Part shown: piece after piece, positions 1 through 64,000 of the stretch
Layout of the letters: every line of letters starts with the position of its first letter
How positions within the stretch are numbered: the first letter of the stretch is position 1
Translations under genes and position numbers: made by a program
Source of the DNA: a virus
Lineage: Duplodnaviria; Heunggongvirae; Uroviricota; Caudoviricetes
Direction: 5' to 3' (one strand)
Length of the DNA: 64,000 nucleotides
IMG/VR virus record: IMGVR_UViG_2850796239_000011
Span: 1 to 64,000 of that record
Notes under the pieces: model-generated
The model's database searches: none
What the model was told of the DNA's origin: nothing
What the model saw: the letters and a program-made list of their open reading frames with translations, nothing else

Positions 1-11576: not shown

Positions 11577-14500
11577 TACCGGTATGCTCCACTTAACCGG
11601 CCACCATCACGGGCCTGCTGTTGCATAAAGTCCGCGGCCGCTTTTTTCCCGAGGTCATAAACCACCTTCAGTGCTGCCGGACCTATCTGCCCGTTCGTGC
11701 CGTCGTTATTGATCCCGATGTTGTACTGCGGGGCAAACATCACCATGCCTGAACCACCAGTATCCGCCACAACCCCCAGCTTACCATCAGCACCGCGACG
11801 CAGTGGCAGAATGGCTTCAGGTCCCGCTTCCCCCATCACACCCGCGCCTTTTGCAAAAGCAAAAAACGTCGGACGGTTAACCACCGTGCCACTGTAGCGA
11901 CTCAAATCAGCAGACTGGTAAACACCGCCATCAGCATTAGTCGTGAAGCCGAATAAAGAACCGACGCCCTTTACCGCCTGCATCATGGCCATCTGTGCCA
12001 TAATTCTGGCCATATCTGACAACAGGGAAGAGGTGAAGGATTTAAAATTCAGCTTACCGGTGGTACAGAATGTCACCAGTGCATTACCGGCACTGCTGAA
12101 TGCCACTGTAAACATCTGTTCTGCCGTTCCCGCCGCATTATCCGCATCCGCCGTAAAATTCTGAAACGCCCGCATGGCACCGTTTTTCCAGTCGCCCTGC
12201 GCCACTTCCAGTTCCTGCCAGTAGCGTTTGTTTTCATTCAGTTGTCGCTTCAGGCTCCCCTTCAGCACCTCCTCAGCCCTCCGGTAGTCCTCCGTCCCGT
12301 AAGTGCCTTTCTGGCGACTGTCATTCTCAAGCTGTTGCAACTGTTGCCGGTATTCCTGCCGGATGCGCAACTGTGCCTGGTAGCGCTGCCGCTGCTTATC
12401 CCCCATACCTGCAGTGGCAATATCCAGATTGTGCTGCTCACGCAGTGCACGTTCTTTGTCTGCCAGCTGGCTGGTCAGCTGAACCGTTTTTTTTCTCAGG
12501 TCGTTAAGCGCTGTCTGTTTCTGCAGCTCCTGCTGTTTCACATCCAGCAGCGTCAGCGCCTGAATCAGCTCATTCTTACGGGCCAGCACACTCTTTTCAT
12601 CTGCCGTCAGCTTTTTCCCGTCCAGGTCGCTGATGCGCTGCTGCAGGGCCAGAAGCTGTTTATGCGCTTCAGTCATCCTTTCAGTGGCAATGCCTGCTGA
12701 CTGTCTGGCAGCAGCAATCTGCCCTTCCACCTGTGCCTGCTGCTGACTGTACTGCAGCAATAACCGGGTGGCCTCATCATTACGGGTTGCCCGTGTATTT
12801 TTCTTAATGGCTTTTTCGTAACGTTCATTTTCACGCTGTATCGCCGCATCCCTGACAGCCTGGTCGGCGTACTGCATGGCATTAATACGCGCAATTTCCC
12901 GCTGATGTCGTGCAGCTTCCGTTTCATTCATCCGGTTCAGCGCGGCATTTTCAGCATTCCGGCGTTTCTGTTGCTCCTGGTAATTCCGTTCTGCCTGCGC
13001 TTTTGCATCCTGCAAATCCTTCCGGCGTTTTTTCTCCTGAAGATCGTTAAGACGCTGCTGATCGTACTCCACCTGTGTGGAGGCGTTTGTCCACGGATAT
13101 TTTTTCGCGCGCTGAATTTTTTCCTGTAACGCATCAATCTGCGCATCCAGCGAGTCTTCACGACCAATATTCATGGCCGCATCCCAGAACTGCTTCCACC
13201 AGTCAGACAAGGTTTGCAGCGTACTACCCAGCGCATTGAGATTATTATCAATATCAGATGTGCGTTTACCGGTTTCCTCTGCCAGCGCAGACATGGCGAT
13301 CCGGGCCGCATCACTGGACCGCCCCTGCTCCCCAAGGACGCGTATCTGCTCAAGCTGAGTGGCAGTCAAAAAATGCAGCGCATTGTCCAGCGCCTTCGCG
13401 GCATTTACAGGATCATCCTTCAGCCGCTTAAACTGATTTATGGTATCGCTGACCGACTGGCCAACCGATCGCTCCATCTGTGCGGCAGCTTTCGCCACCA
13501 TACCAATATCGTTTCCATGAAATGCCCCACTGCCCACCACCTGTGCCAGCGCACCGGCTGCCGCATGTTGCGTGATACCATTCCCGGATATGGCCCGGCT
13601 GAGTTTCCACAACTGCCCGACAGTGACACCGGCATAATGTCCCGTCAGCGCCAGCTGACGGTTAAATTCCTCGCCCTCCTTCCGGCCGTCATGCCAGGCT
13701 TTACCCAGACCCAGGACCGCCGCGACAAGTCCGCCAATAACGCCGCCAGTCATCATGCCTTTCGGCGACATCAGTGCGCCTGTCCATCCGGCACGATTAG
13801 CCAGCGTTATCCCGGATCCCCTCAGCGCACCAAAATTGCCGCGCGCCATCTGACTGATTAACACCCCCAGCTCCCGCCGGGCTGCCGCACTTTTCAGCCC
13901 CAGCGAATGTGTGGCTTTTCCTGCCCGCTCCATTTTGCGGATATACACTTCTGCAGCACTGCTTACCCCCAGCTGAGCCGCCCTGGCGCGAAGCAACTCA
14001 GAAGACGACAGATTCTGGCGGGTTGCCTGCTCTTTAAGCTGGCGGATAAACGCCGCTTTCTGCCGGGTGGCCTGTTCCTCTGCCTGCGTCAGGGCACGGG
14101 TTTTCGCCGTGATCTCCGAAATCAGCGCCAGATAATCCTGCTGACCAACCCCGCCACTGTTTCTGGCCTGTCGGATCTGCTGCTGAATACGCTGTAATTC
14201 CTGAAGCCCCGCACCGGCCTGTTTCACACTGTCAATCTGGCGATAAAAGGCGGCAGCCGCTTTATCCTGCGCCTCCGTCAGTGCCCTGGCCTGCGCCTGT
14301 TCCTCGCGCATTTTCTGATTCAGGGCATCCACGCGCAGACGGGTTTGTTCCACCTCACGGGCCATGCGTTCATGAGCCCGTGCGTTCTTTTCCACCGTCT
14401 GCGCATGGGCTGATGCTGCTGTTGCAGCCGAAGAAGCCGCCTGCATTGTCTGCCGAGCCGCCTGAGTCTGACGCTCCATAAAACGCTGCATACGGGCAGA

Positions 14501-14647
14501 AGACCGTTCTGCATCGCTGGCTGCACCATTCAGAAGGTTTTTGATACGGGGAATTTCATTTTTAAACTCTGCCGCATCAATCCCCAAATCAATGACCAGG
14601 TTGGCTATCTGGTCCATAACGCACACCTCCGGAAATACCTTCCCCAA
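11576..14647 (-). CDS. H: Tail tape measure protein (H-like)
   Basis: 1023 aa, coiled-coil/Gln-Ala rich with Gly-rich membrane-like segment; start may be the internal Met at 14617. Confidence 0.9.
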   Translation of the reverse strand: MGKVFPEVCVMDQIANLVIDLGIDAAEFKNEIPRIKNLLNGAASDAERSSARMQRFMERQTQAARQTMQAASSAATAASAHAQTVEKNARAHERMAREVEQTRLRVDALNQKMREEQAQARALTEAQDKAAAAFYRQIDSVKQAGAGLQELQRIQQQIRQARNSGGVGQQDYLALISEITAKTRALTQAEEQATRQKAAFIRQLKEQATRQNLSSSELLRARAAQLGVSSAAEVYIRKMERAGKATHSLGLKSAAARRELGVLISQMARGNFGALRGSGITLANRAGWTGALMSPKGMMTGGVIGGLVAAVLGLGKAWHDGRKEGEEFNRQLALTGHYAGVTVGQLWKLSRAISGNGITQHAAAGALAQVVGSGAFHGNDIGMVAKAAAQMERSVGQSVSDTINQFKRLKDDPVNAAKALDNALHFLTATQLEQIRVLGEQGRSSDAARIAMSALAEETGKRTSDIDNNLNALGSTLQTLSDWWKQFWDAAMNIGREDSLDAQIDALQEKIQRAKKYPWTNASTQVEYDQQRLNDLQEKKRRKDLQDAKAQAERNYQEQQKRRNAENAALNRMNETEAARHQREIARINAMQYADQAVRDAAIQRENERYEKAIKKNTRATRNDEATRLLLQYSQQQAQVEGQIAAARQSAGIATERMTEAHKQLLALQQRISDLDGKKLTADEKSVLARKNELIQALTLLDVKQQELQKQTALNDLRKKTVQLTSQLADKERALREQHNLDIATAGMGDKQRQRYQAQLRIRQEYRQQLQQLENDSRQKGTYGTEDYRRAEEVLKGSLKRQLNENKRYWQELEVAQGDWKNGAMRAFQNFTADADNAAGTAEQMFTVAFSSAGNALVTFCTTGKLNFKSFTSSLLSDMARIMAQMAMMQAVKGVGSLFGFTTNADGGVYQSADLSRYSGTVVNRPTFFAFAKGAGVMGEAGPEAILPLRRGADGKLGVVADTGGSGMVMFAPQYNIGINNDGTNGQIGPAALKVVYDLGKKAAADFMQQQARDGGRLSGAYR

Positions 14648-14926
14648 GATGCATCAGTTCTTCGTCCGTTCGCTCCGGTATCCCGTTCTCTTCCGGTAAA
14701 AGGCTGAAATCAGCCACCGCAGCATCACTGCTGCCGGACACCATTCTCACGATCAATGCCTTCAGCGAGGCAAACTGCGCATCCATCCACACATCACTGA
14801 AGCTCTGCATCCGGAAATAATCGCCCCACTCACCAAGCTCAGTGGCCGACATTTCCGACAGCATCCGCCGCCAGTCTGCCCGCCGGAACTCCCGGGCAAG
14901 CCGCATGACAAACTGCATTTCCCGCG
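14589..14926 (-). CDS. T: T segment of tail assembly chaperone G-T (expressed by -1 frameshift from G)
   Basis: Open -1 frame overlapping the G 3' end; slippery 'GGAAAAG' at 14933-14939 just before the G stop. Confidence 0.6.
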
Positions 14927-15331
14927 TCAGGACTTTTCCGGCGTCAGCGCCTCATGATCATCATCCCCGGCATTCTCAATGGTCCCCATACCGCTCAGCG
15001 ACAGAACCCTCTCCGCCCCCGCGCCCAGCGCATCATACGACCATGTTGTCATAATGGATGCGCAAAGCGTCTCAACATCCTGAGACTGCTCAGCATTCCA
15101 CAGTGAGCGGGAAACCAGCCAGGCATTGATATCCATTCCCATACGCAGAAAAGCAATCTGTCGTTCAGCCTCCGGCAGTTCTCCCTCCTGTGCATCAAAC
15201 TTTGCCGTTCGCTGCTGAACAAACGTCAGATATTCAATTCTCTGCAGCCCGGACAGCTCACTGAGCACCACGGACTGTTTTTCATAATTAAACGTATCCT
15301 GTTTCAGAAACATCATGTTCTCCGGATGCAA
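14927..15331 (-). CDS. G: Tail assembly chaperone G
   Basis: 134 aa lambda G-like ('MFLKQDTF...LSELSGLQRIEYL'), between V and H. Confidence 0.8.
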   Translation of the reverse strand: MHPENMMFLKQDTFNYEKQSVVLSELSGLQRIEYLTFVQQRTAKFDAQEGELPEAERQIAFLRMGMDINAWLVSRSLWNAEQSQDVETLCASIMTTWSYDALGAGAERVLSLSGMGTIENAGDDDHEALTPEKS

Positions 15332-15371
15332 AAAGCCCCGGATAACCGGGGCAATGATGAGTATCGTCCTG

Positions 15372-16100
15372 TTATGGTGCGCTGACGGTCACCGCAGCCA
15401 CTGCCACAAACTCTCCGTCAGAGGTCATGCCCACGATGCTGACACTGCCCTGCTTCACGCCTTTCACCGTGGCCACAAGCCCGCTCAGGGTCACCGAAGC
15501 AGTCTGAGGATCTGACGAATGCACACTGATCTCTTTGTCACTGGCCCCGTCAGGTTTTACTGTAAAGGTCAGTGTGGTGGTTGCTCCCGCTTTGACACTG
15601 ACAGATGCCGGTGCCACCGTCAGTCCGGTAACACCCACGGTTTCAGCGCCCTCCTCTGCCAGATACGGACGCCCCACACCGCTGATTTTTACAGTACGGG
15701 TCATCACCTCTTTTGAGGTAATGGTTTTACCCAGTGAACTCAGCCAGCCACGGAAAACATCAACCGTACCGTTGGGGTATTTGATACGAAACGCGCAGAC
15801 TTCACCGGAATCGAACAACTGAACCAGTTTTTTCTGCCCGCTGTCCCCCGGACGCCAGGCCAGCGTCGCCGAAGTATCACCGACGGATTTCTGCCCCTGG
15901 GTTGTCGTTTTCCAGTCTGCATCTTCATCATCGAGATAAGTGTCATCTTCTGCATCAGCGGTCATCTCGCCAGGTTGCAGATCCTTCACCATCGCAAGAC
16001 GCAGCCAGTCAGGGTTCGCAAATGCGTCGCCGTTGCCGGTATACATCCATAACGTCGTTCCCGCACCTTTCGTTTTTGCCAGTGGATTTGGTGTGGTCAT
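15372..16100 (-). CDS. V: Major tail protein V with C-terminal Ig-like domain
   Basis: Lambda V-like ('GAGTTLWMYTGNGD...DEDADW...FRGW'); start trimmed to 'MTTPNPLAK'. Confidence 0.9.
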   Translation of the reverse strand: MTTPNPLAKTKGAGTTLWMYTGNGDAFANPDWLRLAMVKDLQPGEMTADAEDDTYLDDEDADWKTTTQGQKSVGDTSATLAWRPGDSGQKKLVQLFDSGEVCAFRIKYPNGTVDVFRGWLSSLGKTITSKEVMTRTVKISGVGRPYLAEEGAETVGVTGLTVAPASVSVKAGATTTLTFTVKPDGASDKEISVHSSDPQTASVTLSGLVATVKGVKQGSVSIVGMTSDGEFVAVAAVTVSAP

Positions 16101-16110
16101 TACCACCTCC

Positions 16111-16524
16111 TTAATTCGTGTACGTGATCTGGTACGTGATTTCCGCCATCGCCCAGGTGGCCATCTCATTATCACGTTGATAGTTAAAACCAAGTGGGAT
16201 CAGGGTGTCGATGAGTCCGAAAAGTGCCGGTACATCATTCAGGGCCGGGAAAATGGTGCTCTCCATCCACATATCCAGCTCTGAATCCGGTGCCTGTGCC
16301 CGGATGAAGACGGCAATATGCAGAACAGCCTGCCAGTCATCTTCATCCGTCATTTTTCCGGTGTACTGAGCATCACTCAGCCACACCGCCACGGCAGGCA
16401 GTTCCTGCGCATCAATAAATGCCGGAAGCCCGTCAAAAAACGTGGCGCTGTCTCCACACTGTTCCCGAAGGCGTGCCAGTACGACCTGGCGGATCTGTGT
16501 ATGTCGGTTCATCGGGTCAGCCAT
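16111..16524 (-). CDS. U: Tail terminator / minor tail protein U
   Basis: Lambda U-like ('ATFFDG...PAVAVWL...DSELDMWMES'). Confidence 0.85.
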   Translation of the reverse strand: MADPMNRHTQIRQVVLARLREQCGDSATFFDGLPAFIDAQELPAVAVWLSDAQYTGKMTDEDDWQAVLHIAVFIRAQAPDSELDMWMESTIFPALNDVPALFGLIDTLIPLGFNYQRDNEMATWAMAEITYQITYTN

Positions 16525-17093
16525 AACCTCAGTTGTTGTTTCAGTGCATACCCCAGCTGTTTCGGCATTTCCGCAGCAATGATGCGGTCGCGGGCATCTT
16601 CAAATGCCTGTGTCAGCGGTCCGGACATCGGGATTTTCACCACATCAATGGGGTAACGATTTTTGCCGTCAATACGCCGCATCACATGCCAGCGACCATT
16701 CGCCAGTTGCTGAATAAACGCATCCCGGAAAAGGTATTTCCCCACTTTCAGTACGCTGCCACGATGACGTGAGTTGCTGCCATGCCGGGAGCGGGCCAGT
16801 CTGACCTGTGCGGTACCCAGCTTAATGGCGGGCAGGTTACCCCGGTTAACACGCATGCGGGCATACATTTTTCCTGAGGGGCTGGCTTTAAGCAGCCTGA
16901 CACGCTCCCTGACCGTTTTCAGGGGAATACCTTTCACCTGGTTATCCCCGGCAACGGTATTCTGCGCAACCTGCCGTGTGGCGACAGAAACAATCTTTGC
17001 CGCCACACGGTTTACCGCCCATGCGCTGGCCTGTGGCACCATGCGGGTATCGAGGCTGTTCAGATTGCGGATGGCATTCTCAAGCCCCTTCAT
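16509..17093 (-). CDS. Z: Tail completion protein Z
   Basis: 194 aa lambda Z-like; position between the head-tail joining genes and U. Confidence 0.8.
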   Translation of the reverse strand: MKGLENAIRNLNSLDTRMVPQASAWAVNRVAAKIVSVATRQVAQNTVAGDNQVKGIPLKTVRERVRLLKASPSGKMYARMRVNRGNLPAIKLGTAQVRLARSRHGSNSRHRGSVLKVGKYLFRDAFIQQLANGRWHVMRRIDGKNRYPIDVVKIPMSGPLTQAFEDARDRIIAAEMPKQLGYALKQQLRLWLTR

Positions 17094-17104
17094 CCCACAC
17101 CTCT

Positions 17105-17380
17105 TTACTCAATAAAGATCATTGGCTTACCGTTAAAGCGTTCATGCCGTGTGACCGTCCATTGTTGTCCGTCATAAACAACGCGATCCCCGCGCCGTGG
17201 GCGGTATCCCGAAGAAAACACCACCAGAGAGACCGCAGGTCCGGACAGAGCATTCAGCTCTGCCAGTGTTTCTCCCGGGATCACAGTCATATAGACATCA
17301 TTAATCGAGGCTGTCTTTCCCATCTTTCTGACCGTGATCGCATCCATACGCGCTGCCAGCCGGGAAAAGGGATCAGACAT
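17105..17380 (-). CDS. Head-tail joining protein (FII-like, putative)
   Basis: 91-aa ORF between capsid module and Z; assignment by position. Confidence 0.45.
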   Translation of the reverse strand: MSDPFSRLAARMDAITVRKMGKTASINDVYMTVIPGETLAELNALSGPAVSLVVFSSGYRPRRGDRVVYDGQQWTVTRHERFNGKPMIFIE

Positions 17381-17696
17381 TGAGTTTTACCGGTACTTCT
17401 TCTGCACTGGTTCCGGCATCTGCCCAGACAACCCCGACCAGCGGATCAGAGCCGCTGTTAGTCAGCTGAACTTTTCCGGACTTCAGATAAACCTTCTTAC
17501 CCGTTTTCATGTCATCCGTTTTCAGCTTAGGCAGCATAAACACACCTTCGGTCATGCCGTCGCCTGTTTCACCCTGTGGAATATCGGTCAGCGCCACCGC
17601 AAAAACATCACCCACCTGCACCAGATCTCCGCTGCTGATGGCTGCACTGGCAACAATCGCCACCGTTTTTCCTTCTTCTACAAAATTCTTTGCCAT
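17373..17696 (-). CDS. Head-tail connector / DUF2190-like structural protein (putative)
   Basis: ORF trimmed to 'MAKNFVEEGK'; directly downstream of the capsid gene. Confidence 0.4.
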   Translation of the reverse strand: MAKNFVEEGKTVAIVASAAISSGDLVQVGDVFAVALTDIPQGETGDGMTEGVFMLPKLKTDDMKTGKKVYLKSGKVQLTNSGSDPLVGVVWADAGTSAEEVPVKLNV

Positions 17697-17782
17697 AACT
17701 GTCTCCGCACAGCCCCGTTCAGGGGCTGATTTCAGGTACAAAAAAAGCCCTTACGGGCCATCAGAGTTGTTATCTGCGACGT

Positions 17783-19773
17783 TTACGCCGTACATTTCAC
17801 CAGACCGCGGTGATCAACTGGCGCGACACCAGCGTCAATACGCACTTTCGTTGTCACGCCATCCACACTGAAGCCCTCCATCTGATCAATATATGGCGTA
17901 TCCACACCGTTGAGATAAGCCACTTCAATCGTATCGGAGCCTTTGGACGCAGCCAGGTAGAAGGTGGTCTGGCTGTTATCATCAAGACGAGGCTCTGCAA
18001 TAACGGTCGCAAAATCTTTCACCGGGTTAATAATACCGGCGTTAATGTCAGCCCCCTTGACACTTGAGGAGCGAATGACCTGGTTAGCAACAGACTCCAT
18101 CGCCGTCGGTACCAGTACGAACGCAGGACGAATATTCAGATGACGCTCACCCTCTTTCTGAACACGCATCAACTGGCGGGCTTTATCCAGCGATGCCACG
18201 TCCATTGCAGCGCTCTCCAGTACGTTTGCATGTTTCGCTTTATCGAACAGACTTACATTATCTGTGGAGATTTTCGGGTTAGACGTCAGAATGGCATAAA
18301 CCAGATCGGCAATAGTGGATTTTGCCGCACGGCCCAGTTTCATCGGGACATCGGTCAGCATATTCAGATCATCGTTGATAATGGCCTGACGGGTGATACT
18401 GAACAGTTCACCATAGGTCGCCAGTGCAATCGTGGCCTGTTTATCTCCGGTAGTAACGTATTTATATTCCGCTCCTTCACGCACCTGACGCAGAGCACTG
18501 AAGCCCCCATACCCACACGATGGGCAATTTTAAAATCAGACAGCTGACCTTTCCGCGTCCACTGTTCATAGGTTTCAGGGGCATCTTCCCAGCCCTGCAG
18601 AATGGCTTTGTTCGCAACATCCAGCAGAATATTACCGAAGTCAGACGTACTGTGTGTGAACGCTGCCCCGACCATCTGCATCGGGTTATAACCGGAAACC
18701 CCAATACCCCGTTCAGTCAGTGACATACGGGCATATTCACGCAGGGTCATCCCGTTGTAGACATTATCACGTTCAGTTTTTTCAAACCCGGCACGCGCCA
18801 TCAGCGCCTGGCGGATCCCGTCCCCCACAAAATTACCGTTTCCGACATAAATATGGGCCGGGGTATTTTTATTTGATGGTGAAAATTCCTTACCCATTTC
18901 GTTAAGTAATTTCTCACGGGCCTGCTCAAGCGAGCACTCCGGATCGGAAAGACAACTGGCCTGCAATGTCTGATAACGCCCGCCAAACATACCAAACAGT
19001 TCATTAATACCACTCACACGTGTTTTTTGCTCTGCCAGTACCTGCGCACGGATACTGCTTTCATCTGCGGAAGGTGCATTTGTGGTGGTCGCGGTTGTGG
19101 CAACCTGAGCCGTAGTCTGCTCCTGTGTCTGAGATGCAGTATTTTTGTTTTCAGGTTCACGCGTTGCACTGTTGCGTGGCGGAGTAATCATGTTTCGAAT
19201 GGATTCCGGCATCTTTTTAAATTCCTCTGTACGTTTTGACTGAATACATGCCATTGCCTTAACGGCTGGCGTCACCTGATCAGCAAATCCATGTGCCAGA
19301 CATTCGGCACCGGACATCCAGGTCTCATCCGCCAGCATGGCAGCAACTTCATCGGTGGTTTTCCCGGTTTTCTGTGCATAAGCGGGTAACAGAACCGCCT
19401 CAACTTTATCGAGCAGGTCGGCATAGGTGCGCATGTCCTCCGCATCACCGCCCGTAAAGCCAAATGGTTTATGAATCATCATGAAGGTGTTTTCCGGCAT
19501 AATGACCGGGGTTCCCACCATCGCAATGACCGACGCCATTGATGCCGCCACACCGTCGACATAAACGGTAATGGACGCACCATGTGTTTTCAGTGCATTA
19601 AAAATGGCGATGCCTTCAAAGACATCGCCACCCGGTGAATTGATATGGAGATTAATGTGGGTGATATCGCCCAGTGCATTCAGATCACTGATAAACTGCT
19701 TCGCCGTAACACCCCAGAAACCAATCTCGTCATAAATATAAATATCCGCGTCACTCTGGTGACCTGCCTGCAT
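17783..19773 (-). pseudogene. ClpP-like prohead protease fused to major capsid protein; reading frame broken by 1-nt deletion in a homopolymer
   Basis: 504-aa ORF (ClpP-like N-terminus 'ADIYIYDEIGFWG...INSPGGDVFEG', Thr/Gln-rich linker, capsid N-terminus) continues in the -1 frame as a 233-aa capsid C-terminus; frames join cleanly if the C5 run at 18504-18508 were C6. Confidence 0.7.
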
Positions 19774-19786
19774 CCTGAACCAGGAA

Positions 19787-21123
19787 TTATTCTTCGGACT
19801 GGCCGTCGGTGTGCTGCGGCTCCTGTCGTTTCGTTGCGACACTGCTGCCTCCTTTATCACTGGCCGGATCGGTATCAAATATCAGACCCAGCTTGCGGTT
19901 TTCATCAATTTCAGCCTTGCGCCGACGTTTGACATCATCCGGATTACGCCCACCTGCTCGCACCCAGTCTGATTCTGTCGCCGCTCCACCGCGAATCTGG
20001 ATTTTCCAGGCCTCAGCCTCCTTAACCGGATCAATCCACGGCATGACCGGACCGGAATATGTTGCGTTACACAACGGGTACCGTTGTAATTGCGCGCCGC
20101 ACTGGAAAAACTCATACGACTGCCTGCGGCCACCGCACGCAGCTGCCCGTTACGAAAAGTTTCAAGGTTAGGATTGGGCCGATCAGATTTGACCATGCCA
20201 ATATCTTCCCCCTTGCGCAAATCGTCATAAATAATGCCAGGGGTGATATGCAGTTCCCGGTCATTATCTTTATTTATCGTGGCGTCTTCATAATCCTGCC
20301 CATCTCCTTTACGGATATACAGCCCCAGAGCCGCAGCCGCTGTCAGCTCAGCATCTTCATATTCCTTAAGCGCACTGATCCGCATCAGCACACCTGACAA
20401 CATGGATGTACCACGCGTCTGATGCAGACGACGGGTAAATTTCAGATGCACCATATTTTCGGCAACGATCTCTTTGGTATCACTCAGCCGCCCGGTAGTC
20501 GGATGATTTTTATAAACCAGGTATTTTTTCGGTCTGCCCCAGTCATCCAGAAAAACACCCTGATTCAACCCCACAGATTCATCACTGAGCATGGGCACAA
20601 AATCCGGCTCCATTGCCTCGATCCAGAAAGGCACGCCAGCAGTCCGCACCAGCCCGCCGCCGGCACCACGAACCAGCTGGGCAAACACTTCACCATCACG
20701 TAACCAGGTACGCAGCAGCAGACGCTCGAGCATGGGGCGCGTATACTGCCCGGTCACATCCGGACTGACAGACCATTCCACCCACAAGCGACGGATAATC
20801 ATTGCCAGCTCTGTGGCTATATCACCGTTCTTCAGTAATGGCTGGGGTTCGGCAACGATCCCTTTTGCACCAATCACCCGTTCCTCAAGTTTGTCGAAAA
20901 CACCGATTACCAGATCATGATTGATGTCCAGAAAACGAGCCTGCTCCCGCAGGGAAACTGCACCGTACTTACTGAGCTGGTCGGCAGAACGATTTTCCCG
21001 CCGGGCTTTATGTGTACGAGTAGGCTTCACTGCCTCATAGGCACGAATTAATGCCCTTGAGCGCAATCTCGCAGCTTTCCAGCCAGGTGAAAAAACACCA
21101 ATCACATCATCAAGAATTGCCAT
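19787..21123 (-). pseudogene. Portal protein, apparently frameshifted near 20050-20080
   Basis: 413-aa ORF has an Arg/Cys-rich junk-like tail; a protein-like acidic C-terminus ('PWIDPVKEAEAWKIQIRGG...') continues in the -1 frame (95-aa ORF). Confidence 0.65.
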
Positions 21124-21359
21124 CAGAACCTCGCCAGTTTATAGCCCGGCGTCCCCCGTCGCCGCGCAGCCAGAGTCGCAAGGCGACGTTCCCACTCCTG
21201 CCGCCCCTGTCGGATCTCGGATAAGTTTTCCATGGTCATCTGCTGACCATTAAAAGTAATGGACTTTCCGTCCAGCACTGCCATTTCCGCATTGATATAA
21301 CGATGGATCATGGCTTCAATATCATTCTGGTTCACAACCATCCTCCGGAAGTCACCCAT
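21123..21359 (-). CDS. gpW-like head-tail joining protein
   Basis: 78 aa between terminase large subunit and portal; C-terminus 'RRRGTPGYKLARF' resembles lambda W. Confidence 0.55.
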   Translation of the reverse strand: MGDFRRMVVNQNDIEAMIHRYINAEMAVLDGKSITFNGQQMTMENLSEIRQGRQEWERRLATLAARRRGTPGYKLARF

Positions 21360-23434
21360 GGGTTTTCTTCATCAGGCACCACTTTTTTTCGTTTCTTTTT
21401 TTTAACGGACACGGATACCGGCTCCGGCGAGGCTGACAGTCCGGCATCATCCCTGACACGCTCCAGCCAGGTTTCCCTGCATGCCCATTCCGGTGCATCC
21501 GGCCACTGAATTTTCTCGTAACCATGCAGAATGACCAGAGCCTCGGCATACACCATCAGGTCAAAAGCTTCGTTGGCACCTCGACCCGGCTTACTCCATT
21601 TCCCGTCACTGCTCCGCTCTTCATACGTCAGTTCGTCGTAAAACCAGCTCCCCAGCCAGTCAGGGAAATGCACATAGCCGGGACCTGGCGAGTCACGCCA
21701 TAACGCGTTATTCACCCGGTCTTTCAGGGCATCCGTCTGAAGAAGCCAGAGCGGCACATCACCTGCGGCCTGCGCCCGTCGGCCCGTTCGTCCGGTGTTA
21801 TCAGGGAATGTACGGGTGATCAGTTTTGCGCGCCGGATGCTGTCGCCCTTAAACAGGTAAATACGTTTACCAAGGCCATCACGACGGCAACGACGCCAGA
21901 ATTTATAGGCATTATCAGTGACCCCGTCTTCACCGCCGGAGTCCACCGCCATTGCCATCAGTCGCATTTGTTGAGAAGGATCGGAGGCCAACGGCCAGCT
22001 TTTATGAAAAACATCCGTCAGCAGGACATCCCAGTCCTCAGGATAACCAGCAGGATCAATTCGCAGGCTTTCTCCGTTGTTGTCACAACGCAATGACTGC
22101 GTGATGTTGTAACGATCAATAATCCAGCGTTCGCCACGGCAACCATAACCCGTTACCTGAACCACAAAACGGCGATGACGTCCCGCCTGCACATCCACTG
22201 TCGCCGCCAGGAAATTAACACCATCCGGCACGCAGCGGGGAGGAACAGGCTCTGCCCGCTGCTCAAGCAGTTCACTTTTTCGTTGCTCCATGCTGGCGCG
22301 GGGAAGATAAGGTAATCCCCAGTCGGTGTTGATAACCGCCCTGAGTGTTTCTTCACTTCCGGTTGTCTCGTATTCCTGTTCTGCAGTAAGCAGTTTGTAA
22401 ACGAGTTGCGAGAGTGTCTGGTAAGCAGCTGCCGGACCCTCCATCCAGAATGACGCAATACGTGAACGCCTGGGATCACCATAACGACTGCCATCCGCAT
22501 TGATGGATTCACCATCCCGCAACCAGACCCCACGTCCGTTCAGCTCACGTTTTTGTTCAGGCATAATCCGTCCTGAACAGGAAGGACACTGAATATAAGC
22601 CGCCTCACTTGCCAGCACGGGATCGGCAATATCACGGAAACCAGCAACCACATCGCCGCAGGGCTGAAAATACTCACCACAGTGTGGACAGGGCCAGTAC
22701 CAGCGACGGCGATCGCCACGGTTATAGAGCGACAGTATCCCCGTGGTTGGTGGAGCCTCATGCGGTGAAGTCCGTCGCCATTTCACATCCTTCACATCCC
22801 TGCCGGGGGAACTCTCCACCAGCGTCATACCACTGGACATAAATGTTGTGGTACGTTTTGAGGCAAGAGAGAAAGCATCCCCCTCACCATCAATATCTTC
22901 CGGAAAACGGTCATAATCCGTCAGCGCGACGCATTTATAATCTGATGAGGACATGATATTGACTGACGGCCAGCCGATTTTCAGGTAGTTGCCAGCAAGG
23001 AATGTTCTGTCATAAACGTTGTTGTCATTTTTGTTCGGACTCAGGCGACTGACCACTTCCGGGCTGACGCGAAACGTTCTGGCGAGTCGTTTTTTGGAGT
23101 GTTCGCGGGCTTTTTCCTCCGTCATCTGAATGATCAGCATATCAGCAGGATCGCAAATCACGTTGTAAATCACCCAGCCGTCAATCAGGCCGATAGTCTT
23201 GCCGGTTCGTGCCGGGCCAACAAATATCACTGCGTCGTATTCACGCGAGGCCAGGCAGTTCATCGGCTCAATAACATACGGTGCCACCAGCGGATCCCAC
23301 GGGACTGAGTTCCCTGCCCCCATGGGCACCCGCATATACTGAGCAACGGCATCAGCAACCCGCATTCGTCTCGGTGCGCGAAGGATATAACCTGAATCGG
23401 TTCGTGCTGCCTTTGCGGTTTCCTGATTCAGCAT
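21332..23434 (-). CDS. Terminase large subunit (gpA-like)
   Basis: 700 aa with Walker A-like 'VGPARTGKT' and nuclease region; lambda A-like position. Confidence 0.92.
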   Translation of the reverse strand: MLNQETAKAARTDSGYILRAPRRMRVADAVAQYMRVPMGAGNSVPWDPLVAPYVIEPMNCLASREYDAVIFVGPARTGKTIGLIDGWVIYNVICDPADMLIIQMTEEKAREHSKKRLARTFRVSPEVVSRLSPNKNDNNVYDRTFLAGNYLKIGWPSVNIMSSSDYKCVALTDYDRFPEDIDGEGDAFSLASKRTTTFMSSGMTLVESSPGRDVKDVKWRRTSPHEAPPTTGILSLYNRGDRRRWYWPCPHCGEYFQPCGDVVAGFRDIADPVLASEAAYIQCPSCSGRIMPEQKRELNGRGVWLRDGESINADGSRYGDPRRSRIASFWMEGPAAAYQTLSQLVYKLLTAEQEYETTGSEETLRAVINTDWGLPYLPRASMEQRKSELLEQRAEPVPPRCVPDGVNFLAATVDVQAGRHRRFVVQVTGYGCRGERWIIDRYNITQSLRCDNNGESLRIDPAGYPEDWDVLLTDVFHKSWPLASDPSQQMRLMAMAVDSGGEDGVTDNAYKFWRRCRRDGLGKRIYLFKGDSIRRAKLITRTFPDNTGRTGRRAQAAGDVPLWLLQTDALKDRVNNALWRDSPGPGYVHFPDWLGSWFYDELTYEERSSDGKWSKPGRGANEAFDLMVYAEALVILHGYEKIQWPDAPEWACRETWLERVRDDAGLSASPEPVSVSVKKKKRKKVVPDEENPWVTSGGWL

Positions 23435-23927
23435 TACTCCTCCTGCTGTAATTCCTCCTCATCATCCGCACCTGCTTCAGTCACCCGCAGGGCTATCTGA
23501 TCGCGCAGATCATCAATAATGGACTGAACACGGCTCACAGCGGCAGGCTGCAGACCGCAGTCACGTTCAAGAATATCCGGTAATGTCTCCAGCACCTGCA
23601 CGACCGCTTTTGCCCAGATGGCAAACTCCCGTCTGACATCACTGGCCGGAATGAGTTGTGCCGTTTCCTGTTCGAACTTAAGACGCTCACGTTCAGACTG
23701 ATACCAGGCTTTGCGCTCATGCGCGTCCATTTCGCCTTCTGCAACCGGCGGTGGTAATGCCAGAAATGCCGACACAATATCAACCACCCGATAAAGCTTG
23801 AGGTTGCTTTCATGCCCCCTGCAACGGGTAGATTTTGCAGCCTTGCCGCAGCAGTCTGGCGATGTACACCTGACAGTGCCGCCAGTTGACTGATATTCAG
23901 CGTCAGATTTTTTAACTCTCGATCCAT
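23434..23927 (-). pseudogene. Terminase small subunit (Nu1-like), frame broken at a G/C homopolymer
   Basis: HTH N-terminus ('LNISQLAALSGVHRQTAAARL') in one frame, C-terminus ('YRVVDIVSAFLALPPP...DDEEELQQEE') in the -1 frame; restored if the C5 run at 23815-23819 were C6. Confidence 0.65.
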
Positions 23928-24084
23928 ACCCGCTCCAGAATGTTTTAAACATGCATCTTGCGAACAACTTTAGGCAAACGGTGTTAGTGATGAACAAAAA
24001 ACAATCAAAATCGACACCATAAAAATAAAACCACTGTAATATCAATCCATTACAGTAGTGGTGATGACGAATGAAATTTCAAAA

Positions 24085-24125
24085 ACTAGCCTTTTTCCGC
24101 GCCGCTCCCGCCCCGTGGCAGGCCA
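24085..24125. other. Candidate cos site (cosN region)
   Basis: Upstream of Nu1: 'GGGGCGGGAGCGGCGCGG' followed by an AT-rich 'TTTTTGAAATTT' segment, resembling the lambda cosN/cosB layout. Confidence 0.35.
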
Positions 24126-24537
24126 CCCCACCGGGAGGACCCGTCAGCCTGACAGCCATGACGAACGTCTGATACAGCGCCCTGCATGAATGACATCGGG
24201 ATAATCCAGAAAGGAATAGCATCGTACCCACAAGAATCAGTGTAAGTGTCCTGTTTCTTCCACCCCCGCACAGGACTGGCGAGCATGAGGGACAAACCCG
24301 CGAACCATAAACGCGGTAAAAACCCGGTGTGCATCGTTTTTGATTATTCCCGCACACTCGCGCAGAAGGAGTTCCCCGTCGGGCTACGGTCATGGTTAAT
24401 GCGGGAATACAGCGACGATACAGCGCATGATGTGTCAGGCCTGAATACCTTTATCCGTTAAAAGGGATATCAGTTAAGTTATCCCGTGTAGGGTATAAGC
24501 CATTATCAAGCCCACCCGTAGATGGGCTTTGTAATGG

Positions 24538-24795
24538 CTACTTCGCTTTTGCTTCCGCTCGCTTACGCCGGCGCTCTTCTTTCCTCTCGGCTTTTGCCAT
24601 GTCCATGAATGCCTGCATGATCGAGTTCCGCATCATGTAGCTAACAAAGTGATGATTGACACAGCCGTTGAGGCGCAGCTGCTCGCCAAACTCATCCACC
24701 GAGGCCAATGCTTCCATCATGCCCTTCTCGCCTTTCATGAACTCTGAGAAGTCGCGCCCCGCTCTGGAGGCGCATTCAATGACACGATCACTCAT
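24538..24795 (-). CDS. Hypothetical small basic protein
   Basis: 85-aa ORF, ATGA-coupled to the upstream KilA-N gene; Lys/Arg-rich C-terminus. Confidence 0.4.
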   Translation of the reverse strand: MSDRVIECASRAGRDFSEFMKGEKGMMEALASVDEFGEQLRLNGCVNHHFVSYMMRNSIMQAFMDMAKAERKEERRRKRAEAKAK

Positions 24796-25289
24796 CCCGG
24801 AAGCCCGGGGATCGTTATCTGCAGCTGGTTAGCCAGGGAGTTAATCTCAGCGACCAACACTGGCTTCGTATAGCGCCATGCCGCCAGCCCTTGTCCACAG
24901 AAGCTCGCCATATCTTTTTTCTGATCAAACTCATGACACTTCATATTGAGCTGCGCACTTAATCTGTTGCGATGCTGAAGTTCTCCGGTGAAGTAGTCAT
25001 CCAGGACTTTATAGGCTGCATATTTAAATCCGGGGTTTAGCCATGCTGCATAATCATAAGCAACAAACTTCCCGCCATATGTTCCACCGTGTACACCGCG
25101 CTCAGTAAAAACCACAGATTCGTGGTTTTTCTCCAGCTCGGCTAAGAACTCTTTGGTCTGCTTGTTTCGCAGGTAGTGGTACGGAGATTCAGATTCACTT
25201 TTACCACTGGCTTTCCACATATCAGTGAGGCAGATCATTCCTGATTCATCAACACGGATCGGTGTATTAAAAAGCGTGATTGCTTTCAT
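24792..25289 (-). CDS. KilA-N domain protein
   Basis: 165 aa with KilA-N-like N-terminus ('ICLTDMWKASGKSESESPYHYLRNKQTKEFL'). Confidence 0.7.
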   Translation of the reverse strand: MKAITLFNTPIRVDESGMICLTDMWKASGKSESESPYHYLRNKQTKEFLAELEKNHESVVFTERGVHGGTYGGKFVAYDYAAWLNPGFKYAAYKVLDDYFTGELQHRNRLSAQLNMKCHEFDQKKDMASFCGQGLAAWRYTKPVLVAEINSLANQLQITIPGLPG

Positions 25290-25494
25290 GGCGTCTTTAC
25301 CTTTTAGAAAGATGAGCCTGTTCGCACAGAAAAGCCGTCCCCGAGATGGTCGCCACCATATACGGCAATTCTCAGGCTCAGCTTTCTGAAAGACTCGGGG
25401 TTTATATGCGCTGCGATGCGCGGTTTACTGCGGACATATAAAAGCCCCGCAAGTGCGAGGCTCATTAAATGGACTTTGTGATTTGCAAAAAAAT

Positions 25495-25962
25495 TTATTT
25501 CAGGCACTGAGTCCTGATGTACTCCTGAAGCATTCTCAATGCTGTCTGGTCGCTGATGATTCCGTCCCGGATACCGAGAACGTTTCGTCCAGCAACTGGA
25601 GAGAGTTCGACGGTGGCATCATTGCCCATGCCGGAGGCGCTGGAGGTTTCGGCTGAGGATGGCACAGGGCATTTTCCTTTGACGAGCACCCGACCACCAT
25701 TATCAAGCTTGCGCCGAAGAGCATCATTTTCAGCTTTCGCATCAGCTAACTCCTTCGTGTATTTAGCATCGAGTGCATCAGCAGAACGCTGGCGCTGCTG
25801 CATGTCAGTAATGGTTGCGTTCGCCAGCTTCAGTTCTCTTGCGTTTTTGTCGCGCTGCTCTTTGTAGGTAATGGCGTTATCACGGTAATGATTAACAGCC
25901 CATGACAGGCAGACGATGATGCAGATAACCAGAGCGGAGATAATCGCGGTGACTCTGCTCAT
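25495..25962 (-). CDS. Rz: Spanin inner-membrane subunit Rz
   Basis: '[34 protein letters not shown]' nearly identical to the lambda Rz N-terminus; ATGA overlap with the endolysin stop. Confidence 0.85.
25536..25742 (-). CDS. Rz1: Spanin outer-membrane lipoprotein Rz1, embedded in Rz in the +1 frame
   Basis: '[21 protein letters not shown]' lipobox followed by a Pro-rich segment, entirely within Rz. Confidence 0.7.
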
Positions 25963-26492
25963 TGATCTATCCCCCAACAGGCTAATGCGCTTTCCTGGTC
26001 ACGACGAATAACCTGTCCATAGCAGTTATTTGAACGTATGCGGCAATCGCGCCCAACATCTTTTATCCACCAGCGAATCGCCTCGCATGCGCCCTTACGA
26101 TCACCGGCATTCAGCCGCTTATAAAACGTCGACGGGAAACACTTACCGGGGCCAATGTTATAGGGGCAAAATGACGCTATACCCGCTTTTTGTGGTTCGG
26201 TCAGTGGTACTTTAATATTGCGCTCCACCCATGCCAGCGCCTTATCACGTTCAATGGCGTTAACCTGGTCGCATTTTTCCTTCGACAGTTTCATACCGGG
26301 AAAAACGGGTTTACCATCCACCATCGTGGCACCCCGACAGATGGTCCAGATGCCGGAACCATCGCGGTATGCCGTAGTGTGGTTACCTTCTTTTTCATCC
26401 AGAAACTGGTCGAGAATATCAGGCGCAGGCGCACCGATAGCAATCAGTGCCAGAACGGCAGCCGACAGGCCATATCTGATTTTTACGTTCAT
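25959..26492 (-). CDS. R: SAR endolysin (phage lysozyme)
   Basis: 177 aa; N-terminal signal-anchor-release segment ('[18 protein letters not shown]') and lysozyme core. Confidence 0.85.
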
Positions 26493-26605
26493 GGATATTT
26501 ATCAGGATTTATCGGCTTCAAATCCCCGGATATGTTAAATCTTACCTCGCCAGTGATGGGCACTGGCGGGAGGAGGATGTCAATCTGATAAACACAGAGG
26601 TGACT

Positions 26606-26866
26606 ATGGATTACACAAATCTACCAAAACAAACTTTTGCTGATTTAATCGCACTCAGGCAAGCAGTCGTAGCTCTAATCAACTTGTTGCCGGAGAAGGA
26701 AAAGGAATTAGTTAAAGCGCTTCTTAACAGAACTGCCGCCGATTTTTCATCATATCCACTGACAGATGACCTTGCGGACCTTCCTGAATTAATTGCAGCG
26801 TCCGCCATTAAGCTTACTGAAGAGATTTACCCTCCTCAAAAATCTTCACAAAATTCCTGCGAGTAA
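26606..26866 (+). CDS. Hypothetical protein (within lysis-cassette insertion)
   Basis: ATG at 26606 with AGAGG 6 nt upstream; 86 aa; hairpin plus T8 run downstream (~26886-26920). Confidence 0.35.
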   Translation: MDYTNLPKQTFADLIALRQAVVALINLLPEKEKELVKALLNRTAADFSSYPLTDDLADLPELIAASAIKLTEEIYPPQKSSQNSCE

Positions 26867-27344
26867 CTTCAATGCAATAATCGTAAAACGCCGCAAACTG
26901 CTCATCGCGGCGTTTTTTTTCATCTTCAGAAGGAATCAGCACCGACAATTTTTTCTCCAGTTTTTCAATGGGCGATTCAATATCATCTTTTTCTGACCGC
27001 AATGCCGTCGGTGGCGTCTTCAGAGAACCAGTAATTCTTCCCGGTAGCTTTCCTTTGTAGGTTATCCACACATTCTGCGCCTCTAAAATTATGGGGCGCT
27101 TTTCCGGCGACTGCTCATCCCCTTCACATAACCCGGCAGCAACATCCAGGAATACCTGTCTGATTCTCATTCTGGCCGCTGCCTCATAAAACTCCAGCGC
27201 GGCACCTTCAACACGGTCCAGCGAGATGTCCAGGTCAAAAATTTCACCGTCAAAGCGTTTTTTGTCCCGTAACGCTAAAGTTACCGCAACTTTATTCTCA
27301 AAATTGCGGATCCCTTTCACAATCAGTTCATAGTTTTGTGTCAT
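26814..27344 (-). CDS. Hypothetical protein inserted between holin and endolysin
   Basis: 176-aa ORF co-oriented with the lysis genes; no family recognised. Confidence 0.5.
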   Translation of the reverse strand: MTQNYELIVKGIRNFENKVAVTLALRDKKRFDGEIFDLDISLDRVEGAALEFYEAAARMRIRQVFLDVAAGLCEGDEQSPEKRPIILEAQNVWITYKGKLPGRITGSLKTPPTALRSEKDDIESPIEKLEKKLSVLIPSEDEKKRRDEQFAAFYDYCIEVTRRNFVKIFEEGKSLQ

Positions 27345-27348
27345 TGAA

Positions 27349-27564
27349 TTACTCTCCCCGCGCAGCCTTACGCTTGTCTTCTCTTATTTTGAAATACAGG
27401 TTAGTCAGATATGTCAGCAGCCCAAACAGCAGACTCCCCAGCACGCCTATTGCCGCCCACTGAGACGGGGAAACCCTGTCCAGCAACTGCAGGAACCAGT
27501 AGCCCGTTCCCACCGCTGACGTGGTGTATGACACACCTGTTGTGATTTTTTCCATCTGGTCCAT
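27349..27564 (-). CDS. S: Class II holin (S21/EssD-like pinholin) with dual-start motif
   Basis: '[71 protein letters not shown]', close match to DLP12 EssD; Met1 and Met4 ('MDQM') give the antiholin/holin dual start. Confidence 0.8.
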
Positions 27565-27871
27565 ACCCCGTCTCCCGTTATCCGGAAGCTGACAACAATA
27601 AAAAAGCCACCAGTTAACTACTGATGGCTCTGATAACTCATGCAAGCGTCTCAGACGATCCACTGACACTACCGGTGAGTTTAACGATACCTTCCATTTG
27701 ACTGGCTCACTTTTTATGATGATGCCGGTGCATTTATCTCCAGCACCAGACTTTCTATCTCAACGCCATACGTTGCATTTTTGGTAATATCCGTCAGCGT
27801 CAGTGCATTTAGTCCCACTGCCAGACTGTCTTTTATGGCCTGGAATGCCGGGCCAGTACGATGACGTAGTA

Positions 27872-28075
27872 TCACTCCGGCTCAGTTGCACCACTGACCA
27901 CCACATCACCTTCTGCTGCAATCGCCTGCATCAGGGTATAAGGGGTTATGGCCACCGGACTACCAAACGGCTGCCAGCCCTCTTTCAGTTTATGTGTCAG
28001 CTTTTCCGCAAGATCTGACGGCGGCGCCGCCCTGACAACATCATAGTGTTTAAATGCCATGGTTCTTTCCACCAT
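27872..28075 (-). CDS. Small conserved lambdoid protein (DUF1737-like)
   Basis: 67 aa ('MAFKHYDVVRA...LKEGWQPFGSPVAITPY'), upstream of the holin. Confidence 0.4.
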   Translation of the reverse strand: MVERTMAFKHYDVVRAAPPSDLAEKLTHKLKEGWQPFGSPVAITPYTLMQAIAAEGDVVVSGATEPE

Positions 28076-28320
28076 CTAAAAAATAATTCTTTAAAATACC
28101 TGACATGTAATACAGAAAAAGCACAAAACCATACATTAAATAAAAACCTGATTATCAAGCAGATATGCATGGATAAACTACAAGACGAGATATAAACCAC
28201 CCTGCATTTAAATAAACAATAAACAACATCAGAAAAATAATTCTGCTCTATGGTTTACATTCAAAAATATCATTTATACTTTTCAGAACATCACCAGCAA
28301 GGCATAAACAAGGAAACTAA

Positions 28321-28656
28321 ATGAAGTGGATTGTGATTGATACAGTTATCCAGCCATCATGCGGAATATCTTTTTCAGTCATATGGAGTAAAATAAAATT
28401 AATAATCTGGTATCAATCGGATGCTTTCTTACCTCCTGAAAGTATATTTACACTGACTCACACAGGCATCATGCTCAATAACAAAGTGCTACCTGTAACC
28501 ATTTACAACGTAGTACCATTCAATAAAACATTCTGGAATTTAATCAAAAACAGCCAGGAATGCCCTACAAATACAGATAACGTATTGAATGAATGCTTTA
28601 ATAACCGTTGCACTCTGCAAATATGTCCTTATGGACTAAAACAACAAAGTCCATAA
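28321..28656 (+). CDS. Hypothetical Cys-containing protein in AT-rich cargo locus
   Basis: 111-aa ORF, RBS AAGGA 7 nt upstream, AT-rich context; antisense to late transcription. Confidence 0.3.
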
Positions 28657-28693
28657 GGAGTTTACTCACATCTGACAAAATCAATATAAACAG

Positions 28694-28713
28694 CCCCTCC
28701 GGAGAGGGGCTGG
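28694..28713. terminator. GC-rich hairpin (candidate terminator)
   Basis: 'AGCCCCTCCGGAGAGGGGCT' palindrome after the 28321 ORF; T-rich stretch follows on the minus strand. Confidence 0.3.
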
Positions 28714-29031
28714 AGAGTGGCGCTATGTGCCATTGCATGGTGCCGGGTGCCTCCCGGTGAATTCAGTACCAGCACCTGAATCCGCGATTATCCCATATAC
28801 CTACTCGCTGATTGCCCCTCCGCACAGGGGGATTCACCATGCCAGTTTCTTTTAACAAACTCCCCGCAAACCAGACAACAGTCAACCGCCTGAATTGTGA
28901 AGTATTTAAAAATTTCTCCCGCTAACTGATACCCGGCTAACAGTCTGGCGTTTTCTTTTTCAGCAACGGGAAAGCAACAACCCTGTTATCGTGTCGTCTG
29001 CTCTTCCTGATAAGCTAATGGCGGTTTGTGA

Positions 29032-29107
29032 TGGTGGCCCTTGCTGGATTTGAACCAGCGACCTGGCGATTATGAGTCGCTCGCTCTCACCACTGAGCTA
29101 AAGGGCC
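29032..29107 (-). tRNA. tRNA with CAU anticodon, ileX-like (tRNA-Ile2)
   Basis: 76-nt cloverleaf: 7-bp acceptor stem, 'TAGCTCAGTGG' D-arm, 'CTCATAA' anticodon loop, 'GGTTCAAATCC' T-arm, CCA end; close to E. coli ileX. Confidence 0.9.
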
Positions 29108-29140
29108 GGGAGCAGAATAATAACGGTCCGTAATTAATTC

Positions 29141-29170
29141 CGCAATAAAAAACCCGCTCGGCGGCGGGTT
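29141..29170 (-). terminator. Rho-independent terminator (tR'-like) downstream of the late promoter
   Basis: Stem 'AACCCGC/GCGGGTT' with 6-nt loop followed by a T-run on the minus strand. Confidence 0.55.
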
Positions 29171-29217
29171 GTAGAAACTCTTCTAACGTCAGGCATAAAA
29201 CGCCCATAGTTATGACG

Positions 29218-29245
29218 AATTTACCACAGATTCCGGAAAAATCAA
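29218..29245 (-). promoter_or_regulatory. Candidate late promoter PR'
   Basis: Minus strand TTGATT-N16-TAAATT just downstream of Q. Confidence 0.3.
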
Positions 29246-29250
29246 CCTTG

Positions 29251-30072
29251 TTACCTAGTTACCTTTTTTAACTGCCGCTCAGCCCATGCTTCTTCAATAT
29301 CAAACCGGGTCACCAGCGCATCATAGAATTTCTTAACTGTTTTTTCCCATGACGCGCGTGTTATCTGGTTTGTCACCTCGCATATAGCATTAAATGCCTC
29401 CGTTGATGGTAGTCTTTCATAGCCACGACCACCACAACGCTGGCAGTCTCTGATAACAGGCATACCACGTTTTACCGACTCTTCACGATGAATGGCGACA
29501 CCACGCCCACGGCAATCCTTACAGGCGGTGGAAACCTCACCCTTTCCGCCACACTCCGGACAGGCAACTTTTACCACCTCCCTGACTTTTTTCCATTCTT
29601 CCCAGTAAGACGGATACACACCTTTCGTACACTTTGCCCATACCGGCGGCTTACCATCCGGATACTGGACCTTGTTTGTAAAAACTACGCTTTCAATAAA
29701 TTTTTCCCCATAGCAACAAGGGCACTGCTTTTTACTCGCTGCGCTGCGGGCATAATCCTCAAAAGCGTACGAAGCCATAATGCGCATCACTACCGGTTTT
29801 ATTTCTGCCGGAAGTTTTCTCAACGCCGCCACACGATCGCACCGACTGAGTGCATAATCAGCCAGTAATTCTGTTGCCCGCGCCCTGTCATTCATACTGA
29901 TGCCCATTTTCCCCAGGAACGCAGAAAACCCCATCTCAGCCCGATTCTGTGTCATGCCCTGCGCGGCCATCACATCAGTGATACTCAGCGCATCTTTTGA
30001 CGTTGAGGCCGATGCATCGGTCAGGCAAGGGGATTTTGGGGAGTAGTATTTCGGTAAATCTTCCAGTTTCAT
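29251..30072 (-). CDS. Q: Late antiterminator Q (Cys-rich, zinc-binding type)
   Basis: 273 aa with several CxxC motifs; located between RusA and the lysis region. Confidence 0.8.
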   Translation of the reverse strand: MKLEDLPKYYSPKSPCLTDASASTSKDALSITDVMAAQGMTQNRAEMGFSAFLGKMGISMNDRARATELLADYALSRCDRVAALRKLPAEIKPVVMRIMASYAFEDYARSAASKKQCPCCYGEKFIESVVFTNKVQYPDGKPPVWAKCTKGVYPSYWEEWKKVREVVKVACPECGGKGEVSTACKDCRGRGVAIHREESVKRGMPVIRDCQRCGGRGYERLPSTEAFNAICEVTNQITRASWEKTVKKFYDALVTRFDIEEAWAERQLKKVTR

Positions 30073-30443
30073 TTTTTGACCTGCTCTTCATGCATTATGG
30101 GGTAAATCTTCACCCCCAGACGTCCTCCAGATACTGGCTGACCACGAACGATATTGATTTCATCAAACTGCTCATCGTCCATTAACACTCCCGCATGTGT
30201 CAGTGCATCCAGTGGTGCTTTCAGGATATTGTCCAGGTCACGACGGCGCTTATCCGGTGGCTCTGCAATAATCTTTATCGCCAGTCTTCCGGACAGGCTT
30301 AATTTCAGTCGCTGCTGACGGAAAATAAGCGCCACATCCCGGCGATAACGCTCACCGGCTTTTGATACAAAATATGTGTTGTCACGACGTCGCCAGTAAG
30401 TATTCACCGTCGGCGGATAAGGTAAAATAAACTCATGGCGCAT
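30069..30443 (-). CDS. rusA: Holliday junction resolvase RusA
   Basis: 124 aa RusA-like ('PPTVNTYW...DLDNILKAPLDALTHAGVLMDDEQ'). Confidence 0.9.
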   Translation of the reverse strand: MRHEFILPYPPTVNTYWRRRDNTYFVSKAGERYRRDVALIFRQQRLKLSLSGRLAIKIIAEPPDKRRRDLDNILKAPLDALTHAGVLMDDEQFDEINIVRGQPVSGGRLGVKIYPIMHEEQVKK

Positions 30444-30700
30444 CAGCGCAGCACCTCCTGCACCAGTTTTTCAAACTTTCCGACTCTGGTTTCCAGCTCT
30501 GCCACACAGTCCACCAGCTCATCTACTGCTTTCTGTGCGCGATGCTTCGCCTGCATCAGTTCCCGAAGCGCGGGTACCATATCTTTACGGATAGCATCTT
30601 TTGTTATGCCCGTTTTTTCGAGTTGTTCAGCATGACGCAGCATTTCCTGCGCGTGTTTACGCAATTGTTCAGGGGTAAAAGTCATTGTCTGGTTGTTCAA
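30443..30700 (-). CDS. Small nin-region protein (hypothetical)
   Basis: 85-aa helical ORF coupled between the helicase and RusA genes. Confidence 0.5.
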   Translation of the reverse strand: MNNQTMTFTPEQLRKHAQEMLRHAEQLEKTGITKDAIRKDMVPALRELMQAKHRAQKAVDELVDCVAELETRVGKFEKLVQEVLR

Positions 30701-32088
30701 AAGAAACGCTCCATCTTACTGCTGTCAGTTCGTTTATTACTGTATCTGCGCGGATTGCCGGGCTTCATGGGAGTGGAAAGCACCCGTGCACTTTCCTGGT
30801 CCACAGGCAGAAAATGTCCGTTATAAAAACGCCGGTAAATCGTTCCCAGAGAACCGTTACGTTGTTTCGTGATATTGATTTCTGCGATGCCCCTGGCCTG
30901 CGTATCCGGGTTGTACACTTCATCCCTGTAAAGCATCAGAATGATGTCTGCATCCGCCTCTATTTCTCCGGAATTTTTCAGGTCTGAGTTCATGGGACGT
31001 TTATTGGGTCTGGACTCCACACCGCGGGAGAGCTGGCTCAGCGCAATCAACGGAAAACCACCGGATTTTGCCAGGCCTTTAAGCCCCTTTGAGATTTCAC
31101 CCACGGCAAGGTCATGACGCCCCGTGGTTCGGGTTTTTATCAGCCCGAGATAATCAACCACCACCAGCGCCGTTTCCGGATGTTTAATCAGATGGTGTTT
31201 CGTTGTTGCGCATATCTCATCAATGGTCAGGTTCGCCTGGTCCACCATCCAGATATTGCGCCCGGTCATCCGCCCCACCCCTTGTGAGAAACGCGCCCAG
31301 TCTTCATCTTCAAAGTGAGCCACAGATTTCAGGCGTGATACTGGCATCCCTCCAGCCGCAGACACCATACGTTCACCAATCTGGATGTTCGCCATCTCCA
31401 TGGTGAACAGAAGCACACCATGCCCCTGCTCAGTCACCTTGTCGATGATGTCCAGCGCAAGTTCGGTTTTCCCCATCGAAGGACGAGCCGCAATAAATAC
31501 CAGGTCGCCGGGCTCCATGCCGCCTGTTTTTGCGTCCAGTTCATCAATACCGGTCATCAACGTCCTGGATTTCTCCAGTCCCTGATTCCGGCATTCAACA
31601 CGCTCAACCACCTCCGGAAGCACATCATCAATATGTACCGACTGAATAACGCCCTTTTCCGTCGACAATGAGGCCATCATGTTCTGTGCATCCTTAAGAG
31701 CATCTTCAGCTGCTTCACAGGTATGCGCATCGCGTAATTTCTGTAATGCCTCGTTCAGTGTTTTTTCTGCATCGCGCAGTGCGGCATTGCGCCGCAACGC
31801 TGCAACATAGTGCTCCAGTGAAGACTTCACCCAGGTTTTACGCCCGGTATCAGTAATCACCGGGGCAAGTTCTGGCATCTCATTGCACAACAGCACAGGA
31901 TCAATCACGCCGGACACACGGGCCTGTCTGCAGATGCCTGTGTAGATATCCCGGTACGGTCGTACAGAAAAAACGTCCGCCGGTAGTGTGGCCAGAATAT
32001 CCATCACTTCAGGATCTGCTCCGCGCAGAAAGAACGCGCCGATGACAGCGCCTTCAAGGTCATCGTTACGCCATACTGGAGTTGTCAT
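30697..32088 (-). CDS. Replicative DNA helicase (DnaB-like)
   Basis: 463 aa; Walker A 'ARPSMGKTELAL' and DnaB C-terminal motifs. Confidence 0.9.
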   Translation of the reverse strand: MTTPVWRNDDLEGAVIGAFFLRGADPEVMDILATLPADVFSVRPYRDIYTGICRQARVSGVIDPVLLCNEMPELAPVITDTGRKTWVKSSLEHYVAALRRNAALRDAEKTLNEALQKLRDAHTCEAAEDALKDAQNMMASLSTEKGVIQSVHIDDVLPEVVERVECRNQGLEKSRTLMTGIDELDAKTGGMEPGDLVFIAARPSMGKTELALDIIDKVTEQGHGVLLFTMEMANIQIGERMVSAAGGMPVSRLKSVAHFEDEDWARFSQGVGRMTGRNIWMVDQANLTIDEICATTKHHLIKHPETALVVVDYLGLIKTRTTGRHDLAVGEISKGLKGLAKSGGFPLIALSQLSRGVESRPNKRPMNSDLKNSGEIEADADIILMLYRDEVYNPDTQARGIAEINITKQRNGSLGTIYRRFYNGHFLPVDQESARVLSTPMKPGNPRRYSNKRTDSSKMERFF

Positions 32089-32972
32089 GCAGCCACACCT
32101 CTGATACGAGAACGGTAACTGGGCCAGTTAAACGACAACCAGTTGCGTCCCCCGTCTGTGATCCTGTCGGCAATTCGGGGACTGATGAACGCCCACAACT
32201 CTTCCGGTGAGAGGTTACTGATCAGAATGGTGGGCAAGATACTTTCGTACCTGGCGTTGATAATTTCCTGCAAAATAGCCATTTCAGCCGCGCTGCCAAA
32301 CTGAACGCCAACTTCGTCGATGATCAGCAAATCCATTGACGCATAACGCTCAATAACTTCATCCGCTGTTTTTTCGCTGTCATTCCGCCAGCAATTTTTC
32401 ACAGCACGGGTAAGGCGCATCACGTCGGTGATCTCCACACTGGCCAGATAGTTACGGATGATGTGTTTTGCCATAGCCACAGCCAGATGATTTTTTCCGG
32501 TACCACAACTGCCGGTCATAACAAGACTGGTACCGTTCTCCAGCATATCTGGCCAGTTCTCCGCATAGCGGCGACAGGCCGCAAGATTTCTGGCTGCGTC
32601 AGGATTAACCTCCAGATAATTATCAAACTCGCAGTCCCGAAAACGCAGGGCAATTCCGGCGTTATCAGTCAGCTCTTCCGCCTTGATGGACGACAGCTCC
32701 ATGGTCAAATCGTTGGCCTCAGCGATTAAGCAGTCAGGGCAGCATGAAATTTTTTCTCTGTCCTCGCCATTACGATCGCTCCACACCAGTATATGCGTGT
32801 GATATTCGCCATGTTTTTCGCAATATCCGCGACCTTCACGCATCAGGCAGGAACGATAAGGCCATGGCTTTTCGCCCTTCTGAGCAAATGCAATCTCTGC
32901 CCGTAACTCATCCATTCGCGCCTGTAGTCTTTTTTGTTGTTCACGCAGGTTAAACGTCATCATCGCTGTCAC
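32085..32972 (-). CDS. Helicase loader / replication protein (DnaC/IstB-like ATPase)
   Basis: 295 aa; Walker A 'GSCGTGKNHLAVAMA'; upstream of the helicase gene. Confidence 0.8.
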   Translation of the reverse strand: MTAMMTFNLREQQKRLQARMDELRAEIAFAQKGEKPWPYRSCLMREGRGYCEKHGEYHTHILVWSDRNGEDREKISCCPDCLIAEANDLTMELSSIKAEELTDNAGIALRFRDCEFDNYLEVNPDAARNLAACRRYAENWPDMLENGTSLVMTGSCGTGKNHLAVAMAKHIIRNYLASVEITDVMRLTRAVKNCWRNDSEKTADEVIERYASMDLLIIDEVGVQFGSAAEMAILQEIINARYESILPTILISNLSPEELWAFISPRIADRITDGGRNWLSFNWPSYRSRIRGVAA

Positions 32973-32973
32973 C

Positions 32974-33888
32974 TCAGAATGTCAGTTTGTCACTGGATTT
33001 ACCGAATTTGTCAGACATGGCTCCCAGGCCAGCCAGGACATCGACCTGTCGCTGTCGCCCACCTCCGGGAGCGGCTGGCTGTTGCCAGAAGTCTTCGAAG
33101 TGACGATCGGGTCCAAAGAACGTCGCTGCCTGCTTCACGAACTGTGTGCCGTTATTTCCTGTGGCACGTATCCAGGCGGCATACCGCTTCACGCCATCAA
33201 GCATGGTCTCCGGTTTTATTCCCTCCCTGATACGGGCTTTCCAGGCTTTGAAGGCTGCGGATTTTGAGTTACCACCAGCACGTTTTGGATATTCCTGCCA
33301 GGCCTGTTCAAATTCCGGTGAATATTCCTGTCGGGCAGAACGCGCTGGTGCAGACGCGTCAGCGGATGCGCCAATAGTGTTTTTACTCTCTGTAGTATTC
33401 TCTGAAGTAATCTCTGTTGTATTCTCTGTAAGATCGAAATTGGTTTTCCCTTCTCCGCGGCGAGGGGTTTCCCGTGTCCGCGGTGAAGGCTTTCCCTCCT
33501 CCGCGAAATTGGGTTTTACAGTTTCCCGAAAACGGGTTTCCCCATTTCGGGAAAACTGATTGTTTTCATTGATAATTTCATTAAGGCGCTCACAATCTAT
33601 ACGGTAGAACATTTTGTGCTCAAGACGCTTGTTGGTTTCAACCAAAATGCCTCTGGACACAAGATGCTTACGCGCTACAGCCTGTTGTTCAAATGTAAGT
33701 CCGGTTTCGTGTTGTATCTCTTCACGCGTTTTATGTACGCCTTCCGCTGCATGTGCTTTATCCTGCCAGTAAAAAATCTGACCAAAGAAAATAACAGCGT
33801 GCGGACTTCCCATGTATTTAACGAGCCCAGGGTAATAAGCAACCGGATGTCCAAAATCGAGCAGAAGATCAGACGGACGCATAGCCAC
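32974..33888 (-). CDS. Replication initiator (O-like) containing the origin iterons
   Basis: 304 aa; position before the loader and helicase; central region encoded by direct repeats. Confidence 0.75.
   Translation of the reverse strand: MAMRPSDLLLDFGHPVAYYPGLVKYMGSPHAVIFFGQIFYWQDKAHAAEGVHKTREEIQHETGLTFEQQAVARKHLVSRGILVETNKRLEHKMFYRIDCERLNEIINENNQFSRNGETRFRETVKPNFAEEGKPSPRTRETPRRGEGKTNFDLTENTTEITSENTTESKNTIGASADASAPARSARQEYSPEFEQAWQEYPKRAGGNSKSAAFKAWKARIREGIKPETMLDGVKRYAAWIRATGNNGTQFVKQAATFFGPDRHFEDFWQQPAAPGGGRQRQVDVLAGLGAMSDKFGKSSDKLTF
33386..33550. repeat. Origin-like iterons inside the initiator gene
   Basis: Four copies of 'T(A/C/T)TCTCTG' spaced 11 bp (33386-33426), then five copies of 'GG(G/C)TTTCCC'-type repeats (33440-33550). 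Confidence 0.55.
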
Positions 33889-34102
33889 CTCCCAGGCGTT
33901 TAAACATTTTTCCGGACTGAAACGCCACCAGCGGATAACTCAGGGTATGAGTACGTCCCTGAACCTGGCAGACAACCTTCTGGCTTTCTGTATTGACCAG
34001 GCAAACCCGCAGAACGTGGCCGTTGCTGGTGGTGAACCACTGCCCCACTCGGGGGCAACGGTTGTATCGGTGATACAGGGAATTAACGATGCGGCGAATC
34101 AT
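33869..34102 (-). CDS. Hypothetical small protein
   Basis: 77-aa ORF between the Rha and initiator genes. Confidence 0.35.
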   Translation of the reverse strand: MIRRIVNSLYHRYNRCPRVGQWFTTSNGHVLRVCLVNTESQKVVCQVQGRTHTLSYPLVAFQSGKMFKRLGGGYASV

Positions 34103-34662
34103 GGACGCACCTCCTTGTCAGAACCATTCAGCCTGGAATCAACAAGTGCAGCACCAAAAACAGCATCACCTACACGGTCGTACAGTTTGCTGGCCAGCGG
34201 AGATTCAACAGCCTTAAGCATTGGGTAAAGCTGGCTTGTCCAGATTTGATGGATTTCACGCAAATGCAGGTATACGCCTCTGGCGTTTTGTGCGACAGAT
34301 GACATGTCAGCCGCACCAGCTCCTGATAAGCTCCTCTCCATCTGGTTAAAGGCATTGATGTATGCCTCTTTGAACCGGGCGGCACGTTTACCAGTGAAGC
34401 CCATAGCAAGGAAGGCGAAGCCGTCGCGGGTGATTTGGTAGCAGGGAAGTTTGCGAGTACCGCCGTTGGGCTGGCGTACCAAAATTGATGTCTCCGCAAA
34501 ATTGCGGGCACAAAACTCTGGAGAACAATCCAAAATGCGGATCTTTTTCAGAACATCGTCATGACGTTTAGAGAAGAAGTTGGCAACAGCCAGGGATGAA
34601 GTAACAGCCTGACCATCAACGATGGCAATTTCAGGTTGAGTGAGGGTTGGGATCGTAGCCAT
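34099..34662 (-). CDS. Rha-family phage regulatory protein
   Basis: Only the C-terminal 187 codons of the 620-aa ORF look genuine ('MATIPTL...LAVANFFSKRHDDVLKKIRIL'); ATG at 34660-34662. Confidence 0.65.
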   Translation of the reverse strand: MATIPTLTQPEIAIVDGQAVTSSLAVANFFSKRHDDVLKKIRILDCSPEFCARNFAETSILVRQPNGGTRKLPCYQITRDGFAFLAMGFTGKRAARFKEAYINAFNQMERSLSGAGAADMSSVAQNARGVYLHLREIHQIWTSQLYPMLKAVESPLASKLYDRVGDAVFGAALVDSRLNGSDKEVRP

Positions 34663-35016
34663 GATGGCAGCCTCTTTGGTGATTTTTAATAACTCACCAC
34701 CAAAGCTTCTCACGGCAATAGGTGGTGAGACGTACAGGGGTGAGAAACCGGTCACCAAAGAACCCGGCCCAACCGAAGTTGGCCCTGCACGCCCCACCAT
34801 AATTTGGGCGTAATGCTGCTCATGACACAAAAAAACCGCAAGAGCGCGGTTGTGCGCTTTGGTGAATTCCGGGTTCTCACGCCCGGCACCCGCTTTATAA
34901 GGTGCGGAGACAGTGTAACGTCCCGAAATTGCAGAATCAATATCAAAATGTTGTAGCTGTGGACAACGCGAAGCCTTGTTGTTATTGTTTACAACAAGAA
35001 CCAGAGGAAGCTTTAA

Positions 35017-35304
35017 ATGCCATCCAGACTGTATAAACAGTTCATCCGTCATCTCGGTGAATCTGAATACATACGAATCCGCATATGGGAAGTGGAGCCT
35101 GCTGTATTGGGTAGCCAGCACAACTACAAATACAGCATGGCTTATGTCGTTGATGGCATGTGTGTGATGCGTTACGACAACGAACGGGGTAAAGGCGATC
35201 ACAAACACATTGGTAGTCAGGAAGTCAGCACCAGCTTTGTCACCATTGAACAACTGCTCGCTGATTTTCTGGCTGACGTTGAATCCATCCGCAGAGGTAT
35301 CTGA
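35017..35304 (+). CDS. Putative toxin-like protein (DUF6516/TumE-like motif)
   Basis: 95 aa; RBS GAGGA 8 nt upstream; motif 'MRYDNERGKGDHKHIG'; stop 1 nt before the next start. Confidence 0.55.
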   Translation: MPSRLYKQFIRHLGESEYIRIRIWEVEPAVLGSQHNYKYSMAYVVDGMCVMRYDNERGKGDHKHIGSQEVSTSFVTIEQLLADFLADVESIRRGI

Positions 35305-35305
35305 C

Positions 35306-35665
35306 ATGAGAACCGTAACAATCCGAATCGAGTCAATGGATAATTTCACGGCTGATGTGCTGTCTGCGTTCCAGGAAGCAGCTACCGGAGCAAAAGCAAC
35401 CAGAGAAAACGTTATTTCATTTCCTGACTGGCAAATGATGCATAAGGTACTGACACCAAAACGCATGGACATTCTGATGGCAATGACTGGTGCCGGAGAA
35501 ATGTCCATCCGAAAAATTGCAGCCCTGGTTGGACGTGATGTAAAAAGCGTGCATACTGACGTGACCGCACTCATCAGCAACGGTTTACTGGAAAAAAGCG
35601 AGCGCGGAACGTCATTCCCGTATGACGACATCCACTTTGATTTTACGCTGGGCAAGGCGGCGTAA
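35306..35665 (+). CDS. Putative winged-HTH DNA-binding partner (antitoxin-like)
   Basis: 119 aa from ATG at 35306; MarR-like wHTH segment 'LTPKRMDILMAMTGAGEMSIRKIAALVGRDVKSVHTDVTALISNGLLEKSE'. Confidence 0.55.
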   Translation: MRTVTIRIESMDNFTADVLSAFQEAATGAKATRENVISFPDWQMMHKVLTPKRMDILMAMTGAGEMSIRKIAALVGRDVKSVHTDVTALISNGLLEKSERGTSFPYDDIHFDFTLGKAA

Positions 35666-35882
35666 TTTTTCGTATATACCGTGCCGTCATTCCGGCGGCG
35701 CTTCACACTCCACAAAATCACGCCTGAACAACCACAACGGGCTGAAACATTCATATGGATAACCATCACGCAGATAAATAACCCGCTGTGTTTCAGGCTC
35801 CCAGCGTATAACGTGGACGCGGCGCCCTCTGCCATCACGGAACCAGCGATTGAGGACTTGCATAAATTACCCGTAAACATCG

Positions 35883-36596
35883 TCACACCTGCCAGCCAGT
35901 AGCCTGAAACAGGCCCATTCTCGGGTGATACCAGCGGGTACCACGCTGAACGGCACCACACATCATGTGATGAAACGCCTTCAGAAACGGTTCCACAGCA
36001 ACAATTTCACGACGTGCCAGTAATCCATCTGGCGTCAAAAATTCATGAGTGTCTGTCGGGATGTTGTATGCATTTACAAGCGTGCGACATTTCGCATCTG
36101 ACATACCGGTTTTTGCTTTCAGCTGGCGATATCCGGCATAGCCCTCACGAATGGTACCCTTTTTGATTTGCTCAACTGTTTCGGCAACATGGCTGACTTT
36201 TTCTTCCACCTGAGTGATCCGTTTCTGCTGGCGAACGGCTTCAAGAGCCATCGCGGCAACCATTTCGATTTCGCTCATTGGCTTACGGATCTGTTCTTCC
36301 AGTTCGCGCCAGCGATCTACCAGGCGAGCAGTGAATTCAGGACAGAGCTGTGCGACGACAATGATACTGTCGCGCTTACCTTGTTCTCCTTCAAACAGGT
36401 AATGCTCATATTGAACTTTAAAACCTAAGTTATTGATTCTTTCGGAAACCTCAATTTGAGGAGACCGGACAACGCCACCTTTGGCTAATGTTTCAATAGT
36501 GCGTTTCACATTGTCATGACGCTTACCCACCAGTTCTGCGATCTCAACGCTGGTCATGGATGCTTTGTCGTTAAAAATTGCGGTGTTCACTGCCAT
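35883..36596 (-). CDS. Rha-family phage regulatory protein
   Basis: N-terminus 'MAVNTAIF...MTSVEIAELVGKRHDNVKRTIETL'; ORF trimmed to this Met. Confidence 0.75.
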   Translation of the reverse strand: MAVNTAIFNDKASMTSVEIAELVGKRHDNVKRTIETLAKGGVVRSPQIEVSERINNLGFKVQYEHYLFEGEQGKRDSIIVVAQLCPEFTARLVDRWRELEEQIRKPMSEIEMVAAMALEAVRQQKRITQVEEKVSHVAETVEQIKKGTIREGYAGYRQLKAKTGMSDAKCRTLVNAYNIPTDTHEFLTPDGLLARREIVAVEPFLKAFHHMMCGAVQRGTRWYHPRMGLFQATGWQV

Positions 36597-36709
36597 CTCC
36601 TTACGGATAAATTCTTTTAAGATTCCGCACATTCGTACTTGTTGGTGCCGAACCTTCCTTCAGTTATCCTTTTGATCCCTATAAACAAAAGAACCAAAGG
36701 AGGTTCGAC

Positions 36710-37003
36710 ATGAAAGTTCAGGCCGTTGGTTTATTCTGGTTTCGCGATGCTATTCAGTATCATGAGTTCAAAAAGATTTTTACTGATGCAGATGTGCTCT
36801 CCGACAGTTACACCTAGTGGAAACACGACGCTGAAAAATTGATTAAGCGTGTCGAAAGAAGCGGGCAACGAGTTATTAAAGTTGAAGCGGATACAACCGA
36901 GTTCATCACCTGGTGTACAAGCGAAGGCATTGGACTCAATGCCAAAGGTAGAATGCAGTTCGCATCCTTTAAGGCTTACCAACAACTTCTCAGCGAACGC
37001 TAA
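36710..37003 (+). pseudogene. Small ORF with strong SD interrupted by an in-frame TAG at codon 36
   Basis: AAGGAGG 6 nt before ATG at 36710; 35 codons, TAG at 36815-36817, then 61 more in-frame codons to TAA at 37001; Lys/Glu-rich protein-like composition. Confidence 0.35.
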
Positions 37004-37073
37004 TGTGATTGGGGCAATCGAAATGGTTGCCCCATCGTATTTAATAGTTATTTTTTCGCTCATATCACCACCA

Positions 37074-37283
37074 TCACTTCTCATCCTCTGTGTGCGCTAA
37101 GCTTGGATGTGTATATGGAATGTTCGGATCCAGATGGCAGAGAATGGCAACATCCTCCGGAACGCCCCGCGTTTTCCACTTTCCAACTCCCTGACTACCA
37201 CGAGGCTTTCCTTTCTTTGGAAACCTGCGGCCAATAGCGGCATTGGTTTTAAATTGAGTTTTTAATATTTCATAAAGGGTCAT
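37074..37283 (-). CDS. Cro-like early regulator (putative)
   Basis: 69-aa ORF divergent from cI with ~110-bp operator-like intergenic region; assignment by position. Confidence 0.45.
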   Translation of the reverse strand: MTLYEILKTQFKTNAAIGRRFPKKGKPRGSQGVGKWKTRGVPEDVAILCHLDPNIPYTHPSLAHTEDEK

Positions 37284-37394
37284 TCTTTAGCCTCACACCG
37301 GATACTCTGTTATCCAAGAATGTTAAACATGAGAATCCAAAGTATCAAGATATTCTGTTACTTTAGTATCAGCAGCCATGAAAGGAGAAGAAAA
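37284..37394. promoter_or_regulatory. Immunity-region operator/promoter region (PR/PRM-like)
   Basis: Minus strand TTGATA-N17-TAACAT toward cro; repeated 'AGTATCA'/'ACTTTAGT' motifs; plus-strand RBS AAAGGAG before cI. Confidence 0.4.
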
Positions 37395-38051
37395 ATGAAA
37401 TCTTTAGGTGAACGCCTAATCAACGCACGACAAAAAGCTGGGTTAACGCAAGATGCGTTGGCTAAAAAAGCAGGGGTCACCAGAGTTGCAATCAGTAAAG
37501 CCGAGCAAGGCCTTACAAAAAGTTTCAACGGTGACACCCTTTTTAAAGTCGCAGCTGCACTGCAGTGTTCACCGCAGTGGCTTCAGAACGGAGATGAGAA
37601 AGGTAAGCATTGGGAAAATAATGTTAAGAGTTGCCCCCAGAGGGACACAGCACACTCTTACCCTGTAATTAACTGGGTTCAGGCAGGATTATTCACAACT
37701 GCAGGTGATGACTACAACATGTATGATCAGGATAACTGGAGGCATTCTGTAAAATACGCTGGTGAGAGGGGGTTCTGGCTGGAAGTGCACGGAGACTCAA
37801 TGACTTCGCCTATAGGAATAACATTTCCTGAAGGAATGTCGATCCTTGTCAACCCAGATAAAGAAGTTTTTTCAGGGTGTTACGTCATTGCCAGAAAAAA
37901 ATCCACCAATGAAGCAACATTCAAAAAATATATTTCTGAAATGGGAAAGGCGTTTCTAAAGCCCCTTAATCCACAATACCCAATCATAGAAATGGACAAT
38001 GATTGCGAAATAGTAGGCGTTGTGGTTGATGCCAGATGGGATATTTTCTGA
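37395..38051 (+). CDS. cI: CI-like repressor (HTH-XRE + S24 LexA-like peptidase domain)
   Basis: N-terminal HTH ('LTQDALAKKAGVTRVAISKAEQG'), C-terminal S24-like domain with 'HGDSM'. Confidence 0.85.
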   Translation: MKSLGERLINARQKAGLTQDALAKKAGVTRVAISKAEQGLTKSFNGDTLFKVAAALQCSPQWLQNGDEKGKHWENNVKSCPQRDTAHSYPVINWVQAGLFTTAGDDYNMYDQDNWRHSVKYAGERGFWLEVHGDSMTSPIGITFPEGMSILVNPDKEVFSGCYVIARKKSTNEATFKKYISEMGKAFLKPLNPQYPIIEMDNDCEIVGVVVDARWDIF

Positions 38052-38078
38052 CCAGATACAAAATACAAAAAGAAACCT

Positions 38079-38122
38079 AAGTATCAAAAACACTTGCAAC
38101 ACCTTGATACTTTAGTTACCAT
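38079..38122 (+). promoter_or_regulatory. Candidate PL/OL: inverted repeat overlapping a sigma70-like promoter
   Basis: 'AAGTATCAA'-N16-'TTGATACTT' inverted repeat (38079-38112); TTGCAA-N17-TACCAT oriented toward the 38154 gene. Confidence 0.35.
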
Positions 38123-38153
38123 AAAACAAAGTTCGTAACTGAGGTATCATCTC

Positions 38154-38603
38154 ATGATCAATAAAGCTACAACTCTTGACTGTCTCGAAGAACTGAAAAA
38201 CCTCGGCAGCCTCATTACACTAATAGCAAAAGCAACGGCAGATGCTACGCTCTCTAGCGATATAGAGTCATGCGCAGGACTGGCATGGGATATGACAAAT
38301 AGCATATCCAGAAAGCTATCGTCAGCAATGCTTTTACAGAACAAAAATTCTGCAATCAACAACCGCCTTCGCACCCAACGCGAAGCCTGCGGCTTAACAA
38401 CAGCCGAACTCGCCAGGCTGCTCGATCTCGATGAAGAAATTATCATCCAGTGGGAGAGCGGAGAGTATGAACCAACTATCAGTATGCTTATCCCACTGGC
38501 AAATATTCTTGGCTGCGATCCGATGTGGCTGTTAACTGGTGAGGTTACTCCTCCGGAGCAACCAAAAAGTGAGGAGCAGCAACACCATGACGCATCTCAA
38601 TAA
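38154..38603 (+). CDS. HTH-XRE domain protein, first gene of early-left operon
   Basis: 149 aa; C-terminal HTH 'LTTAELARLLDLDEEIIIQWESGEYEPT'. Confidence 0.55.
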   Translation: MINKATTLDCLEELKNLGSLITLIAKATADATLSSDIESCAGLAWDMTNSISRKLSSAMLLQNKNSAINNRLRTQREACGLTTAELARLLDLDEEIIIQWESGEYEPTISMLIPLANILGCDPMWLLTGEVTPPEQPKSEEQQHHDASQ

Positions 38604-38785
38604 GTTTGCCCCTTATCTCGCGAAGCTCTTCTACGGAAGAACCAATACCAATGGTGACATAATCGCCGCTTCGGCCCTCAAGGTACATGCGAACATTTTT
38701 ATCAATCATTGCGGAAACAGTCTCAATATGAAAACACTTCTGAGACTCGCTATATAGCAGAACATATAAGTCAGCTGAGGAAGCC

Positions 38786-39151
38786 ATGAAAAAGTTCGAA
38801 AACATAACTGTTCTCCATGTTGATGACTTTGATTATACAAACCCGGAACTTCTCCCGGAGGTTGTAAAGGCAATAGATGTTGCCGATATAGTGATTAGAG
38901 GAAAGAGAATTGTCAAAAACAGGCTCGCATGCACTTCAGGAGCAATGACAGAAACAACCTCACAGCAAGATAATTACGAAGGCATTTGTCTGGAGCCTGA
39001 TTCATTTGCGGTAAATGTTTATCATTTATTGCATGCAACACAGGTATTACATATGTCCAGTAACCTCGTAACGAAAGCACTTGGCAGCGATATTCTGGAC
39101 TTTGCATGTGAGTATTCAAAAGCTGCTGCCGAAAAAGAATTAGCGCAATAA
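38786..39151 (+). CDS. Hypothetical protein
   Basis: 121-aa ORF with RBS GAGGAAG upstream of ATG 38786. Confidence 0.4.
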   Translation: MKKFENITVLHVDDFDYTNPELLPEVVKAIDVADIVIRGKRIVKNRLACTSGAMTETTSQQDNYEGICLEPDSFAVNVYHLLHATQVLHMSSNLVTKALGSDILDFACEYSKAAAEKELAQ

Positions 39152-39346
39152 CAACAAATATGCCCTGAACGTTTATTGCGGTTTTATCACCGGGGATTGT
39201 TACAACCTTAATCCACAGGAGGCTTTATTATGACTTTTATAAAGAATATGGCATCACACAAGACCGCCAGCCTTATTGCACAATACGGTGAAAATTACAT
39301 GCATATTGCCTGCTTATTTCTGCGTAAAGCATACGGGAAATAACAA

Positions 39347-39706
39347 ATGACACATGAACCCATTAATACATATCGTCGCCGTATAGCTGTTGCGGCACTC
39401 CATCGAATAAAACGTAAAACAGGTGGTGATCTGCTTATTGTTGACCTTCTGGATGGGAACATTACGACCATAGAAATAACAGAACAGTTTATAAACCAGT
39501 TGCTGTTGCGCTTTGAAGGTATTACCCGTGGTGAATTGGGTCGAGTGGAGGGTGAAACAGAAATCCGAACTGCATACCAGAATGCTATCGGGATTAATCA
39601 ACATACTGAATACCAGGCTGAAACCGGAAAGTTAATTATAGACAACCTTTTACAAGAGGTTATTGATTACGCGAAAGAAAAATATATCAGAGGAGGAATT
39701 AACTGA
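39347..39706 (+). CDS. Hypothetical protein
   Basis: 119-aa ORF; no family recognised. Confidence 0.35.
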   Translation: MTHEPINTYRRRIAVAALHRIKRKTGGDLLIVDLLDGNITTIEITEQFINQLLLRFEGITRGELGRVEGETEIRTAYQNAIGINQHTEYQAETGKLIIDNLLQEVIDYAKEKYIRGGIN

Positions 39707-39793
39707 TGGCTAATTTATCCCCTGTATCTGTTGTGCACGAAAAAGTGCAGTGAGGTGTACTGGCAATAGCGGACACTACCATTTGTTCTTTTT

Positions 39794-40612
39794 TTAAGCA
39801 GCCATCTGATGATATTTTTCCCTGAAGGCTGCCGGGGAGATATTCCCCAGACGAGAGTGACGACGCTGACGATTGTAGAAAATCTCAATGTATTCCCGTA
39901 TTACTGAGATGGCTTCATCCCGGTTATTAAAACGATAGTGGCTCAGGCTCTCATTTTTCAGCGTTCCCCAGAAGCTTTCCATCGGAGCGTTGTCGTAACA
40001 GTTACCTTTACGCGACATTGATGTTTTCAGACCAGACTGCTCCTGTATGACCCGGTAATCGTATGCGCAGTACTGTGAACCTCGATCAGAGTGGTGGATT
40101 AGCCCGGCAGGTGGGCGCTGGCTCCTGAGCGCCATAAACAGGGCTTTACCTGTCAGCTCTTTTGTCATGCGCTCTCCCATGGCGTAGCCGACAATTTCGC
40201 ACGTATAAACATCTTTGATGCCAGCGAGGTACAACCATCCCTCCTGTGTGGCAACATACGTCAGGTCCGCCACCCAGACCTGATTTGGTGCTGTAGGAGC
40301 GAACGTCTGGTTCAGCAGATTTGGCGCAACTGGCAGATTGTGGTTCGGGTTCGTAGTCGCTCTGAACTTGCGTTTCTGCTTACAGCGTAGCCTTAGCTCC
40401 TTACGAAGACGTGCCAGTCGGTCACGACCAACGATGATGCCATTCTCTGCCAGCTCCGTCTGGAGCCGCCGGGTTCCATATGTTTCGCGAGTGCGGATAT
40501 GTGCCACCTTAATCTCCAGTTTTAGCCGCTCATCACTTTGTTTTCTGTCTGAGGGTTCATGCTGTACCCAGTTGTAATAACCGCTCCTGGATACACCAAA
40601 TACCTGACACAT
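39794..40612 (-). CDS. IS600 transposase OrfB (DDE integrase domain)
   Basis: 272 aa IS3-family OrfB. Confidence 0.9.
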   Translation of the reverse strand: MCQVFGVSRSGYYNWVQHEPSDRKQSDERLKLEIKVAHIRTRETYGTRRLQTELAENGIIVGRDRLARLRKELRLRCKQKRKFRATTNPNHNLPVAPNLLNQTFAPTAPNQVWVADLTYVATQEGWLYLAGIKDVYTCEIVGYAMGERMTKELTGKALFMALRSQRPPAGLIHHSDRGSQYCAYDYRVIQEQSGLKTSMSRKGNCYDNAPMESFWGTLKNESLSHYRFNNRDEAISVIREYIEIFYNRQRRHSRLGNISPAAFREKYHQMAA

Positions 40613-40647
40613 CGCTTCAATGGGAAATTGTTGTCGCCATTGTTCGA

Positions 40648-40950
40648 TTAACGCGTATTTTTCAGCGACTCCTGTGCAAAATACGCTGTTGCTTTTTTTA
40701 ATATATCTCGCTCAAGGCGAGCTTCATTTAACGCCTTACGCAGTTGCAGAATTTCAGATTCCAGTTCAGCCACCGTGCGGGAACCAGGAGTACCGAGCCC
40801 TTTTCTGGCGGCGGTAACCCATTGTCCTAAAGTGCCTTCAGGAAGGGATAATCGGGAAGCGCCTTCACTGATCGAAAGTTGATTTTCAAGAACCGTTCTG
40901 ACAGCTTCGGCTTTGAACTCTTTAGAGTAACGTTGGGTTTTTCTGCTCAT
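40648..40950 (-). CDS. IS600 OrfA (HTH)
   Basis: 100 aa 'MSRKTQRYSKEFKAEAVRTVLENQLSISEGASRLSLPEG'. Confidence 0.9.
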   Translation of the reverse strand: MSRKTQRYSKEFKAEAVRTVLENQLSISEGASRLSLPEGTLGQWVTAARKGLGTPGSRTVAELESEILQLRKALNEARLERDILKKATAYFAQESLKNTR

Positions 40951-41159
40951 TATTAGCTCCTTCTGATGCCATTCTATTTCAGGAAGGAGTGTCCGTTAAA
41001 CTCAGGCTACCTCACAGATCGTTATGACAATTGAAAATGGCCAGGTAACAGATGTCTGCAAAGTCCGCGATGGAGAGCTGATTGCCAGCATGGATACATT
41101 CATACGGCTGGCAGAAAGAGCGGGGTATCAGATAACAGCACCTGCTCAGGAGGAAACCA

Positions 41160-41378
41160 GTGACATTAACAGCAACACGAATTCCTGAGTGGGTCCACCA
41201 GCAGGCGTTGCTGGTCCTGCGGCGGTACAGATGCCGACGTATATTCCCGCATCGGATACAGCGCAACGGATATCTCAGTCTGAAGGTTAACCGTCGCTGG
41301 CGGCTGTTATCGAAAGACGACGGCCGGAACTGGGAAGTAATGAGTCATGAACGTTATTCGGGGGAAATAAAGAAATGA
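41160..41378 (+). CDS. Hypothetical small basic protein
   Basis: 72-aa ORF in early-left cargo region. Confidence 0.3.
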   Translation: MTLTATRIPEWVHQQALLVLRRYRCRRIFPHRIQRNGYLSLKVNRRWRLLSKDDGRNWEVMSHERYSGEIKK

Positions 41379-41522
41379 TCGACAACCGCACCGCCAGCGC
41401 CATTGACCAGGCATTACAGAAACATGATACACCCGTCGGCCCGTTATTTTTTGTAACACGCCACGGAAGAACAAAAAAAATGCCTCACCCGAAAAACGGC
41501 AATTCGTTACCTGGCATTCTTT

Positions 41523-41768
41523 ATGACCACCCGCGCTTTTGAACGTTCAGGATTCCGACAACGCCATCCTGACAAGCGTTTTATCTTCAACGGGAATGAG
41601 ATATGGAAACGTGGAGAATCAACCACAGAGTATACCCGCGCACACCAGCGAACAATCAGACGACTGCGCAGACTCATCGCCAGGAAACAGTATACAGAAA
41701 AATGGTTCAGAAAATATGACACATGGAGCGCCGGATATTACGAACTGATGGCAACAAAACCATTCTGA
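41523..41768 (+). CDS. Hypothetical small basic protein
   Basis: 81-aa ORF; overlaps another frame. Confidence 0.3.
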   Translation: MTTRAFERSGFRQRHPDKRFIFNGNEIWKRGESTTEYTRAHQRTIRRLRRLIARKQYTEKWFRKYDTWSAGYYELMATKPF

Positions 41769-41828
41769 CGTAAACGAAATTAACCATGACGCAATTAAAT
41801 AAGGCAAGCCGAATACATCAGGAGGACC

Positions 41829-42017
41829 ATGAACATTTATTTCAGAATAGTTATATCACTGGCAATTATCGCATGTATTTACGGATTAATCGTTCCGGCC
41901 CTCATATCAATGAAGGATACGGTAGCAGTGATTTCTGGCTTTGCTCTGGCGTGTCTGACCCCGCCCTGCATTTATGCCATTTATAAGGGTCTTTCTTTCC
42001 CCGGGAGGGAAAAATGA
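41829..42017 (+). CDS. Small membrane protein (two predicted TM helices)
   Basis: 62 aa, hydrophobic; ATGA-coupled to the SPFH lipoprotein gene. Confidence 0.35.
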   Translation: MNIYFRIVISLAIIACIYGLIVPALISMKDTVAVISGFALACLTPPCIYAIYKGLSFPGREK

Positions 42018-42242
42018 AAAAAACAATTGCGCTTGTTTTCGCGGTCAGTCTGGCTGTCTTCGGACTTGTAGGTTGCGATCGCGTTGAACCAGGTAATGTG
42101 GGTATCAAAGTCAACAAACTGGGCGACGACAAAGGTGTCGGTGAAGTGGTCGGTGTTGGTCGCTACTGGACTGGCTGGAATACTGAAGTGAACCGCCCCG
42201 GGAATCCTGGAGACTAAACTTCCTGAGAAAGAGGTAAACAGG

Positions 42243-42568
42243 ATGACTAAAAATACTCGTTTTTCCCCGAAGTCCGTCAGAGGGCGATTCGTATGGTTCT
42301 GGAAAGTCAGGGCGAATATGACTCACAGTGGGCGGCAATTTGTTCCATTGCCCCAAAGATTGGCTGTACACCGGAGACTCTGCGTGTCCGGGTACGCCAG
42401 CATGAGCGGGATACCGGAGGCGGTGATGGCGGGCTCACCACCGCTGAACGTCAGCGTCTGAAAGAGCTGGAACGTGAAAATCGTGAACTGCGCCGCAGTA
42501 ACGATATCCTTCGCCAGGCTTCCGCTTATTTTGCGAAGGCGGAGTTCGACCGCCTCTGGAAAAAATAA
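42243..42568 (+). pseudogene. IS629 orfA with 1-nt deletion
   Basis: Starts 'MTKNTRFSP' then shifts frame; the in-frame remainder is the 42293-42568 ORF; 'CCGAAG' where 'CCGGAAG' is expected. Confidence 0.7.
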
Positions 42569-43455
42569 TGCCACTGCTGGATAAGCTGCGTGAGCAGTAC
42601 GGGGTCGGACCGCTATGCAGCGAACTGCATATTGCCCCGTCAACGTATTACCACTGTCAGCAACAGCGACATCATCCGGATAAACGCAGTGCCCGTGCGC
42701 AGCGCGATGAGTGGCTGAAGAAAGAGATACAGCGCGTATACGATGAAAATCACAAGGTATACGGTGTGCGTAAAGTCTGGCGTCAGTTGTTACGGGAAGG
42801 TATCAGAGTGGCCAGATGCACTGTGGCACGTCTCATGGCGGTTATGGGACTTGCCGGTGTTCTCCGGGGTAAAAAGGTCCGTACGACCATCAGCCGGAAA
42901 GCCGTTGCCGCAGGCGACCGCGTAAACCGTCAGTTCGTGGCAGAACGACCTGACCAGCTGTGGGTGGCTGATTTTACTTACGTCAGCACATGGCAGGGCT
43001 TCGTCTATGTGGCGTTCATCATTGATGTGTTTGCCGGATACATCGTGGGGTGGCGGGTCTCATCGTCCATGGACACGACATTCGTGCTGGATGCACTGGA
43101 GCAGGCGTTATGGGCCCGTCGACCGTCCGGCACGGTCCATCACAGTGATAAAGGTTCTCAGTATGTATCGCTGGGCTACACACAGCGGCTTAAGGAAGCC
43201 GGATTACTGGCATCAACAGGAAGTACAGGCGACTCGTATGACAACGCGATGGCGGAGAGCATCAATGGTCTTTACAAAGCGGAGGTAATACACCGTAAGA
43301 GCTGGAAAAACCGTGCAGAAGTGGAACTGGCCACACTCACGTGGGTGGACTGGTATAACAATCGACGATTGCTGGAAAGGCTGGGCCATACTCCTCCGGC
43401 AGAAGCAGAAAAAGCTTATTATGCTTCCATCGGAAACGATGATCTGGCAGCCTGA
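42568..43455 (+). CDS. IS629 transposase OrfB
   Basis: 295 aa IS3-family DDE transposase. Confidence 0.85.
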   Translation: MPLLDKLREQYGVGPLCSELHIAPSTYYHCQQQRHHPDKRSARAQRDEWLKKEIQRVYDENHKVYGVRKVWRQLLREGIRVARCTVARLMAVMGLAGVLRGKKVRTTISRKAVAAGDRVNRQFVAERPDQLWVADFTYVSTWQGFVYVAFIIDVFAGYIVGWRVSSSMDTTFVLDALEQALWARRPSGTVHHSDKGSQYVSLGYTQRLKEAGLLASTGSTGDSYDNAMAESINGLYKAEVIHRKSWKNRAEVELATLTWVDWYNNRRLLERLGHTPPAEAEKAYYASIGNDDLAA

Positions 43456-44191
43456 GTTCACAGATAAAACACTCTCCAGGAAAACCGGGGCGGTTCAGAA
43501 GTTTACATTTTCCCGACCTTCAAGCAAATGAAGACCTACGATGAACCGTTCAGTTTCCAGATGAGTGACGGCACAACCATCGGCTATCACATCGGCGTGG
43601 CCTACAAAGTTGATCCATCCAAAGTTACCACAGTCTTTCAGACTTACCGCAAAGGCGTGGATGACATTACCGACACTGACCTGCGCCAGAAAATTGCCGA
43701 CGCACTCAATCGGCTGGCCAGCAAAATGACCACTGACAAATTTATCGACGGCGGCAAGTCTGAACTACTGGATGCCGCACTTAAAGACATTCAGGAAGAG
43801 ATGACACCCATCGGCATTCAGGTAATGAGCCTCTCTTATGTAGGTAAACCGGAATACCCTCCAACCGTTATCGACAGCATTAACGCCAAAGTCACGGCAA
43901 ACCAGAAAACCCTGCAGCGCGAACAGGAAGTCAAGCAACGTGAAGCGGAGGCCAACATGCTACGTGCGGAAGCTGCCGGACAGGCTGATGCCATTCGAAC
44001 AAAAGCCCAGGCAGAAGCCGATGCCATTCGTTTACGCGGCGAAGCTCTACGCCAGAACCCAGGCGTCATGGAGCTGGAAGCCATCAACAAGTGGAACGGT
44101 ACACTGCCGCAATACATGACCAGTGGTGCCAATACACCATTTATCCAGATTAAATAACTTATATGCCCGGCAGGCCGCCGGGCTAAGGGAA

Positions 44192-44518
44192 ATGCAGATG
44201 AACACCCAGAATACTCAACCGCAAATAATGAACTATGACCCGAATCTGACGTCATGCGGACGCATGGCAAAACAAACCGTTCGATTAACTTTCGGACTAT
44301 GGGAATACCGCGAAACATTCGAAGTTACTGTCGGCGGCAATCTGACCGGACTGGATGTTATCAGTTGCGCTATTGAAAGCCTGTACGCAACGCTGCCTTA
44401 TGAAGAAGTCGAGGATGAGCGCACAGGGGAAACAGATATCATGGCCACCATTAATATTGGCGAACTGATATGTCAGGATGAAGACCTGTCCGGAGAGCTC
44501 TGGCTTGCCGGGATGCTT
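44192..44518 (+). pseudogene. Hypothetical gene whose 3' end is interrupted by IS600 copy 2
   Basis: ORF stop is supplied by the first bases of the IS; the original reading frame resumes after the IS at 45786 and ends at 45836. Confidence 0.4.
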
Positions 44519-44581
44519 TGAGGTAGCCTGAGTTTAACGGACACTCCTTCCTGAAATAGAATGGCATCAGAAGGAGCTAAT

Positions 44582-44884
44582 AATGAGCAGAAAAACCCAA
44601 CGTTACTCTAAAGAGTTCAAAGCCGAAGCTGTCAGAACGGTTCTTGAAAATTAACTTTCGATCAGTGAAGGCGCTTCCCGATTATCCCTTCCTGAAGGCA
44701 CTTTAGGACAATGGGTTACCGCCGCCAGAAAAGGGCTCGGTACTCCTGGTTCCCGCACGGTGGCTGAACTGGAATCTGAAATTCTGCAACTGCGTAAGGC
44801 GTTAAATGAAGCTCGCCTTGAGCGAGATATATTAAAAAAAGCAACAGCGTATTTTGCACAGGAGTCGCTGAAAAATACGCGTTA
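44582..44884 (+). pseudogene. IS600 orfA with premature stop (Gln24 to stop)
   Basis: Identical to copy 1 orfA except CAA to TAA at 44651-44653. Confidence 0.7.
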
Positions 44885-44920
44885 ATCGAACAATGGCGAC
44901 AACAATTTCCCATTGAAGCG

Positions 44921-45739
44921 ATGTGTCAGGTATTTGGTGTATCCAGGAGCGGTTATTACAACTGGGTACAGCATGAACCCTCAGACAGAAAACAAAGTGA
45001 TGAGCGGCTAAAACTGGAGATTAAGGTGGCACATATCCGCACTCGCGAAACATATGGAACCCGGCGGCTCCAGACGGAGCTGGCAGAGAATGGCATCATC
45101 GTTGGTCGTGACCGACTGGCACGTCTTCGTAAGGAGCTAAGGCTACGCTGTAAGCAGAAACGCAAGTTCAGAGCGACTACGAACTCGAACCACAATCTGC
45201 CAGTTGCGCCAAATCTGCTGAACCAGACGTTCGCTCCTACAGCACCAAATCAGGTCTGGGTGGCGGACCTGACGTATGTTGCCACACAGGAGGGATGGTT
45301 GTACCTCGCTGGCATCAAAGATGTTTATACGTGCGAAATTGTCGGCTACGCCATGGGAGAGCGCATGACAAAAGAGCTGACAGGTAAAGCCCTGTTTATG
45401 GCGCTCAGGAGCCAGCGCCCACCTGCCGGGCTAATCCACCACTCTGATCGAGGTTCACAGTACTGCGCATACGATTACCGGGTCATACAGGAGCAGTTTG
45501 GTCTGAAAACATCAATGTCGCGTAAAGGTAACTGTTACGACAACGCTCCGATGGAAAGCTTCTGGGGAACGCTGAAAAATGAGAGCCTGAGCCACTATCG
45601 TTTTAATAACCGGGATGAAGCCATCTCAGTAATACGGGAATACATTGAGATTTTCTACAATCGTCAGCGTCGTCACTCTCGTCTGGGGAATATCTCCCCG
45701 GCAGCCTTCAGGGAAAAATATCATCAGATGGCTGCTTAA
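44921..45739 (+). CDS. IS600 transposase OrfB
   Basis: 272 aa, two substitutions relative to copy 1. Confidence 0.9.
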   Translation: MCQVFGVSRSGYYNWVQHEPSDRKQSDERLKLEIKVAHIRTRETYGTRRLQTELAENGIIVGRDRLARLRKELRLRCKQKRKFRATTNSNHNLPVAPNLLNQTFAPTAPNQVWVADLTYVATQEGWLYLAGIKDVYTCEIVGYAMGERMTKELTGKALFMALRSQRPPAGLIHHSDRGSQYCAYDYRVIQEQFGLKTSMSRKGNCYDNAPMESFWGTLKNESLSHYRFNNRDEAISVIREYIEIFYNRQRRHSRLGNISPAAFREKYHQMAA

Positions 45740-45867
45740 AAAAAGAACAAATGGTAGTGTCCGCTATTGCCAGTACACCTCACTTATCTCAGCAGAAATT
45801 ATCAGTATTGAACCCGCTACAAACATACGGCTCTGAAGTTCTCACTATTCAGAGAGCAGGAGAAAAA

Positions 45868-46110
45868 ATGTTCGCTTTGATTAATCAGGGACAACTGTAT
45901 ACCGACAGTGCCGGTTACCCGGTAAAAATTATTCGCTGCATAAACAACACTGTGTTGTACAGAAGAATGGATGGGCGAACACAGTCAGTAAAAATAAACG
46001 ATTTCAATGAACTGTTTGAACGGATCGATCACCAGGAATACCGACAAATTCTGGCAGAAACAGAGCAGGAAGCTCATCTGAAAAAATTACGGGCCATGAA
46101 AAGGAAGTAA
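45868..46110 (+). CDS. Hypothetical protein upstream of xis
   Basis: 80 aa from 'MFALINQGQLY'; RBS GGAGA upstream. Confidence 0.4.
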   Translation: MFALINQGQLYTDSAGYPVKIIRCINNTVLYRRMDGRTQSVKINDFNELFERIDHQEYRQILAETEQEAHLKKLRAMKRK

Positions 46111-46268
46111 AGAATGAATAAAGCGTTTGAGCTATGGGTACGCCAGCGTTACGGCAATCGCTATGACCTGACGCGAGATGTTGACGGTTTCTACTGTCGT
46201 GAAATTGTGAAACGAATGTTTGAAGTGTGGTGCCACTGCCGTGGGCTGAGTGTTGTGTGAGGTAATGC

Positions 46269-46505
46269 ATGGGCAATGTGATTCAACTGGCTCCCAATGA
46301 ATGGGTTTGTGAAAGCGTTCTTATCGCAATTACCGGGCTCAAACCAGGCACAATTCTCCGAGCCCGGAAAGAATGCTGGATGGTAGGAAGAGAGTATATT
46401 CACGTATCACCAGACGGTAATCCAAAGCCATCCAGCGAATGTATGTATAACAGAAAAGCAATAGATGCCTGGGTCTCTTCAATGAAAAACAAACAACCTG
46501 GGTGA
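46269..46505 (+). CDS. xis: Excisionase-like protein (putative)
   Basis: 78-aa ORF immediately upstream of the integrase gene. Confidence 0.5.
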   Translation: MGNVIQLAPNEWVCESVLIAITGLKPGTILRARKECWMVGREYIHVSPDGNPKPSSECMYNRKAIDAWVSSMKNKQPG

Positions 46506-46560
46506 TTTAATGCCATGAAGTATGTAAGCTCGTATCGCTCTTGGGCGTCTGGAGGTATCA

Positions 46561-47874
46561 ATGGATAAAGTCAAATATCCAACAGGCGTCGAAAACCACG
46601 GTGGCACATTACGCATCTGGTTTAATTTTAAAGGTAAACGTGTCAGGGAAAATCTTGGTGTCCCTGACACTGCCAAGAACAGGAAGATCGCCGGAGAGCT
46701 GCGGACATCTGTATGTTTTGCCATTCGTACAGGAAATTTTGATTATGCTGCGCAGTTCCCTGACTCTCCTAACCTCAAGGCTTTTGGGGTAAATAAAAAA
46801 GAAATTACGGTGAAAGAACTTGAAGAAAAATGGCTGGATCTGAAACGAATGGAAATCTCTGCAAATGCATTCAATCGCTATGAATCCATTGCAAGGATGA
46901 TGGTTCCGAAGATTGGTGGCAACCGACTGGTATCAGCAGTGACCAAAGAGGAATTGCTGTATATCAGGAAAGATTTGCTGACCGGATACCAAAATCCAAC
47001 AAAAGGTAAAGCTCCAGTAAAAGGACGAAGCGTTGTCACAGTAAATTATTACATGACAACAATCGCTGGAATGTTTCAGTTTGCTGCAGATCACGGTTAC
47101 ATAGAAGCAAATCCCTTCGAGGGAATTAAGCCTCTTAAAAGAGCCAGGGCAGAACCAGATCCGCTAACTCGTGACGAATTTATTCGCCTGATAGATGCTT
47201 GCCGGCATCAGCAGACAAAAAACCTGTGGTCATTGGCTGTGTACACAGGAATGCGTCATGGTGAACTGGTCTCCCTGGCCTGGGAAGATATCGATCTGAA
47301 AGCAGGAACAATTACTATCAGGCGCAATTATACGAAACTCGGTGAGTTCACTCTACCTAAAACTGAAGCAAGTACAAACAGGGTTGTGCATCTTATCCAG
47401 CCCGCTATCAGTGTCCTGAAAAATCAGGCTGAAATGACAAGACTGGGTAAGCAGCACAACATCAAGGTTCAACTACGTGAATATGGACGTTCAGTAAATC
47501 ATGAATGTACTTTCGTATTTAACCCCCAGGTGGTTAGAAAAAGCAAACAGGTAGGTTTTATCTACAAGGTAGATTCCATTGGCGACTCATGGGAAACAGC
47601 CATTAAACGTGCAGGCATCAGGCATCGAAAGGCATACCAGTCACGACACACTTATGCGTGCTGGTCATTATCTGCCGGAGCAAATCCAAGCTTCATTGCC
47701 AGCCAGATGGGGCATGCAAGTGCCCAGATGGTGTTCAATGTATACGGAGCATGGATGACTGACAGCAATGCAGAACAGATCGCAATGCTGAATCAGAAGC
47801 TGGCAGATTATGTCCCAATGATGTCCCATGGTCACCAAAGTGACACAAGAGGCTTATTAAAATCAGTGAGTTAG
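46561..47874 (+). CDS. int: Tyrosine integrase
   Basis: 437 aa; catalytic region with conserved Arg...His-x-x-Arg...Tyr pattern ('HTYACW...AQMVFNVYGAW'). Confidence 0.9.
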   Translation: MDKVKYPTGVENHGGTLRIWFNFKGKRVRENLGVPDTAKNRKIAGELRTSVCFAIRTGNFDYAAQFPDSPNLKAFGVNKKEITVKELEEKWLDLKRMEISANAFNRYESIARMMVPKIGGNRLVSAVTKEELLYIRKDLLTGYQNPTKGKAPVKGRSVVTVNYYMTTIAGMFQFAADHGYIEANPFEGIKPLKRARAEPDPLTRDEFIRLIDACRHQQTKNLWSLAVYTGMRHGELVSLAWEDIDLKAGTITIRRNYTKLGEFTLPKTEASTNRVVHLIQPAISVLKNQAEMTRLGKQHNIKVQLREYGRSVNHECTFVFNPQVVRKSKQVGFIYKVDSIGDSWETAIKRAGIRHRKAYQSRHTYACWSLSAGANPSFIASQMGHASAQMVFNVYGAWMTDSNAEQIAMLNQKLADYVPMMSHGHQSDTRGLLKSVS

Positions 47875-47977
47875 CTTTTAATACCCGTCATGTTAACTGT
47901 TAATGAGGGCATTGAGTCGGGGGCTGGCAGCATACTGCGCAAGCACAGTGGCAGCCACATTCTGCACGTTATGCCTC

Positions 47978-49210
47978 CTAGAGTTTCACACTGATATCCG
48001 ACACATCCAGAACCGGAATCTCATCTATCCCGAAAGTGACAGCCGTTGTCCATGACGAACCGTCACGGCTCACAGTAAGGCCCAGAATATCAATATGTTC
48101 CGGATCGGTTTTGTAAATGCCGGCATAGTAGCGCCCGGCAGAGACAACAGAGGCAACCCTTGCCCGCAGACCACCATCTGTACCATTAAATGCGTCCAGC
48201 ACGGATTGCTGTACCTGTCGGGTAATATCTGAAGGCAGGTAGTCACTTTTTTTCAGCGTCACACTGACATGCAGACTGACGGGTTTGAGTGTCTGCCAGC
48301 TGATCACGTATTCAGGATACGGCGGATCGTACTCCTTATCTGCAACAGTGAACGTTGTGTTGCCATTCATATCAATACCCGGCGGAGCCTTACGCCAGAT
48401 GGCCGCCGCGATATCTGCCGGGCTGCCGCCGTACACGCCAACATAAAGCGAACCGGGTGTTAATGGATACTGACTGACTCCGGCTTTTTGTTCTGTTTTT
48501 TTCGGATTATGGGTGACGTAAACATCCACCACGTTTTCTACCGTGGAGAGTATTTCACCCCGGATGGCTTCCAGAATATTCCGGGCATTACGGGCAACTG
48601 AATTACGTCGGCGGTTTTCAAAGTCCGCACGGGTTTCCTCATCGCTGCCCGGCACACCGGCACTGGCGTTAGTGACACCTGACCAGCCAGGTATTGCCTT
48701 ATAAATTTTATTCAGCGTCCCCACAGGACAGCCGACGGGGCCGGTGGACAAATTCAGAAATACCGCATCAACCTGCCCTGATGCGCCGATAGTGACGTCT
48801 GACTGACTGACATACTTATAACCGGCCTCATCCTGCGCCATACTGCCCGCCGGGATCAGCGTGCCAACCAGCCCGGTACAGGTCGCTGTTACTGTCGTAC
48901 CTGTGGCCCCGCGGCGCTCCAGGAAATAAATCCTGCCTATTGCATCCTGAAAGCGACCACTGGAAAAGTCAGGGTTGATCTGGTTAACGATATACAGCAA
49001 CTGGTCGTTTTTATCCGCAATAATGGCGCTTTCGCTGGATGCAAGTTGTCCCTGCGGACTGCTCAGACTGGTACTCATGGCCCCGCCCAGCGCCGCCGAA
49101 AAATCAGCAAGCCTGCCGCTCAGAATATCCGCTTCATCCGGCACATTCAGCCCGCGATCCGAAATCTGTACAGCGGGCACTGCGGTAGAAAAAGATTTAT
49201 TTTCACTCAT
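47978..49210 (-). CDS. Baseplate J-like protein (myovirus-type prophage remnant)
   Basis: 410-aa ORF following GP46-like and spike genes; last gene before the lambdoid int end. Confidence 0.65.
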   Translation of the reverse strand: MSENKSFSTAVPAVQISDRGLNVPDEADILSGRLADFSAALGGAMSTSLSSPQGQLASSESAIIADKNDQLLYIVNQINPDFSSGRFQDAIGRIYFLERRGATGTTVTATCTGLVGTLIPAGSMAQDEAGYKYVSQSDVTIGASGQVDAVFLNLSTGPVGCPVGTLNKIYKAIPGWSGVTNASAGVPGSDEETRADFENRRRNSVARNARNILEAIRGEILSTVENVVDVYVTHNPKKTEQKAGVSQYPLTPGSLYVGVYGGSPADIAAAIWRKAPPGIDMNGNTTFTVADKEYDPPYPEYVISWQTLKPVSLHVSVTLKKSDYLPSDITRQVQQSVLDAFNGTDGGLRARVASVVSAGRYYAGIYKTDPEHIDILGLTVSRDGSSWTTAVTFGIDEIPVLDVSDISVKL

Positions 49211-49563
49211 AGCAATACCGTAAAAATGTCATTATTGGTATCTGTAATACGCAGCACACCTGTTACTGTCCGGGTTTGATCAGCTGTGACCTGGCAGACA
49301 GCGGCGCTCACGGTCGGCAGTTTAAGTGCTTCCTGTTGCAGAGTGGCATTCACCAGTTGTGTGCCGGGCCAGTGTCCGAGGATGCGTGGCCAGTAAGGTA
49401 TGCCAGCCGTTGAGTCGTACCAGCACTCCCCCAGAAAAGTACTGCACGCACACGCCACATCCTGAGCTACCGCATGGGGATTATCAGTAATGGCAAGATT
49501 TCCGGTATCATCAAGCAGGATATCCCATGTCCCGGTGTCAAGAAGAAGTGATCGTGACTGCAT
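49207..49563 (-). CDS. GP46/gpW-like baseplate protein
   Basis: 118 aa, coupled between spike and J-like genes. Confidence 0.55.
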   Translation of the reverse strand: MQSRSLLLDTGTWDILLDDTGNLAITDNPHAVAQDVACACSTFLGECWYDSTAGIPYWPRILGHWPGTQLVNATLQQEALKLPTVSAAVCQVTADQTRTVTGVLRITDTNNDIFTVLL

Positions 49564-49575
49564 GTTTTCTCCTGT

Positions 49576-50253
49576 TTACCGGGGTCCCTGCGTGGTTGAG
49601 CCGCCGGACTCAACGCCGCCGTGAACGTGGTTTCCAAAATCAATACCCCCGATGTTCGAACCGCCGGAAAGCCTGGACTGCCCGGTAACGTCAAGCCCCT
49701 TACTGACGGCGGTATCGCCGTTCAGCGCAATTTGTGGTGAATTAACGGTGAAGCTTTTCGGCGCATTAATCACACCCTCAGGCGCGGATATCTCCACTTT
49801 CCAGGGAGATACAATCCGTATCTGGTTGTCATCAAATACCACAAACTGGACGGGATCACCGTTGAGCACGCCACCCAGCCAGATGGCATCAGCATAATTA
49901 TGGGTACGCTTTGATCCCGGCATCGCAGCCTGACGCGTGGCTTTTACCGCACTGATATCCCGATCGCAGATGGCAAGAAAACCGATATCCCCCACATGTG
50001 GCGGCATAATCACCGCATTACCGCCCCCCTGTAGTCGCCATACGGGAATGTTATAAATCACCTCATGTTCAACCGGGGAACCGTCTGCTGCAACGCCCAT
50101 TACCATCGGTCGGGCCTCAATAAATCCCTCTTCCACGGCTACCACCCGTCCCAGAGTGATAAACGCATGACGTCCGAGAAACTGCCGCAGCATAAAGTCC
50201 TGTGCATTGATTTCGCTGTTCACGTCTGTCGGGTTACTGAGTGGTTGTGCCAT
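49576..50253 (-). CDS. Baseplate spike / assembly protein V-like
   Basis: 225 aa; Gly-rich C-terminus ('NHVHGGVESGGSTTQGP'). Confidence 0.6.
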   Translation of the reverse strand: MAQPLSNPTDVNSEINAQDFMLRQFLGRHAFITLGRVVAVEEGFIEARPMVMGVAADGSPVEHEVIYNIPVWRLQGGGNAVIMPPHVGDIGFLAICDRDISAVKATRQAAMPGSKRTHNYADAIWLGGVLNGDPVQFVVFDDNQIRIVSPWKVEISAPEGVINAPKSFTVNSPQIALNGDTAVSKGLDVTGQSRLSGGSNIGGIDFGNHVHGGVESGGSTTQGPR

Positions 50254-51103
50254 TTTCTTCAGCCCTCATCATGGTACAGTTGGAACTCCACGGACCGCCC
50301 ACGGTTCGCGAAGTAATGGTGTGTATCACCCCTGTGATCGTATAATCGCCCGTCATATCAGGCAGTGACGATTCCAGATGCGCTGGCCTGCCAGTAAAGA
50401 GATCGGGGCAGAATATCGTGGTGGCGCTGAGTCCGGTCATGGTGTAAACCGGATAGCCAGTCAGTCCGTGATCCGGCGAAATCAGTACCGGCGGAATATT
50501 CCGGTTCTGCCCTTTCGGCCAGATGGTGACTTTCTCCACATTCCCCAGATCAATGTTAATATCGGCGGCTGAAGCGACATCCAGCATTTGTTGTACAACA
50601 TTACCGGAAAAATGCGGGTCAGACAGACTGCGGCTGACCCCCTGGTTTTCAAATCCAAGCCCGACAGTTGACGCCAGCGCACGGATAATATCTGCAACCG
50701 CAACATCGCCCTTTGCGCTGAAATCTGCCGCCGGCTGATTACGCAGATTAAAATGAATCTGTCCTGTCAGAATGAGCGGAATATCCGGCGCCTGGTTGTA
50801 GTCGGCGTATGCATCAGTAATATCACCTTCAAAAATAAGCCGCCCGTCGGCCCACAGCCGCATTTTATTTGCGGTACTCTGCTCCTGTCGCCACACACCG
50901 CGCCAGCTTAAATTCGTCATATGCGCCGGTGACATTCCCCAGATATACAGCGTGATTTGTGTACCAGCCACCCCTCCATATACGCCAATACTGGCAAAAC
51001 AGCTTGCGTCGGTAATGGTCAGCATATTGCCCTGGCCATTACCAAACGTTCGTCCGTCTGAAAGAGTGAACTCCACCGTTATTTTACGTTGTCTGTAGCT
51101 CAT
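50234..51103 (-). CDS. Tail/baseplate protein (hub-like, putative)
   Basis: 289-aa ORF in baseplate module. Confidence 0.45.
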
Positions 51104-51402
51104 ATCAGTTCCTCAGGTAACAGCCAGTAGAGCCGGTACCGGGATCCGAGCCCCCGCCAGTCAGGGTCACTATTCCCCTCCGTGTCGGTAAAAAACAGGT
51201 CCCCCTGAAACGGCAGGTATCCGTACCGGACAATCCGGTTATTATTCAGACACAGCACGCCATACAGGCACGGTTCACCATTAACAATGATATCGATATA
51301 CATCCCCGTAGTACGCTGATTCAGGCGAATGGTGCAGACCTGAGCGCCCAGTGTCACCGTAAACTGCTGGGCTTTAACGGGAGATAAAACAATTTCCAGC
51401 AT
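51100..51402 (-). CDS. Tail protein (putative)
   Basis: 100-aa coupled ORF. Confidence 0.4.
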
Positions 51403-52112
51403 CAGGTGATCCCCCTGTTCGTGGCGCTTCGTCTGTCAGCGTCTGACGGTTGTGTCACCGACGCCGTAACTGACTGCGTTTTAACCGATGCGGCCCCTTT
51501 TGCTTTATCGTTGTCCGTGGGAGACGACTTATCCGTACTTCCCACTGACACCTCTCCTGTATTCATTACGGTCTGAAATACCGCAGTAACCGTCAGTAAG
51601 GTCGGACCATTATTACTTCGCATTCGGTAGTCATATTTCACAAGGTCGCAGGATGTCCATGTCTTGTCCGGCGTCTCAATATCGTAGAGTCCTGCCGTGG
51701 TACGCATCCTTTCAAGCGTTTCCAGCACATTCGTCCGCGAGGTGGTGGAAAAATTTGTCAGGTTCGGGACGGATCCGGAAAAGGCCGTCCACCCCTCTAC
51801 AGTGAAAGTCACATGCAGTTCCGGCGATCTCTGGATTTTATTAAAGGTGGTATAAGCCCCCTGCTCCACGGGGACGGTGGAAACAGAAGCCTCCGCGCCC
51901 ACCTCAACGACAACAAAAGAATCCGGGGAGAAAGGTTTGCCACCCTTCTGATGGGCACCTGCCGGATCATTCCGTGCGTAATAAATACCGAATGACGGTG
52001 CCAGTACACTGTTAATGAGTCCCAGGACACCGCCGCCACGAACTGCACTCAGTACGTTACTTTCACTGAGCGAAAAGTTATTCAGGGAAATATTATCGAA
52101 AGAAAAACTCAT
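51402..52112 (-). CDS. Tail protein downstream of tape measure (putative)
   Basis: 236-aa ORF. Confidence 0.45.
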
Positions 52113-53599
52113 CCTGTTACCCCGCTGGAATAAACCGACACAAGCGCCGAATTCGTGATACGCCGACGTGCGTCATCGGTAATACCCTTCACATTGTCCG
52201 ACGTTGTGGTGACATTCAGTGTCCCGATATGCGTGGTTTCCGTTACGGTGGACTGCGATACAGGCGCAGGATGGCGCGACCGTATGGCCATTGCCGCACC
52301 CGGATAAGGCAGGTTCGCCAGCACCCGCGGAATATAGTTGCGGGTCTCCTCCGGAGCAGCAGCCAGTCCCTTACGCTGAACATTTCCCTCTCCCCAGTTA
52401 TATGCCGCCAGAGCCTTAGCCAGATCGCCATGAAAAAAACGTATCAGGCCACCAAGTTTTCTCGCGGCGGCATCAGCGGCTTTTTCGGGATCAAAGGCAT
52501 CGTTCCCCTCAGACCAAATTCACTGGCCGTCTTCGGCATGAACTGAAACAGTCCCATCGCACCAGCAGGTGAGACGGCAAACTGATTACCACGGGATTCG
52601 GTGATCGCAACGCTGCGCAGCAGTCCGGGCGGCAGGTTATATTTTTCCTCCAGTTGAGACAGTTTCGGTTGCAGCCAGCCTAACAGGGCTTCCCCGGTCT
52701 TCGTCGGTCGCTGGCGGTTTTGCATGGCATTACCGAGTTTTTCCTGCGTCGCACGCATACCCTGTAGCCAGGATTCACCGAAGGCTGCTTCCCTCCCGGT
52801 TGCCTGAGAAGCCTGAGTATCCAGCATGCCCTGCTGCCATACTGTGGGTGATTGTGCCCGGGTGATGTTGCCAGGCTTTTCTCCGGCATCCAGTTTTGTC
52901 TGATACGTCTCCATCTCTTTCTTATTGAAAAAGAAAGTCCCGTCTGAAGCCCAGAAAAAACCATGTGAATCCAGCCAGTCCTTATTTTCCCTGCCAACAA
53001 TGGATGTCAGTAATCCGTCAACAACCGGGTAAAGCGCCGTTATCGCAAAAAGAAGGCCTCCGGGGCCACTGAGGGCTTTTGTCAGCCCCCCGCACCCATG
53101 ACGCCACTTTCAGCCCGATCAGCGTAATAATGGCATTCTGCCAGCCCCCCAGTTCTCCGGCAGCCTTATTCGCCAGGGAGGCCACTGACTCAACGTCATT
53201 CAGAAATGTGGTGATAAACCTGTTCACTTCCTCCGGATGTTGCTGCATCCAGTCACCGAGTGTCTCCAGCCAGTGGCTGAGCTTCAGCGCGTACGGCATC
53301 AACGCGGTGCTAATCGTCATCCCGATGCCGGACCAGGTCTGATCGAGCTCAACAAGCTCTTTTCGTAGCTTACGGGCCAGCGCTATACGCCCCGGCGTAA
53401 CCTGCGAACGGGAAGTAAATTCGTCCACATCTTTCAGCGCATGACCGGAGCCAAGAAACTGCTGTCCGGCATAACTGAAGCCCAGCGCGTTGCCGTAGGC
53501 AGTTTGTTCGGACTTTGTCAGTCGCGGAAAAATAACCGCCAGCTTGCGCATGATGGCTTCAGTGCTGTCAGTATTTAAATCAACACTAGGCTGTGTCCC

Positions 53600-54115
53600 T
53601 TAATTACGTAAGCGTTGATAAAAGAGTCGGATGCAGCCCAGTTTCACCATCGCCAGGTAATTTCTCGCCGTTTTGTCGTAACGCGTGGCGATGCGGCGAT
53701 ATTCTTTCAGCCGCCCAAAGCACCGTTCAACGACATTACGATTGCGGTACGCATCACGATCAAGCTGTGCACGTCCATCCGATGCCATTTTCTCATTTGA
53801 CTTTCGGGGGATTACTGCCTTTATACCGTTATTTTTCAGCTCGTTGCGCAATGCGCGCCCTGAATACGCTTTATCAGCCAGTACCGCATGTCCACGGCGT
53901 TTCATGCTGCCGTTCTGACGCTGAACGCCAATCCCGTCCAGAAGTCGTTGCGCGAACTGGCTTTCATGAGCTTGTCCGGGGCTTAGCACGATATTTAACG
54001 GGAGGCCACTTCCGTCTGTTGCCAGATGGATTTTGGTGCCAAAACCGCCGCGAGAGCGACCCAGCCCATTATCTCCGTCGATATCGGGATGTTTTTTTGA
54101 GCACCGGCGGCACAT
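53600..54115 (-). CDS. IS5-family transposase OrfB (DDE domain), -1 frame relative to OrfA
   Basis: 171-aa ORF 'GLGRSRGGFGTKIHLATDGSGLP'; overlaps orfA across 'CAAAAAAAC' (54092-54098). Confidence 0.7.
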   Translation of the reverse strand: MCRRCSKKHPDIDGDNGLGRSRGGFGTKIHLATDGSGLPLNIVLSPGQAHESQFAQRLLDGIGVQRQNGSMKRRGHAVLADKAYSGRALRNELKNNGIKAVIPRKSNEKMASDGRAQLDRDAYRNRNVVERCFGRLKEYRRIATRYDKTARNYLAMVKLGCIRLFYQRLRN

Positions 54116-54444
54116 TTCAGCGCCCGGATATTACTGCCATCCAGCGCGGTGGCAGACCAGTCAATAAAGCCGTTTGCATCAAGTAGCGAAAGCAACCTGT
54201 TGAAAATAATATTAATCACGCCTGACTTTGACCATCGGTTAAAGCGGTTATAAACAGTTTTCCATGACCCATATCGTTCGGGTAAATCGCGCCATGGTGC
54301 ACCGGAACATAACACCCAGAACATGCCATTGATGATTTTACGGTGCTCAGCCCATGGGCGTCCGGCCCGTGGTGTGGCGGGTTCAGGAGGTAACAGGGGC
54401 TTGATGATGGTCCATGCCTCATCGGGAAGGTCGTAGCGAGCCAT
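53995..54444 (-). CDS. IS5-family transposase OrfA (N-terminal domain)
   Basis: 149 aa 'MARYDLPDEAWTIIKPLLPP...GAPWRDLPERYGSWKTVYNRFNRW'. Confidence 0.7.
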   Translation of the reverse strand: MARYDLPDEAWTIIKPLLPPEPATPRAGRPWAEHRKIINGMFWVLCSGAPWRDLPERYGSWKTVYNRFNRWSKSGVINIIFNRLLSLLDANGFIDWSATALDGSNIRALKCAAGAQKNIPISTEIMGWVALAAVLAPKSIWQQTEVASR

Positions 54445-55031
54445 AGTTCAATATGTTGTGTAAACAGACAGTTACTATAGCTCAGATGATTAAGGGACAC
54501 AGCCTAATGCCCGCCCTGGCTGCAACCTGAAACAAATCCTGTAACACAGGATCAAAGGACCTTCCGGCTCTGAAGGCCGCTTTTGCATTTGCAAGCCGGG
54601 AAAATGCCCCAGACATTTCCCCTTCATCAACATTATTTGCCCGCGCAGCCCGTAACCATCCGTCCAGATTTCTGGCCTTCATGCCAAAAGCATCAGATTC
54701 CACGGACAGACGGTTCAGATCACGGGCAAAACCTGTTACCAGGTTCTTCAGCCCCCCCAGCGTCAGACTGACACCCGCAAGAGCCAGAATCTCGCTACGG
54801 ATCCCTGAAAAAAAACGGGACGCCCGTTTCCCGGCATCTTCCATTCGACGGGCCGTTTTATCAGCATCTTTTCCGGTTTTTTCCAGTGATTCACTGGTTT
54901 TCTTCTGTCCCTGACTGAATGTGTCAGCGACACCTTCCATCACCGTCGTGAGCCGGTTAAGGGCAGCATGTACTGCCTGTTCCCCGGCAGTAAAGTCCCT
55001 GTCATCAATCCCGAGGGACAGAACAAGCTCA

Positions 55032-55273
55032 TCAAGTACCTGCGCCATTTCTGTTCTCCTGTATCACCTGTTCGTTATGGGCATCCACATGAATTATTTC
55101 CAGCAGATCCCATAAGTCCTGCACACCAAGGACAGAATCCAGTTCAGCTTTTGAAGCCTTACCGGAGGAGATAACGGTCGCAATGGTACGGGGAACATTA
55201 ACGTAATCCACCACCCCGAACGGTCTGTCGGGGTCGAGATAACGCGGGGGGATATCTAGCTGACGACGGTAGC
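55032..55273 (-). CDS. -1 frameshift extension of the tail assembly chaperone (GT-like)
   Basis: Heptamer T_TTT_TTC at 55274-55280 (minus strand) near the 3' end of the 134-aa ORF; -1 frame open from there to the stop at 55032. Confidence 0.5.
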
Positions 55274-55660
55274 GAAAAAATCCACATGCAGCTTAAAGAC
55301 CTCCGCACGCAGATTAAGACGGGTAATGATTTCTTCAATATCCTCTTCAACAAGCGGTCTCCGGATGCTGCGTTTTTTCGGATCGGGAACAAACTGCACA
55401 CAGTCCATCATTTCATCCATCAACGGACGCGCCTCATCAGGCGGAATTTTCGATAATGCTTTCAGCCCTTCAAGGGCAAGCGCAGCCATCCCCAGACTAC
55501 GAACATCATCCGGTAACTCCACGCCACCACGCCCCATTGCCATAATGGCACGCATCGCCCACCATTCCGCCTGTAAGGCAGACATTTCGGTAAGATGAAA
55601 TACCTTGCCCTTATCCCGTCCCTGACCTTCAATAGTGATAAATTTCTCTTTACGGGCCAT
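55256..55660 (-). CDS. Tail assembly chaperone (G-like)
   Basis: 134-aa ORF between tube and tape measure. Confidence 0.55.
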   Translation of the reverse strand: MARKEKFITIEGQGRDKGKVFHLTEMSALQAEWWAMRAIMAMGRGGVELPDDVRSLGMAALALEGLKALSKIPPDEARPLMDEMMDCVQFVPDPKKRSIRRPLVEEDIEEIITRLNLRAEVFKLHVDFFATVVS

Positions 55661-56106
55661 CAGTTAAAAACCTCCGGAGTAATGGTTTCCCACTCAATAA
55701 CCGCCTGCCCTGGCTGCAACGTACGAGCTGCATCAGGCAGCGCTTTCCATTGTTTGAGTACGCCATTCACGCAGGTATATTTACGGCCAATCGCCGGAAG
55801 CAGGACGACAGCGTTACAACGGAATACAGCCCGACTGGCCCGGGATGTGGTTGACCAGGTATCAAAAATATCCCGGCTGGGGGAATCCGGCATGATATGA
55901 AACGTCTGGATAATGTTGCTGTACACAAATCCCGCGGACAGTTTACCGTCAATACCGCGGGCAGTTTCCGCCAGTACCAGTGGATCGGTGCCATAAACGT
56001 TATCTGTTGCAAATCCCTGAAGTCGTACGCCGGAGGGATACAGATTATTCACTGTCAGCGTGATAATGGCATCCGCCGCAGTGATGGTGTTGTTGTTACC
56101 CGACAT
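55660..56106 (-). CDS. Tail tube protein (putative)
   Basis: 148-aa ORF directly downstream of the sheath gene. Confidence 0.6.
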   Translation of the reverse strand: MSGNNNTITAADAIITLTVNNLYPSGVRLQGFATDNVYGTDPLVLAETARGIDGKLSAGFVYSNIIQTFHIMPDSPSRDIFDTWSTTSRASRAVFRCNAVVLLPAIGRKYTCVNGVLKQWKALPDAARTLQPGQAVIEWETITPEVFN

Positions 56107-57591
56107 TTACTGGACCTCCGTGGATGCAATAACAAGTTTCTGGATACTACCGCCGTCACAGTACCAGAGCGTACAGGACGGACTGCTACGGGTTGCCCGC
56201 AAAGAGGGAAGCATATCGCCGATATACAGGTAATAGCCGGTGGCAAACAACGTTGAAGAAACATCTGCCCCCACAACATTGTTAATCTGTTTCTTCTGCG
56301 CCTCCGTCAGTGTCACCCCTTCACGGATCCCTCCCCAGCGTTTGTACTGCTGGATAACGTCACTCATTGACGCTGCAACCAGCGCCCGCCCTTCATTGTT
56401 GTAGGGGATCGTCTGGTTTGACTTGAATAACGCGATCACCGCCCCCTGCAAACTGGCATTCAGCCAGATTTGCCCGCAGAAACTGTCCAGCCATTTAAAA
56501 TCACCGGTAATAGTGCCATCCGCCCAGTAATCTTCCACCACACTGTTTTCCGCATATTTTCCGTAGAAATTGTAACCTGCGGCGATCAGCGCATCATAAT
56601 CGCTGCCACTGGTAACATCAGCGGCCAGCCCCTCATACTCGCGGAACTTGAATGATACACGCCCCTCTGGTCGGACAAAATCAAGGCACGCTGCATACCC
56701 CAGTACCGCTGCAGCCCGGTTACCATCAGTCGCGAAAACAGGTACAACAGAGCTGTAGTTATTGACAGCAATTATCTGGTAAGCGATGTGTTTAGTACTG
56801 CCTTTTACTCTGGCGTTGCCGCTGGTTGTCCATGCCACATAAAAGTAACGCTTGCCCTGCCCGTTTGCCCATGCAGAAAACGCCAGGTGTTGCTCGTCAG
56901 TGACCTCAGATACCGTGGAAAAACCCGCCCATTGCTGGGAAGCGGCCTTAATGGCTGCCATTGTGTCAGGGACATCAGATACAGGCGCGCCCCGGGATAT
57001 CACCGCACCGGTGTTACTGGTCATCTTCAGGAGTTCTGCTGCCGATCCACTGCCGAACGTTATCGTGGTACTCCCGGGTTTCGCACCGGCGACAGTAATG
57101 ACAAAAGCATTCTGTGTGGTATCGAATACCACTGTAGCCACTGCTGCGGTCAGCGCTGTCTGTAGTGCCGTTGCAGCAGCGGCGAAGCTGGCGACACCGT
57201 TAAAATTCACTTCAATGCTGACGCTTTTCCCGTTAATACTCAGCATCAGCGTGCCGGAAAGTTTTTGTAGCTGTTCAACAGTCGCGCCCTTAAACGAACC
57301 GCTACGTAACCAGGCCGCCGATGGGGCAGGACTGAAACGGGAAAACAACAATTGCCCCGGCGTCCTGGTGGCATTTTTGAAGCCCTGGAAATAAAGCTGA
57401 GCGCGTGCGTACTCATCGGATAATGCACCAAAATACGCGGCCACATCATCCGGAGAGGAAAACGGAACCACAGTGCCGACCGGAAGTAACGGATTACTGG
57501 TCAACAGCAGGCCGTTAAGATCAACGGCATTACCCGCCACAGCCAGCACACCGGGATTTATCTGTACATCTTTACTGAGTGGAATTGGCAT
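56107..57591 (-). CDS. Tail sheath protein
   Basis: 494-aa ORF with sheath-like composition, upstream of the tube gene. Confidence 0.75.
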
Positions 57592-58117
57592 TATCAGCCT
57601 CCGTTGTCCGGGTGATCACGTTGTCAAAAAACATCAGGGAAGTTGTGACCACAGGGTTAATCTGCATCTGAATATCAAGCGTCCAGCGCGGTTCATACTG
57701 TTGCTGACCGTTGGGGAATGTGGTGTTAAAGGGCTCTGAGCAATACAGCGGGGAAATCAGCCCACCGCCCTGCCGGAAAAGCCGTACGGAAAATTCAGAC
57801 CGGAAAAGCGTTGCCAGCACCTGCGCGTTATCTGCCGCGTGAGGGCCGTAGAAATCAAGCTGGCAACGCCATTTTGTGGTACGGGTGATATGCTGAGAGC
57901 CCTCACCAGCCTGCGCTGGCGCAGAATATGCCACTACCGCAGTGGATAATCCGGTAACATCAATGCCCGTCATGGTGATGAAATTCCCCTGAGGCATCGG
58001 GACCTGGTTCTGCTGCGTTCGTTCAATCCCGGCATCAGAAAAAAGCCCCCGGAGATAATCACCGAGGGCCTGATAAAGAGCGCTTTCCGTAACGGAGAGG
58101 GTCACACCTGAAGGCAT
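57572..58117 (-). CDS. Virion structural protein (putative)
   Basis: 181-aa coupled ORF. Confidence 0.4.
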
Positions 58118-58467
58118 ACAATAACCCTCGTCCAGTCAGGCCAGATTTCCGGTACCTCAATCACCAGCCACGTTTCATCGCCAATAACAAATTTATCGCC
58201 TCCCTGTTGCCGGGCACGGTTAAGCCCGCACCAGTTACCATCGGTATACAATGTGGCGAAAACTCCCTGCTGGTTAAGATTATCAAGATGACGTAAATCA
58301 GCCTGGGTGACAGCCTGCTTTTGCACCCTGACGGAAACCGGATCTTCATACTCAGGTACGCGGGAATAATCTGCCTGCTGTGTACTCCCGCGGGAACGAT
58401 AAACCAGCGCGTCTGTAAAGGGATTTACCCGACGTACTGCGCCGGAAACAATACCGTGAAAGTTCAT
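58102..58467 (-). CDS. Virion structural protein (putative)
   Basis: 121-aa coupled ORF. Confidence 0.4.
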   Translation of the reverse strand: MNFHGIVSGAVRRVNPFTDALVYRSRGSTQQADYSRVPEYEDPVSVRVQKQAVTQADLRHLDNLNQQGVFATLYTDGNWCGLNRARQQGGDKFVIGDETWLVIEVPEIWPDWTRVIVCLQV

Positions 58468-59048
58468 TTTTTGCCCCCGTCTACAGAATAATCAACGCTG
58501 TCCATCATATGTCCGGTTTCAATAAGCGGGTTGTTAAAACCCTTTTGCCGGGCAGTGGATGCAGCGTTGGGCGGACTTTCCCAGTCGCGAACAGACATCT
58601 GCAACTGCCCTTTGATATGTTCTCCCATACACACCAGAGCGGTCGCAGTATCAAAATCATTCGCCCGTAATAAGGTCGCCATTTTTTCGCCCCATTCGGG
58701 ACTTTTATGTTCGATCATCTTACGGAAGAACGGACGGGGGGGAATGGTGACCGTGTGCTCAGGAATAACCACATCCTGAACAAAATTCCCTTTACCGGCT
58801 TTGACAAAGCGGTGCCCGGTTTCTCCCGTTTTTTCGTTATAGCGAAAGTGGAGCGTCTGCTCACGGGCGGGTATGACCGCTCTTCCACCAAACTCCTGAA
58901 CTGCGGCAATATAAGCCACTGACGTACCGTCAGGGTAAGTTGCTCCCTCAAGAAAACCCACTTTGAGTTTTTTACCCAATGAAAGGTTCGCGGCAACCTG
59001 TTTCAGCTTCTGCCGGAACTGTTTGCCACCTGTGACTTTATTTACCAT
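58464..59048 (-). CDS. Virion morphogenesis protein (Mu G-like)
   Basis: ORF trimmed to 'MVNKVTGG' (ATG 59046-59048); 194 aa. Confidence 0.6.
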
Positions 59049-59496
59049 CGACGCCCCTCCCGTATCCCCGGTAATAATGCCCCGGATATCGCGAAGGTGA
59101 CCCCCCGGAATGATACTGCATTGAGCGGTATGGCGCTGTCGCCTGCCAGTAGTCAGCACCCCAGGGGGTCTGGAGATACCACCACGACGCATCATTACTG
59201 CCGCTATTATCCACCGATACCGATACAGAACCTTCCGACGCACTGGTGATACGCCCCACCAGACCAGCCTGCCCGTCTCTCCCGTTTCCCAGCCCCCGCA
59301 ATGCGCACAGATGCGCAACCAGCAGGAACAGAAGCTGTTCCCGCTCCTTCAGGTCGGTAACCGGACTGTCGTCCGTGTTATCCAGGTACAACGCGGTCGC
59401 CTGGTTAAACACCGCCGTCAGTAGCTCCGGTGTCACCGTGGAAAACTCCGGGTACAGACTGACAAACATCCGACAGTCAAACGTCACCGTACCCAT
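59038..59496 (-). CDS. Head-associated protein (DUF1320/gp36-like, putative)
   Basis: 152-aa ORF. Confidence 0.4.
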
Positions 59497-59501
59497 AGCG
59501 T

Positions 59502-59840
59502 TTACTCCTGAGGTTTACCCATCACTTCATCATTGCGGTTAACGCCCGGAGCCGGATTTTTCTGCGGCAGCGGTTCAAGGCCGGATTTAACGGCTTTCTG
59601 CTCCGTAGCCTGCGAGACTGCACTGTTCGCCTTATCCTGCGCAAAAATAACGCCATTTTTCACATAAGGTTGCTGTCCGTGCTCCGCCAGCCAGGCGTCA
59701 AAAAACACCTTATCGACCTGCGTCAGACCATAGCCCCCACAATTTTAACCGCGTTATTCCGCCAGCCTGCCACCTGAACCCGTTTCTGACCCACTTCCAG
59801 CACCAGACCGTTCGGCAGTTTGCAGCCCACTGTTACCATT
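59502..59840 (-). pseudogene. Small head-module gene, frame broken at a homopolymer
   Basis: ATG 59838-59840 overlaps the capsid stop (ATGGCTGA); runs 41 codons then continues as the 68-aa ORF in the -1 frame; restored if the C5 run at 59734-59738 were C6. Confidence 0.45.
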
Positions 59841-60878
59841 TCAGCCATAACTCACACCCCAGCATTTGTGCATACGCCAGCGGCTGGCGAATAATCGCCC
59901 CCAGGTACCAGCGGATTTTTTCTGTTTCCAGGAAGACGTATCTGCCACTACCGCATGGGCGCGCATTTTTTCAGTGAAAGCGCAATAGACTGTATCCTGT
60001 TCACCCAGACGCTCCGCGATAAGCTGTACCAGCTCGCCAGCGTCAGAGGTGTATTCCACCGCCGTTTCAATGGTCATCGCCGGGAAATTTTTCGCCAGCA
60101 GATCGGACACGTTAACCCTGTACTGGTTTGTTTTGGTGAGGTTCACCTCTGCCAGCGGCGACATGCACAGTTTCATTTTGTCGGTACGCTCAATATGACC
60201 GTTAGTCTGTTTCACCAGTTGCTTAAAGAGTTTCACGATATCGTCATACACGCCCTGTCCGTCCTTGTCGTCCCACTTCAGTTTACCGTCAACGGTATCC
60301 GGGGTGATTGGTGCAGATAACGACGGATCATTCAGCAAACCGTAGTTCGTCAGTCCGGCAATACCGTAGAAATAGGACTTATTCTGGAACTTATTCAGCG
60401 TCAGTGCTGACGCCACGTTCAGCTCTGCCGCCCAGCCAATACGGGCTGCGCCGTACATCTCCAGCTCACGTTCGCCCCATACGGTGAAGGTCTGGAAGTG
60501 ATAGCTCTGGCGCGGTACCCAGTTGACGTTTGCGCTTACCACCCCGTTGTTGCTGTAATCCCCGTAGGAACTCACCTCCCCGTCAGATTCTGCAATCGGG
60601 AATTGTGCCGACAGTGTCGTCCAGTCACCTTTTTTGGTTTCGCCCAGAATCTGAGCGGCTTTCATCGGCGTCACCAGCACGCGGATCAGTTCTGGCTCAA
60701 CGTAATTGGTGAAATACGCAGGGATACCGCTGTTAGCCGCTGTGACCAGCGCAGGCTGCGCGTCCATCGCCAGTCCGTAATCGGCGGCGTACTCCTTCGG
60801 CAAATAAGCCTGTGCTCCGGGAAGAATAATCCCGTAGTCGCGACTTGCCGTCGCATAATGCTGTTTAAATTTATTCAT
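59841..60878 (-). CDS. Major capsid protein (lambda gpE-like family)
   Basis: 345 aa; follows the decoration-like and protease/scaffold genes. Confidence 0.65.
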
Positions 60879-61360
60879 TATTTACTCCAGGTACTGATCT
60901 TAATGACTTCTTTTGCCGCCGCAGCGCTGGCAACGGAAAACCAGGTTTCGACAAACCCCGCCATCGAGGTGCCAGCCGCCCCCGTGGCTATCTCCCCGGT
61001 GGCCAGTGAGGCAAATACTTTCTGCCCGATCGTCGCAGTAGTGGTGGTCAGCGCCCAGAAATCCCCCGACACCATCAGGGTGCATTCACGCCCCGGATAA
61101 ATGGTGTTCGAGTCCCCGGCCAGCCATTCCACAATGGAAGCCTGCCCGTCACGAGGAACAAAACCCGCCGGTGCGCCGACCCCCTTATTAGCGGCAACAC
61201 CTTTGGTTACCCAGGCAAACCGGGCAATTACCAGCCCGTCAGGGCCGGTAATCAGCCCGCCATCTCCCGCCACATACGAGGCATGAGGGTTAGCACTGGC
61301 AAACGCCCCCGGAATACCCGGTGCCGGGTACTGGTTCATGTGTGTCTGAAAAGTATTCAT
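60878..61360 (-). CDS. Capsid decoration-like / structural protein (putative)
   Basis: 160-aa Gly/Ala-rich ORF upstream of the capsid gene. Confidence 0.4.
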
Positions 61361-61361
61361 A

Positions 61362-64000: not shown

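Follow-up and report, generated by a model that had tools for sequence, protein, structure and literature searches.

Genome decay in Shigella has left behind lambdoid prophage remnants which are defective, ridden with insertion sequences and bear ipaH genes. The prophage described here resembles them: it carries an ipaH effector gene, its early-left region holds two IS600 copies and another IS3-family element, and an essential morphogenesis function has been deleted. It is unlike the typical remnants in that most of its other late genes are intact, which points to an early stage of decay.

The order of the head and packaging genes is shared with Enterobacteria phage mEp460 (NC_019716) and phage cdtI at about 90-94% DNA identity: a DUF1441 gene, a GpA-type large terminase, a head-tail adaptor, a lambda-family portal, a fusion of ClpP protease, scaffold and capsid, a decoration protein and the tail genes. 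Phage mEp460 is viable and has a complete portal gene of 1509 nt, whereas the portal gene studied here lacks 160 bp. The two also differ at the start of the putative small terminase gene, where mEp460 has a run of five A, an upstream ATG and a product of 172 aa, and the Shigella lineage has six A, a downstream ATG and 164 aa.

The same prophage, adjoining bioA-ybhB, is present in the ipaH- and IS600-carrying E. coli FDAARGOS_944 and FDAARGOS_943, with 99.2-99.7% DNA identity across the module. These genomes share the chromosomal neighbourhood (ybhB, ipaH) and the tail genes of our prophage, and their early region diverges beyond position 27.5 kb of the window, which is the whole stretch of 64,000 nucleotides that was analysed. 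Both the 501-aa portal and the 686-aa capsid fusion are complete there, unlike in the window as assembled, and the DUF1441 gene carries the flag "frameshifted", at the C run discussed below.

Origin of the sequence

Sequence comparison showed 100% identity between the window and the Shigella chromosome CP026875.1 (GCA_002950355.1), in which the two C runs of interest, 18504-18508 and 23815-23819 in the window, are found at 4211345-4211349 and 4216656-4216660, respectively. That the host is Shigella had been proposed from the sequence alone and is borne out: the truncated portal product is that of Shigella boydii ATCC 9905 (EFW54426.1), and both ipaH and IS600 are within the window.

Accessions CP026774 to CP026878 belong, according to PMC7819885, to the PacBio genomes of 59 historical Shigella strains published by Kim et al. 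(2018). CP026875 falls inside this block, and on that ground the closed chromosome CP026875.1 was probably built from PacBio reads without short-read polishing. The set has been criticised in PMC8795385 as unpolished and with numerous homopolymer indels; a general account of homopolymer indel errors in bacterial assemblies made from long reads only is given in PMC12007338. A literature search for CP026875 and 002950355 found no citing paper, and the supplements of PMC8795385 list neither accession CP026875.1 nor ATCC 9905.

The head and packaging genes as assembled

The features of the module are as follows (window coordinates; minus strand where a strand is given).

17783..19842, minus: ClpP-like prohead protease / major capsid fusion gene, as assembled two open reading frames of 492 aa and 233/192 aa
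18504..18508: run of C5 (coding strand G5) at about codon 445, within the capsid-fold domain; judged a 1-nt consensus undercall, most likely C6
19787..20074, minus: orphaned native-frame portal C-terminus, residues 407-501 of the intact 501-aa protein
19882..21123, minus: truncated portal reading frame of 413 aa, native residues 1-349 followed by 64 out of frame
20076..20077: point at which 160 bp (53 codons plus 1 nt) have been lost from the portal gene; microhomology of about 1 nt
20337..20338: portal gene lacks 9 bp (3 aa) in frame compared with FDAARGOS_944
21123..21335, minus: intact 70-aa gene at the position of the mEp460 head-tail adaptor, with an identical call in all assemblies
21332..23434, minus: intact large terminase (GpA family), 700 aa, Pfam GpA_ATPase and GpA_nuclease
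23434..23927, minus: DUF1441 gene (putative small terminase, Nu1 position), 494 nt as assembled, 495 nt / 164 aa with the C run restored
23815..23819: C5 run (G5 on the coding strand) in the DUF1441 gene; judged a 1-nt consensus undercall, true length most likely C6
23903..23908: T6 run (A6 on the coding strand), a real polymorphism relative to A5 of phage mEp460

The sequence-only reading had noticed frame switches in the small terminase, portal and capsid genes, and all three are present in the sequence at these places, in genes on the minus strand. It had ascribed each of them to a 1-nt indel in a homopolymer. This holds for the DUF1441 and ClpP/capsid genes but not for the portal gene, where the switch at about 20076 is a 160-bp deletion.

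Read from the ATG at 23927, the DUF1441 gene has an open frame of 130 aa which departs from the native frame at the C5 run, and the native C-terminal frame continues to a TAA at 23434. Insertion in silico of one C at 23815-23819 gives a single reading frame of 164 aa, in which PF07278 has a full match over residues 10-150 (2.7e-41); in the uncorrected gene the two halves of PF07278 are matched in two different frames. The gene directly precedes that of the large terminase, its stop codon overlapping the start of the latter (TAATG), and its position, its PF07278 membership and the annotation of mEp460 make the product a putative, Nu1-like small terminase. The length of the A run in the leader sets which start is in frame, A6 leading to the ATG at 23927 and A5 to the ATG at 23952. 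The T6 at 23903-23908 is common to all same-lineage assemblies, which align without a gap there. It should be noted that T6 combined with a false C5 creates a misleading 172-aa reading frame (23434-23952) in which 31 codons of the N-terminal region are out of frame.

The protease-capsid fusion behaves in the same manner. One C added in silico at 18504-18508 restores a single reading frame of 686 aa, and only after this correction do the CLP_protease and HK97-type capsid domains stand on one polypeptide; in the assembled sequence a break near residue 445 divides the capsid domain. The domain limits were taken from the 686-aa homologue of FDAARGOS_944 (about 99% DNA identity), in which Pfam places CLP_protease at 31-191 and Phage_capsid_4 at 390-683.

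The tail genes and the large terminase had been read as intact. For the large terminase this is confirmed by the exact 700-aa protein on 138 contigs, and the tail genes have the same bases as in independent assemblies, with a 12-bp in-frame polymorphism as the one exception. The counterpart of the 70-aa gene in mEp460 is annotated as a head-tail adaptor. An apparent truncation of tail gene K (calls of 199 and 247 aa) was dismissed, since the DNA of locus L009 is identical and only the calling of the start codon differs.

Comparison with assemblies of the same lineage

Four separately deposited assemblies of the same lineage, from other isolates or stocks than CP026875.1, were aligned to the window.

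AERN01000074.1: 23,042 bp aligned, 0 substitutions
AASZXS010000072.1: 21,377 bp aligned, 0 substitutions
ABBSSL010000103.1: 13,651 bp aligned, 0 substitutions
Logan SRR1811688_366: 7,345 bp aligned, 0 substitutions; the same contig in 8 samples

Both C runs (18504-18508 and 23815-23819) are C6 in all four. The other differences in the head module are the 12-bp polymorphism (in frame, at 16012), which sets two of the four assemblies apart from the window, and two indels within the last 40 bases of one draft contig. Outside this comparison, AERN01 lacks one IS600 copy relative to the window and has a few SNPs. The gene calls in the same-lineage assemblies are intact, with 164 aa for DUF1441 (called in loci L004, L005, L009 and L010) and 686 or 663 aa for the capsid fusion. 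C6 at the DUF1441 run is furthermore found in loci L026 and L027 and in phage mEp460, and C6 at the capsid run in seven loci (L001, L002, L004, L005, L007, L009 and L010).

Five more differences were found elsewhere, and at each of them a G/C run is 1 nt shorter in the window.

42265..42268: C4, against C5 in AERN01000089.1; edge of an IS3-family element
59734..59738: C5, against C6; neighbouring myovirus-like prophage, a 115-aa gene reduced to 68 aa; C6 in 7 of 7 independent assemblies
59857..59860: C4, where C5 is expected; close to the 3' end of a 342-aa head gene; C5 in 7 of 7 independent assemblies
59898..59902: C5, where C6 is expected; also close to the 3' end of this 342-aa head gene, whose call in the window has 345 aa; C6 in 6 of 7 independent assemblies and C7 in 1 of 7
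63314..63317: G4, against G5; a Mu-F-like 256-aa gene split into 53 and 202 aa; G5 in 7 of 7 independent assemblies

For the four of these runs that were checked against seven independent assemblies, the shorter length of the window occurs in none of the seven. All seven discrepant runs are shorter in the window, and the comparators have G/C runs of 5-6. An alignment with GCA_012668945.1 over 30,869 bp gave 0 substitutions and 6 indels, which affect 4 of the 8 G/C 6-mers, 2 of the 39 G/C 5-mers and none of the 103 A/T runs of at least 5.

The portal deletion

The segment missing between 20076 and 20077 corresponds to positions 3979-4138 of the FDAARGOS_944 locus (L001), and the same 160 bp are absent relative to phage mEp460. 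Of the 501 aa of the intact protein, residues 353-501 are either removed or put out of frame, and the orphaned C-terminus is 100% identical to the intact FDAARGOS_944 portal over 95 aa (blastp). The match to PF05136, the lambda-family portal (2.1e-69), covers residues 35-349 and only positions 3-334 of the 354 in the model; the C-terminal third is missing, since native sequence ends at residue 349 of 413 and the intact homologue has 501. Homology to the solved portals 8vhx and 8gtd spans residues 324-475 of the intact portal, a region mostly lost in the window. A search for repeats that could explain the deletion found only the microhomology of about 1 nt at the junction, and no mechanism is proposed. 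The smaller 9-bp in-frame deletion is real: it is common to the lineage, as loci L004, L005, L009 and L010 align without a gap at 20337/20338.

The presence of the 160-bp deletion in every independent same-lineage assembly shows that it is real and has been inherited by the whole sub-lineage. A collapsed or mis-joined region in the assembly would be an extremely improbable reading, as the very same junction is found in four separately deposited assemblies and in a Logan contig from 8 samples (a 30-mer across it was found in L004, L005, L007, L009 and L010) and the exact 413-aa product was deposited separately in GenBank as EFW54426.1.

Portals have an established role in the assembly of tailed phages, in nucleation of the prohead and in DNA packaging. 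Without a working portal the prophage would be unable to nucleate proheads or to package DNA. The truncated portal is predicted to be non-functional and, given this role, the prophage would be defective for particle formation whatever the length of the homopolymers; in principle, a portal could come from a related prophage at another place in the genome.

Models for the frame breaks

The model which we consider very likely is that the two C-run frameshifts are consensus errors, that the portal lesion is a real 160-bp deletion and that the prophage is defective. It postulates that the consensus of CP026875.1 systematically loses a base where a G/C homopolymer is five or six bases long. Two of the lost bases would fall in the DUF1441 and ClpP/capsid genes and create apparent frameshifts which are absent from the organism, where both genes would be intact with C6; in the portal gene a true loss of 160 bp would remove 53 codons and shift the frame. 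Sequencing error at the two true homopolymer sites is strongly supported by the C6 runs and intact genes of the same-lineage assemblies, together with a contraction at five further runs which is one-directional, specific for G/C and dependent on length. The pattern is like that criticised in PMC8795385 for the unpolished PacBio Shigella genomes of Kim et al. (2018) and does not differ from it in kind: single bases are affected, always in one direction and only in homopolymers, genes are fragmented, and short-read assemblies of the same lineage are free of these errors. The sequence-only reading had offered sequencing error or slipped-strand inactivation for all three genes; error is the choice favoured for the two C runs, and the portal lesion fits neither, being common to the lineage.

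Real slipped-strand mutation of both tracts, in the isolate sequenced as CP026875.1 and in addition to the decay of a portal-less prophage, is conceivable since the comparison assemblies come from other isolates or stocks; head genes of an already defective prophage would be under no selection, and runs of six G/C are plausible sites of slippage. We nevertheless find it highly unlikely. Against the nearest assembly each of the six indels is a deletion in a G/C run, A/T runs are untouched and 30.9 kb contain 0 substitutions; four of the six lie in a different prophage where 7 of 7 other assemblies contradict the window, and the accession batch is documented in PMC8795385 as having numerous homopolymer indels. 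The load extrapolated to the genome, about 1,000 frameshifts and no substitutions, would be implausible as real mutation and would not be viable. A mutator isolate deficient in mismatch repair was rejected for the same lack of substitutions and of changes in A/T runs. A point in favour of slippage is that both tracts are one base short in some assemblies of other prophage lineages, be it as real alleles or through technical error: the small terminase tract is short in FDAARGOS_944 and two Logan contigs, and at least 8 assemblies have a short capsid tract. From these one might propose that the G6 tracts are hot spots at which head genes are recurrently inactivated by slippage during domestication of prophages, the G5 alleles of CP026875.1, FDAARGOS_944/943, L013-L017 and L020-L024 being at least partly real; we regard this as very unlikely.

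Differences in tract length between assemblies of different lineages would also be compatible with phase variation, in which G5 and G6 cells were both present in the culture and G5 happened to be what the long-read consensus reported. This has a very slim chance, as the in-frame length is found at both tracts in all four same-lineage assemblies, a mixture would fail to explain the one-directional contraction at the five other G/C runs, and tracts of six bases are, from general knowledge, short for efficient switching. G-rich runs are likewise generally known to be slippery for ribosomes in some cases, and the prophage has the tail chaperone gene pair G/T, which we take to use the well-known programmed frameshift and which would be a precedent in its own genome for two genes functional as written. 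The probability that the frame switches are such programmed sites is close to negligible: mEp460, FDAARGOS_944 (for the capsid run) and all same-lineage drafts have G6 and a single frame, and the capsid run near codon 445 falls well inside the capsid-fold domain, which Pfam places at 390-683, and not at a domain boundary.

Implications

It had been expected that the choice between error and slippage would have opposite consequences for whether the prophage is inducible. With the portal deletion in place this choice no longer decides particle production and the question is moot, as the deletion alone predicts that no capsids are made from the prophage's own genes.

The consensus-error model matters for practice more than for biology. 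On the present evidence roughly every second G/C 6-mer of the window has lost a base, with seven errors in 64 kb that damage genes or lie near them, so that pseudogene counts, judgements of prophage integrity and inducibility, and allele typing are misled by the record. What remains would be a dead prophage of the ordinary kind in the chromosome of a Shigella. The 160-bp portal deletion would suffice to class this ipaH-carrying prophage as defective for particle formation in the lineage, a state which is expected for Shigella prophages.

Organization of the two prophages

The window holds a lambdoid prophage behind an ipaH effector gene, followed by a second, myovirus-like prophage:

1-477, ybhB
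1060-2823, ipaH effector gene
about 3.0-47.9 kb, lambdoid prophage
23927-23434, minus strand, DUF1441 small-terminase-like gene (terS)
23434-21332, minus strand, GpA-type large terminase, 700 aa
21335-21123, minus strand, 70-aa gene in head-tail adaptor position
from 21123, minus strand, lambda-family portal
from 19842, minus strand, ClpP-protease/scaffold/capsid fusion
beyond the capsid fusion in gene order, minus strand, decoration protein and tail genes
46561-47874, integrase of the lambdoid prophage
directly adjoining the lambdoid prophage, to 64000, myovirus-like prophage with a DUF3383/E217_gp31-type protein in the sheath position, Baseplate_J and other baseplate genes

The order of the head genes is the usual one of the mEp460/cdtI group of lambdoid phages. 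The sequence-only reading took the large terminase and the tail genes to be intact, and this holds: the terminase protein is identical to one recorded on 138 contigs (exact-sequence look-up), and the aligned tail genes are those of other same-lineage assemblies apart from a 12-bp indel at 16012. Holin, lysozyme, Rz, Q antiterminator, replication genes, integrase and a cI-like repressor with an S24 peptidase domain were found as well, and the late region outside the broken head genes looks intact. The early-left region between repressor and integrase carries two inverted IS600 copies (39751-41014 and 44519-45782) and a third IS3-family element. The 39751-41014 copy has no counterpart in AERN01000089.1, a same-lineage draft contig that is continuous through this position; the insertion is therefore recent, and the window and AERN01 strains are not identical. 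The Baseplate_J gene of the myovirus-like prophage has 410 aa against 413 aa in relatives, in which a wedge gene comes next; this suggests that the second prophage was truncated by the lambdoid prophage or by an IS-mediated rearrangement.

Homopolymer runs in two head genes

The window matches CP026875.1 of GCA_002950355.1, a Shigella chromosome, at 100% identity (subtracting 4,192,841 from a record coordinate gives the window coordinate). Among the complete genomes of the E. coli collection, FDAARGOS_944 is the nearest (99.2-99.7% identity to the window); the viable phage mEp460 (NC_019716) shows 90-94%. In base-by-base alignment the capsid fusion has C5 at 18504-18508 against C6 in both. The DUF1441 gene has C5 at 23815-23819 against C6 in mEp460; FDAARGOS_944 likewise has C5, and its gene is flagged as frameshifted in the RefSeq annotation. 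Adding one C to each run gives single open frames of 686 and 164 aa, with full-length Pfam matches to CLP_protease and Phage_capsid_4 in the capsid fusion and to DUF1441 in the 164-aa protein. Four separately deposited same-lineage assemblies cover the head region.

Same-lineage assemblies aligned to the head region (contig; aligned length; substitutions; both runs; other differences)
AERN01000074.1; 23,042 bp; 0; C6; 12 bp at 16012, two indels within the contig's last 40 bases
AASZXS010000072.1; 21,377 bp; 0; C6; none
ABBSSL010000103.1; 13,651 bp; 0; C6; 12 bp at 16012
Logan SRR1811688_366 (same contig in 8 samples); 7,345 bp; 0; C6; none

Both frameshifts are thus absent from all other same-lineage assemblies, in which the gene calls are 164 aa (DUF1441) and 686 or 663 aa (capsid fusion), and they fit a systematic error pattern. 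The 12 bp, an in-frame indel at 16012/16013 in the major tail protein gene (242 versus 246 aa), are missing in the window and GCA_012668945.1 and present in AERN01, ABBSSL01 and two Logan assemblies; the lineage is genuinely polymorphic at this site.

Which of two ATGs, at 23952 or 23927, is the in-frame start depends on an A5/A6 polymorphism of the terS leader (23903-23908): mEp460 has A5, the upstream ATG and 172 aa, whereas the Shigella lineage has A6, the downstream ATG and 164 aa. In the window, A6 and the false G5 (coding strand) open a 172-aa ORF which masks the frameshift and puts 31 N-terminal-region codons out of frame. In two Logan assemblies this 172-aa ORF was accepted by gene callers.

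Error or mutation

The rest of the window was compared with independent same-lineage assemblies, retrieved via two other proteins. Every indel difference is a 1-nt contraction of a G/C run, shorter in the window.

Contracted runs elsewhere in the window (position; window; independent assemblies)
42265-42268; C4; C5
59734-59738; C5; C6
59857-59860; C4; C5
59898-59902; C5; C6
63314-63317; G4; G5

At the last four sites (59738, 59860, 59902, 63317) the shorter run occurs in none of seven independent assemblies. In the alignment with GCA_012668945.1 alone (30,869 bp) there is no substitution, and each of the 6 indels is one base fewer in the window; they affect 4 of 8 G/C 6-mers, 2 of 39 G/C 5-mers and 0 of 103 A/T runs at least five bases long. 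Since the contractions are one-directional, G/C-specific, length-dependent and free of any substitution, they point to consensus-calling error, and on these alignments we judge the homopolymer frameshifts in the head genes to be assembly artefacts.

Four of the five extra contractions damage genes of the myovirus-like prophage: a head gene of 342 aa is read as 345 aa, one of 115 aa as 68 aa, and a Mu-F-like gene of 256 aa falls into pieces of 53 and 202 aa. They look like pseudogenes but belong with the artefacts above.

Sequencing error and slipped-strand inactivation had both been proposed; error stands for the two C runs, with C6 in 4/4 assemblies, and the portal fits neither. The assemblies compared come from other stocks or isolates, and AERN01, without the IS600 at 39751-41014, has a few SNPs; real slippage in the sequenced isolate is still very improbable, and the pattern read as real mutations would extrapolate to about 1,000 frameshifts per genome. 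A phase-variable mixture at the runs, which are C6 in every other same-lineage assembly, deserves slightly less credence again, and programmed frameshifting, with single open frames at C6, practically none.

PMC7819885 attributes accessions CP026774 to CP026878 to Kim et al., and CP026875 would belong to this set from its position inside the block; a literature search found no paper citing CP026875. Gene-fragmenting errors in long-read assemblies are a general problem (PMC12007338). Errors of this kind are known, and the batch to which the record would belong has already been criticised for them.

The same tracts in other lineages

The terS tract is one base short in FDAARGOS_944/943 (FDAARGOS_944 locus L001, 7505-7998) and two Logan contigs (L013, L014), and the capsid tract in at least eight other-lineage assemblies (L015-L017, L020-L024). 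G5 in these other E. coli prophage lineages could stem from real frameshifts passed down within a widespread defective prophage, from slippage that recurs, or from error of the sequencing platform. The product of a 233-aa C-terminal capsid ORF is recorded on about 134 contigs; one assembly (L018) has G6 and a nonsense codon instead, and another (L019) G8 and many other run expansions. In the same prophage of FDAARGOS_944 (locus L006), 6061-7472, 14051-17006 and 26005-26498 are flagged as frameshifted. The flags concern the tail fibre gene, the tape measure gene and the DUF1441 gene, each of which the window lineage has intact, and the flagged frameshifts could be long-read errors or real decay.

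The portal deletion

Three frame switches had been read as three 1-nt homopolymer indels. All three switches are present in the window sequence; the single-base explanation is borne out for the DUF1441 gene and the capsid fusion and fails for the portal, in which base-by-base alignment with relatives gave no 1-nt indel. Here 160 bp (L001 positions 3979-4138) are missing between 20076 and 20077, with about 1 nt of microhomology at the junction; a second, in-frame deletion of 9 bp lies at 20337/20338. The loss of 53 codons and one further base leaves the portal ORF with 349 native and then 64 out-of-frame residues, and an orphan ORF (19787-20074) holds the native last 95 (407-501). The truncated 413-aa protein is EFW54426.1 of Shigella boydii ATCC 9905 (exact-sequence look-up) and is also encoded on a contig of 5,164,076 bp. 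That the deletion is itself artefactual has hardly any chance: it is common to 4/4 same-lineage assemblies, with the junction 30-mer in every one.

The lost segment is conserved: sequence homology to the solved portals 8vhx and 8gtd spans intact residues 324-475, and the Pfam match of the truncated protein stops at model position 334 of 354. In tailed phages, the prohead assembles from a portal nucleus, and the portal also serves as the channel for DNA entry. There is nothing novel in the homopolymer frameshifts or in the portal lesion; the latter is a genuine deletion of an ordinary kind, and the ipaH-carrying lambdoid prophage that bears it is in decay. The organism itself would have a dead portal gene beside intact small-terminase-like and capsid-fusion genes, and because of the conserved segment lost and the established role of portals, the prophage's own genes should not suffice for making filled heads.

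Follow-up and report, generated by a model that had tools for sequence, protein, structure and literature searches.

The window analysed here is a 64,000-nt stretch of a Caudoviricetes genome (positions 1 to 64,000 of IMGVR_UViG_2850796239_000011). Its lysis cassette opens with a 71-aa S21-type class II holin (pinholin) at 27349-27564 on the minus strand (Pfam PF04971 Phage_holin_2_1, 110 bits). The holin is 82% identical to EssD of K-12 DLP12 and contains the dual-start motif M1..M4 (MDQMEKI). PGAP labels it 'class II holin family protein' in locus L001, which is identical to the window locus. The lysozyme gene, also on the minus strand (25959-26492), encodes a 177-aa RrrQ-type enzyme (Pfam PF00959 Phage_lysozyme) with a SAR-like N-terminus and an E-8aa-D-5aa-T motif. 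It shares 33% identity with RrrD and is a different allele from the P21-type. The lysozyme gene is followed by the Rz spanin gene (25495-25962, minus strand; Pfam Phage_lysis, PGAP 'lysis protein') and then the Rz1 lipoprotein gene, which is embedded in Rz and was taken from the ORF list (25536-25742). Holin and lysozyme genes are separated by a spacer of 856 bp (26493-27348) containing a 176-aa ORF and a convergent 86-aa ORF. The sequence-only reading had described this spacer as an insertion splitting the holin from the endolysin. Its coordinates were all correct when the ORFs, the Shine-Dalgarno site and the hairpin plus T8 were re-checked, and the spacer is indeed additional DNA relative to phage-21/DLP12-type cassettes; in DLP12, R lies directly 3′ of S. 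An Rfam scan of 25300-28400 gave only a chance match to GcvB (E 0.58).

The 176-aa ORF (26814-27344, minus strand) had been called a gene of unrecognised family, which is wrong: it is a long form of ydfR (DUF1327). Pfam PF07041 matched aa 1-112 with 136.2 bits against a cut-off of 25 (E 4e-40; profile positions 1-92 of 93), and phrog_2091 matched the full length (E 1.6e-103). The identical protein is named 'YdfR family protein' at NCBI and was found on 463 contigs. The gene is co-oriented with the cassette and starts 4 nt past the holin stop codon, with its Shine-Dalgarno site GGGGAGAG embedded in the final holin codons. No promoter of its own was detectable.

The AlphaFold2 model of the 176-aa protein shows a soluble protein made of a beta3-alpha domain and further helices, and no transmembrane or hydrophobic segment is present. 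The N-domain, aa 1-73 (27126-27344, minus strand), consists of three beta-strands and a long helix. It is the only confidently folded part (pLDDT 65-85, against <50 for the remainder), it is 77% identical to K-12 YdfR over aa 1-74, and it is all that Yersinia relatives retain. Across the family, a conserved core of aa 1-112 is followed by mosaic C-termini, giving lengths of 103, 116, 176, 183, 211, 268 and 296 aa. In the window, alignments place the mosaic extension at aa 113-176 (26817-27008, minus strand), where the 176-aa form lacks, in frame, 21 nt that the 183-aa form has. The extensions of the 176-, 183-, 211- and 296-aa forms differ by indels of several sizes, all in frame, and the C-terminal motif RRDEQFAAFYDYC is kept at the protein level across diverged DNA. 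PGAP flags the long ydfR as 'incomplete; missing C-terminus' in all RefSeq loci examined, treating it as a pseudogene.

Searches of Pfam, PHROG and NCBIfam and a structural search gave no holin, antiholin, lysis-regulator or structural-family match for the 176-aa protein, and a scan of genome contigs for distant relatives returned none. A BRCT identity of the C-terminal extension was rejected. The only match was the PARP1 BRCT PDB profile (E 6e-4), and it was judged to be due to chance because there was no Pfam BRCT match, in-frame indels of 7 to at least 28 residues fall in the middle of the alignment, and the model is helical there at pLDDT <50. The match of a 3128-aa G2F-repeat protein (P0192) to YdfR aa 7-58 was treated as spurious.

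The convergent ORF, orf86 (26606-26866, plus strand), starts with ATG at 26606, overlaps the 3′ end of ydfR by 53 nt and matches phrog_2572 over its full length. Its product is predicted to be a cytoplasmic, acidic, soluble three-helix protein (AlphaFold2 pLDDT 71.5). In related loci PGAP annotates it as hypothetical protein WP_001306174.1, and in L001 it is left unannotated. The reading frame was intact in all of eight diverged loci, while the other plus-strand frames are full of stop codons. Replacements in orf86 are conservative, with a mean BLOSUM62 score of +0.12; the three antisense frames scored lower, two of them at -1.0 to -1.4 and one at -0.38. The dN/dS ratio of 0.3-0.75 is a weak coding signal and does not discriminate, since a control frame yields similar values; the BLOSUM comparison of frames was the more useful measure for orf86. 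An antisense 65-aa ORF within orf86 was rejected as a real gene, with non-conservative replacements and a start codon lost in at least one of the eight loci. The DUF1823 label carried by orf86 homologues in PhiR phage records was unsupported as well (best E 0.024, ∼13 bits against a cut-off of 25).

Several signals accompany orf86. The Shine-Dalgarno site AGAGGTG (26596-26602, plus strand; read from the sequence) was kept in six of the eight diverged loci, with one or two bases altered in L014 and L007. Within the 3′ coding region of ydfR, 19 nt past the orf86 stop codon, there is a hairpin with a 10-bp stem (26885-26916) followed by T8 (26885-26920 for the whole element), in a stretch where ydfR encodes KKRRDEQFAAF. 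It folds on both strands (-14.6 kcal/mol, z -3.1 on the plus strand; -18.8 kcal/mol, z -2.4 on the minus strand). The stem was invariant in 8/8 loci and the T-run was broken by one C in 2/8. As judged from its sequence, this is a terminator-like element for orf86. A strong hairpin, CCTCGCCAGTG-ATGGG-CACTGGCGGGAGG, lies at 26545-26572 between the starts of orf86 and R (z -5.7 on the plus strand and -4.2 on the minus strand). Its core stem is conserved, and a G>A change in three loci pairs only on the minus-strand RNA, as G-U. A consensus scan found no sigma-70 promoter upstream of orf86. The best candidate picked manually was TTTATC-N17-TATGTT, which has 7/12 matches and is conserved in the eight loci.

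The S-ydfR junction was present in 3290 of 5426 complete E. coli genomes, and direct S-R junctions, in 3876 of the 5426, were about as frequent. Except in a few loci at contig ends, ydfR in E. coli lay directly 3′ of an S21-type holin gene, and the lysozyme gene 3′ of ydfR was RrrQ-type in 111/111 loci. The plaque-forming phages 2H10, PhiR63_1 and PhiR5_1 have the S-ydfR layout too. The insertion claim was only partly upheld: relatives of the gene pair behave as a portable inserted cassette, but the window arrangement is not just a P21-type cassette with an insert, because the lysozyme allele differs and ydfR is linked to the RrrQ-type throughout. Both ORFs recur, the exact 176-aa protein on the 463 contigs mentioned above and orf86 in 294-314 of the complete genomes. 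The sequence-only reading would have given up its claim if most related cassettes carried the same genes with a known function. The gene is present in most related cassettes of the same type, but the known function did not come with it.

About half of ∼125 loci contained a convergent ORF of 86, 90, 104-106, 70 or 210 aa between ydfR and R. In the E. coli genomes, the 86-aa ORF occurred in 294-314, the 90-aa ORF in 1112, the 104-106-aa ORFs in 90 and the 210-aa ORF in 132. These cargo families are mutually unrelated by BLASTP and by hhalign with single and family profiles (all probabilities <1%). Their common 'helix-[LI]P-helix' look was an impression only. The sister families are clearly coding (codon-position differences 21/17/57 and 9/6/22; dN/dS ∼0.2). 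PADLOC-DB v2 gave no match for the 176-aa YdfR or orf86 and only chance-level matches (E >0.01) for the remaining cargo ORFs. Across pairs, the 3′-end overlap between ydfR and the convergent ORF amounts to 53, 35 or 4 nt, and IS elements were inserted in the slot in L019, L027 and L051. By sequence, the slot 3′ of ydfR accommodates no fewer than five kinds of convergent cargo ORF, unrelated to one another.

There is free reassortment between N-domains and cargo families, one N-domain being found with different cargo and one cargo with different N-domains, and this speaks against a specific partnership of the two proteins. No cargo accompanies the commonest ydfR classes (116 aa, and the 103 aa of K-12); therefore YdfR cannot exist solely to serve cargo. 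In E. coli prophage lysis cassettes the spacer is a frequent accessory slot that had been catalogued before, and the window has it in an ordinary, already annotated arrangement. Anatomically it is very probably a YdfR-family gene with, 3′ of it, one member of a set of interchangeable small genes of opposite direction. As a cargo platform the slot is possibly undescribed so far.

Distant relatives consisting of the N-domain only were located in tail operons of Yersinia prophages, with a convergent partner in 11/11 loci. This location argues against a dedicated lysis role. An identical Yersinia pair was found at two sites: L135 has it between I and J, and L137 between M and L. These two loci share ∼755 bp of nearly identical sequence with unrelated flanks, indicating that the pair moves as a cassette. 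Partner proteins from L022 and L103 share 70% identity, against 46% for their N-domains, so the pair was kept across deep divergence. The Yersinia cassette has an excess of terminator-like sites (4 observed, 0.5 expected), and the scan for a consensus promoter of the partner ORF was negative.

The only biochemical property reported for the family concerns K-12 YdfR, which binds RNase E (PMC13232886). Residues 1-72 bound Rne 1-597 in a two-hybrid assay, full-length Strep-YdfR co-purified with Rne 1-598 and RNA, and overproduction changed few transcripts (PMC13232886). These are overexpression and two-hybrid data on a homologue 77% identical to the window protein. A role of the window YdfR in RNase E function, read across by sequence similarity, is a tentative proposal that we hold to be somewhat doubtful.

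We consider that the spacer is probably the form taken, in E. coli lysis cassettes, by a portable accessory cassette of two parts that resides inside the late operons of lambdoid prophages. The first part would be ydfR, expressed from the Q-antiterminated late transcript along with S, R and Rz. This is suggested by the lack of a detectable promoter, the Shine-Dalgarno site in holin codons and the start 4 nt past the holin stop. The protein would be soluble, with the N-domain as the RNase E-binding part according to the K-12 data and the C-terminus as a mosaic, dispensable extension. YdfR may thus be an accessory late protein acting on RNA or RNase E and not on the membrane or cell wall, and it may protect the late mRNA, which would contain an untranslated antisense-cargo stretch. 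The second part would be the convergent cargo gene, here orf86, with its own Shine-Dalgarno site and a putative terminator within the 3′ end of ydfR. Such cargo could be a moron-type gene transcribed independently, most likely in the lysogen. Its antisense orientation would prevent its transcription from entering the lethal endolysin gene, and the hairpins would be read through by Q-modified polymerase during lytic growth. Lysis as such would require neither ydfR nor orf86.

Whether orf86 is a prophage-expressed moron is, on its sequence features, about an even bet. Morons are absent from close relatives or sit at different sites, and here S and R are directly joined in DLP12, orf86 occurs in ∼300 genomes against 3290 for ydfR, and the Yersinia pair occupies two sites. 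A terminator of its own is predicted for orf86 in the 10-bp stem plus T8, and a promoter of its own did not appear in the sigma-70 consensus scan. A broader reading is possible though doubtful. According to it, the N-domain gene and its swappable convergent gene would form a new portable platform, occupying the S-R junction in E. coli and the M-L or I-J junction in Yersinia, in which an RNase E- or RNA-binding partner compensates for or controls antisense cargo and the cargo genes are prophage-expressed exclusion, defence or anti-defence factors. YdfR might, for example, shield the interrupted late mRNA or target the cargo transcript.

Three other explanations were weighed. YdfR could be a dedicated lysis-timing regulator of the pinholin and SAR endolysin, a cytoplasmic protein acting on the holin cytoplasmic tails or on SAR-endolysin release in a role comparable to P1 LydB or P2 LysA/LysB. 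The near-constant position of E. coli ydfR between an S21-type holin and an RrrQ-type lysozyme gene and its translation start right at the holin stop codon fit this, yet the N-domain relatives in Yersinia tail operons lie far from lysis genes, so the association is not restricted to lysis. A published screen, as cited in PMC13232886, linked K-12 ydfR to envelope integrity; polarity of the deletion cassette on rrrQ may account for this phenotype. The holin retains its own dual-start antiholin motif, cassettes with S directly joined to R are equally common, and YdfR has neither a transmembrane segment nor a match to a holin, antiholin or regulator family. We regard a dedicated lysis regulator as unlikely. 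We are also disinclined, and somewhat more strongly, to view ydfR and the convergent ORF as a two-gene defence, exclusion or toxin-antidote unit, in which the cargo would be the effector in the lysogen and be curbed by YdfR or by antisense 3′ pairing on lytic entry. The pair does travel as one cassette and was kept from L022 to L103, the 3′ ends overlap as in oop-cII or type I toxin-antitoxin pairs, and varied, fast-changing cargo beside a conserved gene is typical of a defence hotspot. However, unrelated cargo families reassort with N-domains, many ydfR copies have no cargo at all, the cargo proteins are soluble and helical and not small membrane toxins, and PADLOC recognised neither YdfR nor any cargo.

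The spacer might instead be decaying recombination debris, the 176-aa ORF being what truncation has left of a longer YdfR, and orf86 a fortuitous reading frame with neither transcript nor protein. The PGAP flag on ydfR in every RefSeq locus examined, the missing annotation of orf86 in L001, the negative promoter scan, the indecisive dN/dS values and the IS insertions in the slot would all be expected of debris. Against it, orf86 is open with conservative replacements in all eight diverged loci, the indels of the YdfR extension keep the frame and the C-terminal motif, PHROG families match both ORFs over their full length, sister cargo ORFs are clearly under purifying selection, and the layout is found in viable phages. 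Debris is accordingly very improbable, and the portable accessory cassette remains the preferred reading.

Of the complete E. coli genomes, K-12 among them, ∼60-75% have YdfR-family genes inside prophage lysis cassettes, and Stx phages have them too. The analysis describes ydfR as a mosaic gene, the slot behind it as a collector of at least five unrelated antisense genes, and the Yersinia gene and its partner as mobile as a unit; a 'hypothetical protein' is now a defined object open to experiment. If the cargo does serve exclusion or defence, or if YdfR modulates RNase E late in infection, a new accessory layer would be added to the textbook lambdoid lysis and late operons.

The closest known arrangement is essQ-ydfR-rrrQ of the K-12 Qin prophage (YdfR P76160). 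The order is the same: the class II holin gene comes first, the DUF1327 gene begins 4 nt past the holin stop, and an RrrQ-type lysozyme gene comes last. The N-domains are those compared above at 77% identity. K-12 YdfR has 103 aa and overlaps rrrQ with no convergent ORF, whereas the window YdfR has the 64-aa mosaic extension and 321 bp downstream carrying orf86. Stx2-converting phage 86 (gp05-gp06) has the layout of the window, namely S, a YdfR-family gene (268 aa), a convergent 104-aa ORF and R. Its cargo belongs to phrog_1853 and not to phrog_2572, and the C-terminal domain of its YdfR differs too. P1 LydB, P2 LysA/LysB and T4 RI are likewise encoded by non-essential genes embedded among holin and endolysin genes, but they share no homology with YdfR, which has no membrane segment and whose domain also occurs in tail operons. 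Type I toxin-antitoxin and oop-cII pairs have convergent transcripts with overlapping 3′ ends; in the window the two reading frames overlap by 53 nt and their common hairpin lies inside ydfR, so that an overlap of transcripts would be putative. A small hydrophobic membrane toxin was not found in the pair, orf86 being predicted as an acidic soluble three-helix protein and YdfR having no hydrophobic segment.

Lambda-type morons include bor downstream of Rz, lom in the tail operon and HK97 gp15. They are extra genes of late operons, absent from close relatives, with their own terminator and antisense to or insulated from late transcription. The window cassette resembles them in these respects, its terminator being predicted, and also in that its relatives sit at different sites. 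It differs in that its cargo has no identifiable promoter, prophage expression being putative, and in that classical morons have no conserved late-strand partner gene such as ydfR. T4 Srd, T7 gp0.7 and phiKZ Dip resemble YdfR as small phage-encoded proteins reported to bind RNase E. The likeness is closest for T4 Srd, which like K-12 YdfR targets the N-terminal catalytic half of the enzyme (PMC13232886).

In the window, the holin and endolysin genes lie 856 bp apart on the minus strand. The holin (27349-27564) is a 71-aa S21-type class II protein (Pfam Phage_holin_2_1, 110 bits), 82% identical to EssD of DLP12, with the dual-start motif MDQM retained. The 177-aa endolysin (25959-26492; Pfam Phage_lysozyme) is followed on the 3' side of its gene by Rz with Rz1 embedded in it (25495-25962, minus strand). 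The spacer contains a 176-aa ORF (26814-27344, minus strand), which starts 4 nt past the holin stop codon and whose Shine-Dalgarno site, GGGGAGAG, is made up of the final holin codons. A convergent 86-aa ORF, orf86 (26606-26866, plus strand; Shine-Dalgarno site AGAGGTG), overlaps the 3' end of the 176-aa ORF by 53 nt, and 19 nt past its stop codon begins a hairpin with a 10-bp stem and a T8 run behind it (26885-26920; -14.6 kcal/mol, z = -3.1). The gap, the two ORFs, the ribosome-binding site and the hairpin with its T8 run had been reported in the sequence-only reading and were all accurate by sequence check. The orf86 start and the lysozyme start are separated by a very stable hairpin (26545-26572, z = -5.7); in a G>A variant from three related loci, pairing survives only in the minus-strand (late) RNA, through G-U, so the hairpin may be part of the late transcript upstream of the endolysin gene.

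Upstream of the holin gene, the minus strand carries a DUF1737 gene (27872-28075), a tRNA-Met gene (29032-29107) and an ORF (29251-30072) for a 273-aa protein with Cys-rich motifs, probably the Q antiterminator. An ORF-poor stretch (28100-29250) holds a lone 111-aa ORF (28321-28656, plus strand). In L001, a nearly identical locus, four tRNA genes are found at this position instead. Past the lambdoid prophage, a second block of dense minus-strand ORFs (about 47000-64000) may be another prophage.

The 176-aa gene had been taken for one of unrecognised family, but it is ydfR. Residues 1-112 match Pfam DUF1327 (136 bits), phrog_2091 matches the full length, and the identical protein occurs on 463 contigs under the NCBI name 'YdfR family protein'; all sequence and position criteria tested assign it to YdfR/DUF1327. 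This is a very narrow family: a set of 1.84 billion proteins contains 73 cluster representatives of it. The gene order of the window is that of K-12 Qin (essQ-ydfR-rrrQ), whereas in DLP12 rrrD directly follows essD. In a set of 5426 complete E. coli genomes, the holin-ydfR junction was found in 3290 and the direct DLP12-type holin-endolysin junction in 3876, so the layouts have about the same frequency. The proposal that a P21-type cassette had received an insertion agrees with the lack of ydfR in DLP12, but a simple insertion does not fit the lysozymes: that of the window is only 33% identical to RrrD, and the lysozyme after ydfR is of the RrrQ type in all 111 fetched loci. The same arrangement is present in the plaque-forming phages 2H10, PhiR63_1 and the PhiR5/PhiR12 series; it is common and already annotated.

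YdfR is a mosaic protein and its family is heavily recombined. Residues 1-112 are common to all forms, which diverge thereafter and measure 103 (K-12), 114-116, 176, 183, 211, 268 or 296 aa. The window gene corresponds to the commoner 183-aa form minus 21 nt in frame (seven codons, GSVADLN-like; 26955/26956 in the window relative to 3476-3496 of the relative locus L002). Several in-frame indels are tolerated in the extension (residues 113-176), which ends in the motif RRDEQFAAFYDYC..V..RN, conserved at the protein level despite diverged DNA, for example in the 296-aa form. On these two grounds the extension is coding, even though PGAP labels such copies 'incomplete, missing C-terminus'. AlphaFold2 was moderately confident only for residues 1-73 (three strands and a long helix, pLDDT 65-85; remainder below 50). 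A marginal BRCT profile match in residues 113-176 (26817-27008; E 6e-4, 67 aligned residues), to human PARP1 only, was judged to be chance. In the database proteins, the extension module is also fused to an unrelated N-terminal sequence (P0161) or to other C-terminal domains (P0166), and one ydfR copy is fused to the ORF upstream (P0111). Three predicted chains of 173-187 aa (P0108, P0114, P0127) join a PF04971 holin domain to DUF1327; they are probably frameshift or assembly errors, because holin and ydfR are in different frames in the window.

A scripted survey of about 125 fetched loci found a convergent ORF between ydfR and the endolysin gene in roughly half of them, mostly abutting or overlapping the ydfR 3' end. 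At least five families of this cargo occupy the slot: orf86 and ORFs of 90 aa (L056 329-601), 104-106 aa (L049 3817-4131, L132 3182-3502; the type of gp06 of Stx2 phage 86), 70 aa (L130 3964-4176) and 210 aa (L110 968-1600). Of the 5426 genomes, 1112 carry the 90-aa ORF, 90 the gp06 type and 132 the 210-aa ORF, which has no PGAP annotation. Pairwise comparison of the families detected no homology among them, and none matched Pfam or PADLOC. Where alleles have diverged, the coding signal is clear from codon-position differences (9/6/22 with dN/dS 0.21 in the 90-aa family; 41/31/66 in the gp06 type). The ydfR forms of 103, 104, 112, 116 and 296 aa are without cargo, as is a second 114-aa class with a 50-nt gap before the endolysin gene. 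A full-text literature search on YdfR/DUF1327 turned up a single experimental study of YdfR and one further mention of DUF1327, and no description of this slot.

The orf86 protein is matched over its full length by phrog_2572, and a search of 5.8 billion proteins gave only 18 homologues, all from E. coli except one truncated Salmonella remnant; the gene is present in 294-314 of the 5426 genomes. It is open in eight loci that differ by at most 16 substitutions, and its replacements are conservative (mean BLOSUM62 +0.12, versus -1.0 for an antisense 65-aa ORF). The dN/dS of orf86 (0.3-0.75) is not decisive, since similar values come from a control frame. The predicted model is a three-helix bundle (pLDDT 71.5), and the searches made returned no informative structural or family match. 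The antisense 65-aa ORF (26611-26808, minus strand) lies inside orf86, starts 5 nt past the ydfR stop codon and is open in nearly all variants, but is probably spurious, with non-conservative replacements and a start codon lost in at least one of the eight loci. IS elements (IS3 family and others) have inserted into the ydfR-orf86 slot at L019 1742-2955, L027 3477-4505 and L051 3607-3984; L027 has a fusion of a transposase ORF with the C-terminal half of orf86.

The most distant YdfR relatives, some of them Yersinia proteins by NCBI name, consist of the N-domain (residues 1-73) only, with 72-99 aa and 31-44% identity to the window protein. All 11 loci examined place their genes in lambda-like tail operons, in the orientation of the tail genes, and each such gene has a convergent ORF (74-110 aa) behind it. 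One identical pair occupies the junction of tail genes I and J in L135 and L136, but that of M and L in L137. Alignment of L135 and L137, both from Yersinia prophages, showed about 755 bp of nearly identical DNA with unrelated flanks, covering a hairpin-flanked cassette (2475-3222 in both). The DUF1327 gene, preceded by a ribosome-binding site, comes first in it; then follow a hairpin that acts as terminator for the convergent ORF, this 99-aa ORF itself with about 150 bp upstream of it, a plus-strand hairpin with T6, and lastly the next late gene's ribosome-binding site and ATG. The DUF1327 gene and its convergent partner are a portable cassette. Their pairing persists over deep divergence (L022 and L103: partners 70% identical, N-domains 46%), and reassortment of N-domains and partners is also seen. 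More interesting than the window arrangement itself is this combination: a late-strand gene that is conserved, antisense cargo that is swappable, and movement of the two as a cassette.

Beside the observed family, position, mosaic structure, cargo diversity and cassette portability, we propose how the unit may work. Expression of ydfR would come from the same Q-antiterminated late transcript as that of the lysis genes, while the cargo would be a separate unit, probably expressed in the lysogen, its antisense orientation preventing read-through into the endolysin gene. Q-modified polymerase would ignore the hairpins, an established behaviour of lambdoid Q proteins. The anatomical part of this explanation is held with high confidence; that orf86 is a prophage-expressed moron has about an even chance. 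YdfR itself would act on RNA or RNase E and not on the envelope. For K-12 YdfR, two-hybrid assays show binding of residues 1-72 to RNase E 1-597. The full-length Strep-YdfR co-purifies with Rne 1-598 and DNase-resistant nucleic acid, and few transcripts respond to YdfR overproduction (PMC13232886). Over the RNase E-binding region the window protein and K-12 YdfR are 77% identical, and by this analogy an RNase E role is tentatively suggested.

A dedicated lysis-timing regulator seems unlikely for YdfR, given its relatives in tail operons and its lack of a membrane segment. That ydfR and cargo form a two-gene defence or toxin-antidote unit is slightly less probable still, as N-domains and cargo reassort and cargo-less ydfR copies exist. 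Non-functional debris is the least probable account of the spacer: its indels are in frame, its replacements conservative, and the arrangement persists in viable phages.

Searches of Pfam, PHROG, NCBIfam and PADLOC placed the window feature in no known antiholin, defence, toxin-antitoxin or RNase E-inhibitor family. A consensus promoter scan upstream of orf86 did not yield the own promoter expected of a moron, but in layout the window feature is like one.

Follow-up and report, generated by a model that had tools for sequence, protein, structure and literature searches.

An AT-rich cassette among the late genes of a lambdoid prophage carries an open reading frame identical to iraL, the gene of an RssB anti-adaptor

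Introduction

IraL is the fourth RssB anti-adaptor and was described in the uropathogenic E. coli strain CFT073 by Hryckowian et al. 2014 (PMC4045071). It copurifies with RssB, and in two-hybrid assays it binds only the N-terminal receiver domain of RssB; both results were published for a protein identical to the one presented here. [quoted passage not shown] The gene has its own experimentally mapped sigma-70 promoter. The 5' end of its mRNA was mapped by 5'-RACE in CFT073 (ACATCACCAGCAAGGCATAAACAAGGAAACCA), and a promoter fragment from -100 to +33 was enough to complement the CFT073 delta-iraL mutant (PMC4045071). The iraL mRNA goes up by 1.6 log2 upon a shift from 23 to 37°C (PMC12890032), and IraL levels are increased in a fur mutant (PMC7157518). 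iraL is under-represented in EHEC and enriched in UPEC and Shigella, and its location was given in the 2014 paper as the "potB genomic island" only (PMC4045071). In this way IraL changes the amount of RpoS during growth. In uropathogenic E. coli and Shigella it thereby influences the tolerance to stress and possibly the adaptation to a niche, all of which has been published.

IraM of E. coli K-12 (YcgW/ElbA; 8TWD, PMC10844676) belongs to the same family, has a homologous beta-barrel N-domain and is likewise an RssB anti-adaptor. However, IraM responds to Mg2+ starvation whereas IraL is expressed in log phase, the two genes have no flanking similarity, and IraL has a C-terminal extension of 4 residues. 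The crystal structure of IraM with RssB defines three contact clusters (PMC10844676). RssC of Salmonella has been described as the third member of the iraL-iraM-rssC family, with about 49% identity to iraL and an occurrence restricted to Salmonella (PMC4045071). The only other solved IraM fold is that of PmrD (4HN7; PMC10844676), also a small protein that binds a response-regulator-type protein, but its target is PmrA and not RssB.

The late region of lambdoid prophages is known for its morons (stxAB, bor, lom), which share a deviant composition, a promoter of their own and a polymorphic position between backbone genes. In Stx2 phages stx lies between the tRNAs and the sRNA STnc100, which is found 75 nt downstream of stx2AB (PMC12370729). 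Here we analyse such a late region in a stretch of 64,000 nucleotides (the window; positions 1 to 64,000 of IMG/VR virus record IMGVR_UViG_2850796239_000011). A preliminary description of the window had pointed to an AT-rich cargo gene in the interval between the Q/tRNA genes and the lysis genes. What the present analysis adds to the published work is a sharply bounded 630-bp cassette beside the stx slot, a convergent STnc100, an antisense placement, a conflation in the databases and a genome count.

Results and discussion

A replaceable AT-rich cassette

The cassette and the genes on its lysis side are as follows.

28062-28691, no strand assigned: iraL cassette (moron), a replaceable AT-rich module of 630 bp, delimited by the junctions with iraL-less relatives
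27872-28075, minus strand: DUF1737 ORF at the left border of the cassette (Pfam PF08410), marked incomplete in RefSeq
27349-27669, minus strand: class II (P21-type) holin, the first lysis gene (Pfam PF04971, E 6e-32); the RefSeq start is at 27564

The marked AT-richness that had been noted beforehand was borne out. The GC content is 0.321 in 28062-28691 and averages 0.515 over the window (z -4.35); just 0.01% of the 630-bp windows are at or below the value of the cassette, and no 630-bp stretch of the 64 kb is poorer in GC than the one found at this locus. Along the profile the GC content is 0.29-0.35 across 28050-28650 and about 0.5 on either side.

A presence/absence comparison across related prophages, which the preliminary description had proposed as a check, showed that the cassette is present in some and absent from others, with sharp junctions. 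Two relatives, L003 and L004, are without iraL but have retained the genes around it (Q, tRNA region, DUF1737/nanS-p gene, holin). In both of them homology to the window ends at 28061 and returns at 28689-28692, and the cassette was therefore defined as 28062-28691. The left junction (28061/28062) is positioned one base past the CAT that represents the minus-strand start codon of the DUF1737/nanS-p gene, and at the right junction (28691/28692) homology restarts at the first base of a hairpin stem. No direct repeats flanking the cassette were visible in the junction alignments with L003 and L004; it therefore resembles a module that is swapped by recombination in the conserved flanks.

In the place of the cassette L004 has a spacer of 232 bp and L003 has 716 bp with only short overlapping ORFs (at most 87 aa) and no convincing gene. 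Part of the L003 replacement (positions 1448-1673 of that sequence) is a degenerate second copy of the STnc100 region with 70% identity, which suggests that the slot was remodelled by duplication and recombination around the sRNA. The cassette also supplants the ribosome-binding site of the DUF1737/nanS-p gene, which reads GGAGGATT in the relatives and GGTGGAAAGAAC in the window.

The gene at the left border is itself not complete. The sequence at 27714-28075 on the minus strand is a remnant, namely the truncated N-terminal part of a nanS-p/DUF6645-type gene of about 620 aa that is full-length in L004 and L007 and intact in O104:H4 and other relatives.

The cassette ORF is identical to iraL of CFT073

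28321-28656, plus strand: iraL coding sequence, 111 aa, RssB anti-adaptor, with an ATG start; assigned by the CFT073 identity, the NCBIfam profile and the PDB match

The plus-strand 111-aa ORF reported earlier from the sequence, with its Cys residues and a plausible ribosome-binding site, was recovered in all these respects. Cys is found at positions 14, 81, 92, 97 and 102, all five in common with IraM, and AAGGAA at 28310-28315 ends 5 nt before the ATG. The database and structure search that had been suggested for the protein led to IraL of uropathogenic E. coli CFT073 (C_RS06710, old tag c1429, protein WP_000871291.1) and to PDB entry 8TWD. The coding sequences of CFT073 and the window are identical at 336/336 nt and the proteins at 111/111 aa, whereas membership of the IraL allele group asks for at least 95% identical nucleotides along the entire (100%) CFT073 iraL coding region. 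The NCBIfam model NF007393 (IraM subfamily) gave 162 bits against a cutoff of 121, with residues 1-110 corresponding to profile positions 1-113/114. In the PDB search 8TWD chain A, IraM(1-78), was matched at the sequence level with an E of 9.1e-32 and 51/78 identical residues over residues 1-78; PmrD was absent from the PDB matches of the window protein at E<=1. The Pfam scan of the ORF found no family at E<=0.01, and the PHROGs search returned only the unnamed family phrog_4407. With IraM as the sole PDB relative and no Pfam family at that threshold, the ORF is, as had been stated, not an Stx subunit.

By the sequence criteria of the describing paper, i.e. identity of the coding region, promoter and mapped 5' end, the ORF falls into the IraL allele group, and by the curated profile it belongs to the IraM/IraL/RssC family. 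It is very probable that the 111-aa ORF is iraL, a lysogenic-conversion gene on a 630-bp cassette that has its own promoter and whose product blocks RssB and so raises sigma-S. The gene is not novel; it was known before, and its function has been characterised in CFT073.

In RefSeq (WP_000871291.1) and UniProt (IRAM_ECO27) IraL bears the label "IraM", and surveys based on annotation conflate the two paralogues. At least 1000 contigs encode the exact window protein, always under the name IraM.

Promoter and transcript start

28254-28259, plus strand: candidate -35 TTTACA, a sequence reading; identical in CFT073
28275-28280, plus strand: candidate -10 TATACT, 15 nt after TTTACA and ending 7 nt before the mapped transcript start; identical in CFT073
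28288-28320, plus strand: iraL transcript start at 28288 and 33-nt 5' UTR, from the 5'-RACE in CFT073; includes the Shine-Dalgarno AAGGAA at 28310-28315

The CFT073 RACE sequence was located in the window, where it begins at 28288 and differs by a single substitution (+31). Over the -100 to +33 fragment the window and CFT073 are identical at 131/133 positions (98.5%), and the changes, at -1 and +31, are outside the hexamers. The identity to CFT073 of the promoter and upstream regulatory region together with the mapped 5' end is thus above the 96% set for it. From 28136 to 28286 there are zero changes, and 7 substitutions occur in the 259 bp upstream of iraL while the coding sequence is 100% identical. 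The assignment of TTTACA and TATACT is our own reading, and the hexamers are candidates; the -35 in particular is a candidate that needs a short spacer of 15 nt. The substitution at -1 could modestly alter promoter output. The upstream region, with a GC content of 29%, would suit silencing of the H-NS type.

[quoted passage not shown]

In the properties by which a moron is recognized, the cassette is a discrete polymorphic insertion between backbone genes, it has a deviant base composition, and it carries a predicted promoter of its own with hexamers identical to those of the active CFT073 promoter. It does not have a factor-independent terminator of its own, the sole hairpin (28691-28712) being outside the cassette with its T-tract on the minus strand. 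The reading of the ORF as an AT-rich cargo gene of the Q/tRNA-to-lysis interval is upheld by the mapped promoter in CFT073 (PMC4045071) and by the presence/absence pattern of the cassette.

The downstream hairpin belongs to STnc100

28691-28712, no strand assigned: GC-rich hairpin CAGCCCCTCCGGAGAGGGGCTG of 9 bp, 7 of them G-C, a backbone element that folds in both strands
28682-28871, minus strand: prophage sRNA STnc100 (Rfam RF02076), convergent with iraL

A GC hairpin downstream of the ORF had been counted among its features. The hairpin is present at 28691-28712, but it is situated outside the cassette, is conserved also in relatives that have no iraL and corresponds to the 3' end of STnc100. 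The terminator scan reported it on the minus strand only. The letters after the hairpin are TTTATATTGA on that strand and GAGAGTGGCG, which contains no T-tract, on the plus strand. The match of Rfam RF02076 at 28682-28871 on the minus strand covers the full-length model (132.4 bits, gathering score 47, E 3.5e-30), and the published STnc_100 qPCR primers match exactly at 28822-28841 and 28749-28768. We conclude that STnc100 has this hairpin as its intrinsic terminator. Possibly it also acts as a weak stop or 3' stabiliser for the iraL mRNA.

RefSeq places a partial plus-strand "hypothetical protein" across STnc100 (28727-28852 of the window, from L005 21379-21504); this ORF is probably spurious.

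The iraL interval is found between STnc100 and the nanS-p/DUF1737 gene. Since STnc100 follows stx2AB at a distance of 75 nt, the stx and iraL slots are adjacent and not the same. The proposal that the ORF occupies an stx-type cargo interval is thus right in that iraL, like stx, is placed between Q/tRNA and lysis, and needs correction in that it is not in the exact stx slot, iraL being located beyond STnc100: stx2 is on the Q/tRNA side of the sRNA and iraL is on its lysis side.

Position in the late region

29251-30072, minus strand: late antiterminator Q, 273 aa (Pfam PF03589, E 6e-55; phrog_127)
29218-29245, minus strand: putative Q-dependent late promoter pR' (TTGATT, 16-nt spacer, TAAATT), which starts 5 nt after the Q stop codon
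29151-29170, minus strand: intrinsic terminator, tR'-like, downstream of the putative pR' (AACCCGCCGCCGAGCGGGTT then TTTTTATTGCG)
29032-29107, minus strand: phage tRNA with anticodon CAT, called Met by ARAGORN and tRNA-Ile by RefSeq

Q, the tRNA, the holin, the lysozyme and Rz are all encoded on the minus strand, and the claim that the ORF is antisense to late transcription was confirmed by this arrangement; a DUF1327/YdfR protein is, like lysozyme and Rz, one of the further minus-strand neighbours. Because of its antisense orientation iraL is not drivable by Q antitermination, unlike stx.

The pR' at 29218-29245 is putative, with a score of 8/12 that is below the scan threshold. A mosaic breakpoint at 29145/29146 ends the putative promoter-terminator unit and shows it to travel with Q, as expected for a pR'-tR' pair. 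After the putative late promoter the sequence reads AACTATGGG, which we take to resemble the pause-inducing element of lambda pR'. A weak Rfam match to Trp_leader at 29144-29250 on the minus strand, below the gathering score, was taken as a generic resemblance to a leader followed by a terminator and was rejected. An equation of the unit with StxS, as a short pR'-terminator transcript, was rejected as well. By its published description StxS involves a 144-aa Q and a 258-nt transcript, whereas Q of the window is a 273-aa PF03589 protein and the terminator comes some 40-60 nt behind the putative promoter. The RefSeq call of tRNA-Ile for the CAT anticodon would imply a lysidine-modified, ileZ-like tRNA.

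The order of modules is the one of the lambdoid prophage that carries iraL in CFT073: Q, tRNA, STnc100 region, iraL on the opposite strand, DUF1737 remnant, holin. The CFT073 copy differs by the presence of two tRNA-Arg genes, a DUF3927 gene and an IS200, which are absent from the window prophage. It is located at potB/potC/potD, whereas the closest relative of the window has its prophage next to yecN/cmoA. Between 28982 and 29000 about 0.7 kb is missing in comparison with CFT073-type prophages, comprising the two tRNA-Arg genes and most of the DUF3927 gene.

Distribution of the cassette

A 641-bp segment of the locus is present at >=90% identity in 1446 of the 5426 complete E. coli genomes, and in all but 27 of these at >=95%. 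The site is occupied in 1428-1446 of the 5426 genomes (about 27%) and empty in 983 complete E. coli genomes, many of them O157:H7. The empty sites in many O157:H7 genomes agree with the earlier finding that iraL is under-represented in EHEC. In O104:H4 the cassette adjoins a full-length nanS-p-type esterase gene, whereas the window and CFT073 have truncated remnants at this place. Deposited phage genomes also carry the iraL cassette in the same arrangement.

Proposed action on RssB and alternative explanations

In the lysogen iraL would be transcribed from its own sigma-70 promoter, starting at 28288, and in the direction opposite to that of the late operon, which is silent in this state; with the late operon terminated, iraL would be free for expression. 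The 111-aa product would bind the N-terminal receiver domain of the adaptor RssB, which would then be unable to pass sigma-S (RpoS) to the ClpXP protease. The longer-lived sigma-S would accumulate during exponential growth and pre-arm the general stress response of the host. This copy of iraL is presumably expressed in the source strain.

The residues of the contact clusters were compared between IraM and the window protein. In cluster I, which faces the 4-5-5 face of the RssB N-domain, 5/5 residues are identical (I4, I6, W22, K26, I42). In cluster II (RssB C-domain) 3/5 residues are identical and in cluster III (linker, helix alpha-8) 2/4. The changes from IraM to the window protein in the contacts to C-domain and linker are T13S, L75I, H63N and I64V. 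Judged from the residues, this pattern would be consistent with a binding of RssB through the N-domain only.

The name "anti-adapter protein IraM" in RefSeq and UniProt, the NCBIfam model scored above its cutoff, and an identity of 62% with all five Cys in common could be taken to mean that the ORF is an orthologue of K-12 IraM, the PhoP- and Mg2+-starvation-induced anti-adaptor that clamps both RssB domains. We regard this as very improbable. The identity amounts to just 62% at the amino acid and 70.6% at the nucleotide level, far from the near-identity of >=95% that was looked for, and the similarity is limited to 28319-28640. As it is confined to the coding sequence, the promoters are unrelated. 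Control by PhoP as for iraM was considered and rejected: one half-site is present (GGTTTA at 28252), a complete direct-repeat box is absent, and the upstream region does not resemble that of K-12 iraM. The two genes do not share a position either, the context being a lambdoid late region in the one case and the neighbourhood of e14 (iraM-ycgX) in the other, and there are substitutions among the residues that touch the C-domain and linker of RssB. Moreover, iraL and iraM have been published as non-overlapping allele groups, of which iraL is active in log phase without added stress and binds the N-domain only (PMC4045071). The least probable explanation, to which we give hardly any weight, is that of a decayed, non-expressed remnant with a fortuitous reading frame. 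The preliminary description had named it as the outcome to expect if signals for expression and homologs were missing; a homolog and promoter and RBS signals are present. The AT-rich region, the missing Pfam match, the pseudogenised neighbours (DUF1737 remnant, deleted tRNA-Arg genes) and the nearby IS600 copies would fit such a remnant. Against it stand a coding sequence that matches a gene of experimentally shown activity in every nucleotide (100%) while the 259 bp upstream have 7 substitutions, a segment conserved at >=95% identity in almost all 1446 carrier genomes, the exact protein on at least 1000 contigs, and the intact promoter, transcript start and RBS.

A further explanation, which does not exclude the one based on iraL, is that the gene serves the phage: the raised sigma-S would tune prophage maintenance and induction or superinfection, as a switch that operates in lysogeny only. 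The antisense location inside the late operon, convergent with a prophage sRNA, argues for this, as do the same position kept across many mosaic prophages and deposited phage genomes and the observation that StxS, another product of a prophage late region, likewise raises RpoS. However, the enrichment in UPEC and Shigella argues for a benefit in the niche of the host, and iraL persists in defective prophages (CFT073 with its IS200 insertion, the window with IS600). We consider a phage-serving role unlikely, yet less so than the two explanations above.

With the ORF read as iraL, its location bears on what may happen upon induction. Late transcription would pass in order through the tRNA, STnc100 with its terminator, iraL in antisense, the DUF1737 remnant and the lysis genes, and after induction the antiterminated polymerases would run head-on through iraL. 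It is plausible that Q-antiterminated antisense transcription lowers iraL expression after prophage induction. Whether the placement as such is regulatory is a more tentative matter, and we offer as a minority view that the stabilisation of sigma-S is confined to lysogeny, is cancelled on entry into the lytic cycle and is coupled to STnc100. In such a case the late transcription that follows induction would overrun iraL and switch it off, and read-through iraL transcripts, proceeding past a hairpin without a plus-strand T-tract, would be antisense to STnc100. In the searchable literature no paper was found on the position of iraL relative to STnc100 or on its antisense orientation in the late operon. 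The position of the cassette with respect to both is a small descriptive increment and not a new system.

Other features of the window

A second plus-strand ORF inside the minus-strand lysis cassette is found at 26600-26866. It encodes 88 aa, matches phrog_2572 and no Pfam family, and overlaps the 3' end of the YdfR-family gene; CFT073 has a plus-strand "hypothetical protein" at the corresponding position. This ORF may be another antisense cargo gene.

E. coli FDAARGOS_944, the closest relative, has three IS600 copies, and the sequences at 39750-41015 and 44519-45782 each match all of them with 99.6-99.9% identity. In that strain IS600 sits elsewhere, interrupting the DnaB helicase and the integrase, whereas the DnaB helicase gene of the window (30697-32088) is intact. 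The IS600 load suggests a Shigella-like background. Despite the IS600 copies in the window prophage, the iraL cassette is intact.

Follow-up and report, generated by a model that had tools for sequence, protein, structure and literature searches.

The locus

The DNA analysed here, which we refer to as the window, is the whole of a 64,000-nucleotide stretch from a virus of the Caudoviricetes. Near its middle, two short plus-strand genes lie within a minus-strand lambdoid early-right operon. The original prediction had described them as a toxin–antitoxin (TA)-like module set antisense between two Rha genes, and the ORF check returned the same two coupled genes, with the same coordinates, product lengths (95 and 119 aa) and ribosome-binding site. 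The two minus-strand Rha genes do flank the pair, and to this description should be added a DUF4222 gene on the right and, on the left, the small RNAs isrK and C4. The features discussed below are as follows.

34099..34662, minus strand: left Rha-type antirepressor, 187 aa from MATIPTL, Shine-Dalgarno AAAGAGG; phrog_518/821; 'Rha family' in PGAP
34099..35886, minus strand: long 'transit' ORF, GTG start at 35886, running in frame into the left Rha
34718..34804, minus strand: C4 antisense RNA / orf45-like leader; Rfam RF01695, 83.4 bits (GA 45)
34829..34905, minus strand: isrK Hfq-binding RNA; Rfam RF01394, 63.6 bits (GA 50)
34944..35693, no strand assigned: mobile cassette of ~750 nt, delimited by blastn against the empty-site prophage L004
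34949..34968, no strand assigned: predicted operator 1, a TGTTGT-N8-ACAACG palindrome over the -35
34960..34988, plus strand: promoter-like site; -35 TGGACA (34960-65), 17-nt spacer, extended -10 TG-TATTGT (34983-88)
34975..34998, no strand assigned: predicted operator 2, CTTGTTGT-N8-ACAACAAG, a perfect palindrome enclosing the -10
35017..35304, plus strand: tumE, putative toxin, 95 aa; PF20126, phrog_16135, RefSeq
35306..35665, plus strand: tumA-type putative antitoxin/repressor, 119 aa; winged HTH, PF25212
35643..35675, plus strand: terminator-like hairpin and T-run, overlapping the tumA stop codon
35687..35863, minus strand: DUF4222, between the cassette and the right Rha
35883..36632, minus strand: right Rha; Pfam Phage_pRha
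37074..37283, minus strand: cro-like gene of the early-right operon
37320..38051, plus strand: LexA-like repressor gene of the neighbourhood

Beyond the left antirepressor, the early-right operon continues into O-like, DnaC-like and DnaB-like replication genes.

A TumE-family protein and its winged-helix partner

Profile searches, the check proposed with the original prediction, assigned the first product to PF20126 and the second to PF25212. The resemblance of the first to DUF6516/TumE, noticed from the sequence alone, was thereby borne out: Pfam PF20126 "Toxin TumE" (formerly DUF6516) matches at 56.9 bits (cutoff 23.4; E=2.1e-15) in an alignment that takes in positions 6-81 of the 81 in the profile, phrog_16135 is filled end to end, and RefSeq WP_001141116.1, a 'toxin-antitoxin system TumE family protein', is identical to the window protein. 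PF20126 is present in all 114 of its homologues. The motif that had drawn attention, RYDNERGKGDHKH, proves to be the conserved core of the family in an alignment of 66 homologues, where G60, D61, H62 and H64 are invariant and Y53, D54, N55, E56, G58 and K59 are at least 90% conserved. The core segment G-Y-D-N-E-R-G-K-G-D-H-K-H is the same from Rhizobium to E. coli, one rhizobial copy having a deletion within it, and a functional or active site may lie in the invariant GYDNERGKGDHKH segment.

The TumE family fold has been described as two helices on a seven-stranded antiparallel sheet with no solved structural relative (PMC10584680). An AF2 model from the 66-sequence alignment (pLDDT 94.9) places six β-strands before one long C-terminal helix, and the window protein, as modelled, would be a shorter version of that seven-strand, two-helix fold; a fold search found no PDB structure resembling it. 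NCBIfam and Pfam profiles detected no RelE, HigB or MqsR signature in either protein of the pair.

For the second product, a "MarR-like" winged HTH had been proposed. The winged-helix fold stands and the MarR family does not: PF01047 scores below threshold (14.2 bits against a cutoff of 24.6, E=0.04), as do the Pfam families HTH_20 and IclR, whereas PF25212 (HVO_A0114) matches at 87.2 bits against 27.6 (E=6.5e-25). NCBIfam and PADLOC models return the generic winged helix of Csa3/CasR/ArsR alone, and RefSeq WP_001300492.1, "HVO_A0114 family putative DNA-binding protein", also matches. Older records label this protein "glycosyl transferase family 1", which looks like a legacy error. The AF2 model of TumA (pLDDT 78) is confident for a winged helix at residues ~42-112, for which the nearest solved folds are ordinary ArsR/MarR-type winged helices (E 2e-3 or worse), and of low confidence for an N-terminal strand and helix. 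That end may be an antitoxin region that folds on its toxin, since such regions are commonly ill-defined in this way. A literature search on HVO_A0114 returned nothing relevant. Both proteins are thus already family-named in RefSeq and, judged by sequence, the pair is an added member of a known TA family.

Pairing and distribution of the module

The pairing is tight. In the window, the tumE stop (TGA, 35302-35304) is separated from the tumA start by 1 base, and an SD-like AGAGG lies 8-9 nt upstream of both genes. Among the 93 TumE loci collected, 73 of them from a scan of viral contigs, an HVO_A0114 partner follows tumE directly on the same strand in 92, and the one exception is truncated by a contig end; the junction is a 1-4-nt gap or an ATGA overlap. 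These loci collapse to 58 distinct modules. In this toxin-first, HVO_A0114-partnered architecture the toxin is 93-95 aa long.

Homologues of the two proteins form compact families that are mostly enterobacterial. The pair sits in lambdoid prophages of Serratia, Salmonella and E. coli, in P4-like islands of Salmonella, Pantoea and Yersinia (with integrase, AlpA and a D5/DUF927 primase), in a P2-like element of Thiothrix and, in Rhizobium, on the chromosome between dnaB and alr. The cassette is rare: of 5426 complete E. coli genomes, 21 have it, 9 of them at >=99% identity and about 10 at ~79%. Two E. coli strains carry two module copies, one beside Rha and the other beside an ash gene.

A mobile cassette in an exchangeable slot

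Comparison with sister prophages defines the insert. In the empty-site prophage L004 (E. coli RM10042), blastn joins window position 34943 to 35694 with ~3 nt between them, so that the insert measures ~750 nt. Phage phiSTEC1589-Stx1c (locus L001) holds a 77%-identical copy covering window positions 34948-35706 beside a different flank, likewise opposite in strand to its neighbours. In sister prophages L005 and L096 the same slot is occupied by a RelE/ParE toxin and HTH antitoxin, a plus-strand pair that again has the toxin gene first, and L095 has a co-oriented ProQ/FinO gene there; the final ~11 nt of the TumE–TumA cassette (GCCGTCATTCC) recur in the RelE cassette of L005. Clean presence/absence polymorphism and defined boundaries, together with the putative promoter, operators and terminator that the cassette carries for itself, support the suggestion already made from its orientation and position, namely that it is a moron.

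We note that such a distribution could also be expected of an anti-phage abortive-infection or superinfection-exclusion system rather than an addiction module, with TumE freed when an incoming phage shuts off host expression. The module is almost confined to mobile elements known for defence cargo (lambdoid early regions, P4-like islands and the P2-like element), its occurrence in E. coli is rare and patchy, and the slot swaps it with another TA system. Against this, no PADLOC-DB v2 defence model matched TumE (best E=0.045), a literature search found no paper linking TumE to phage defence, and the Rhizobium pair is chromosomal. We regard an exclusively anti-phage role as a tentative possibility, one that seems to us somewhat doubtful on present evidence.

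Predicted promoter, operators and terminator

The cassette seems to carry its own signals for expression. The promoter-like site lies 30-57 nt upstream of tumE and, in the diverged modules L001, L014 and L020, a TTGACA (read by eye) in the equivalent place shares bases with the right arm of operator 1. As the predicted promoter and terminator are its own and point opposite to the pR-type operon around them, the cassette should be expressible in a lysogen, where that operon is repressed.

Of 15 enterobacterial modules, 13 retain the two palindromes over this promoter, located near -68 and -40, which gives four half-sites in 14-bp steps from about -68 to -26 relative to the ATG. Among diverged modules the operator arms are conserved and the spacers vary freely. 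The half-sites fall into two classes, TGTTGT or TGATGT, and the change is mirrored in both arms of both sites. Set against the TumA recognition helix (RDVKxVHTDVT or RDFRxVYxDVQ), half-site class partitions perfectly in 13 of 13 modules: all six of the first class have RDV(K/R)xVH(T/S)D(V/I)T, and all seven of the second RDF(R/K)xV(Y/H)xD(V/I)(Q/L/D). Such co-variation is the pattern expected if TumA dimers repress their own operon.

Our preferred reading, to which we assign a probability of roughly 0.8, is that the pair is a self-contained type II TumE–TumA cassette carried as a moron by a lambdoid prophage, with TumE as the toxin and the winged-helix protein as its antitoxin. By inference from the family, TumE would block protein synthesis and the 119-aa winged-helix protein would bind it, while TumA dimers would sit on two TGTTGT-N8-ACAACA operators, which cover the -35 and the -10, and in this way repress the promoter of the cassette. 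The likely benefit would be retention of the prophage, or abortive infection against other phages. The sequences themselves show that both proteins belong to their families, that pairing and order are constant, where the cassette begins and ends and how it varies between prophages, and how promoter and operators are laid out and co-vary with the antitoxin; toxicity, neutralisation, target, operator binding and biological role are inferred.

TumE–TumA was defined as a TA superfamily by Durairaj et al. 2023 (PMC10584680), who found six gammaproteobacterial subcluster-1a pairs to be toxic in E. coli and neutralised by the partner. One TumE toxin reduced 35S-methionine incorporation, meaning that translation was inhibited, and an RNase activity was proposed and is unproven (PMC10584680). 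The original prediction had called the function untested as far as known, which these six tested pairs make only partly right. The window pair resembles the superfamily in passing the family toxin model, in its tight bicistron, in a small partner predicted to bind DNA and in the lack of a solved structural relative. The differences lie elsewhere. In clusters 1, 2, 4 and 6 the toxin is mostly downstream of its partner, and one cluster-1 partner is a remote RelB homologue (PMC10584680). The tested subcluster-1a pairs come from environmental Gammaproteobacteria, have a smaller partner and belong to a cluster that is mostly antitoxin-first, whereas the window pair is toxin-first, joins a 95-aa toxin to a 119-aa HVO_A0114 partner and resides in an enterobacterial prophage. 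Subcluster 1a is marked by an upstream antitoxin and a small non-wHTH partner, and the window locus has neither.

In the type II TA modules HigBA and MqsRA, too, the toxin gene precedes that of an HTH antitoxin. These systems, and the RelE/ParE–HTH pair of the same slot, share with the window pair the order of toxin then HTH antitoxin, palindromic operators over the promoter and mobility, but their toxin fold and family are unrelated to TumE. If the preferred reading is right, no phage-borne TumE module with the toxin gene in front would have had its operator code defined before this one, and the cassette would offer an E. coli-native system both for finding the biochemical activity of TumE and for asking whether the module stabilises the prophage or blocks other phages.

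The isrK/C4 leader and the left antirepressor

The cassette stands beside a region under RNA control. The isrK gene is divergent from tumE. In the window its 5' end and the tumE ATG are 112 nt apart; the distance is 112-114 nt when L001, L014, L027 and L042 are included, and 103-151 nt in L044 and L043. An isrK/C4 pair is found just left of tumE in most enterobacterial loci. It is also present at empty and RelE-filled sites, and we therefore assign both RNAs to the backbone. The 285 nt between cassette and left Rha fold far better than shuffled sequences (z=-3.8), and the a1b1 target motif was below the Rfam threshold at the leader (24.1 against 46.7).

Judging by PGAP and PHROG profiles, these 285 nt would code for an N-terminal Rha domain. 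We considered this reading and dropped it, given that the stretch contains the isrK and C4 RNAs; it is also opposed by the finding that the leader ORF, orf45, is conserved at the nucleotide and not at the amino-acid level (PMC4825925). In Gifsy-1, isrK is followed by orf45 and then by the antirepressor gene anrP, whose translation requires ribosomes elongating through orf45 from a first AUG at +107; a Shigella variant has orf45 and anrP fused into a protein of 287 aa (PMC4825925). The window has the same succession of isrK, C4 and Rha-type antirepressor, with an ATG at 34800 (+106 from the isrK 5' end) in frame with Rha, and by analogy leader translation may be key to expression of the antirepressor here as well. 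It differs from Gifsy-1 in that its leader ORF and antirepressor gene form one continuous fused frame, as in the Shigella variant. The c4-icd-ant locus of P1/P7 immI we take to be a further relative of this isrK/C4/antirepressor backbone.

Inspection of the sequence between the two transcription units suggests an isrK promoter with -35 TTGATT (34940-35) and -10 TACACT (34917-12). If this reading is right, the cassette boundary lies 3 nt from the -35, and the two promoters stand back to back with operator 1 between them.

Such an arrangement could suggest that the pair is no toxin system at all, but a repressor with a small co-regulator that tunes the promoter of the isrK/C4-antirepressor unit, the name TumE then being misleading for this subfamily. 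Operator 1 would be ~9 bp from the -35 of the divergent isrK promoter, the distance from isrK to tumE (103-151 nt) is retained in diverged loci, and the subfamily is shorter than the toxins tested in PMC10584680. We nevertheless think it improbable. The toxin motif is strongly conserved where isrK/C4 are absent (Rhizobium, Thiothrix), the slot also accepts an unrelated RelE/ParE TA pair, pointing to a generic TA niche, and the isrK promoter position is our own reading and scores below the scan threshold. Nothing relevant to isrK together with TA cassettes was found in a literature search.

An open antisense frame across the TA cassette

A feature outside the original prediction is that the strand opposite the TA cassette is open. 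The minus-strand ORF 34099..35961 runs for 620 stop-free codons in frame with the left Rha, within a frame that extends from stop to stop over 34102-36006. The transit ORF, starting at 35886, passes through DUF4222 in its +1 frame, the whole cassette in antisense, isrK, C4 and the left Rha. The open frame of the window thus runs upstream through an opposite-strand TA cassette to a stop-coupled start, an extension of the Gifsy-1 arrangement that is absent from PMC4825925.

This openness recurs. Among the 26 distinct modules in which tumE and tumA are offset by +1, 16 have an antisense frame free of stops over both genes; codon resampling from the codon usage of the window gave P values of 0.008-0.10 for each of the 16. 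Resampling replaced a within-gene synonymous shuffle (P=0.107), which understates the signal because it retains the depleted codon pool of tumE. Antisense stops were then counted frame by frame in 15 diverged +1-offset modules of 45-55% GC:

tumE, codon-aligned (open frame): 2 observed, 20.5 expected
tumE, control frame +1: 64 observed, 60.5 expected
tumE, control frame +2: 60 observed, 55.1 expected
tumA, frame matching the open frame: 7 observed, 22.1 expected
tumA, codon-aligned (control): 58 observed, 34.8 expected
tumA, control frame +1: 115 observed, 110.6 expected

The codons that tumE avoids in these modules are exactly TTA, CTA and TCA. In tumE, one Ser codon among 64 is TCA and one Leu codon among 73 is TTA or CTA, against 35 of 105 Ser and 23 of 132 Leu in tumA of the same 15 modules. 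Identity at tumE third positions between modules is 0.41-0.52, near saturation, and the avoidance is therefore not a matter of simple inheritance. Modules with the other gene offset (ATGA overlap), which are mostly non-enterobacterial and, where gene calls existed, co-oriented with their neighbours, showed no stop depletion. A comparison of stop counts between antisense and co-oriented modules was rejected as confounded, since all co-oriented modules have this different tumE/tumA offset.

Other occupants of the slot behave similarly. Over the 682 nt of the RelE–HTH cassette, antisense stops number 15, 0 and 11 in the three frames (P≈0.06-0.07); the +1 frame is open in the co-oriented ProQ/FinO gene (P≈0.01) and in DUF4222 at 7 of 7 loci (P≈0.045 each, the loci being related). 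At every one of these loci the downstream gene, be it Rha or ash, shares the phase of the open frame. By these comparisons, the open frame belongs to the slot and not to TumE.

At its upstream end the frame extends ~72 nt into the preceding gene (168 nt in L097), and of 12 independent junctions about 10 have the stop of that gene overlapped by a start codon in the open frame. In the window, this is a GTGA (35886/35885) at the stop of the right Rha; a second start, a conserved ATG preceded by an AGGTG Shine-Dalgarno, comes at 35880. In L005, L009, L014 (four units), L041, L042 and L044 the junction is ATGA or GTGA, usually with an AGGAGG-like Shine-Dalgarno. Units free of any cassette hold ORFs of 287-290 codons, matching the fused 287-aa protein of PMC4825925. 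A conserved start codon for the antisense ORF was sought inside the cassette and none was found.

A 620-codon ORF could be taken as the real gene at this locus, with the two plus-strand ORFs as its shadows; indeed, the PGAP annotation of three near-identical genomes has a Rha CDS lengthened to 35052 and no tumE. As an exclusive reading we consider this refuted and give it next to no weight. Both plus-strand products score far above curated family cutoffs and the plus-strand genes are conserved where every antisense frame has 5-13 stops, while the antisense peptide has no PHROG match and, with tumE third positions 0.41-0.52 identical, shows no conservation other than that imposed by the sense genes. 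The TumE–TumA genes stand as real genes, and the data support translation of the minus-strand ORF in addition to them.

A possible transit-translation constraint

Selection against stop codons in one antisense frame makes sense only if that frame is translated. We therefore propose that the cassette is nested antisense within a translated phage frame that crosses the slot into Rha, bypassing sRNA control and/or avoiding termination, a proposal that we hold at about even odds. On transcripts that start at the early promoter and read through, ribosomes that have finished the upstream gene would restart at the GTGA/ATGA overlap and translate antisense over the whole cassette. These transit ribosomes would unfold both the isrK terminator and the C4 structure and read on, with no change of frame, through the gene for the Rha antirepressor, which would then be expressed independently of the control that IsrK and C4 exert on transcripts from the isrK promoter. 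Alternatively, or in addition, the transcript would be shielded from premature termination. A cassette would persist in the slot only if it were in frame and free of antisense stops, in other words "transparent".

Such a constraint would explain why tumE avoids TTA, CTA and TCA, and also the open frame in the RelE cassette and the ProQ/FinO gene. In L001 the cassette is open though its ORF ends before isrK, and the stop depletion may have other explanations. We found no description in the literature of such a constraint on morons, or of such a layer of antirepressor control.

What goes beyond the routine here is, we suggest, the clean anatomy of the cassette, its apparent operator code, the hotspot beside an sRNA-controlled antirepressor and, above all, the codon-level evidence for phage translation across the cassette in antisense. 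If confirmed, the model would link hotspots of TA and defence cargo to the isrK/C4 antirepressor switch, explain the recurrent over-long 'Rha' annotations and make antisense stop depletion a simple test for other translated-through inserts. Genes inserted backward in an operon would then perhaps not be free passengers, their reverse strand seeming to be shaped codon by codon for ribosomes. The enterobacterial modules that do have antisense stops, L016 and L035, have their nearest C4/isrK unit at least 600 nt away.

Open frame and leader RNAs of the left Rha gene

Two features of the minus strand involve the left Rha antirepressor gene:

34099-36006, minus strand: stop-free frame of 1.9 kb, leading from DUF4222 (+1 frame) through the toxin-antitoxin (TumEA) cassette, which lies antisense, and isrK/C4 into Rha
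34718-34918 region, minus strand: isrK (Hfq-binding RNA) and C4 (antisense RNA), each scoring higher than its Rfam gathering cutoff

The GTG of the long frame at 35886 overlaps the stop codon of the upstream Rha gene, and the open-frame arrangement is seen again where the slot is filled differently, as well as in Serratia, Salmonella and P4-like settings. In a Serratia prophage (L014, 1145-3889), four isrK/C4-antirepressor units follow one another in tandem, and every leader ORF has a start, ATG or GTG, that overlaps the stop codon of the preceding gene. Within 34718-34918 on the minus strand, the a1b1 target motif gives only a sub-threshold Rfam match. The leader of the left Rha antirepressor is the combination of isrK, C4 and this sub-threshold motif, resembling the arrangement in P1-immI and Gifsy-1; an ATG at 34800, like that of orf45 (the leader ORF ahead of anrP in Gifsy-1), is fused in frame to Rha.

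The position of tumE (35017-35304) is unannotated in RefSeq in NZ_CM177020, NZ_CP011416 and NZ_CM177010, each 99.9% identical to the window, and their left Rha CDS runs to window position 35052, covering the tumE start. An N-terminal extension of 100-143 aa is likewise built into the PHROG profiles of the left-Rha type, and is in reality the isrK/C4 leader. The name "glycosyl transferase family 1", carried in many records by the TumA-type winged-helix protein (P0115 and relatives), is evidently a legacy mis-annotation.

Other occupants of the operon

The following occupy the same slot or lie elsewhere in the operon:

L005 3314-3995 and L096 1793-2471: RelE/ParE and HTH cassette of sister prophages, in the identical slot to TumEA
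within 36710-37084, plus strand: phrog_4753 gene, the second case of a plus-strand gene lying within the minus-strand operon
36731-37084, minus strand: 117-aa ORF overlapping it, which stays open

The RelE/ParE-HTH and TumEA cassettes have their last ~11 nt (GCCGTCATTCC) in common, and this shared terminus hints at a single insertion or exchange mechanism for both. The phrog_4753 gene, 97 aa and intact in NZ_CM177020, is interrupted in the window by a nonsense mutation at 36815 (GAG to TAG). The 117-aa ORF, for which no PHROG family was found, has its start 8 nt ahead of the point where the cro-like gene stops. The 36710-37084 region may represent a second insert of the translated-through kind; alternatively, its strand may have been mis-called.

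Related loci

In one Rhizobium TumE copy (L006, 3001-3282), six residues (DNERGK) are missing from the motif that is elsewhere near-invariant; on this sequence, the copy may be a decaying toxin. Two further Rfam matches were recorded:

L001 3826-3916, minus strand: sRNA-Xcc1, upstream of a Rha gene in phage phiSTEC1589-Stx1c
L009 6960-7027, minus strand: int-alpA RNA, in the Salmonella P4-like island

Follow-up and report, generated by a model that had tools for sequence, protein, structure and literature searches.

The 64-kb window (the whole stretch of DNA that was analysed, 64,000 nucleotides) includes the immunity region of a lambdoid prophage, in which a gene of the phrog_4753 family was located that shares its strand with the repressor (cI) and is flanked by the cro-position gene and the Rha gene. 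The features of this locus, with the evidence on which each was placed, are the following:

35883-36590, minus strand: Rha family regulator, intact, divergent from the pseudogene (Pfam Phage_pRha; annotation of the relatives)
36642-36658, plus strand: upstream block TTGGTGCCGAACCTTCC, kept in divergent relatives
36697-36703, plus strand: Shine-Dalgarno AAGGAGG, 6 nt (TTCGAC) before the ATG at 36710 (read directly)
36710-37003, plus strand: probable pseudogene, a 97-codon phrog_4753 gene broken at codon 36 (translation; intact relatives)
36710-36814, plus strand: 35-residue N-terminal fragment, predicted to be the sole portion still translated (translation; structure model)
36815-36817, plus strand: premature amber TAG (alignment to three intact alleles)
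36818-37000, plus strand: rest of the gene, 61 codons, predicted to be untranslated and without additional defects (equal to the nearest intact allele)
36731-37084, minus strand: 117-codon ORF in the codon-aligned antisense frame of the real gene, read here as a shadow ORF (dN/dS; no family)
37010-37034, not assigned to a strand: G+C-rich hairpin GGGGCAATC...GGTTGCCCC between the convergent stops, terminator-like on the plus strand
37074-37283, minus strand: 69-aa cro-position gene, phrog_4749, convergent with the pseudogene (protein 100% identical to that of FDAARGOS_944)
37395-38051, plus strand: cI-type repressor, intact, on the same strand as the pseudogene (Pfam HTH_3 + Peptidase_S24)

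The frame that opens at ATG 36710 was composed of 35 sense codons, TAG and 61 sense codons, and was closed by a TAA at 37001-37003; the Shine-Dalgarno, the start, the stop and the codon counts had been placed correctly, to the nucleotide, in the initial annotation of this DNA. The two parts had also been joined there into a 96-aa product, whose 96 residues are right, although the intact protein has 97 aa, since it includes the Glu that was replaced by the stop. When the region was aligned to FDAARGOS_943, the lone mismatch in 321 columns was a G to T change at 36815, which converts GAG (Glu36) into TAG. Relative to the nearest allele, the stop in the phrog_4753 gene was created by one derived substitution, and the 61 codons after the TAG carried no change with respect to the nearest intact allele, suggesting that the mutation is young. 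The first in-frame start past the TAG was TTG 36839, and no Shine-Dalgarno was visible in the sequence upstream of it.

A DNA search detected the region in 88 of the 5426 complete E. coli genomes, and an uninterrupted 294-nt CDS for a 97-aa hypothetical protein is annotated at the matching coordinates in FDAARGOS_944, FDAARGOS_943 and SE11. The gene is already known, as it is annotated intact in many genomes; the RefSeq proteins WP_000867908.1, WP_038341255.1 and WP_000867914.1 (97 aa, from Enterobacteriaceae prophages) represent the same gene, and the RefSeq homologues occupy the identical slot, between the Rha and cro-position genes. Once repaired, the protein of the window is that of the FDAARGOS_943 CDS (WP_000867908.1), the difference being the stop at codon 36 of the window, and with Glu36 restored its residues 1-97 matched positions 1-97 of the 97 in the phrog_4753 profile (E = 1e-48, 164 bits). 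Stop-free homologues were thus plentiful and annotated intact at the same locus, which agrees with the recent nonsense pseudogene that was one of the three options raised in the initial annotation; the search for such homologues proposed there found them in abundance for the plus-strand protein, so the refuting outcome named there, homologues of the minus-strand protein alone, did not occur. An exact-pattern scan of species-representative genomes found neither allele, the prophage being missing from the representatives, and a DNA search of cultured phages returned one 70-nt partial match that lay outside the gene, whereas a protein search of the same phages gave two distant matches, unannotated or hypothetical.

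Selection on the plus frame was evaluated in a set of related loci (n = 36) comprising three E. coli genomes, one Phytobacter genome and 32 IMG/VR contigs. The frame was unbroken in 35 of them, and codon 36 was GAG, GAA or GAC (Glu/Asp) in all 36, with a stop at that codon in none; across the wider family, residue 36 was E, D, G or T. Divergent pairs showed plus-frame dN/dS values of 0.03-0.10 with 75-94% protein identity, the variable columns among 16 unique sequences were distributed 30/13/70 over plus-strand codon positions 1/2/3, and the GGAG-N7-ATG spacing was the same in six relatives with protein identities as low as 75%. The protein-like character that had been noticed in the frame is therefore far beyond chance, and these comparisons of sequence indicate that the plus-strand frame is a real gene under purifying selection.

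A structure model built from 116 family members (pLDDT 94.2, pTM 0.84) predicted a beta-alpha-alpha-beta-alpha-alpha arrangement; a first model, for which 14 close sequences had been used, was poor (pLDDT 62) and was set aside. The intact gene specifies a protein of 97 residues, cytoplasmic and of alpha/beta type, that belongs to the uncharacterised family phrog_4753. According to the model, the 35-residue product would retain only strand 1 and helix 1, and it is devoid of W37, G52, W68, C69 and R81. These are five of the seven positions that are invariant, or nearly so, across the family, so the truncated protein is almost certainly non-functional.

The remainder of the prophage also showed signs of decay. 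Among the compared CDSs that are intact in FDAARGOS_944 (n = 49), the phrog_4753 gene alone carried a point nonsense mutation, all the other lesions being insertions or deletions. The insertions with respect to FDAARGOS_944 included two copies of IS600 in opposite orientations (39751-41004 and 44529-45782) and a 1.3-kb IS3-family element at 42190-43497 (transposase ORF at 42568-43455) that splits the SPFH gene; the three IS insertions disrupted a small ORF, a DUF5406 gene and the SPFH-domain gene. The lambda-family portal gene (19790-21123, minus strand) fell short of its FDAARGOS_944 counterpart by about 170 nt and was split over two frames, and with such a portal gene this copy of the prophage probably cannot form particles. 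A gene for an IpaH-type T3SS effector (LRR_TTSS + NEL E3 ligase; 1060-2823, plus strand) adjoins the tail-fibre end of the prophage, indicating that the chromosome is of the Shigella/EIEC type, and in the closest genome ipaHd adjoins the same prophage. A pseudogene beside IS elements, a broken portal gene and ipaH form the same pattern as in the decaying prophages of Shigella/EIEC, which are rich in IS elements and subject to reductive evolution. Independent breaks of the gene were also found elsewhere, in the form of an amber at codon 37, two frameshifts and three junctions to foreign DNA. We consider it highly probable (about 0.9) that the window copy represents a recent loss-of-function (nonsense) mutation of a genuine prophage accessory gene, in which the one-base G to T change at 36815 would have ended translation after 35 residues in a Shigella/EIEC-type chromosome.

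The minus-strand ORF that covers the same DNA had been taken in the initial annotation as the antisense of a real gene, a view that was borne out: the ORF is present, belongs to no family and evolves neutrally. In 13 divergent pairs the antisense-frame dN/dS was 0.65-1.37, with 45-71% protein identity; its product had no match in Pfam or PHROG, and the exact product was absent among ~15 billion catalogued proteins. The ORF fully fits what is generally seen in shadow ORFs, which occupy the codon-aligned antisense frame, where stops come only from TTA, CTA and TCA. Since it is codon-aligned with the gene, both frames are open, and openness alone does not decide which strand is coding. The aligned antisense frame had 0-1 stops in every homologue examined, and the phrog_4753 family is poor in Leu and Ser. 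Resampling of synonymous codons with the prophage's own usage put the probability of such a low number of antisense stops at 0.24-0.47 per lineage, and in 17 of the 27 real genes of the window the aligned antisense frame stayed open for 95 codons or more. Selection holding the antisense frame open, for instance to shield the early transcript from Rho, was considered and discarded, because the resampling showed that this openness is expected. Judged by these patterns of substitution and codon alignment, the ORF at 36731-37084 is an ordinary shadow ORF and not a gene.

A related case was observed in Elizabethkingia phage EKP1 (OM284015.1, locus 3001-3396, our L043), where the plus-strand homologue (36% identity, frame ending at 3276) is unannotated and the deposited CDS 'hypothetical protein 21' (3064-3396, minus strand) corresponds to the antisense shadow ORF, which is probably a mis-annotation.

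An antisense dN/dS of ~1 while the plus frame keeps 75-94% identity, the lack of a family match, a product that is off record, and an openness that is expected from resampling, with long antisense runs being common in the genes of the window, leave almost no probability that the minus-strand ORF is a true gene, or a second, overlapping gene that follows the cro-position gene in the rightward early operon, even though it is read in the same direction as the cro and Rha operon and starts with an ATG (37084) that overlaps the cro-position gene at its end, the antisense frame has only 0-1 stops in the homologues, and the depositors of EKP1 did annotate the antisense ORF. Slightly more credible, yet highly improbable, is an adaptive truncation, or an active product in the form of a 35-residue peptide or of a reinitiated C-terminal fragment. 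Such a reading could draw on the independent ambers in two neighbouring codons, that of the window (codon 36) and that of the viral contig IMGVR_UViG_2675903661_000021 (L027, locus 4001-4291; codon 37), where TGG (Trp37) was changed to TAG (ACC GAG TAG AAA), and on the repeated inactivation of the gene, which might mean that the intact protein is costly. The two nonsense alleles, 4 nt apart, are probably a matter of chance in a gene rich in codons one step from a stop, and the other disruptions were scattered, the gene being joined to foreign sequence after codon 29, 62 or 89 (P0172, P0015 and P0179, respectively) and frameshifted in P0017 and P0018. Neither the absence of a start codon with a Shine-Dalgarno past the stop, nor the rarity of the TAG allele, nor the loss of most of the conserved residues from the fragment is favourable to an active product.

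The two other options of the initial annotation, a sequencing error and a gene read through by a suppressor tRNA, concern the stop itself, and both fared poorly. Under the former, the true base at 36815 would be G and the gene would be intact: only one base differs, every other allele examined has a sense codon 36, and the truncated product is on record from a single contig. The TAG allele was found in none of the complete E. coli genomes, in which the top matches over 71 nt each had one mismatch, and in none of the 32 IMG/VR viral contigs; the truncated 35-aa product was recorded on 1 contig (Logan assembly SRR3793777, a contig seen in two samples), the intact identical protein on 259 contigs and a near variant on at least 999. 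Nevertheless, the same T was reproduced in the SRR3793777 contig, which was identical to the window over 3276/3276 bases, TAG included, and the change is a substitution located outside any homopolymer. This contig stops 28 nt within the IS600 copy at 39751 and shares the IS600 site of the window, indicating that it comes from the same lineage, possibly the same strain, so the confirmation is not fully independent; as an assembly from public reads of this lineage it still argues against an assembly artefact, which is unlikely, and error in general was judged very improbable. Decoding of the amber, whether by a suppressor tRNA or by programmed or leaky read-through, with the full-length protein still being produced, was judged less probable than an error. 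The lack of conservation of the stop (0/36 relatives) excludes programmed read-through, and the sole tRNA of the 64-kb window has a CAT anticodon, no CUA-anticodon suppressor tRNA being found within the window, although the 61 codons past the stop are undamaged and residue 36, which tolerates E, D, G and T, would probably accept an inserted amino acid, so that any read-through would probably yield an active protein. In E. coli a U after UAG favours efficient termination, and the window reads TAG-T; to our knowledge, wild Shigella and E. coli are normally without amber suppressors, and the host presumably lacks amber suppression as well.

By itself, the loss of the phrog_4753 gene carries little weight, as one more point-mutation pseudogene in a decaying prophage. 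It is useful as a worked example of a real broken gene set against a longer antisense shadow ORF, since annotators could call the 117-codon shadow, as the EKP1 depositors did at the homologous locus. It also draws attention to a widespread family of ~100-aa proteins that lacks a domain model and keeps its synteny with immunity regions, and this uncharacterised family is the sole element of the case that might repay more work.

A profile search for the family against 1.84 billion representatives (50% identity clusters) retrieved 1118 clusters at E <= 0.001, 97 of them at E <= 1e-10. Its members were mostly stand-alone proteins of ~100 aa, and all of their source names were 'hypothetical'; two or three tandem copies of a ~95-residue domain were observed in P0021 (506 aa), P0026 (206 aa) and P0039 (319 aa). 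No significant match was obtained in Pfam, NCBIfam or PADLOC for the protein, for the 116 members or for the longer domain-containing proteins, and a sequence search of the PDB gave chance-level matches only. Members at 28-36% identity were found in the same slot beside cI/cro modules of temperate phages, which recurs on the strand of the repressor and in convergence with the cro-position gene. One such locus (L040) had the order Phage_CP76 regulator (minus), 77-aa gene (plus), family gene (plus), 98-aa gene (minus) and S24 repressor (plus), and a second one (L039) was arranged much like it; in phage EKP1 the family gene (plus) was followed by an HTH_3 cro-like gene (minus) and an HTH regulator (plus), and the member in L041 was located in a non-phage context.

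The family protein appears to resemble a putative HTH regulator of the Aca2-like type, the Shewanella oneidensis protein SO3848 (PDB 2ox6). An HTH of the Aca2/YdiL/SO3848 type was not detected, as neither the window protein nor the 116 members matched any HTH family, and the model of the family protein begins with a beta-strand, with no room predicted for an extra domain. A 'split SO3848', with the 77-79-aa upstream partners in L039 and L040 as the missing HTH, was rejected, given that these partners had no Pfam hit and were mutually unrelated. It is a speculative and rather doubtful proposal that the family, which looks structurally like an HTH-less copy of the SO3848 C-terminal domain, acts as an unrecognised modulator of the lysis-lysogeny switch or as an accessory factor expressed in lysogeny; if it were true, the repeated inactivation of the gene might reflect a fitness cost in domesticated prophages.

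The gene has a strong ribosome-binding site of its own and, when intact, would be expressed from the cI strand during lysogeny; the cI-type repressor itself is labelled LexA family protein in the relatives. The hairpin at 37010-37034 folds at -21 kcal/mol (z = -3.2), and all of its 10 stem pairs were kept in 8 sequences, with changes only to G-U, in spite of the divergence of its flanks. On the minus strand it sits at the position of lambda's nutR/tR1, but on that strand it has no U-run. The conserved block TTGGTGCCGAACCTTCC, upstream of the gene, reads almost as the reverse complement of the Shine-Dalgarno region. Its possible roles are those of a regulatory site or of a weak promoter -35, TTGGTG, followed 17 nt further on by TATCCT at 36665-36670; a scan for the sigma-70 consensus found no promoter for the plus-strand gene and did not report the block. 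A stem in which the block would sequester the Shine-Dalgarno was also considered and found no support from covariation, the covariation term being positive and many of its pairs being broken.

Three further elements of the window were recorded. A second phage-like block (47978-64000, minus strand), lying past the integrase (46561-47874), probably represents an unrelated prophage next to this one; its products include Baseplate_J, DUF3383 and DUF2213 proteins. A toxin-antitoxin pair of the TumE family (35017-35662, plus strand), made up of a 95-aa protein and a 119-aa regulator and 100% identical to that of FDAARGOS_944, constitutes a second plus-strand insert within the minus-strand early operon. 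The tRNA with the CAT anticodon (29032-29107, minus strand), which is not a suppressor, was found 144 nt downstream of the gene for the Q antiterminator; ARAGORN called it tRNA-Met, whereas the FDAARGOS_944 tRNA at the same distance from Q is annotated as tRNA-Ile (lysidine type).

Follow-up and report, generated by a model that had tools for sequence, protein, structure and literature searches.

The region at positions 38,052-39,706 of the window (the whole analysed stretch, positions 1 to 64,000 of the IMG/VR virus record IMGVR_UViG_2850796239_000011) is, as far as its sequence and gene order indicate, where the "early-left" operon of a decayed prophage of the phiP27 type begins under the control of the repressor. 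Five small conserved phage genes, A, B, C, s37 and D, are found here, of which B lies on the opposite strand. The features of the region and its surroundings are as follows.

37074-37283, minus strand: gene in the cro position, 69 aa, an ORF divergent from cI; phrog_4749 over its full length
37284-37394, no strand: OR-like cro-cI spacer with GATAC/GTATC-type operator motifs; repeats common to 38052-38153
37395-38051, plus strand: cI repressor, LexA-type, 218 aa; Pfam HTH_3 and Peptidase_S24
38052-38153, plus strand: putative OL/PL region, the 102-nt spacer after cI, with an inverted repeat and a candidate PL
38154-38603, plus strand: gene A, 149 aa (phiP27 L10); HTH_3, phrog_4739
38545-38805, minus strand: gene B, 86 aa; phrog_6104, beta-beta-alpha-beta-alpha fold in the predicted model
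38786-39151, plus strand: gene C, 121 aa (phiP27 L08); phrog_5451, with phrog_4587 on the C-terminal half
39230-39343, plus strand: gene s37, 37 aa, basic; GGAGG ribosome-binding site 5-6 nt upstream of the ATG
39347-39706, plus strand: gene D, 119 aa; phrog_1737, predicted to be helical with a beta-hairpin (model pLDDT 74)
39706-39753, plus strand: 5' stump (15 codons) of a 71-aa gene (phrog_340), with a stop just inside IS600
39751-41014, minus strand: IS600, 1264 bp, from junction mapping against the related locus L001 and transposase ORFs
41015-41378, plus strand: rest of the split 71-aa gene (to 41188) and a ParE-like toxin gene (41160-41378)

[quoted passage not shown] The region was matched in about 135 E. 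coli and Shigella prophages. It is 98% identical to a prophage of E. coli in which the operon leads on to xis/int, next to yecE-yecN-cmoA, and shares 94% DNA identity with phiP27 genes L11-L08 (cI to gene C). Beyond IS600 the window is colinear with L001, in which the 657-nt CDS of cI is annotated by RefSeq. The predicted plus-strand ORFs of 149, 121 and 119 aa (A, C and D) and the minus-strand ORF of 86 aa (B) were all confirmed at the boundaries listed. An operon of three genes had been proposed; the three ORFs are present, but the description has to be amended by the minus-strand gene B and by s37, which had been missed. The proposed interruption by IS600 is real, but the element starts at 39751 and not directly after 39706.

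The anatomy, homology, purifying selection, domain and charge patterns and synteny reported here were observed directly. All five genes are under purifying selection (pN/pS 0.2-0.7), with values of 0.28 for A, 0.30 for B in its own frame, 0.3-0.7 for C, where substitutions are few, 0.20-0.31 for s37 and 0.30 for D. They are labelled 'unknown function' throughout PHROGs, Pfam, NCBIfam and public annotation, and literature searches by accession, phiP27 or position returned no functional study of them. As had been predicted, N-, exo/bet- and rex-like genes are lacking: searches of PHROGs, Pfam and NCBIfam gave no match to N, Exo, Bet, Gam or Rex families, and by this measure the locus is an early-left operon of the phiP27-type class devoid of N, Rec and Rex modules. 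A search by eye for nutL-like boxA/boxB sites yielded partial matches only, with no N gene. Within 38052-39706 no plus-strand terminator was predicted, and an sRNA search against Rfam gave no match even at E <= 1. The early-left genes of the K-12 Qin and Rac prophages (ydfA/B/C, ydaF/G, sieB, kilR) include no homologues of B, C, s37 or D.

The operator-like repeat that had been noted at a candidate PL after cI was substantiated by GATAC/GTATC motifs common to the cI-cro spacer. Its 14-nt arms (38074-38087 and 38104-38117) are 86% complementary and 16 nt apart, and both are found again between cI and cro. The pentamer GATAC/GTATC, read by eye, occurs three times in each of the two spacers of about 100 nt (cI-cro and cI-A), where about 0.2 would be expected. 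Four of the seven matches to a degenerate 14-mer in the window also fall into these spacers, a count that is descriptive only, since the pattern was derived from those very sites. The candidate PL, read from the sequence, consists of a -35 hexamer TTGCAA (38094-38099), a 17-nt spacer and a -10 hexamer TACCAT (38117-38122). The hexamers are weak, scoring 8 of 12, under the threshold of the promoter scan, which did not call them; they are identical in phiP27 and Stx1 phages. A Shine-Dalgarno sequence GAGG for gene A is located at 38140-38143. Moreover, in heteroimmune relatives the place of PL is taken by OR-like motifs of their own and a promoter close to consensus, which backs the reading of 38052-38153 as a probable operator and PL region. 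The cro-position protein, kept in phiP27 and Stx phages, is basic (net +5). As there is no terminator after cI, read-through from PRM could express A in lysogens.

Gene A encodes an N-terminal helical domain (residues 1-65) and one acidic XRE-fold HTH (residues 66-130), and represents a single-HTH variant of a family in which most members carry two HTH domains. A frameshift in a longer gene was considered and rejected, as the short single-HTH form is clean and occurs in many clusters; individual alleles of the A-like protein are carried by hundreds of contigs, some by more than 1000. The Psr regulators from EHEC prophages were considered as relatives and also rejected, being AraC-type. The HTH of gene A scores 43.6 bits against HTH_3 (PF01381; Pfam gathering cut-off 23), carries the canonical Q-W-E-x-G-x-x-x-P motif, has P22 C2 (E 2.7e-6) and the 434 repressor/Cro as its best PDB sequence matches, and is 33% identical to DicA over 97 aa. 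Given the HTH_3 match, the motif and this closeness to the repressors C2 and DicA, A may bind DNA. It could thus be an ordinary early regulator, either a DicA/C2-type repressor or a 'CII-like' activator, acting at a conserved early-left site; its N-terminal hairpin would then be a dimerisation domain that diverged against cross-dimerising with paralogues of co-resident prophages, while B, C, s37 and D would be unrelated accessory genes. The label 'CII-like regulator' of the PHROG neighbour family 4836 is in line with this explanation, and so is the conservation of the HTH across heteroimmune phages, which fits a conserved DNA target.

We nevertheless consider an ordinary DNA-binding role somewhat unlikely. 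The HTH of gene A has a net charge of -7, which is also the family median, and only four K/R among its 65 residues, while the HTHs of P22 C2, 434 cI/Cro, DicA and this prophage's own cI and cro are basic (+4 to +9). The recognition helix starts with D-E-E, and the acidic character of the domain holds family-wide; these residues (D93, E94, E95) align with S31, N32 and V33 of C2, which we take to be DNA-contact residues in the C2-operator structure. A basic DNA-contact surface with polar recognition-helix residues was not found in gene A. In longer relatives the second HTH has an atypical helix as well (S-D-P-I-N-D). No conserved palindrome emerged as a target, and the score against the DicA model of NCBIfam (NF007257) is 48.8 bits, below the cut-off of 101.

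In every case gene A follows the repressor gene directly, whether the repressor is S24-type or short and DicA-like. Its N-domain varies with the type of that repressor: four cI types pair one-to-one with four N-domain types in 74 of 74 IMG/VR loci, many of which are near-identical and hence not independent, and nine repressor types (immunity groups) pair with nine N-domains, the HTH being 73-98% identical throughout. Similarity among the N-domains is limited to cases of closely related repressors; a further BLAST match (75%, L119/L121) appears, by eye, to fall within the shared linker that adjoins the HTH. The pairing could reflect mere physical linkage, recombination being restricted to the conserved DNA that encodes the HTH. 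As judged from its sequence features, gene A points to a role in the lysis-lysogeny switch rather than in exclusion.

Gene B is convergent with A, with an overlap of 59 nt, and head-to-head with C, the starts overlapping by 20 nt. It is a genuine gene by the pattern of substitutions, as the sole open frame with low pN/pS; among its other five frames, a similarly low value (0.33) is seen only in the antisense frame sharing the wobble positions of B, a frame that is not open. The plus-strand 72-aa ORF at 38539-38757, considered as an alternative, was rejected, with a pN/pS of 1.17 in its frame. The B orthologue of ASU11 is intact, change being mostly synonymous, and the family comprises 347 representatives. 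Candidate promoters of B are weak or unconserved; the TATAAT at 38838-38833, for instance, is TATAAC in ASU11. Gene C consists of two domains, C-N (38786-38953) and X (38969-39148), which are separate genes in L085. Among the gene B loci gathered from IMG/VR by a degenerate DNA pattern scan, 80 of 95 have a divergent C-N partner for B, with the 20-nt start-codon overlap in 68; the pairing is maintained where B is only 41-46% identical, and B runs antiparallel to the genes on both sides in about half of the loci that have diverged. In addition, distant B relatives follow replication genes or are fused to HTH domains that bind DNA; these contexts suggest that B acts as a regulator or adaptor. 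The X domain shares 40% identity with the N-domain of P0085-type regulators. As a decoy of its own regulator it was rejected (hhalign probability of 0.2% against the N-domain of A); this simple model fails since X resembles N-domains of other immunity types only.

Gene s37 is kept in all eight comparison loci with 68-100% amino acid identity and is also called as a gene in public records. The family of gene D is restricted to Enterobacteriaceae and is found in early-left operons of Enterobacter prophages as well. The stop codon of D is overlapped (ATGA) by the start of the 71-aa gene, whose intact counterpart is present in L001 (14691-14906) and which is split here by IS600, flanked by a CAG target duplication at 39748-39750 and 41015-41017. 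The ParE-like toxin gene downstream is intact (PF24732 ParE_like, 64.8 bits; cut-off 24.4), and in L001 it is overlapped by the upstream 71-aa gene. By domain content and gene overlap the pair is a candidate ParE-like type II toxin-antitoxin system, the 71-aa gene being the putative antitoxin.

Taken as a whole, the locus is best explained, with roughly even confidence, as the promoter-proximal part of a CI-controlled PL operon, in a defective lambdoid prophage of the phiP27 type, with switch-associated regulatory genes. For promoter use, expression timing and molecular function we infer the following. PL and its operators would lie in the 102-nt spacer after cI, and CI binding there would largely silence A, C, s37 and D in the lysogen, these genes being expressed early after induction or infection. 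Gene A is conserved as the first PL gene of many related prophages in E. coli, Shigella and Salmonella; in it, an N-terminal helical domain specific to the immunity type is joined to an XRE-fold module that is universal and strongly acidic. It would modulate the CI/Cro switch by protein contacts, acting as an antirepressor- or co-repressor-like commitment factor; it would be neither a classical operator-binding repressor nor an exclusion protein. Gene B would be an autonomous small gene, whose transcription would have to start inside C and converge on that from PL; the conserved head-to-head arrangement suggests that B and C are each likely expressed when the other is off, with B on in the lysogen. 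The conserved s37 and D would be early accessory proteins; IS600 cuts the operon after D. A more far-reaching version, unlikely in our view, is that lambdoid prophages of Gram-negative hosts, Stx phages among them, encode a class of immunity-specific switch proteins not described before, to which A would belong: a DNA-binding-incompetent acidic 'pseudo-repressor', the hypervariable N-domain of which would target the cognate CI or Cro, so that A, as the first PL product, would lock in lytic commitment (or tune induction by read-through), joined by an antisense-coupled B/C toggle reporting or reinforcing the state.

The original prediction also raised the idea of exclusion or anti-defence genes next to cI. 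The rexAB, sieB, nun and stk genes, which are factors of this kind, occupy the same map position in other phages, and BstA adjoins cI in BTP1 (PMC8585504). The most plausible candidates here would be B, possibly expressed in the lysogen, or the acidic A as an early DNA-mimic. The anatomy of B is moron-like, with an opposite orientation and probably a transcription unit of its own; A, C and the X domain are acidic, as are many DNA-mimic anti-restriction proteins; and relatives of D are located near Lar and ORF6N genes. However, PADLOC (PADLOC-DB 2.0), one of the checks that had been suggested, gave no system-specific match beyond generic HTH: A and cI match RmrA, HTH_VI and capH over the HTH segment only, the single match of D is at chance level (E 0.008 over 34 residues), and no matches were obtained for B and C. 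Neither PADLOC nor Pfam, NCBIfam and PHROGs assigned a defence-related function, and, with no defence or anti-defence family matched, the idea is left without support. Structure prediction, suggested as another check, pointed the same way: B and D are small soluble proteins whose models have no informative structural relatives. PDB sequence searches with B, C and D returned nothing, and a GIY-YIG nuclease or MbtH-like fold, judged by fold match together with signature residues, was not found for B. The contexts of distant B relatives, as described above, suggest a different role. We regard it as distinctly unlikely that one or more of the genes is a superinfection-exclusion, abortive-infection or anti-defence factor. 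Finally, it is very improbable that in this genome the genes are mere remains of a cryptic prophage riddled with IS elements and have no present function, whatever their ancestral role: although IS600 lies in the operon, a further IS3-type element follows, relatives carry IS600 in dnaB and int, and individual genes appear dispensable, C being frameshifted in L001 and B destroyed in phiP27, all five ORFs are intact here, their products exactly match proteins on tens to hundreds of contigs, and cI, the cro-position gene and the operators are intact.

The genes adjoin the repressor gene in prophages of a type that is very common in E. coli, Shigella and Salmonella and includes Stx1, Stx2a and Stx2e converting phages; the lysis-lysogeny switch of this type is not known to have been dissected. 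Should the first PL gene prove to modulate CI in an immunity-specific manner, prophage induction would be affected, and with it Shiga-toxin release and phage spread, and the Mor-type use of an HTH protein as antirepressor would extend from Gram-positive phages to lambdoid phages with LexA-type CI. If these are merely ordinary accessory genes, the finding is routine, namely hypothetical phage proteins in a decayed prophage.

Among the closest known systems is the Stx2e phage phiP27 (AJ298298 / NC_003356), in which L11 (repressor), L10, L09 and L08 have the same order, operators and PL hexamers. It differs in a replacement of about 280 nt that destroys B after codon 29, in its annotated L09, which is a different ORF, and in having no D at this position. 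No function transfers from phiP27, since its early-left genes are all annotated 'unknown'. An early-left operon without exo/bet/gam-type genes is also shared with a sizeable class of lambdoid phages lacking such a Rec module, the 'LLS functional type', described in a study that does not treat phiP27-type phages or the present gene families (PMC12315714). The region occupies the same map position, just beyond cI, as lambda rexAB, P22/Rac sieB, HK022 nun, 933W stk and BTP1 bstA, and in its opposite orientation B resembles sieB of Rac, a gene antiparallel to those beside it; comparisons by PHROGs, Pfam, PADLOC, NCBIfam and with Qin/Rac showed no homology to these genes. Unlike lysogen-expressed genes inside the cI transcript, A lies downstream of the putative PL, although read-through may occur. 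The best sequence relatives of its HTH are DicA of the Qin prophage and the N-terminal domains of P22 C2 and the 434 repressor, which are basic (+4 to +7), whereas that of A (-7) is acidic at the residues aligned to the C2 contact positions.

The mechanism proposed for A has its counterpart in Mor (modulator of repression) of lactococcal phage TP901-1 and staphylococcal phi13, likewise a small XRE/HTH-fold early lytic product encoded beside cI. Mor has an HTH fold with no high-affinity DNA binding of its own and binds the N-terminal domain of CI (PMC11149083). The two differ in several respects: Mor is in the cro position and divergent from cI, whereas A is downstream of cI on the same strand; this prophage has a separate basic Cro-like protein; and A has an extra immunity-specific N-terminal domain. 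The resemblance does not rest on a sequence relationship. By analogy, and as a hypothesis rather than an assignment to the Mor family, A may be a Mor-type antirepressor that binds the N-terminal domain of the repressor, as its acidic HTH and the co-variation of its N-domain with the repressor type would suggest.

The genes at the start of the early-left operon, beside cI, are best explained as regulatory genes associated with the switch of a phiP27-type prophage, together with accessory genes; the functions proposed below for all genes of the block are inferred from sequence. The four ORFs of the original prediction were all found at the coordinates it gave, and three of them (A, C and D) do share a strand, but the block contains five genes in all, s37 having been overlooked. 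The features are:

37074-37283, strand opposite cI: gene in the cro position, 69 aa, basic
37395-38051: cI, with HTH_3 and Peptidase_S24 domains (Pfam); a close relative has the corresponding CDS (657 nt) in its annotation
38154-38603, plus: gene A, 149-aa ORF, XRE-fold protein (phiP27 L10)
38545-38805, minus: gene B, 86-aa ORF
38786-39151, plus: gene C, 121-aa ORF (phiP27 L08)
39230-39343, plus: s37, 37 aa, GGAGG 5-6 nt 5' of the ATG
39347-39706, plus: gene D, 119-aa ORF
39751-41014: IS600, with a CAG target duplication
41160-41378: intact ParE_like toxin gene (PF24732), preceded and overlapped by a 71-aa gene (phrog_340)

Coding capacity was assessed by pN/pS (Nei-Gojobori) against diverged orthologues. 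The ratio was 0.28 for A, 0.30 for both B and D, 0.20-0.31 for s37, and 0.31-0.73, from few substitutions, for C. In ASU11 the orthologue of B is intact, with 76% amino acid identity and stretches carrying synonymous changes alone. Four of the five other frames across the DNA of B gave ratios of 0.77-1.86; the fifth, an antisense frame sharing the wobble positions of B, gave 0.33 but is not open. As the intact ASU11 orthologue and a low ratio found in no other open frame indicate, the convergent 86-aa ORF is a genuine antisense-oriented gene. A plus-strand 72-aa ORF across the same stretch was ruled out by its pN/pS of 1.17. All five proteins have exact database matches, named "hypothetical", "uncharacterised", "Fels-1 prophage protein" (D) or "helix-turn-helix domain-containing"; none of these names is functional, which bears out the description of the genes as uncharacterised.

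The segment shares 98% identity with an E. coli FDAARGOS_944 prophage, 94% with genes L11 to L08 of the Stx2e phage phiP27 and 84-85% with several Stx1a and Stx2a phages, and is present at >=80% coverage in 135 complete E. coli genomes. Uninterrupted relatives have the plus-strand order cI, A, C, ..., SPFH, DUF5406, excisionase, integrase and host yecE-yecN-cmoA, and past IS600 the window is colinear with the FDAARGOS_944 prophage, which identifies the region as the early-left operon. No ORF matched N, Exo, Bet, Gam or Rex families in PHROGs, Pfam or NCBIfam; lambdoid phages devoid of the Rec module are a class already known from the literature (PMC12315714). Between cI and IS600 no intrinsic terminator was predicted on the plus strand, which is consistent with the missing N-type antiterminator. 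Individual relatives have lost single genes of the block: a 16-nt deletion frameshifts C in FDAARGOS_944 (L001, 13787-14135), and in phiP27 (L002, 6486-7062) unrelated DNA carrying the annotated L09 replaces B after codon 29.

The predicted operator-like inverted repeat (38074-38087 / 38104-38117) is present in the 102-nt cI-A spacer; each arm is found again in the cro-cI spacer, and the two spacers alike are enriched in GATAC/GTATC pentamers. One operator copy lies just 5' of the -35 hexamer of the candidate PL (TTGCAA-17-TACCAT, 38094-38122) and one over its spacer and -10 hexamer. The promoter scan made no call at this candidate, whose consensus score is only 8/12; its hexamers are kept in phiP27 and the Stx1 phages, and at the equivalent place heteroimmune relatives carry OR-like motifs of their own together with near-consensus promoters (e.g., TTGACA-17-CATAAT in PhiR49_2). 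Some relatives (the L007 and L010 sequences) have an intrinsic terminator between cI and the PL-equivalent promoter; since the window has none there, PRM read-through into A is possible. On the early-right side, near Rha/Ant-type genes, Rfam matches above the gathering score to the C4 antisense RNA (83 bits) and the adjacent Hfq-binding RNA isrK (64 bits) were found at 34718-34905 (minus strand); this region looks like an antirepressor module of the same prophage under antisense control, of the P1 immI kind. At 35017-35665 (plus strand), a gene with a TumE toxin domain (PF20126) and, after it, one of the HVO_A0114 family form a toxin-antitoxin-like pair, oriented opposite to the surrounding early-right genes.

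In the loci compared, A always directly follows the repressor gene, whether the repressor bears an S24 domain or is short and DicA-like. It has one HTH_3 domain (residues 72-126, Pfam); among PDB sequences it is nearest to P22 C2 and 434 repressor/Cro, and it is 33% identical to DicA, yet falls under the DicA NCBIfam cut-off. Typical homologues have 215-250 aa and mostly two tandem HTH domains, the single-HTH form of the window and phiP27 L10 being a widespread variant with its junction within the repeated motif PLAN(V/I)LGCDP | MWLLTG. The N-terminal ~65-90 residues of the family are of many unrelated helical-hairpin types, joined to one conserved HTH. In 74 IMG/VR loci, four cI types and four N-domain types match up one-to-one, and nine repressor types pair with nine N-domain types in eleven loci, where the HTH is 73-98% identical and N-domain similarity is confined to closely related repressors, apart from a 75% match between L119 and L121 that, read by eye, apparently lies in the shared linker beside the HTH. 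Because the N-domain switches with repressor type and the HTH stays conserved, the mosaic joint of the immunity module lies inside A, at the domain boundary. The HTH of A is strongly acidic (net charge -7, pI 4.2; family median also -7), compared with +4 to +9 for C2, 434 cI/Cro, DicA and this prophage's own cI and cro. In an ungapped alignment, D93, E94 and E95 of A fall on S31, N32 and V33 of C2, positions at which C2 contacts DNA. Longer relatives carry S-D-P-I-N-D at the equivalent position of their second HTH. A classical operator-binding repressor is thus unlikely, and the constant place after the repressor, the N-domain pairing and the acidic HTH together suggest that A more probably acts via protein contacts specific to its own immunity type. 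Alternatively, physical linkage alone, with dimerisation domains diverged for orthogonality, could explain this pattern.

B and C are a conserved head-to-head pair. C has two domains, C-N (residues 1-56) and X (62-121), encoded by separate genes in some phages (e.g., L085). X resembles the N-terminal domain of A-like regulators of the P0085 type, which belong to other immunity groups (40% identity, E 3e-9); no relatedness to the N-domain of A itself was detectable. B is head-to-head with a C-N gene in 80 of 95 IMG/VR loci; in 68 loci the start codons overlap by 20 nt, and in 8 loci the overlap is 38 nt. The pair is kept where B is only 41-46% identical (spacing 0 to +12 nt, or ~40-nt overlap). 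More distant B relatives occur without C-N, several of them after replication genes such as DnaB-like helicases (identified by eye). As the starts overlap, the promoter of B must lie inside C; candidates found by eye are TTGACA-17-CACTAT (-35 at 38916-38911) and a perfect TATAAT at 38838-38833 (TATAAC in ASU11). B converges on the PL direction and overlaps the 3' end of A by 59 nt, and would for these reasons be expressed while PL is off. A 341-nt core (38700-39040) takes in the 5' third of B, codons 1-85 of C and the overlapping starts; it shares 97-98% identity with ASU11 and phiP27, whereas its flanks share only 48-73%; recent mosaic exchange or multi-layer, overlapping constraint could account for this. 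The AlphaFold model of B has a confident core (pLDDT >90 for residues 11-70) of beta-beta-alpha-beta-alpha topology. A profile search gave an uncurated family of 347 representatives (E <= 1e-3), mostly of 60-110 aa, with the motif V-x3-S-x2-Q-x2-F-H ... N ... D-Y; the members sampled had no Pfam match. Rare, distant members (proteins P0180, P0243 and P0248) are fused N-terminally to an XRE HTH or are tandemly duplicated within one protein; the HTH of P0180 is of the basic type, by eye from sequence. Such fusions and duplications suggest that the fold works together with HTH regulators, as their partner or sensor domain.

The s37 gene, whose product is basic (net charge +4), has a strong ribosome-binding site, evolves under purifying selection and is kept in each of the eight comparison loci, with no family matches; several records leave it unannotated. 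The D family is restricted to Enterobacteriaceae. Its model is helical with a hairpin (pLDDT 74) and gave only generic helical matches in structure comparison. D relatives in Enterobacter prophages also lie in the early-left operon, downstream of cI and then a second HTH gene. Such prophages (L009-L012, 2893-4677) encode an S24-type cI, a 143-aa HTH protein and a stand-alone 128-aa Peptidase_S24 protein, another arrangement with a second HTH after cI. The downstream neighbour of D varies among phages, so D is not tied to the ParE-like pair. IS600 does interrupt the operon, as predicted, although at revised coordinates (39751-41014), splitting the 71-aa phrog_340 gene, whose ATG overlaps the stop codon of D; should this protein be the antitoxin of ParE_like, the toxin would have to be silent or inactive in this prophage. 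An IS3-family element ~1.3 kb further on (42293-43455; ALIL frameshift pseudoknot at 42523-42639, 119 bits) means that the operon is interrupted at least twice.

The originally proposed exclusion or anti-defence role is possible, given the moron-like anatomy of B and cI-adjacent defence genes such as BstA (PMC8585504), but is unsupported, as PADLOC returned only HTH-level matches for A and cI, one chance-level match for D and none for B or C. What stands of that prediction is the early-left operon, its PL and the uncharacterised status of its genes.

These sequences are common and have long been deposited as hypotheticals, but A, through its charge and domain pattern, and B and C, through their architecture, provide leads that are specific and testable in a prophage class of medical relevance. 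A itself is a candidate immunity-specific, non-classical HTH modulator. Mor of TP901-1, whose HTH fold is typical and whose own high-affinity DNA binding has not been demonstrated, is an antirepressor that binds the N-terminal domain of CI (PMC11149083), and is thus a precedent for an HTH-fold protein working through repressor contact, as we infer for A.

Follow-up and report, generated by a model that had tools for sequence, protein, structure and literature searches.

The region described here belongs to a window of 64,000 nt, the whole stretch of viral DNA that was analysed, which matches the CP026875.1 chromosome with no mismatches over 20,324 bp. The host is probably Shigella boydii, judging by the adjacent accession CP026876.1, which belongs to an S. 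boydii plasmid. The int, xis, early-left, immunity and replication module is collinear with that of phiP27 (L001), to which it is 85-97% identical. This collinear int-to-replication module is common to phiP27 (Stx2e-converting) and the phiP27-like yecE prophages of E. coli. In contrast to phiP27, the prophage has a different late region, its int/att side adjoins a second prophage instead of yecE, and three IS insertions have been added (Table 1). Two near-identical prophages, L002 and L003, were used for the empty-site comparison; L002 is 98-100% identical to the module of this prophage.

Table 1. Insertion sequences and affected phage genes of the early-left region, with positions counted from the first base of the window
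Feature	Position	Strand	Remarks
71-aa phage gene (phrog_340)	39706-41188	plus	split by IS600 copy 1 after codon 15; pieces 39706-39750 and 41018-41188
IS600 copy 1	39751-41014	minus	1264 bp, apparently intact; OrfB allele P89/S193
Copy 1 TSD, CAG	39748-39750 (left), 41015-41017 (right)		read directly
Copy 1 orfB ORF	39794-40612		
Copy 1 orfA ORF	40648-40950		
Copy 1 A7G slippery site	40692-40699		
ParE-like 72-aa gene (PF24732)	41160-41378	plus	overlaps the 3' end of the split 71-aa gene
Frameshifted gene	41375-41768	plus	one extra A in the poly-A run at 41473-41474
SPFH/Band_7 lipoprotein gene	42014-44157	plus	split by IS629 into 42014-42188 and 43502-44157; rebuilt ORF 276 aa
IS629	42189-43497	plus	1309 bp; within the SPFH lipoprotein gene
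IS629 TSD, GAAG (4 bp)	42185-42188, 43498-43501		
IS629 orfB	42568-43455		open
DUF5406 gene	44198-44521	plus	cut by IS600 copy 2; 107 of 123 codons kept
IS600 copy 2	44519-45782	plus	1264 bp, ends intact; OrfB allele S89/F193
Copy 2 TSD, CTT	44516-44518 (left), 45783-45785 (right)		read directly
Copy 2 orfA	44583-44885		Q24 changed to TAA at 44652-44654
Copy 2 A7G site	44834-44841		
Copy 2 orfB ORF	44921-45739		bases for S89 and F193 at 45185 and 45498

Interrupted genes of the early-left region

The 71-aa gene hit by IS600 copy 1 lies just upstream of the ParE-like gene, and its start overlaps the stop codon of the gene preceding it (ATGA). The match to the phrog_340 family profile extends over residues 2-70 and takes in the stretch that precedes the insertion, and PGAP calls an intact 71-aa CDS in both L002 and L003. 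Similarly, the L003 homologue of the frameshifted gene is intact and encodes 130 aa. At the other end of the region, the stop codon of the DUF5406 gene (TGA) consists of the three bases with which copy 2 begins; the final 16 of 123 residues are lost and an orphaned 3' remnant persists at 45786-45836. This is the gene that the original prediction had rightly described as truncated by copy 2, with a start at 44192; we place the start at 44198, and 44192 corresponds to an in-frame ATG two codons upstream. The splitting of the 71-aa gene by copy 1, the presence of IS629 in the middle of the segment and the frameshift in a further gene had been missed. NCBIfam and PADLOC scans of the proteins encoded between the two IS600 copies returned no match. 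Scanning the region for promoters and terminators gave sites no more numerous than in shuffled sequences; the internal promoter-like hexamers of IS600, present in both copies, were alone notable.

The IS3-family element IS629 aligns over its full length with an annotated IS629 of 1310 bp, from which it differs by 20 substitutions and one 1-base deletion, and it has the same ends and a 4-bp TSD as annotated for the reference copy. The deletion, located early in orfA (near 42268), accounts for the shorter length of the element and frameshifts OrfA, and hence OrfAB. Its empty site was matched at 60 of 60 positions in L002 and likewise in L003.

Identity and anatomy of the IS600 copies

IS600 belongs to the IS3 family, whose members transpose by copy-out/paste-in via a circular intermediate, and it is numerous in Shigella, EIEC and certain STEC, O121:H19 among them. 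Both copies found here have the length of IS600 and differ by 0-3 bases from copies annotated by PGAP as 'IS3-like element IS600 family transposase'. Copy 1 is 1-2 bases away from such PGAP-annotated copies and 100.0% identical to an IS600 on the S. dysenteriae plasmid NZ_CP119451.1, and the exact OrfA and OrfB proteins carry the source names IS600 ORF1 and ORF2. The terminal inverted repeats are imperfect, of the 5'-TG...CA-3' type and the same in both copies (IRL, TGAGGTAGCCTGAGTTTAACGGACAC; IRR, TGAGGTGTACTGGCAATAGCGGACAC). The orfA and orfB genes are in the 0 and -1 frames, with the slippery A7G run at IS positions 316-323, in the overlap; in sister IS600 copies PGAP annotates a 'programmed frameshift'. 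The HTH_Tnp_1 domain spans OrfA residues 3-75, while the rve domain is found in OrfB. Insertion has produced short direct TSDs of 3-4 bp, namely CAG and CTT for IS600 and GAAG for IS629. In terms of length, TG...CA ends, orfA/orfB layout, 3-bp TSD and sequence (99.8-100% identity to annotated copies), the element type is no different from known IS600; what is added here is a nonsense codon in copy 2, which appears private to it, and two insertion sites that appear unique to the strain.

Geometry, target duplications and empty sites of the IS600 pair

The two IS600 copies form, together with flanking bases, an inverted repeat of 1269 nt (39749-41017 versus 44516-45784), which is the sole long repeat in the whole window. 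Aligned base by base, they are equal in length and 99.8% identical, with exactly three differences, at IS positions 134, 667 and 980; at each of them copy 1 has C and copy 2 has T on the coding strand. The copies enclose a spacer of 3498 nt (41018-44515). The arrangement had been presented as oppositely oriented copies around some 3.5 kb of small genes; the orientation and distance hold, while the content is not all small genes, as 1309 nt of the spacer belong to IS629.

Realignment confirmed the perfect 3-bp duplications, a different one for each copy, as originally noted; the chance of two pairs of 3-mers both matching is about 1 in 4096. The empty site of copy 1, with one CAG, was matched at 50 of 50 positions in L002 and 49 of 50 in L003, and that of copy 2, with one CTT, at 50 of 50 in L002 and 49 of 50 in phiP27. 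The alignment blocks against L002 and phiP27 overlap by exactly the TSD bases, and the genes of the bracketed segment follow one another as they do in L002, L003 and phiP27, in unchanged orientation. There is no duplication common to the two outer or to the two inner IS600 ends, as both the outer and the inner pair read CAG and CTT. The separate insertion of the two copies, which had been proposed from the duplications, is thus upheld by the individual TSDs, the intact single-copy empty sites and the collinearity of the bracketed DNA with IS-free relatives, and the same three observations speak against movement of the segment as a unit.

OrfB alleles and the polarity of the copy differences

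The three C/T differences on the coding strand had been read as mutations of copy 2. They do exist, but only one, at position 134, appears private to this copy; the two in orfB, corresponding to residues 89 and 193, are standing polymorphisms between IS600 subtypes. The exact OrfB of copy 2 (S89/F193) is the commonest allele, found on at least 1000 contigs, whereas that of copy 1 (P89/S193) was counted, as an exact protein, on 333. All four combinations of residues 89 and 193 exist, P89/F193 being carried also by the same chromosome, and other IS600 copies have 667T and 980T. Moreover, with 134T reverted to C, copy 2 matches IS600 copies in many EIEC and O121 records at 100.0% identity along its 1264 nt. 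Since this revertant and copy 1 both equal existing IS600 sequences, the two copies appear to come from different subtypes. A comparison of residues 89 and 193 with the OrfB of IS629 gave no polarity for the differences at 667 and 980. Gene conversion between IS600 copies after insertion could in principle have altered the subtype markers. A strand-specific C-to-T signature in copy 2 was rejected, two of its three sites being population polymorphisms. Before differences between IS copies of one genome are called mutations, they should be compared with the IS population at large to establish their polarity; two of the three apparent C-to-T mutations here are old subtype markers.

The nonsense codon of copy 2

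Codon 24 of orfA reads CAA in copy 1 and TAA in copy 2. The nonsense change reported for copy 2 is real, with its position lying one base to the right of the 44651-44653 given before, and the stop falls within the HTH_Tnp_1 domain. No full-length perfect match to the 71-mer around the nonsense base was found in 5,426 E. coli genomes and 72,556 plasmids, nor was the 39-mer around it perfectly matched in JGI metagenome contigs. As judged from these searches, the Q24 nonsense codon appears private to copy 2. The base is present in one deposited assembly; the Logan contig that reaches copy 2 ends 28 nt into it, short of position 134. In the IS3 family the frameshift fusion of OrfA and OrfB constitutes the transposase, and the activity of the IS911 transposase in cis exceeds that in trans about 200-fold (PMC5009743). 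Because of the orfA stop and this biology of the family, copy 2 would be left without a self-supplied transposase, and we infer from the stop codon and the IS911 data that its transposition is defective in cis.

Occurrence of the arrangement elsewhere

No E. coli complete genome and no phage record covered at least 80% of the region. Exact 30-mers across the copy 1 junctions had no match in GTDB representative genomes, and those across the copy 2 junctions none in GTDB representative genomes or JGI metagenomes. Searches of E. coli genomes, GTDB representative genomes, phage records and JGI metagenomes did not turn up the unit composed of IS600, segment and IS600; among the assemblies available, this one alone has both copies. 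The truncated DUF5406 protein was detected in this genome and on the Logan contig SRR8186612 only. This contig (1,079 bp, short-read) runs from the IS629 end through the SPFH and DUF5406 genes to 28 nt of copy 2 with no mismatch. In close prophages of EIEC-like E. coli, IS600 occupies three other sites, with the TSDs GTG, AAG and CAT. Since close prophages carry IS600 at other sites, insertion into the module is recurrent and recent.

Origin and consequences of the insertions

The arrangement very probably results from separate simple IS insertions into the early-left operon of a phiP27-like prophage, with no composite transposition. Three IS3-family elements would have inserted separately within about 6 kb of the operon, each creating its own short TSD (3, 4 and 3 bp): copy 1, antisense to the operon, into the 71-aa gene, IS629 into the SPFH lipoprotein gene, and copy 2, in the sense orientation, into the 3' end of the DUF5406 gene. 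Presumably the two IS600 copies go back to donors of different subtypes, both in circulation among Shigella and E. coli beforehand. Around or after insertion, copy 2 would have gained its one private C-to-T change, which stops orfA at codon 24 and is expected to remove both OrfA and the frameshift-fusion transposase OrfAB. Having intact ends, copy 2 may now be mobile only with transposase from other IS600 copies, a process that is probably inefficient in the IS3 family.

Tn10 and Tn5 are composite transposons with inverted IS arms, and the geometry found here is alike, a few kb (3.5 kb in our case) being enclosed by two near-identical, inverted copies of the same IS. The likeness ends there, as a composite transposon entering the prophage as a unit should have a common outer duplication, while the outer flanks are mismatched, as are the inner ones, and each arm comes with a TSD of its own and an empty site present in relatives. 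The supposed cargo consists of native early-left genes in place, not of a segment foreign to the locus, and the unit was found nowhere else in the genomes, phage records and metagenomes searched. This origin was rejected on TSDs, empty sites and collinearity; it is in effect refuted already and has next to no probability. A local hop within the prophage, with one copy the daughter of the other and the three C-to-T changes acquired by copy 2 afterwards, was implicit in the original prediction, and it would suit copies 3.5 kb apart that differ at 3 of 1264 positions, always as C versus T on one strand. We regard it as very unlikely, as two of these differences are widespread IS600 alleles, and the 134C revertant of copy 2 is a common IS600 sequence while copy 1 represents another existing one. 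Two mutations rebuilding a common haplotype exactly are much less likely than different donors, and a further OrfB allele (P89/F193) resides on the same chromosome.

Part of the picture could also stem from a mis-joined repeat or a wrong base at the nonsense position, given that the arrangement is known from one complete assembly, that repeats of 1.3 kb are hard to assemble, and that a neighbouring gene has a homopolymer-length frameshift of the kind left by long-read consensus errors. Such an artefact is nonetheless highly improbable: the independent contig SRR8186612 agrees from the IS629 end to the IS600 end, the TSDs at all six IS/flank junctions are clean and fit the empty sites, an outcome that a mis-join would not produce, and a C-to-T substitution is untypical of long-read errors. 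Inverted repeats of 1264 bp that are 99.8% identical make good substrates for RecA, and IS-associated chromosomal inversions have been reported in Shigella genomes (PMC7819885), which makes a recombinational switch conceivable, with the IS600 pair flipping the 3.5-kb segment to some regulatory consequence. In this genome, neither a second orientation nor swapped TSD halves were seen; correctly paired TSDs and a collinear gene order show the segment in its native orientation, although an even number of past inversions would give the same arrangement. Because the genes inside are mostly broken (the 71-aa and SPFH genes split, a further gene frameshifted and DUF5406 truncated), there is no obvious function to switch, and this reading is extremely unlikely. 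Under the preferred history of separate insertions, the inverted pair nevertheless represents a potential substrate for homologous inversion of the segment and remains a potential inversion site in the strain.

A different question is whether, in Shigella and EIEC lineages, IS3-family elements insert into the phiP27-like early-left/int module by preference or are favoured there by selection. Five independent IS600 insertions and one IS629 insertion lie within about 8 kb in three strains, a sample biased by the use of an IS600-containing query to find the relatives. If true, such insertions could anchor the prophage at its site or shut off harmful early genes; the splitting of the small gene that precedes the ParE-like toxin gene would be an example. 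We consider this unlikely, and neutral tolerance of insertions in accessory prophage genes accounts for the pattern equally well.

Through the three IS insertions and the frameshift, which sit in the stretch from the presumed early-left promoter to xis/int, at least four early-left genes are inactivated. The net effect would be the loss of gene function, probably with polar effects on the genes of this stretch, and prophage gene expression and excision may be affected. Beyond annotation the significance is small: the locus illustrates how a prophage degrades, and IS-driven prophage decay is an ordinary event, typical of Shigella. IS600 amplification has been documented in Shigella, EIEC and some STEC lineages (PMC9397093). 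A Shigella lambdoid prophage degraded by IS elements, which carries stx and has lost most of its structural genes, includes in one strain an IS600 with damaged orfA (PMC7819885). In contrast to that prophage, long late-gene ORFs are kept here, and the phage genes in the IS600-bracketed segment are small accessory ones only.

Identity of the Two IS600 Copies

We found that the sole long repeat in the 64-kb window, detected by repeat search in both the region and the window, is an inverted pair (39749-41017 vs. 44516-45784). In both of its members the terminal inverted repeats begin with TGAGGT and finish with ACCTCA, and each encodes an orfA of 100 codons with the HTH_Tnp_1 domain, followed in the -1 frame by an orfB ORF of 272 codons with the rve domain, with an A7G slippery run in the orfA/orfB overlap. 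Both differ by 0–3 bases from elements labeled by PGAP as "IS3-like element IS600 family transposase," while the sources of their exact proteins name these IS600 ORF1 and ORF2. In addition, copy 1 is 100.0% identical to one S. dysenteriae plasmid copy. Judged by these matches, both elements are IS600. In sequence, the window is identical to part of CP026875.1, the 5,164,076-bp chromosome in assembly GCA_002950355.1.

Insertion sequences in the studied region and their target-site duplications (TSDs)
Element	Position	Gene strand	Length	TSD	TSD position	Remarks
IS600 copy 1	39751-41014	-	1264 bp	CAG	39748-50, 41015-17	Ends read directly; base-by-base comparison
IS600 copy 2	44519-45782	+	1264 bp	CTT	44516-18, 45783-85	Ends read directly; base-by-base comparison
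IS629	42189-43497		1309 bp	GAAG (4 bp)		Absent from the original prediction

Independent Insertion of the Copies

The original prediction, that the two copies inserted separately, each with its own 3-bp TSD, was borne out, and both duplications were confirmed by direct reading of the ends. For each insertion, a 50-mer empty-site probe was built by fusing 25 nt from the left flank, inclusive of one TSD copy, with 25 nt from the right. The site of copy 1 is uninterrupted in the near-identical prophage of E. coli FDAARGOS_944 (L002; 50/50) and in the related prophage L003 (49/50), and that of copy 2 in L002 (50/50) and in phage phiP27 (49/50). By megablast, the blocks shared by L002 and the window are collinear and in one orientation throughout, overlapping by precisely the duplicated bases at each IS, and phiP27 is likewise collinear with the window. 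Copies 1 and 2 are two independent insertions, as the empty sites directly demonstrate.

The inverted arrangement resembles a composite transposon but is not one by the defining tests: a common outer duplication is lacking, and the presumed cargo is native. The outer flanks of the pair (CAG vs. CTT) do not match and neither do the inner ones, so the bracketed segment did not move as a unit. Nor was this segment left inverted by recombination between the copies, since an odd number of inversions would swap the TSD halves.

The bracketed segment, predicted to be about 3.5 kb of small genes, indeed measures 3498 nt, yet it also contains IS629, so that only ca. 2.2 kb is phage DNA, and most genes there are broken. 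The IS629 empty site is preserved in L002 and L003 (60/60 in each). Compared with an annotated 1310-bp IS629, the copy here carries 20 substitutions and one 1-base deletion, located near 42268, which frameshifts its orfA. It splits an SPFH/Band_7 lipoprotein gene, which when rebuilt encodes 276 aa.

Sequence Differences and IS600 Subtypes

Base-by-base alignment of the two IS600 copies gave three differences, at IS positions 134, 667, and 980. On the coding strand, copy 1 has C and copy 2 has T at each of them. The first converts CAA to TAA at orfA codon 24, within HTH_Tnp_1 (residues 3–75). The nonsense mutation announced for copy 2 is therefore real, although its codon, 44652-44654, is shifted rightward by one base from the predicted 44651-44653. 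A 71-mer centered on the nonsense base was compared with 5,917 IS600 places from 5,426 complete E. coli genomes and with 1,409 from 384 plasmids (140 of these plasmids being from Shigella). Neither set contained a full-length perfect match, and in the genomes the top hits were all 98.6% identical (one mismatch). A 39-mer around the nonsense base had no match in JGI metagenome contigs. Not found in any of these sets, the nonsense allele is a derived change and appears to be private to copy 2.

In turn, positions 667 and 980 alter OrfB (P89S and S193F; window positions 45185 and 45498 in copy 2, and 40348 and 40035 in copy 1). An exact-sequence look-up among ca. 15 billion proteins found the S89/F193 form of copy 2 in at least 1000 contigs and the P89/S193 form of copy 1 in 333, while S89/S193 (951 contigs) and P89/F193 (359 contigs) occur in neither copy, the latter yet being found on the window's own chromosome. 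The 980T allele, by itself or with 667T, is present in IS600 copies of L002 and L003. When position 134 of copy 2 was set back to C, the resulting revertant was 100.0% identical over 1264 nt to IS600 on many chromosomes and plasmids of EIEC and O121. Together with the allele counts and the plasmid identity of copy 1, this indicates that copies 1 and 2 go back to distinct IS600 subtypes, which provides further evidence for their separate arrival. The two orfB differences, previously taken as mutations of copy 2, are common IS600 alleles, leaving copy 2 with one private mutation instead of three. With 667 and 980 recognized as population alleles, the "all C to T" signature vanishes.

All four combinations at OrfB residues 89 and 193 (P/S, S/F, S/S, and P/F) are abundant as exact proteins in public data, and the chromosome studied here alone carries at least three. 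The pattern implies that IS600 copies have undergone recombination or gene conversion with one another, or else that mutation has been recurrent.

The IS3-family transposase is an OrfA-OrfB fusion produced by -1 frameshifting, and for that of IS911, activity in cis exceeds activity in trans ca. 200-fold (PMC5009743). The codon-24 stop would deprive copy 2 of both OrfA and OrfAB. As its ends are intact, copy 2 could still be mobilized by other IS600 copies, but probably inefficiently. Considering also the frameshifted IS629 orfA, two of the three IS elements within these 6 kb would be unable to produce a transposase of their own.

Genes Affected by the Insertions

Copy 1, formerly treated as harmless, splits a 71-aa gene following codon 15. 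This gene starts at 39706, with an ATGA overlap with the upstream gene, is annotated by PGAP as a CDS in L002 and L003, and is covered by the phrog_340 profile over residues 2–70, including the portion left of copy 1. It overlaps with the beginning of a ParE-like toxin-domain gene (PF24732, 41160-41378). The two genes (39706-41378) could be an antitoxin/toxin module with a disrupted upstream partner; NCBIfam and PADLOC scans gave no hits.

Copy 2 lies 16 codons ahead of the end of a DUF5406 gene, 107 codons of which are left (44198-44518); the IS itself supplies the stop codon, TGA, with its first three bases. The L002 homolog and the rebuilt gene both encode 123 aa. Since the Pfam domain spans residues 12–116, the domain itself is clipped. 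The predicted truncation thus holds, but not the predicted start: PGAP begins the gene at 44198, which is matched by the PHROG profile, and the ATG at 44192 is in the same frame, two codons further upstream.

A surplus A in a poly-A run (41473-41474) shifts the reading frame of the gene at 41375-41768: the window has one A more than the intact L003 homolog, and L002 one A fewer. Either slippage produced these frameshifts independently, or the consensus of the long-read assemblies is in error at the homopolymer.

Distribution in Other Genomes

The searches revealed no second genome with both IS600 copies: coverage of the region stayed below 80% in every phage record and every complete E. coli genome. 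Exact junction 30-mers had no match in GTDB representative genomes (both copies) or in JGI metagenomes (copy 2). Apart from this chromosome, the diagnostic 107-aa truncated DUF5406 protein was found solely on one Logan contig of 1,079 bp (SRR8186612), whose exact match to the window extends from the IS629 end through 28 nt of copy 2. In related prophages of EIEC-like E. coli, three further positions are occupied by IS600 (TSDs GTG, AAG, and CAT); therefore, IS600 has struck this module repeatedly and recently, in a sample biased by a query that contained IS600.

Amplification of IS600 and IS629 is known from Shigella, EIEC, and several STEC lineages (PMC9397093), and Shigella also offers well-documented cases of IS-associated rearrangement and prophage decay (PMC7819885). 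All features observed here are textbook IS3-family behavior in a Shigella-type genome.

Neighboring Regions

On the immunity side, the Pfam table lists neighboring small genes with TumE (PF20126) and HVO_A0114 (PF25212) domains (35017-35665). The int/att side of the prophage (47885-47975) does not adjoin yecE, unlike in E. coli relatives. At ca. 47892, the phiP27-like att arm (...GTTAACTG) is joined, with CTG microhomology only, to a second prophage of myovirus-like type, at the 5' end of its DUF2612 gene and its baseplate module. Homology to this second prophage returns at 637-3118 (ipaH and a tail-fiber-assembly gene remnant). Thus, ca. 44.8 kb of lambdoid prophage resides within an ipaH-carrying prophage or has replaced 2.5 kb of it. 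Just past the prophage tail-fiber end, an ipaH-type T3SS effector gene (1060-2823; 587-aa ORF) shares 98.5% DNA identity with the EIEC CFSAN029787 ipaHa region. The second prophage also has its lytic-transglycosylase/tape-measure-like gene split by a ca. 0.9-kb insertion (53589-54503), not found in EIEC relatives, an IS5/IS427-like element with imperfect inverted ends of ca. 30 nt and two overlapping DDE_Tnp_1-type ORFs.
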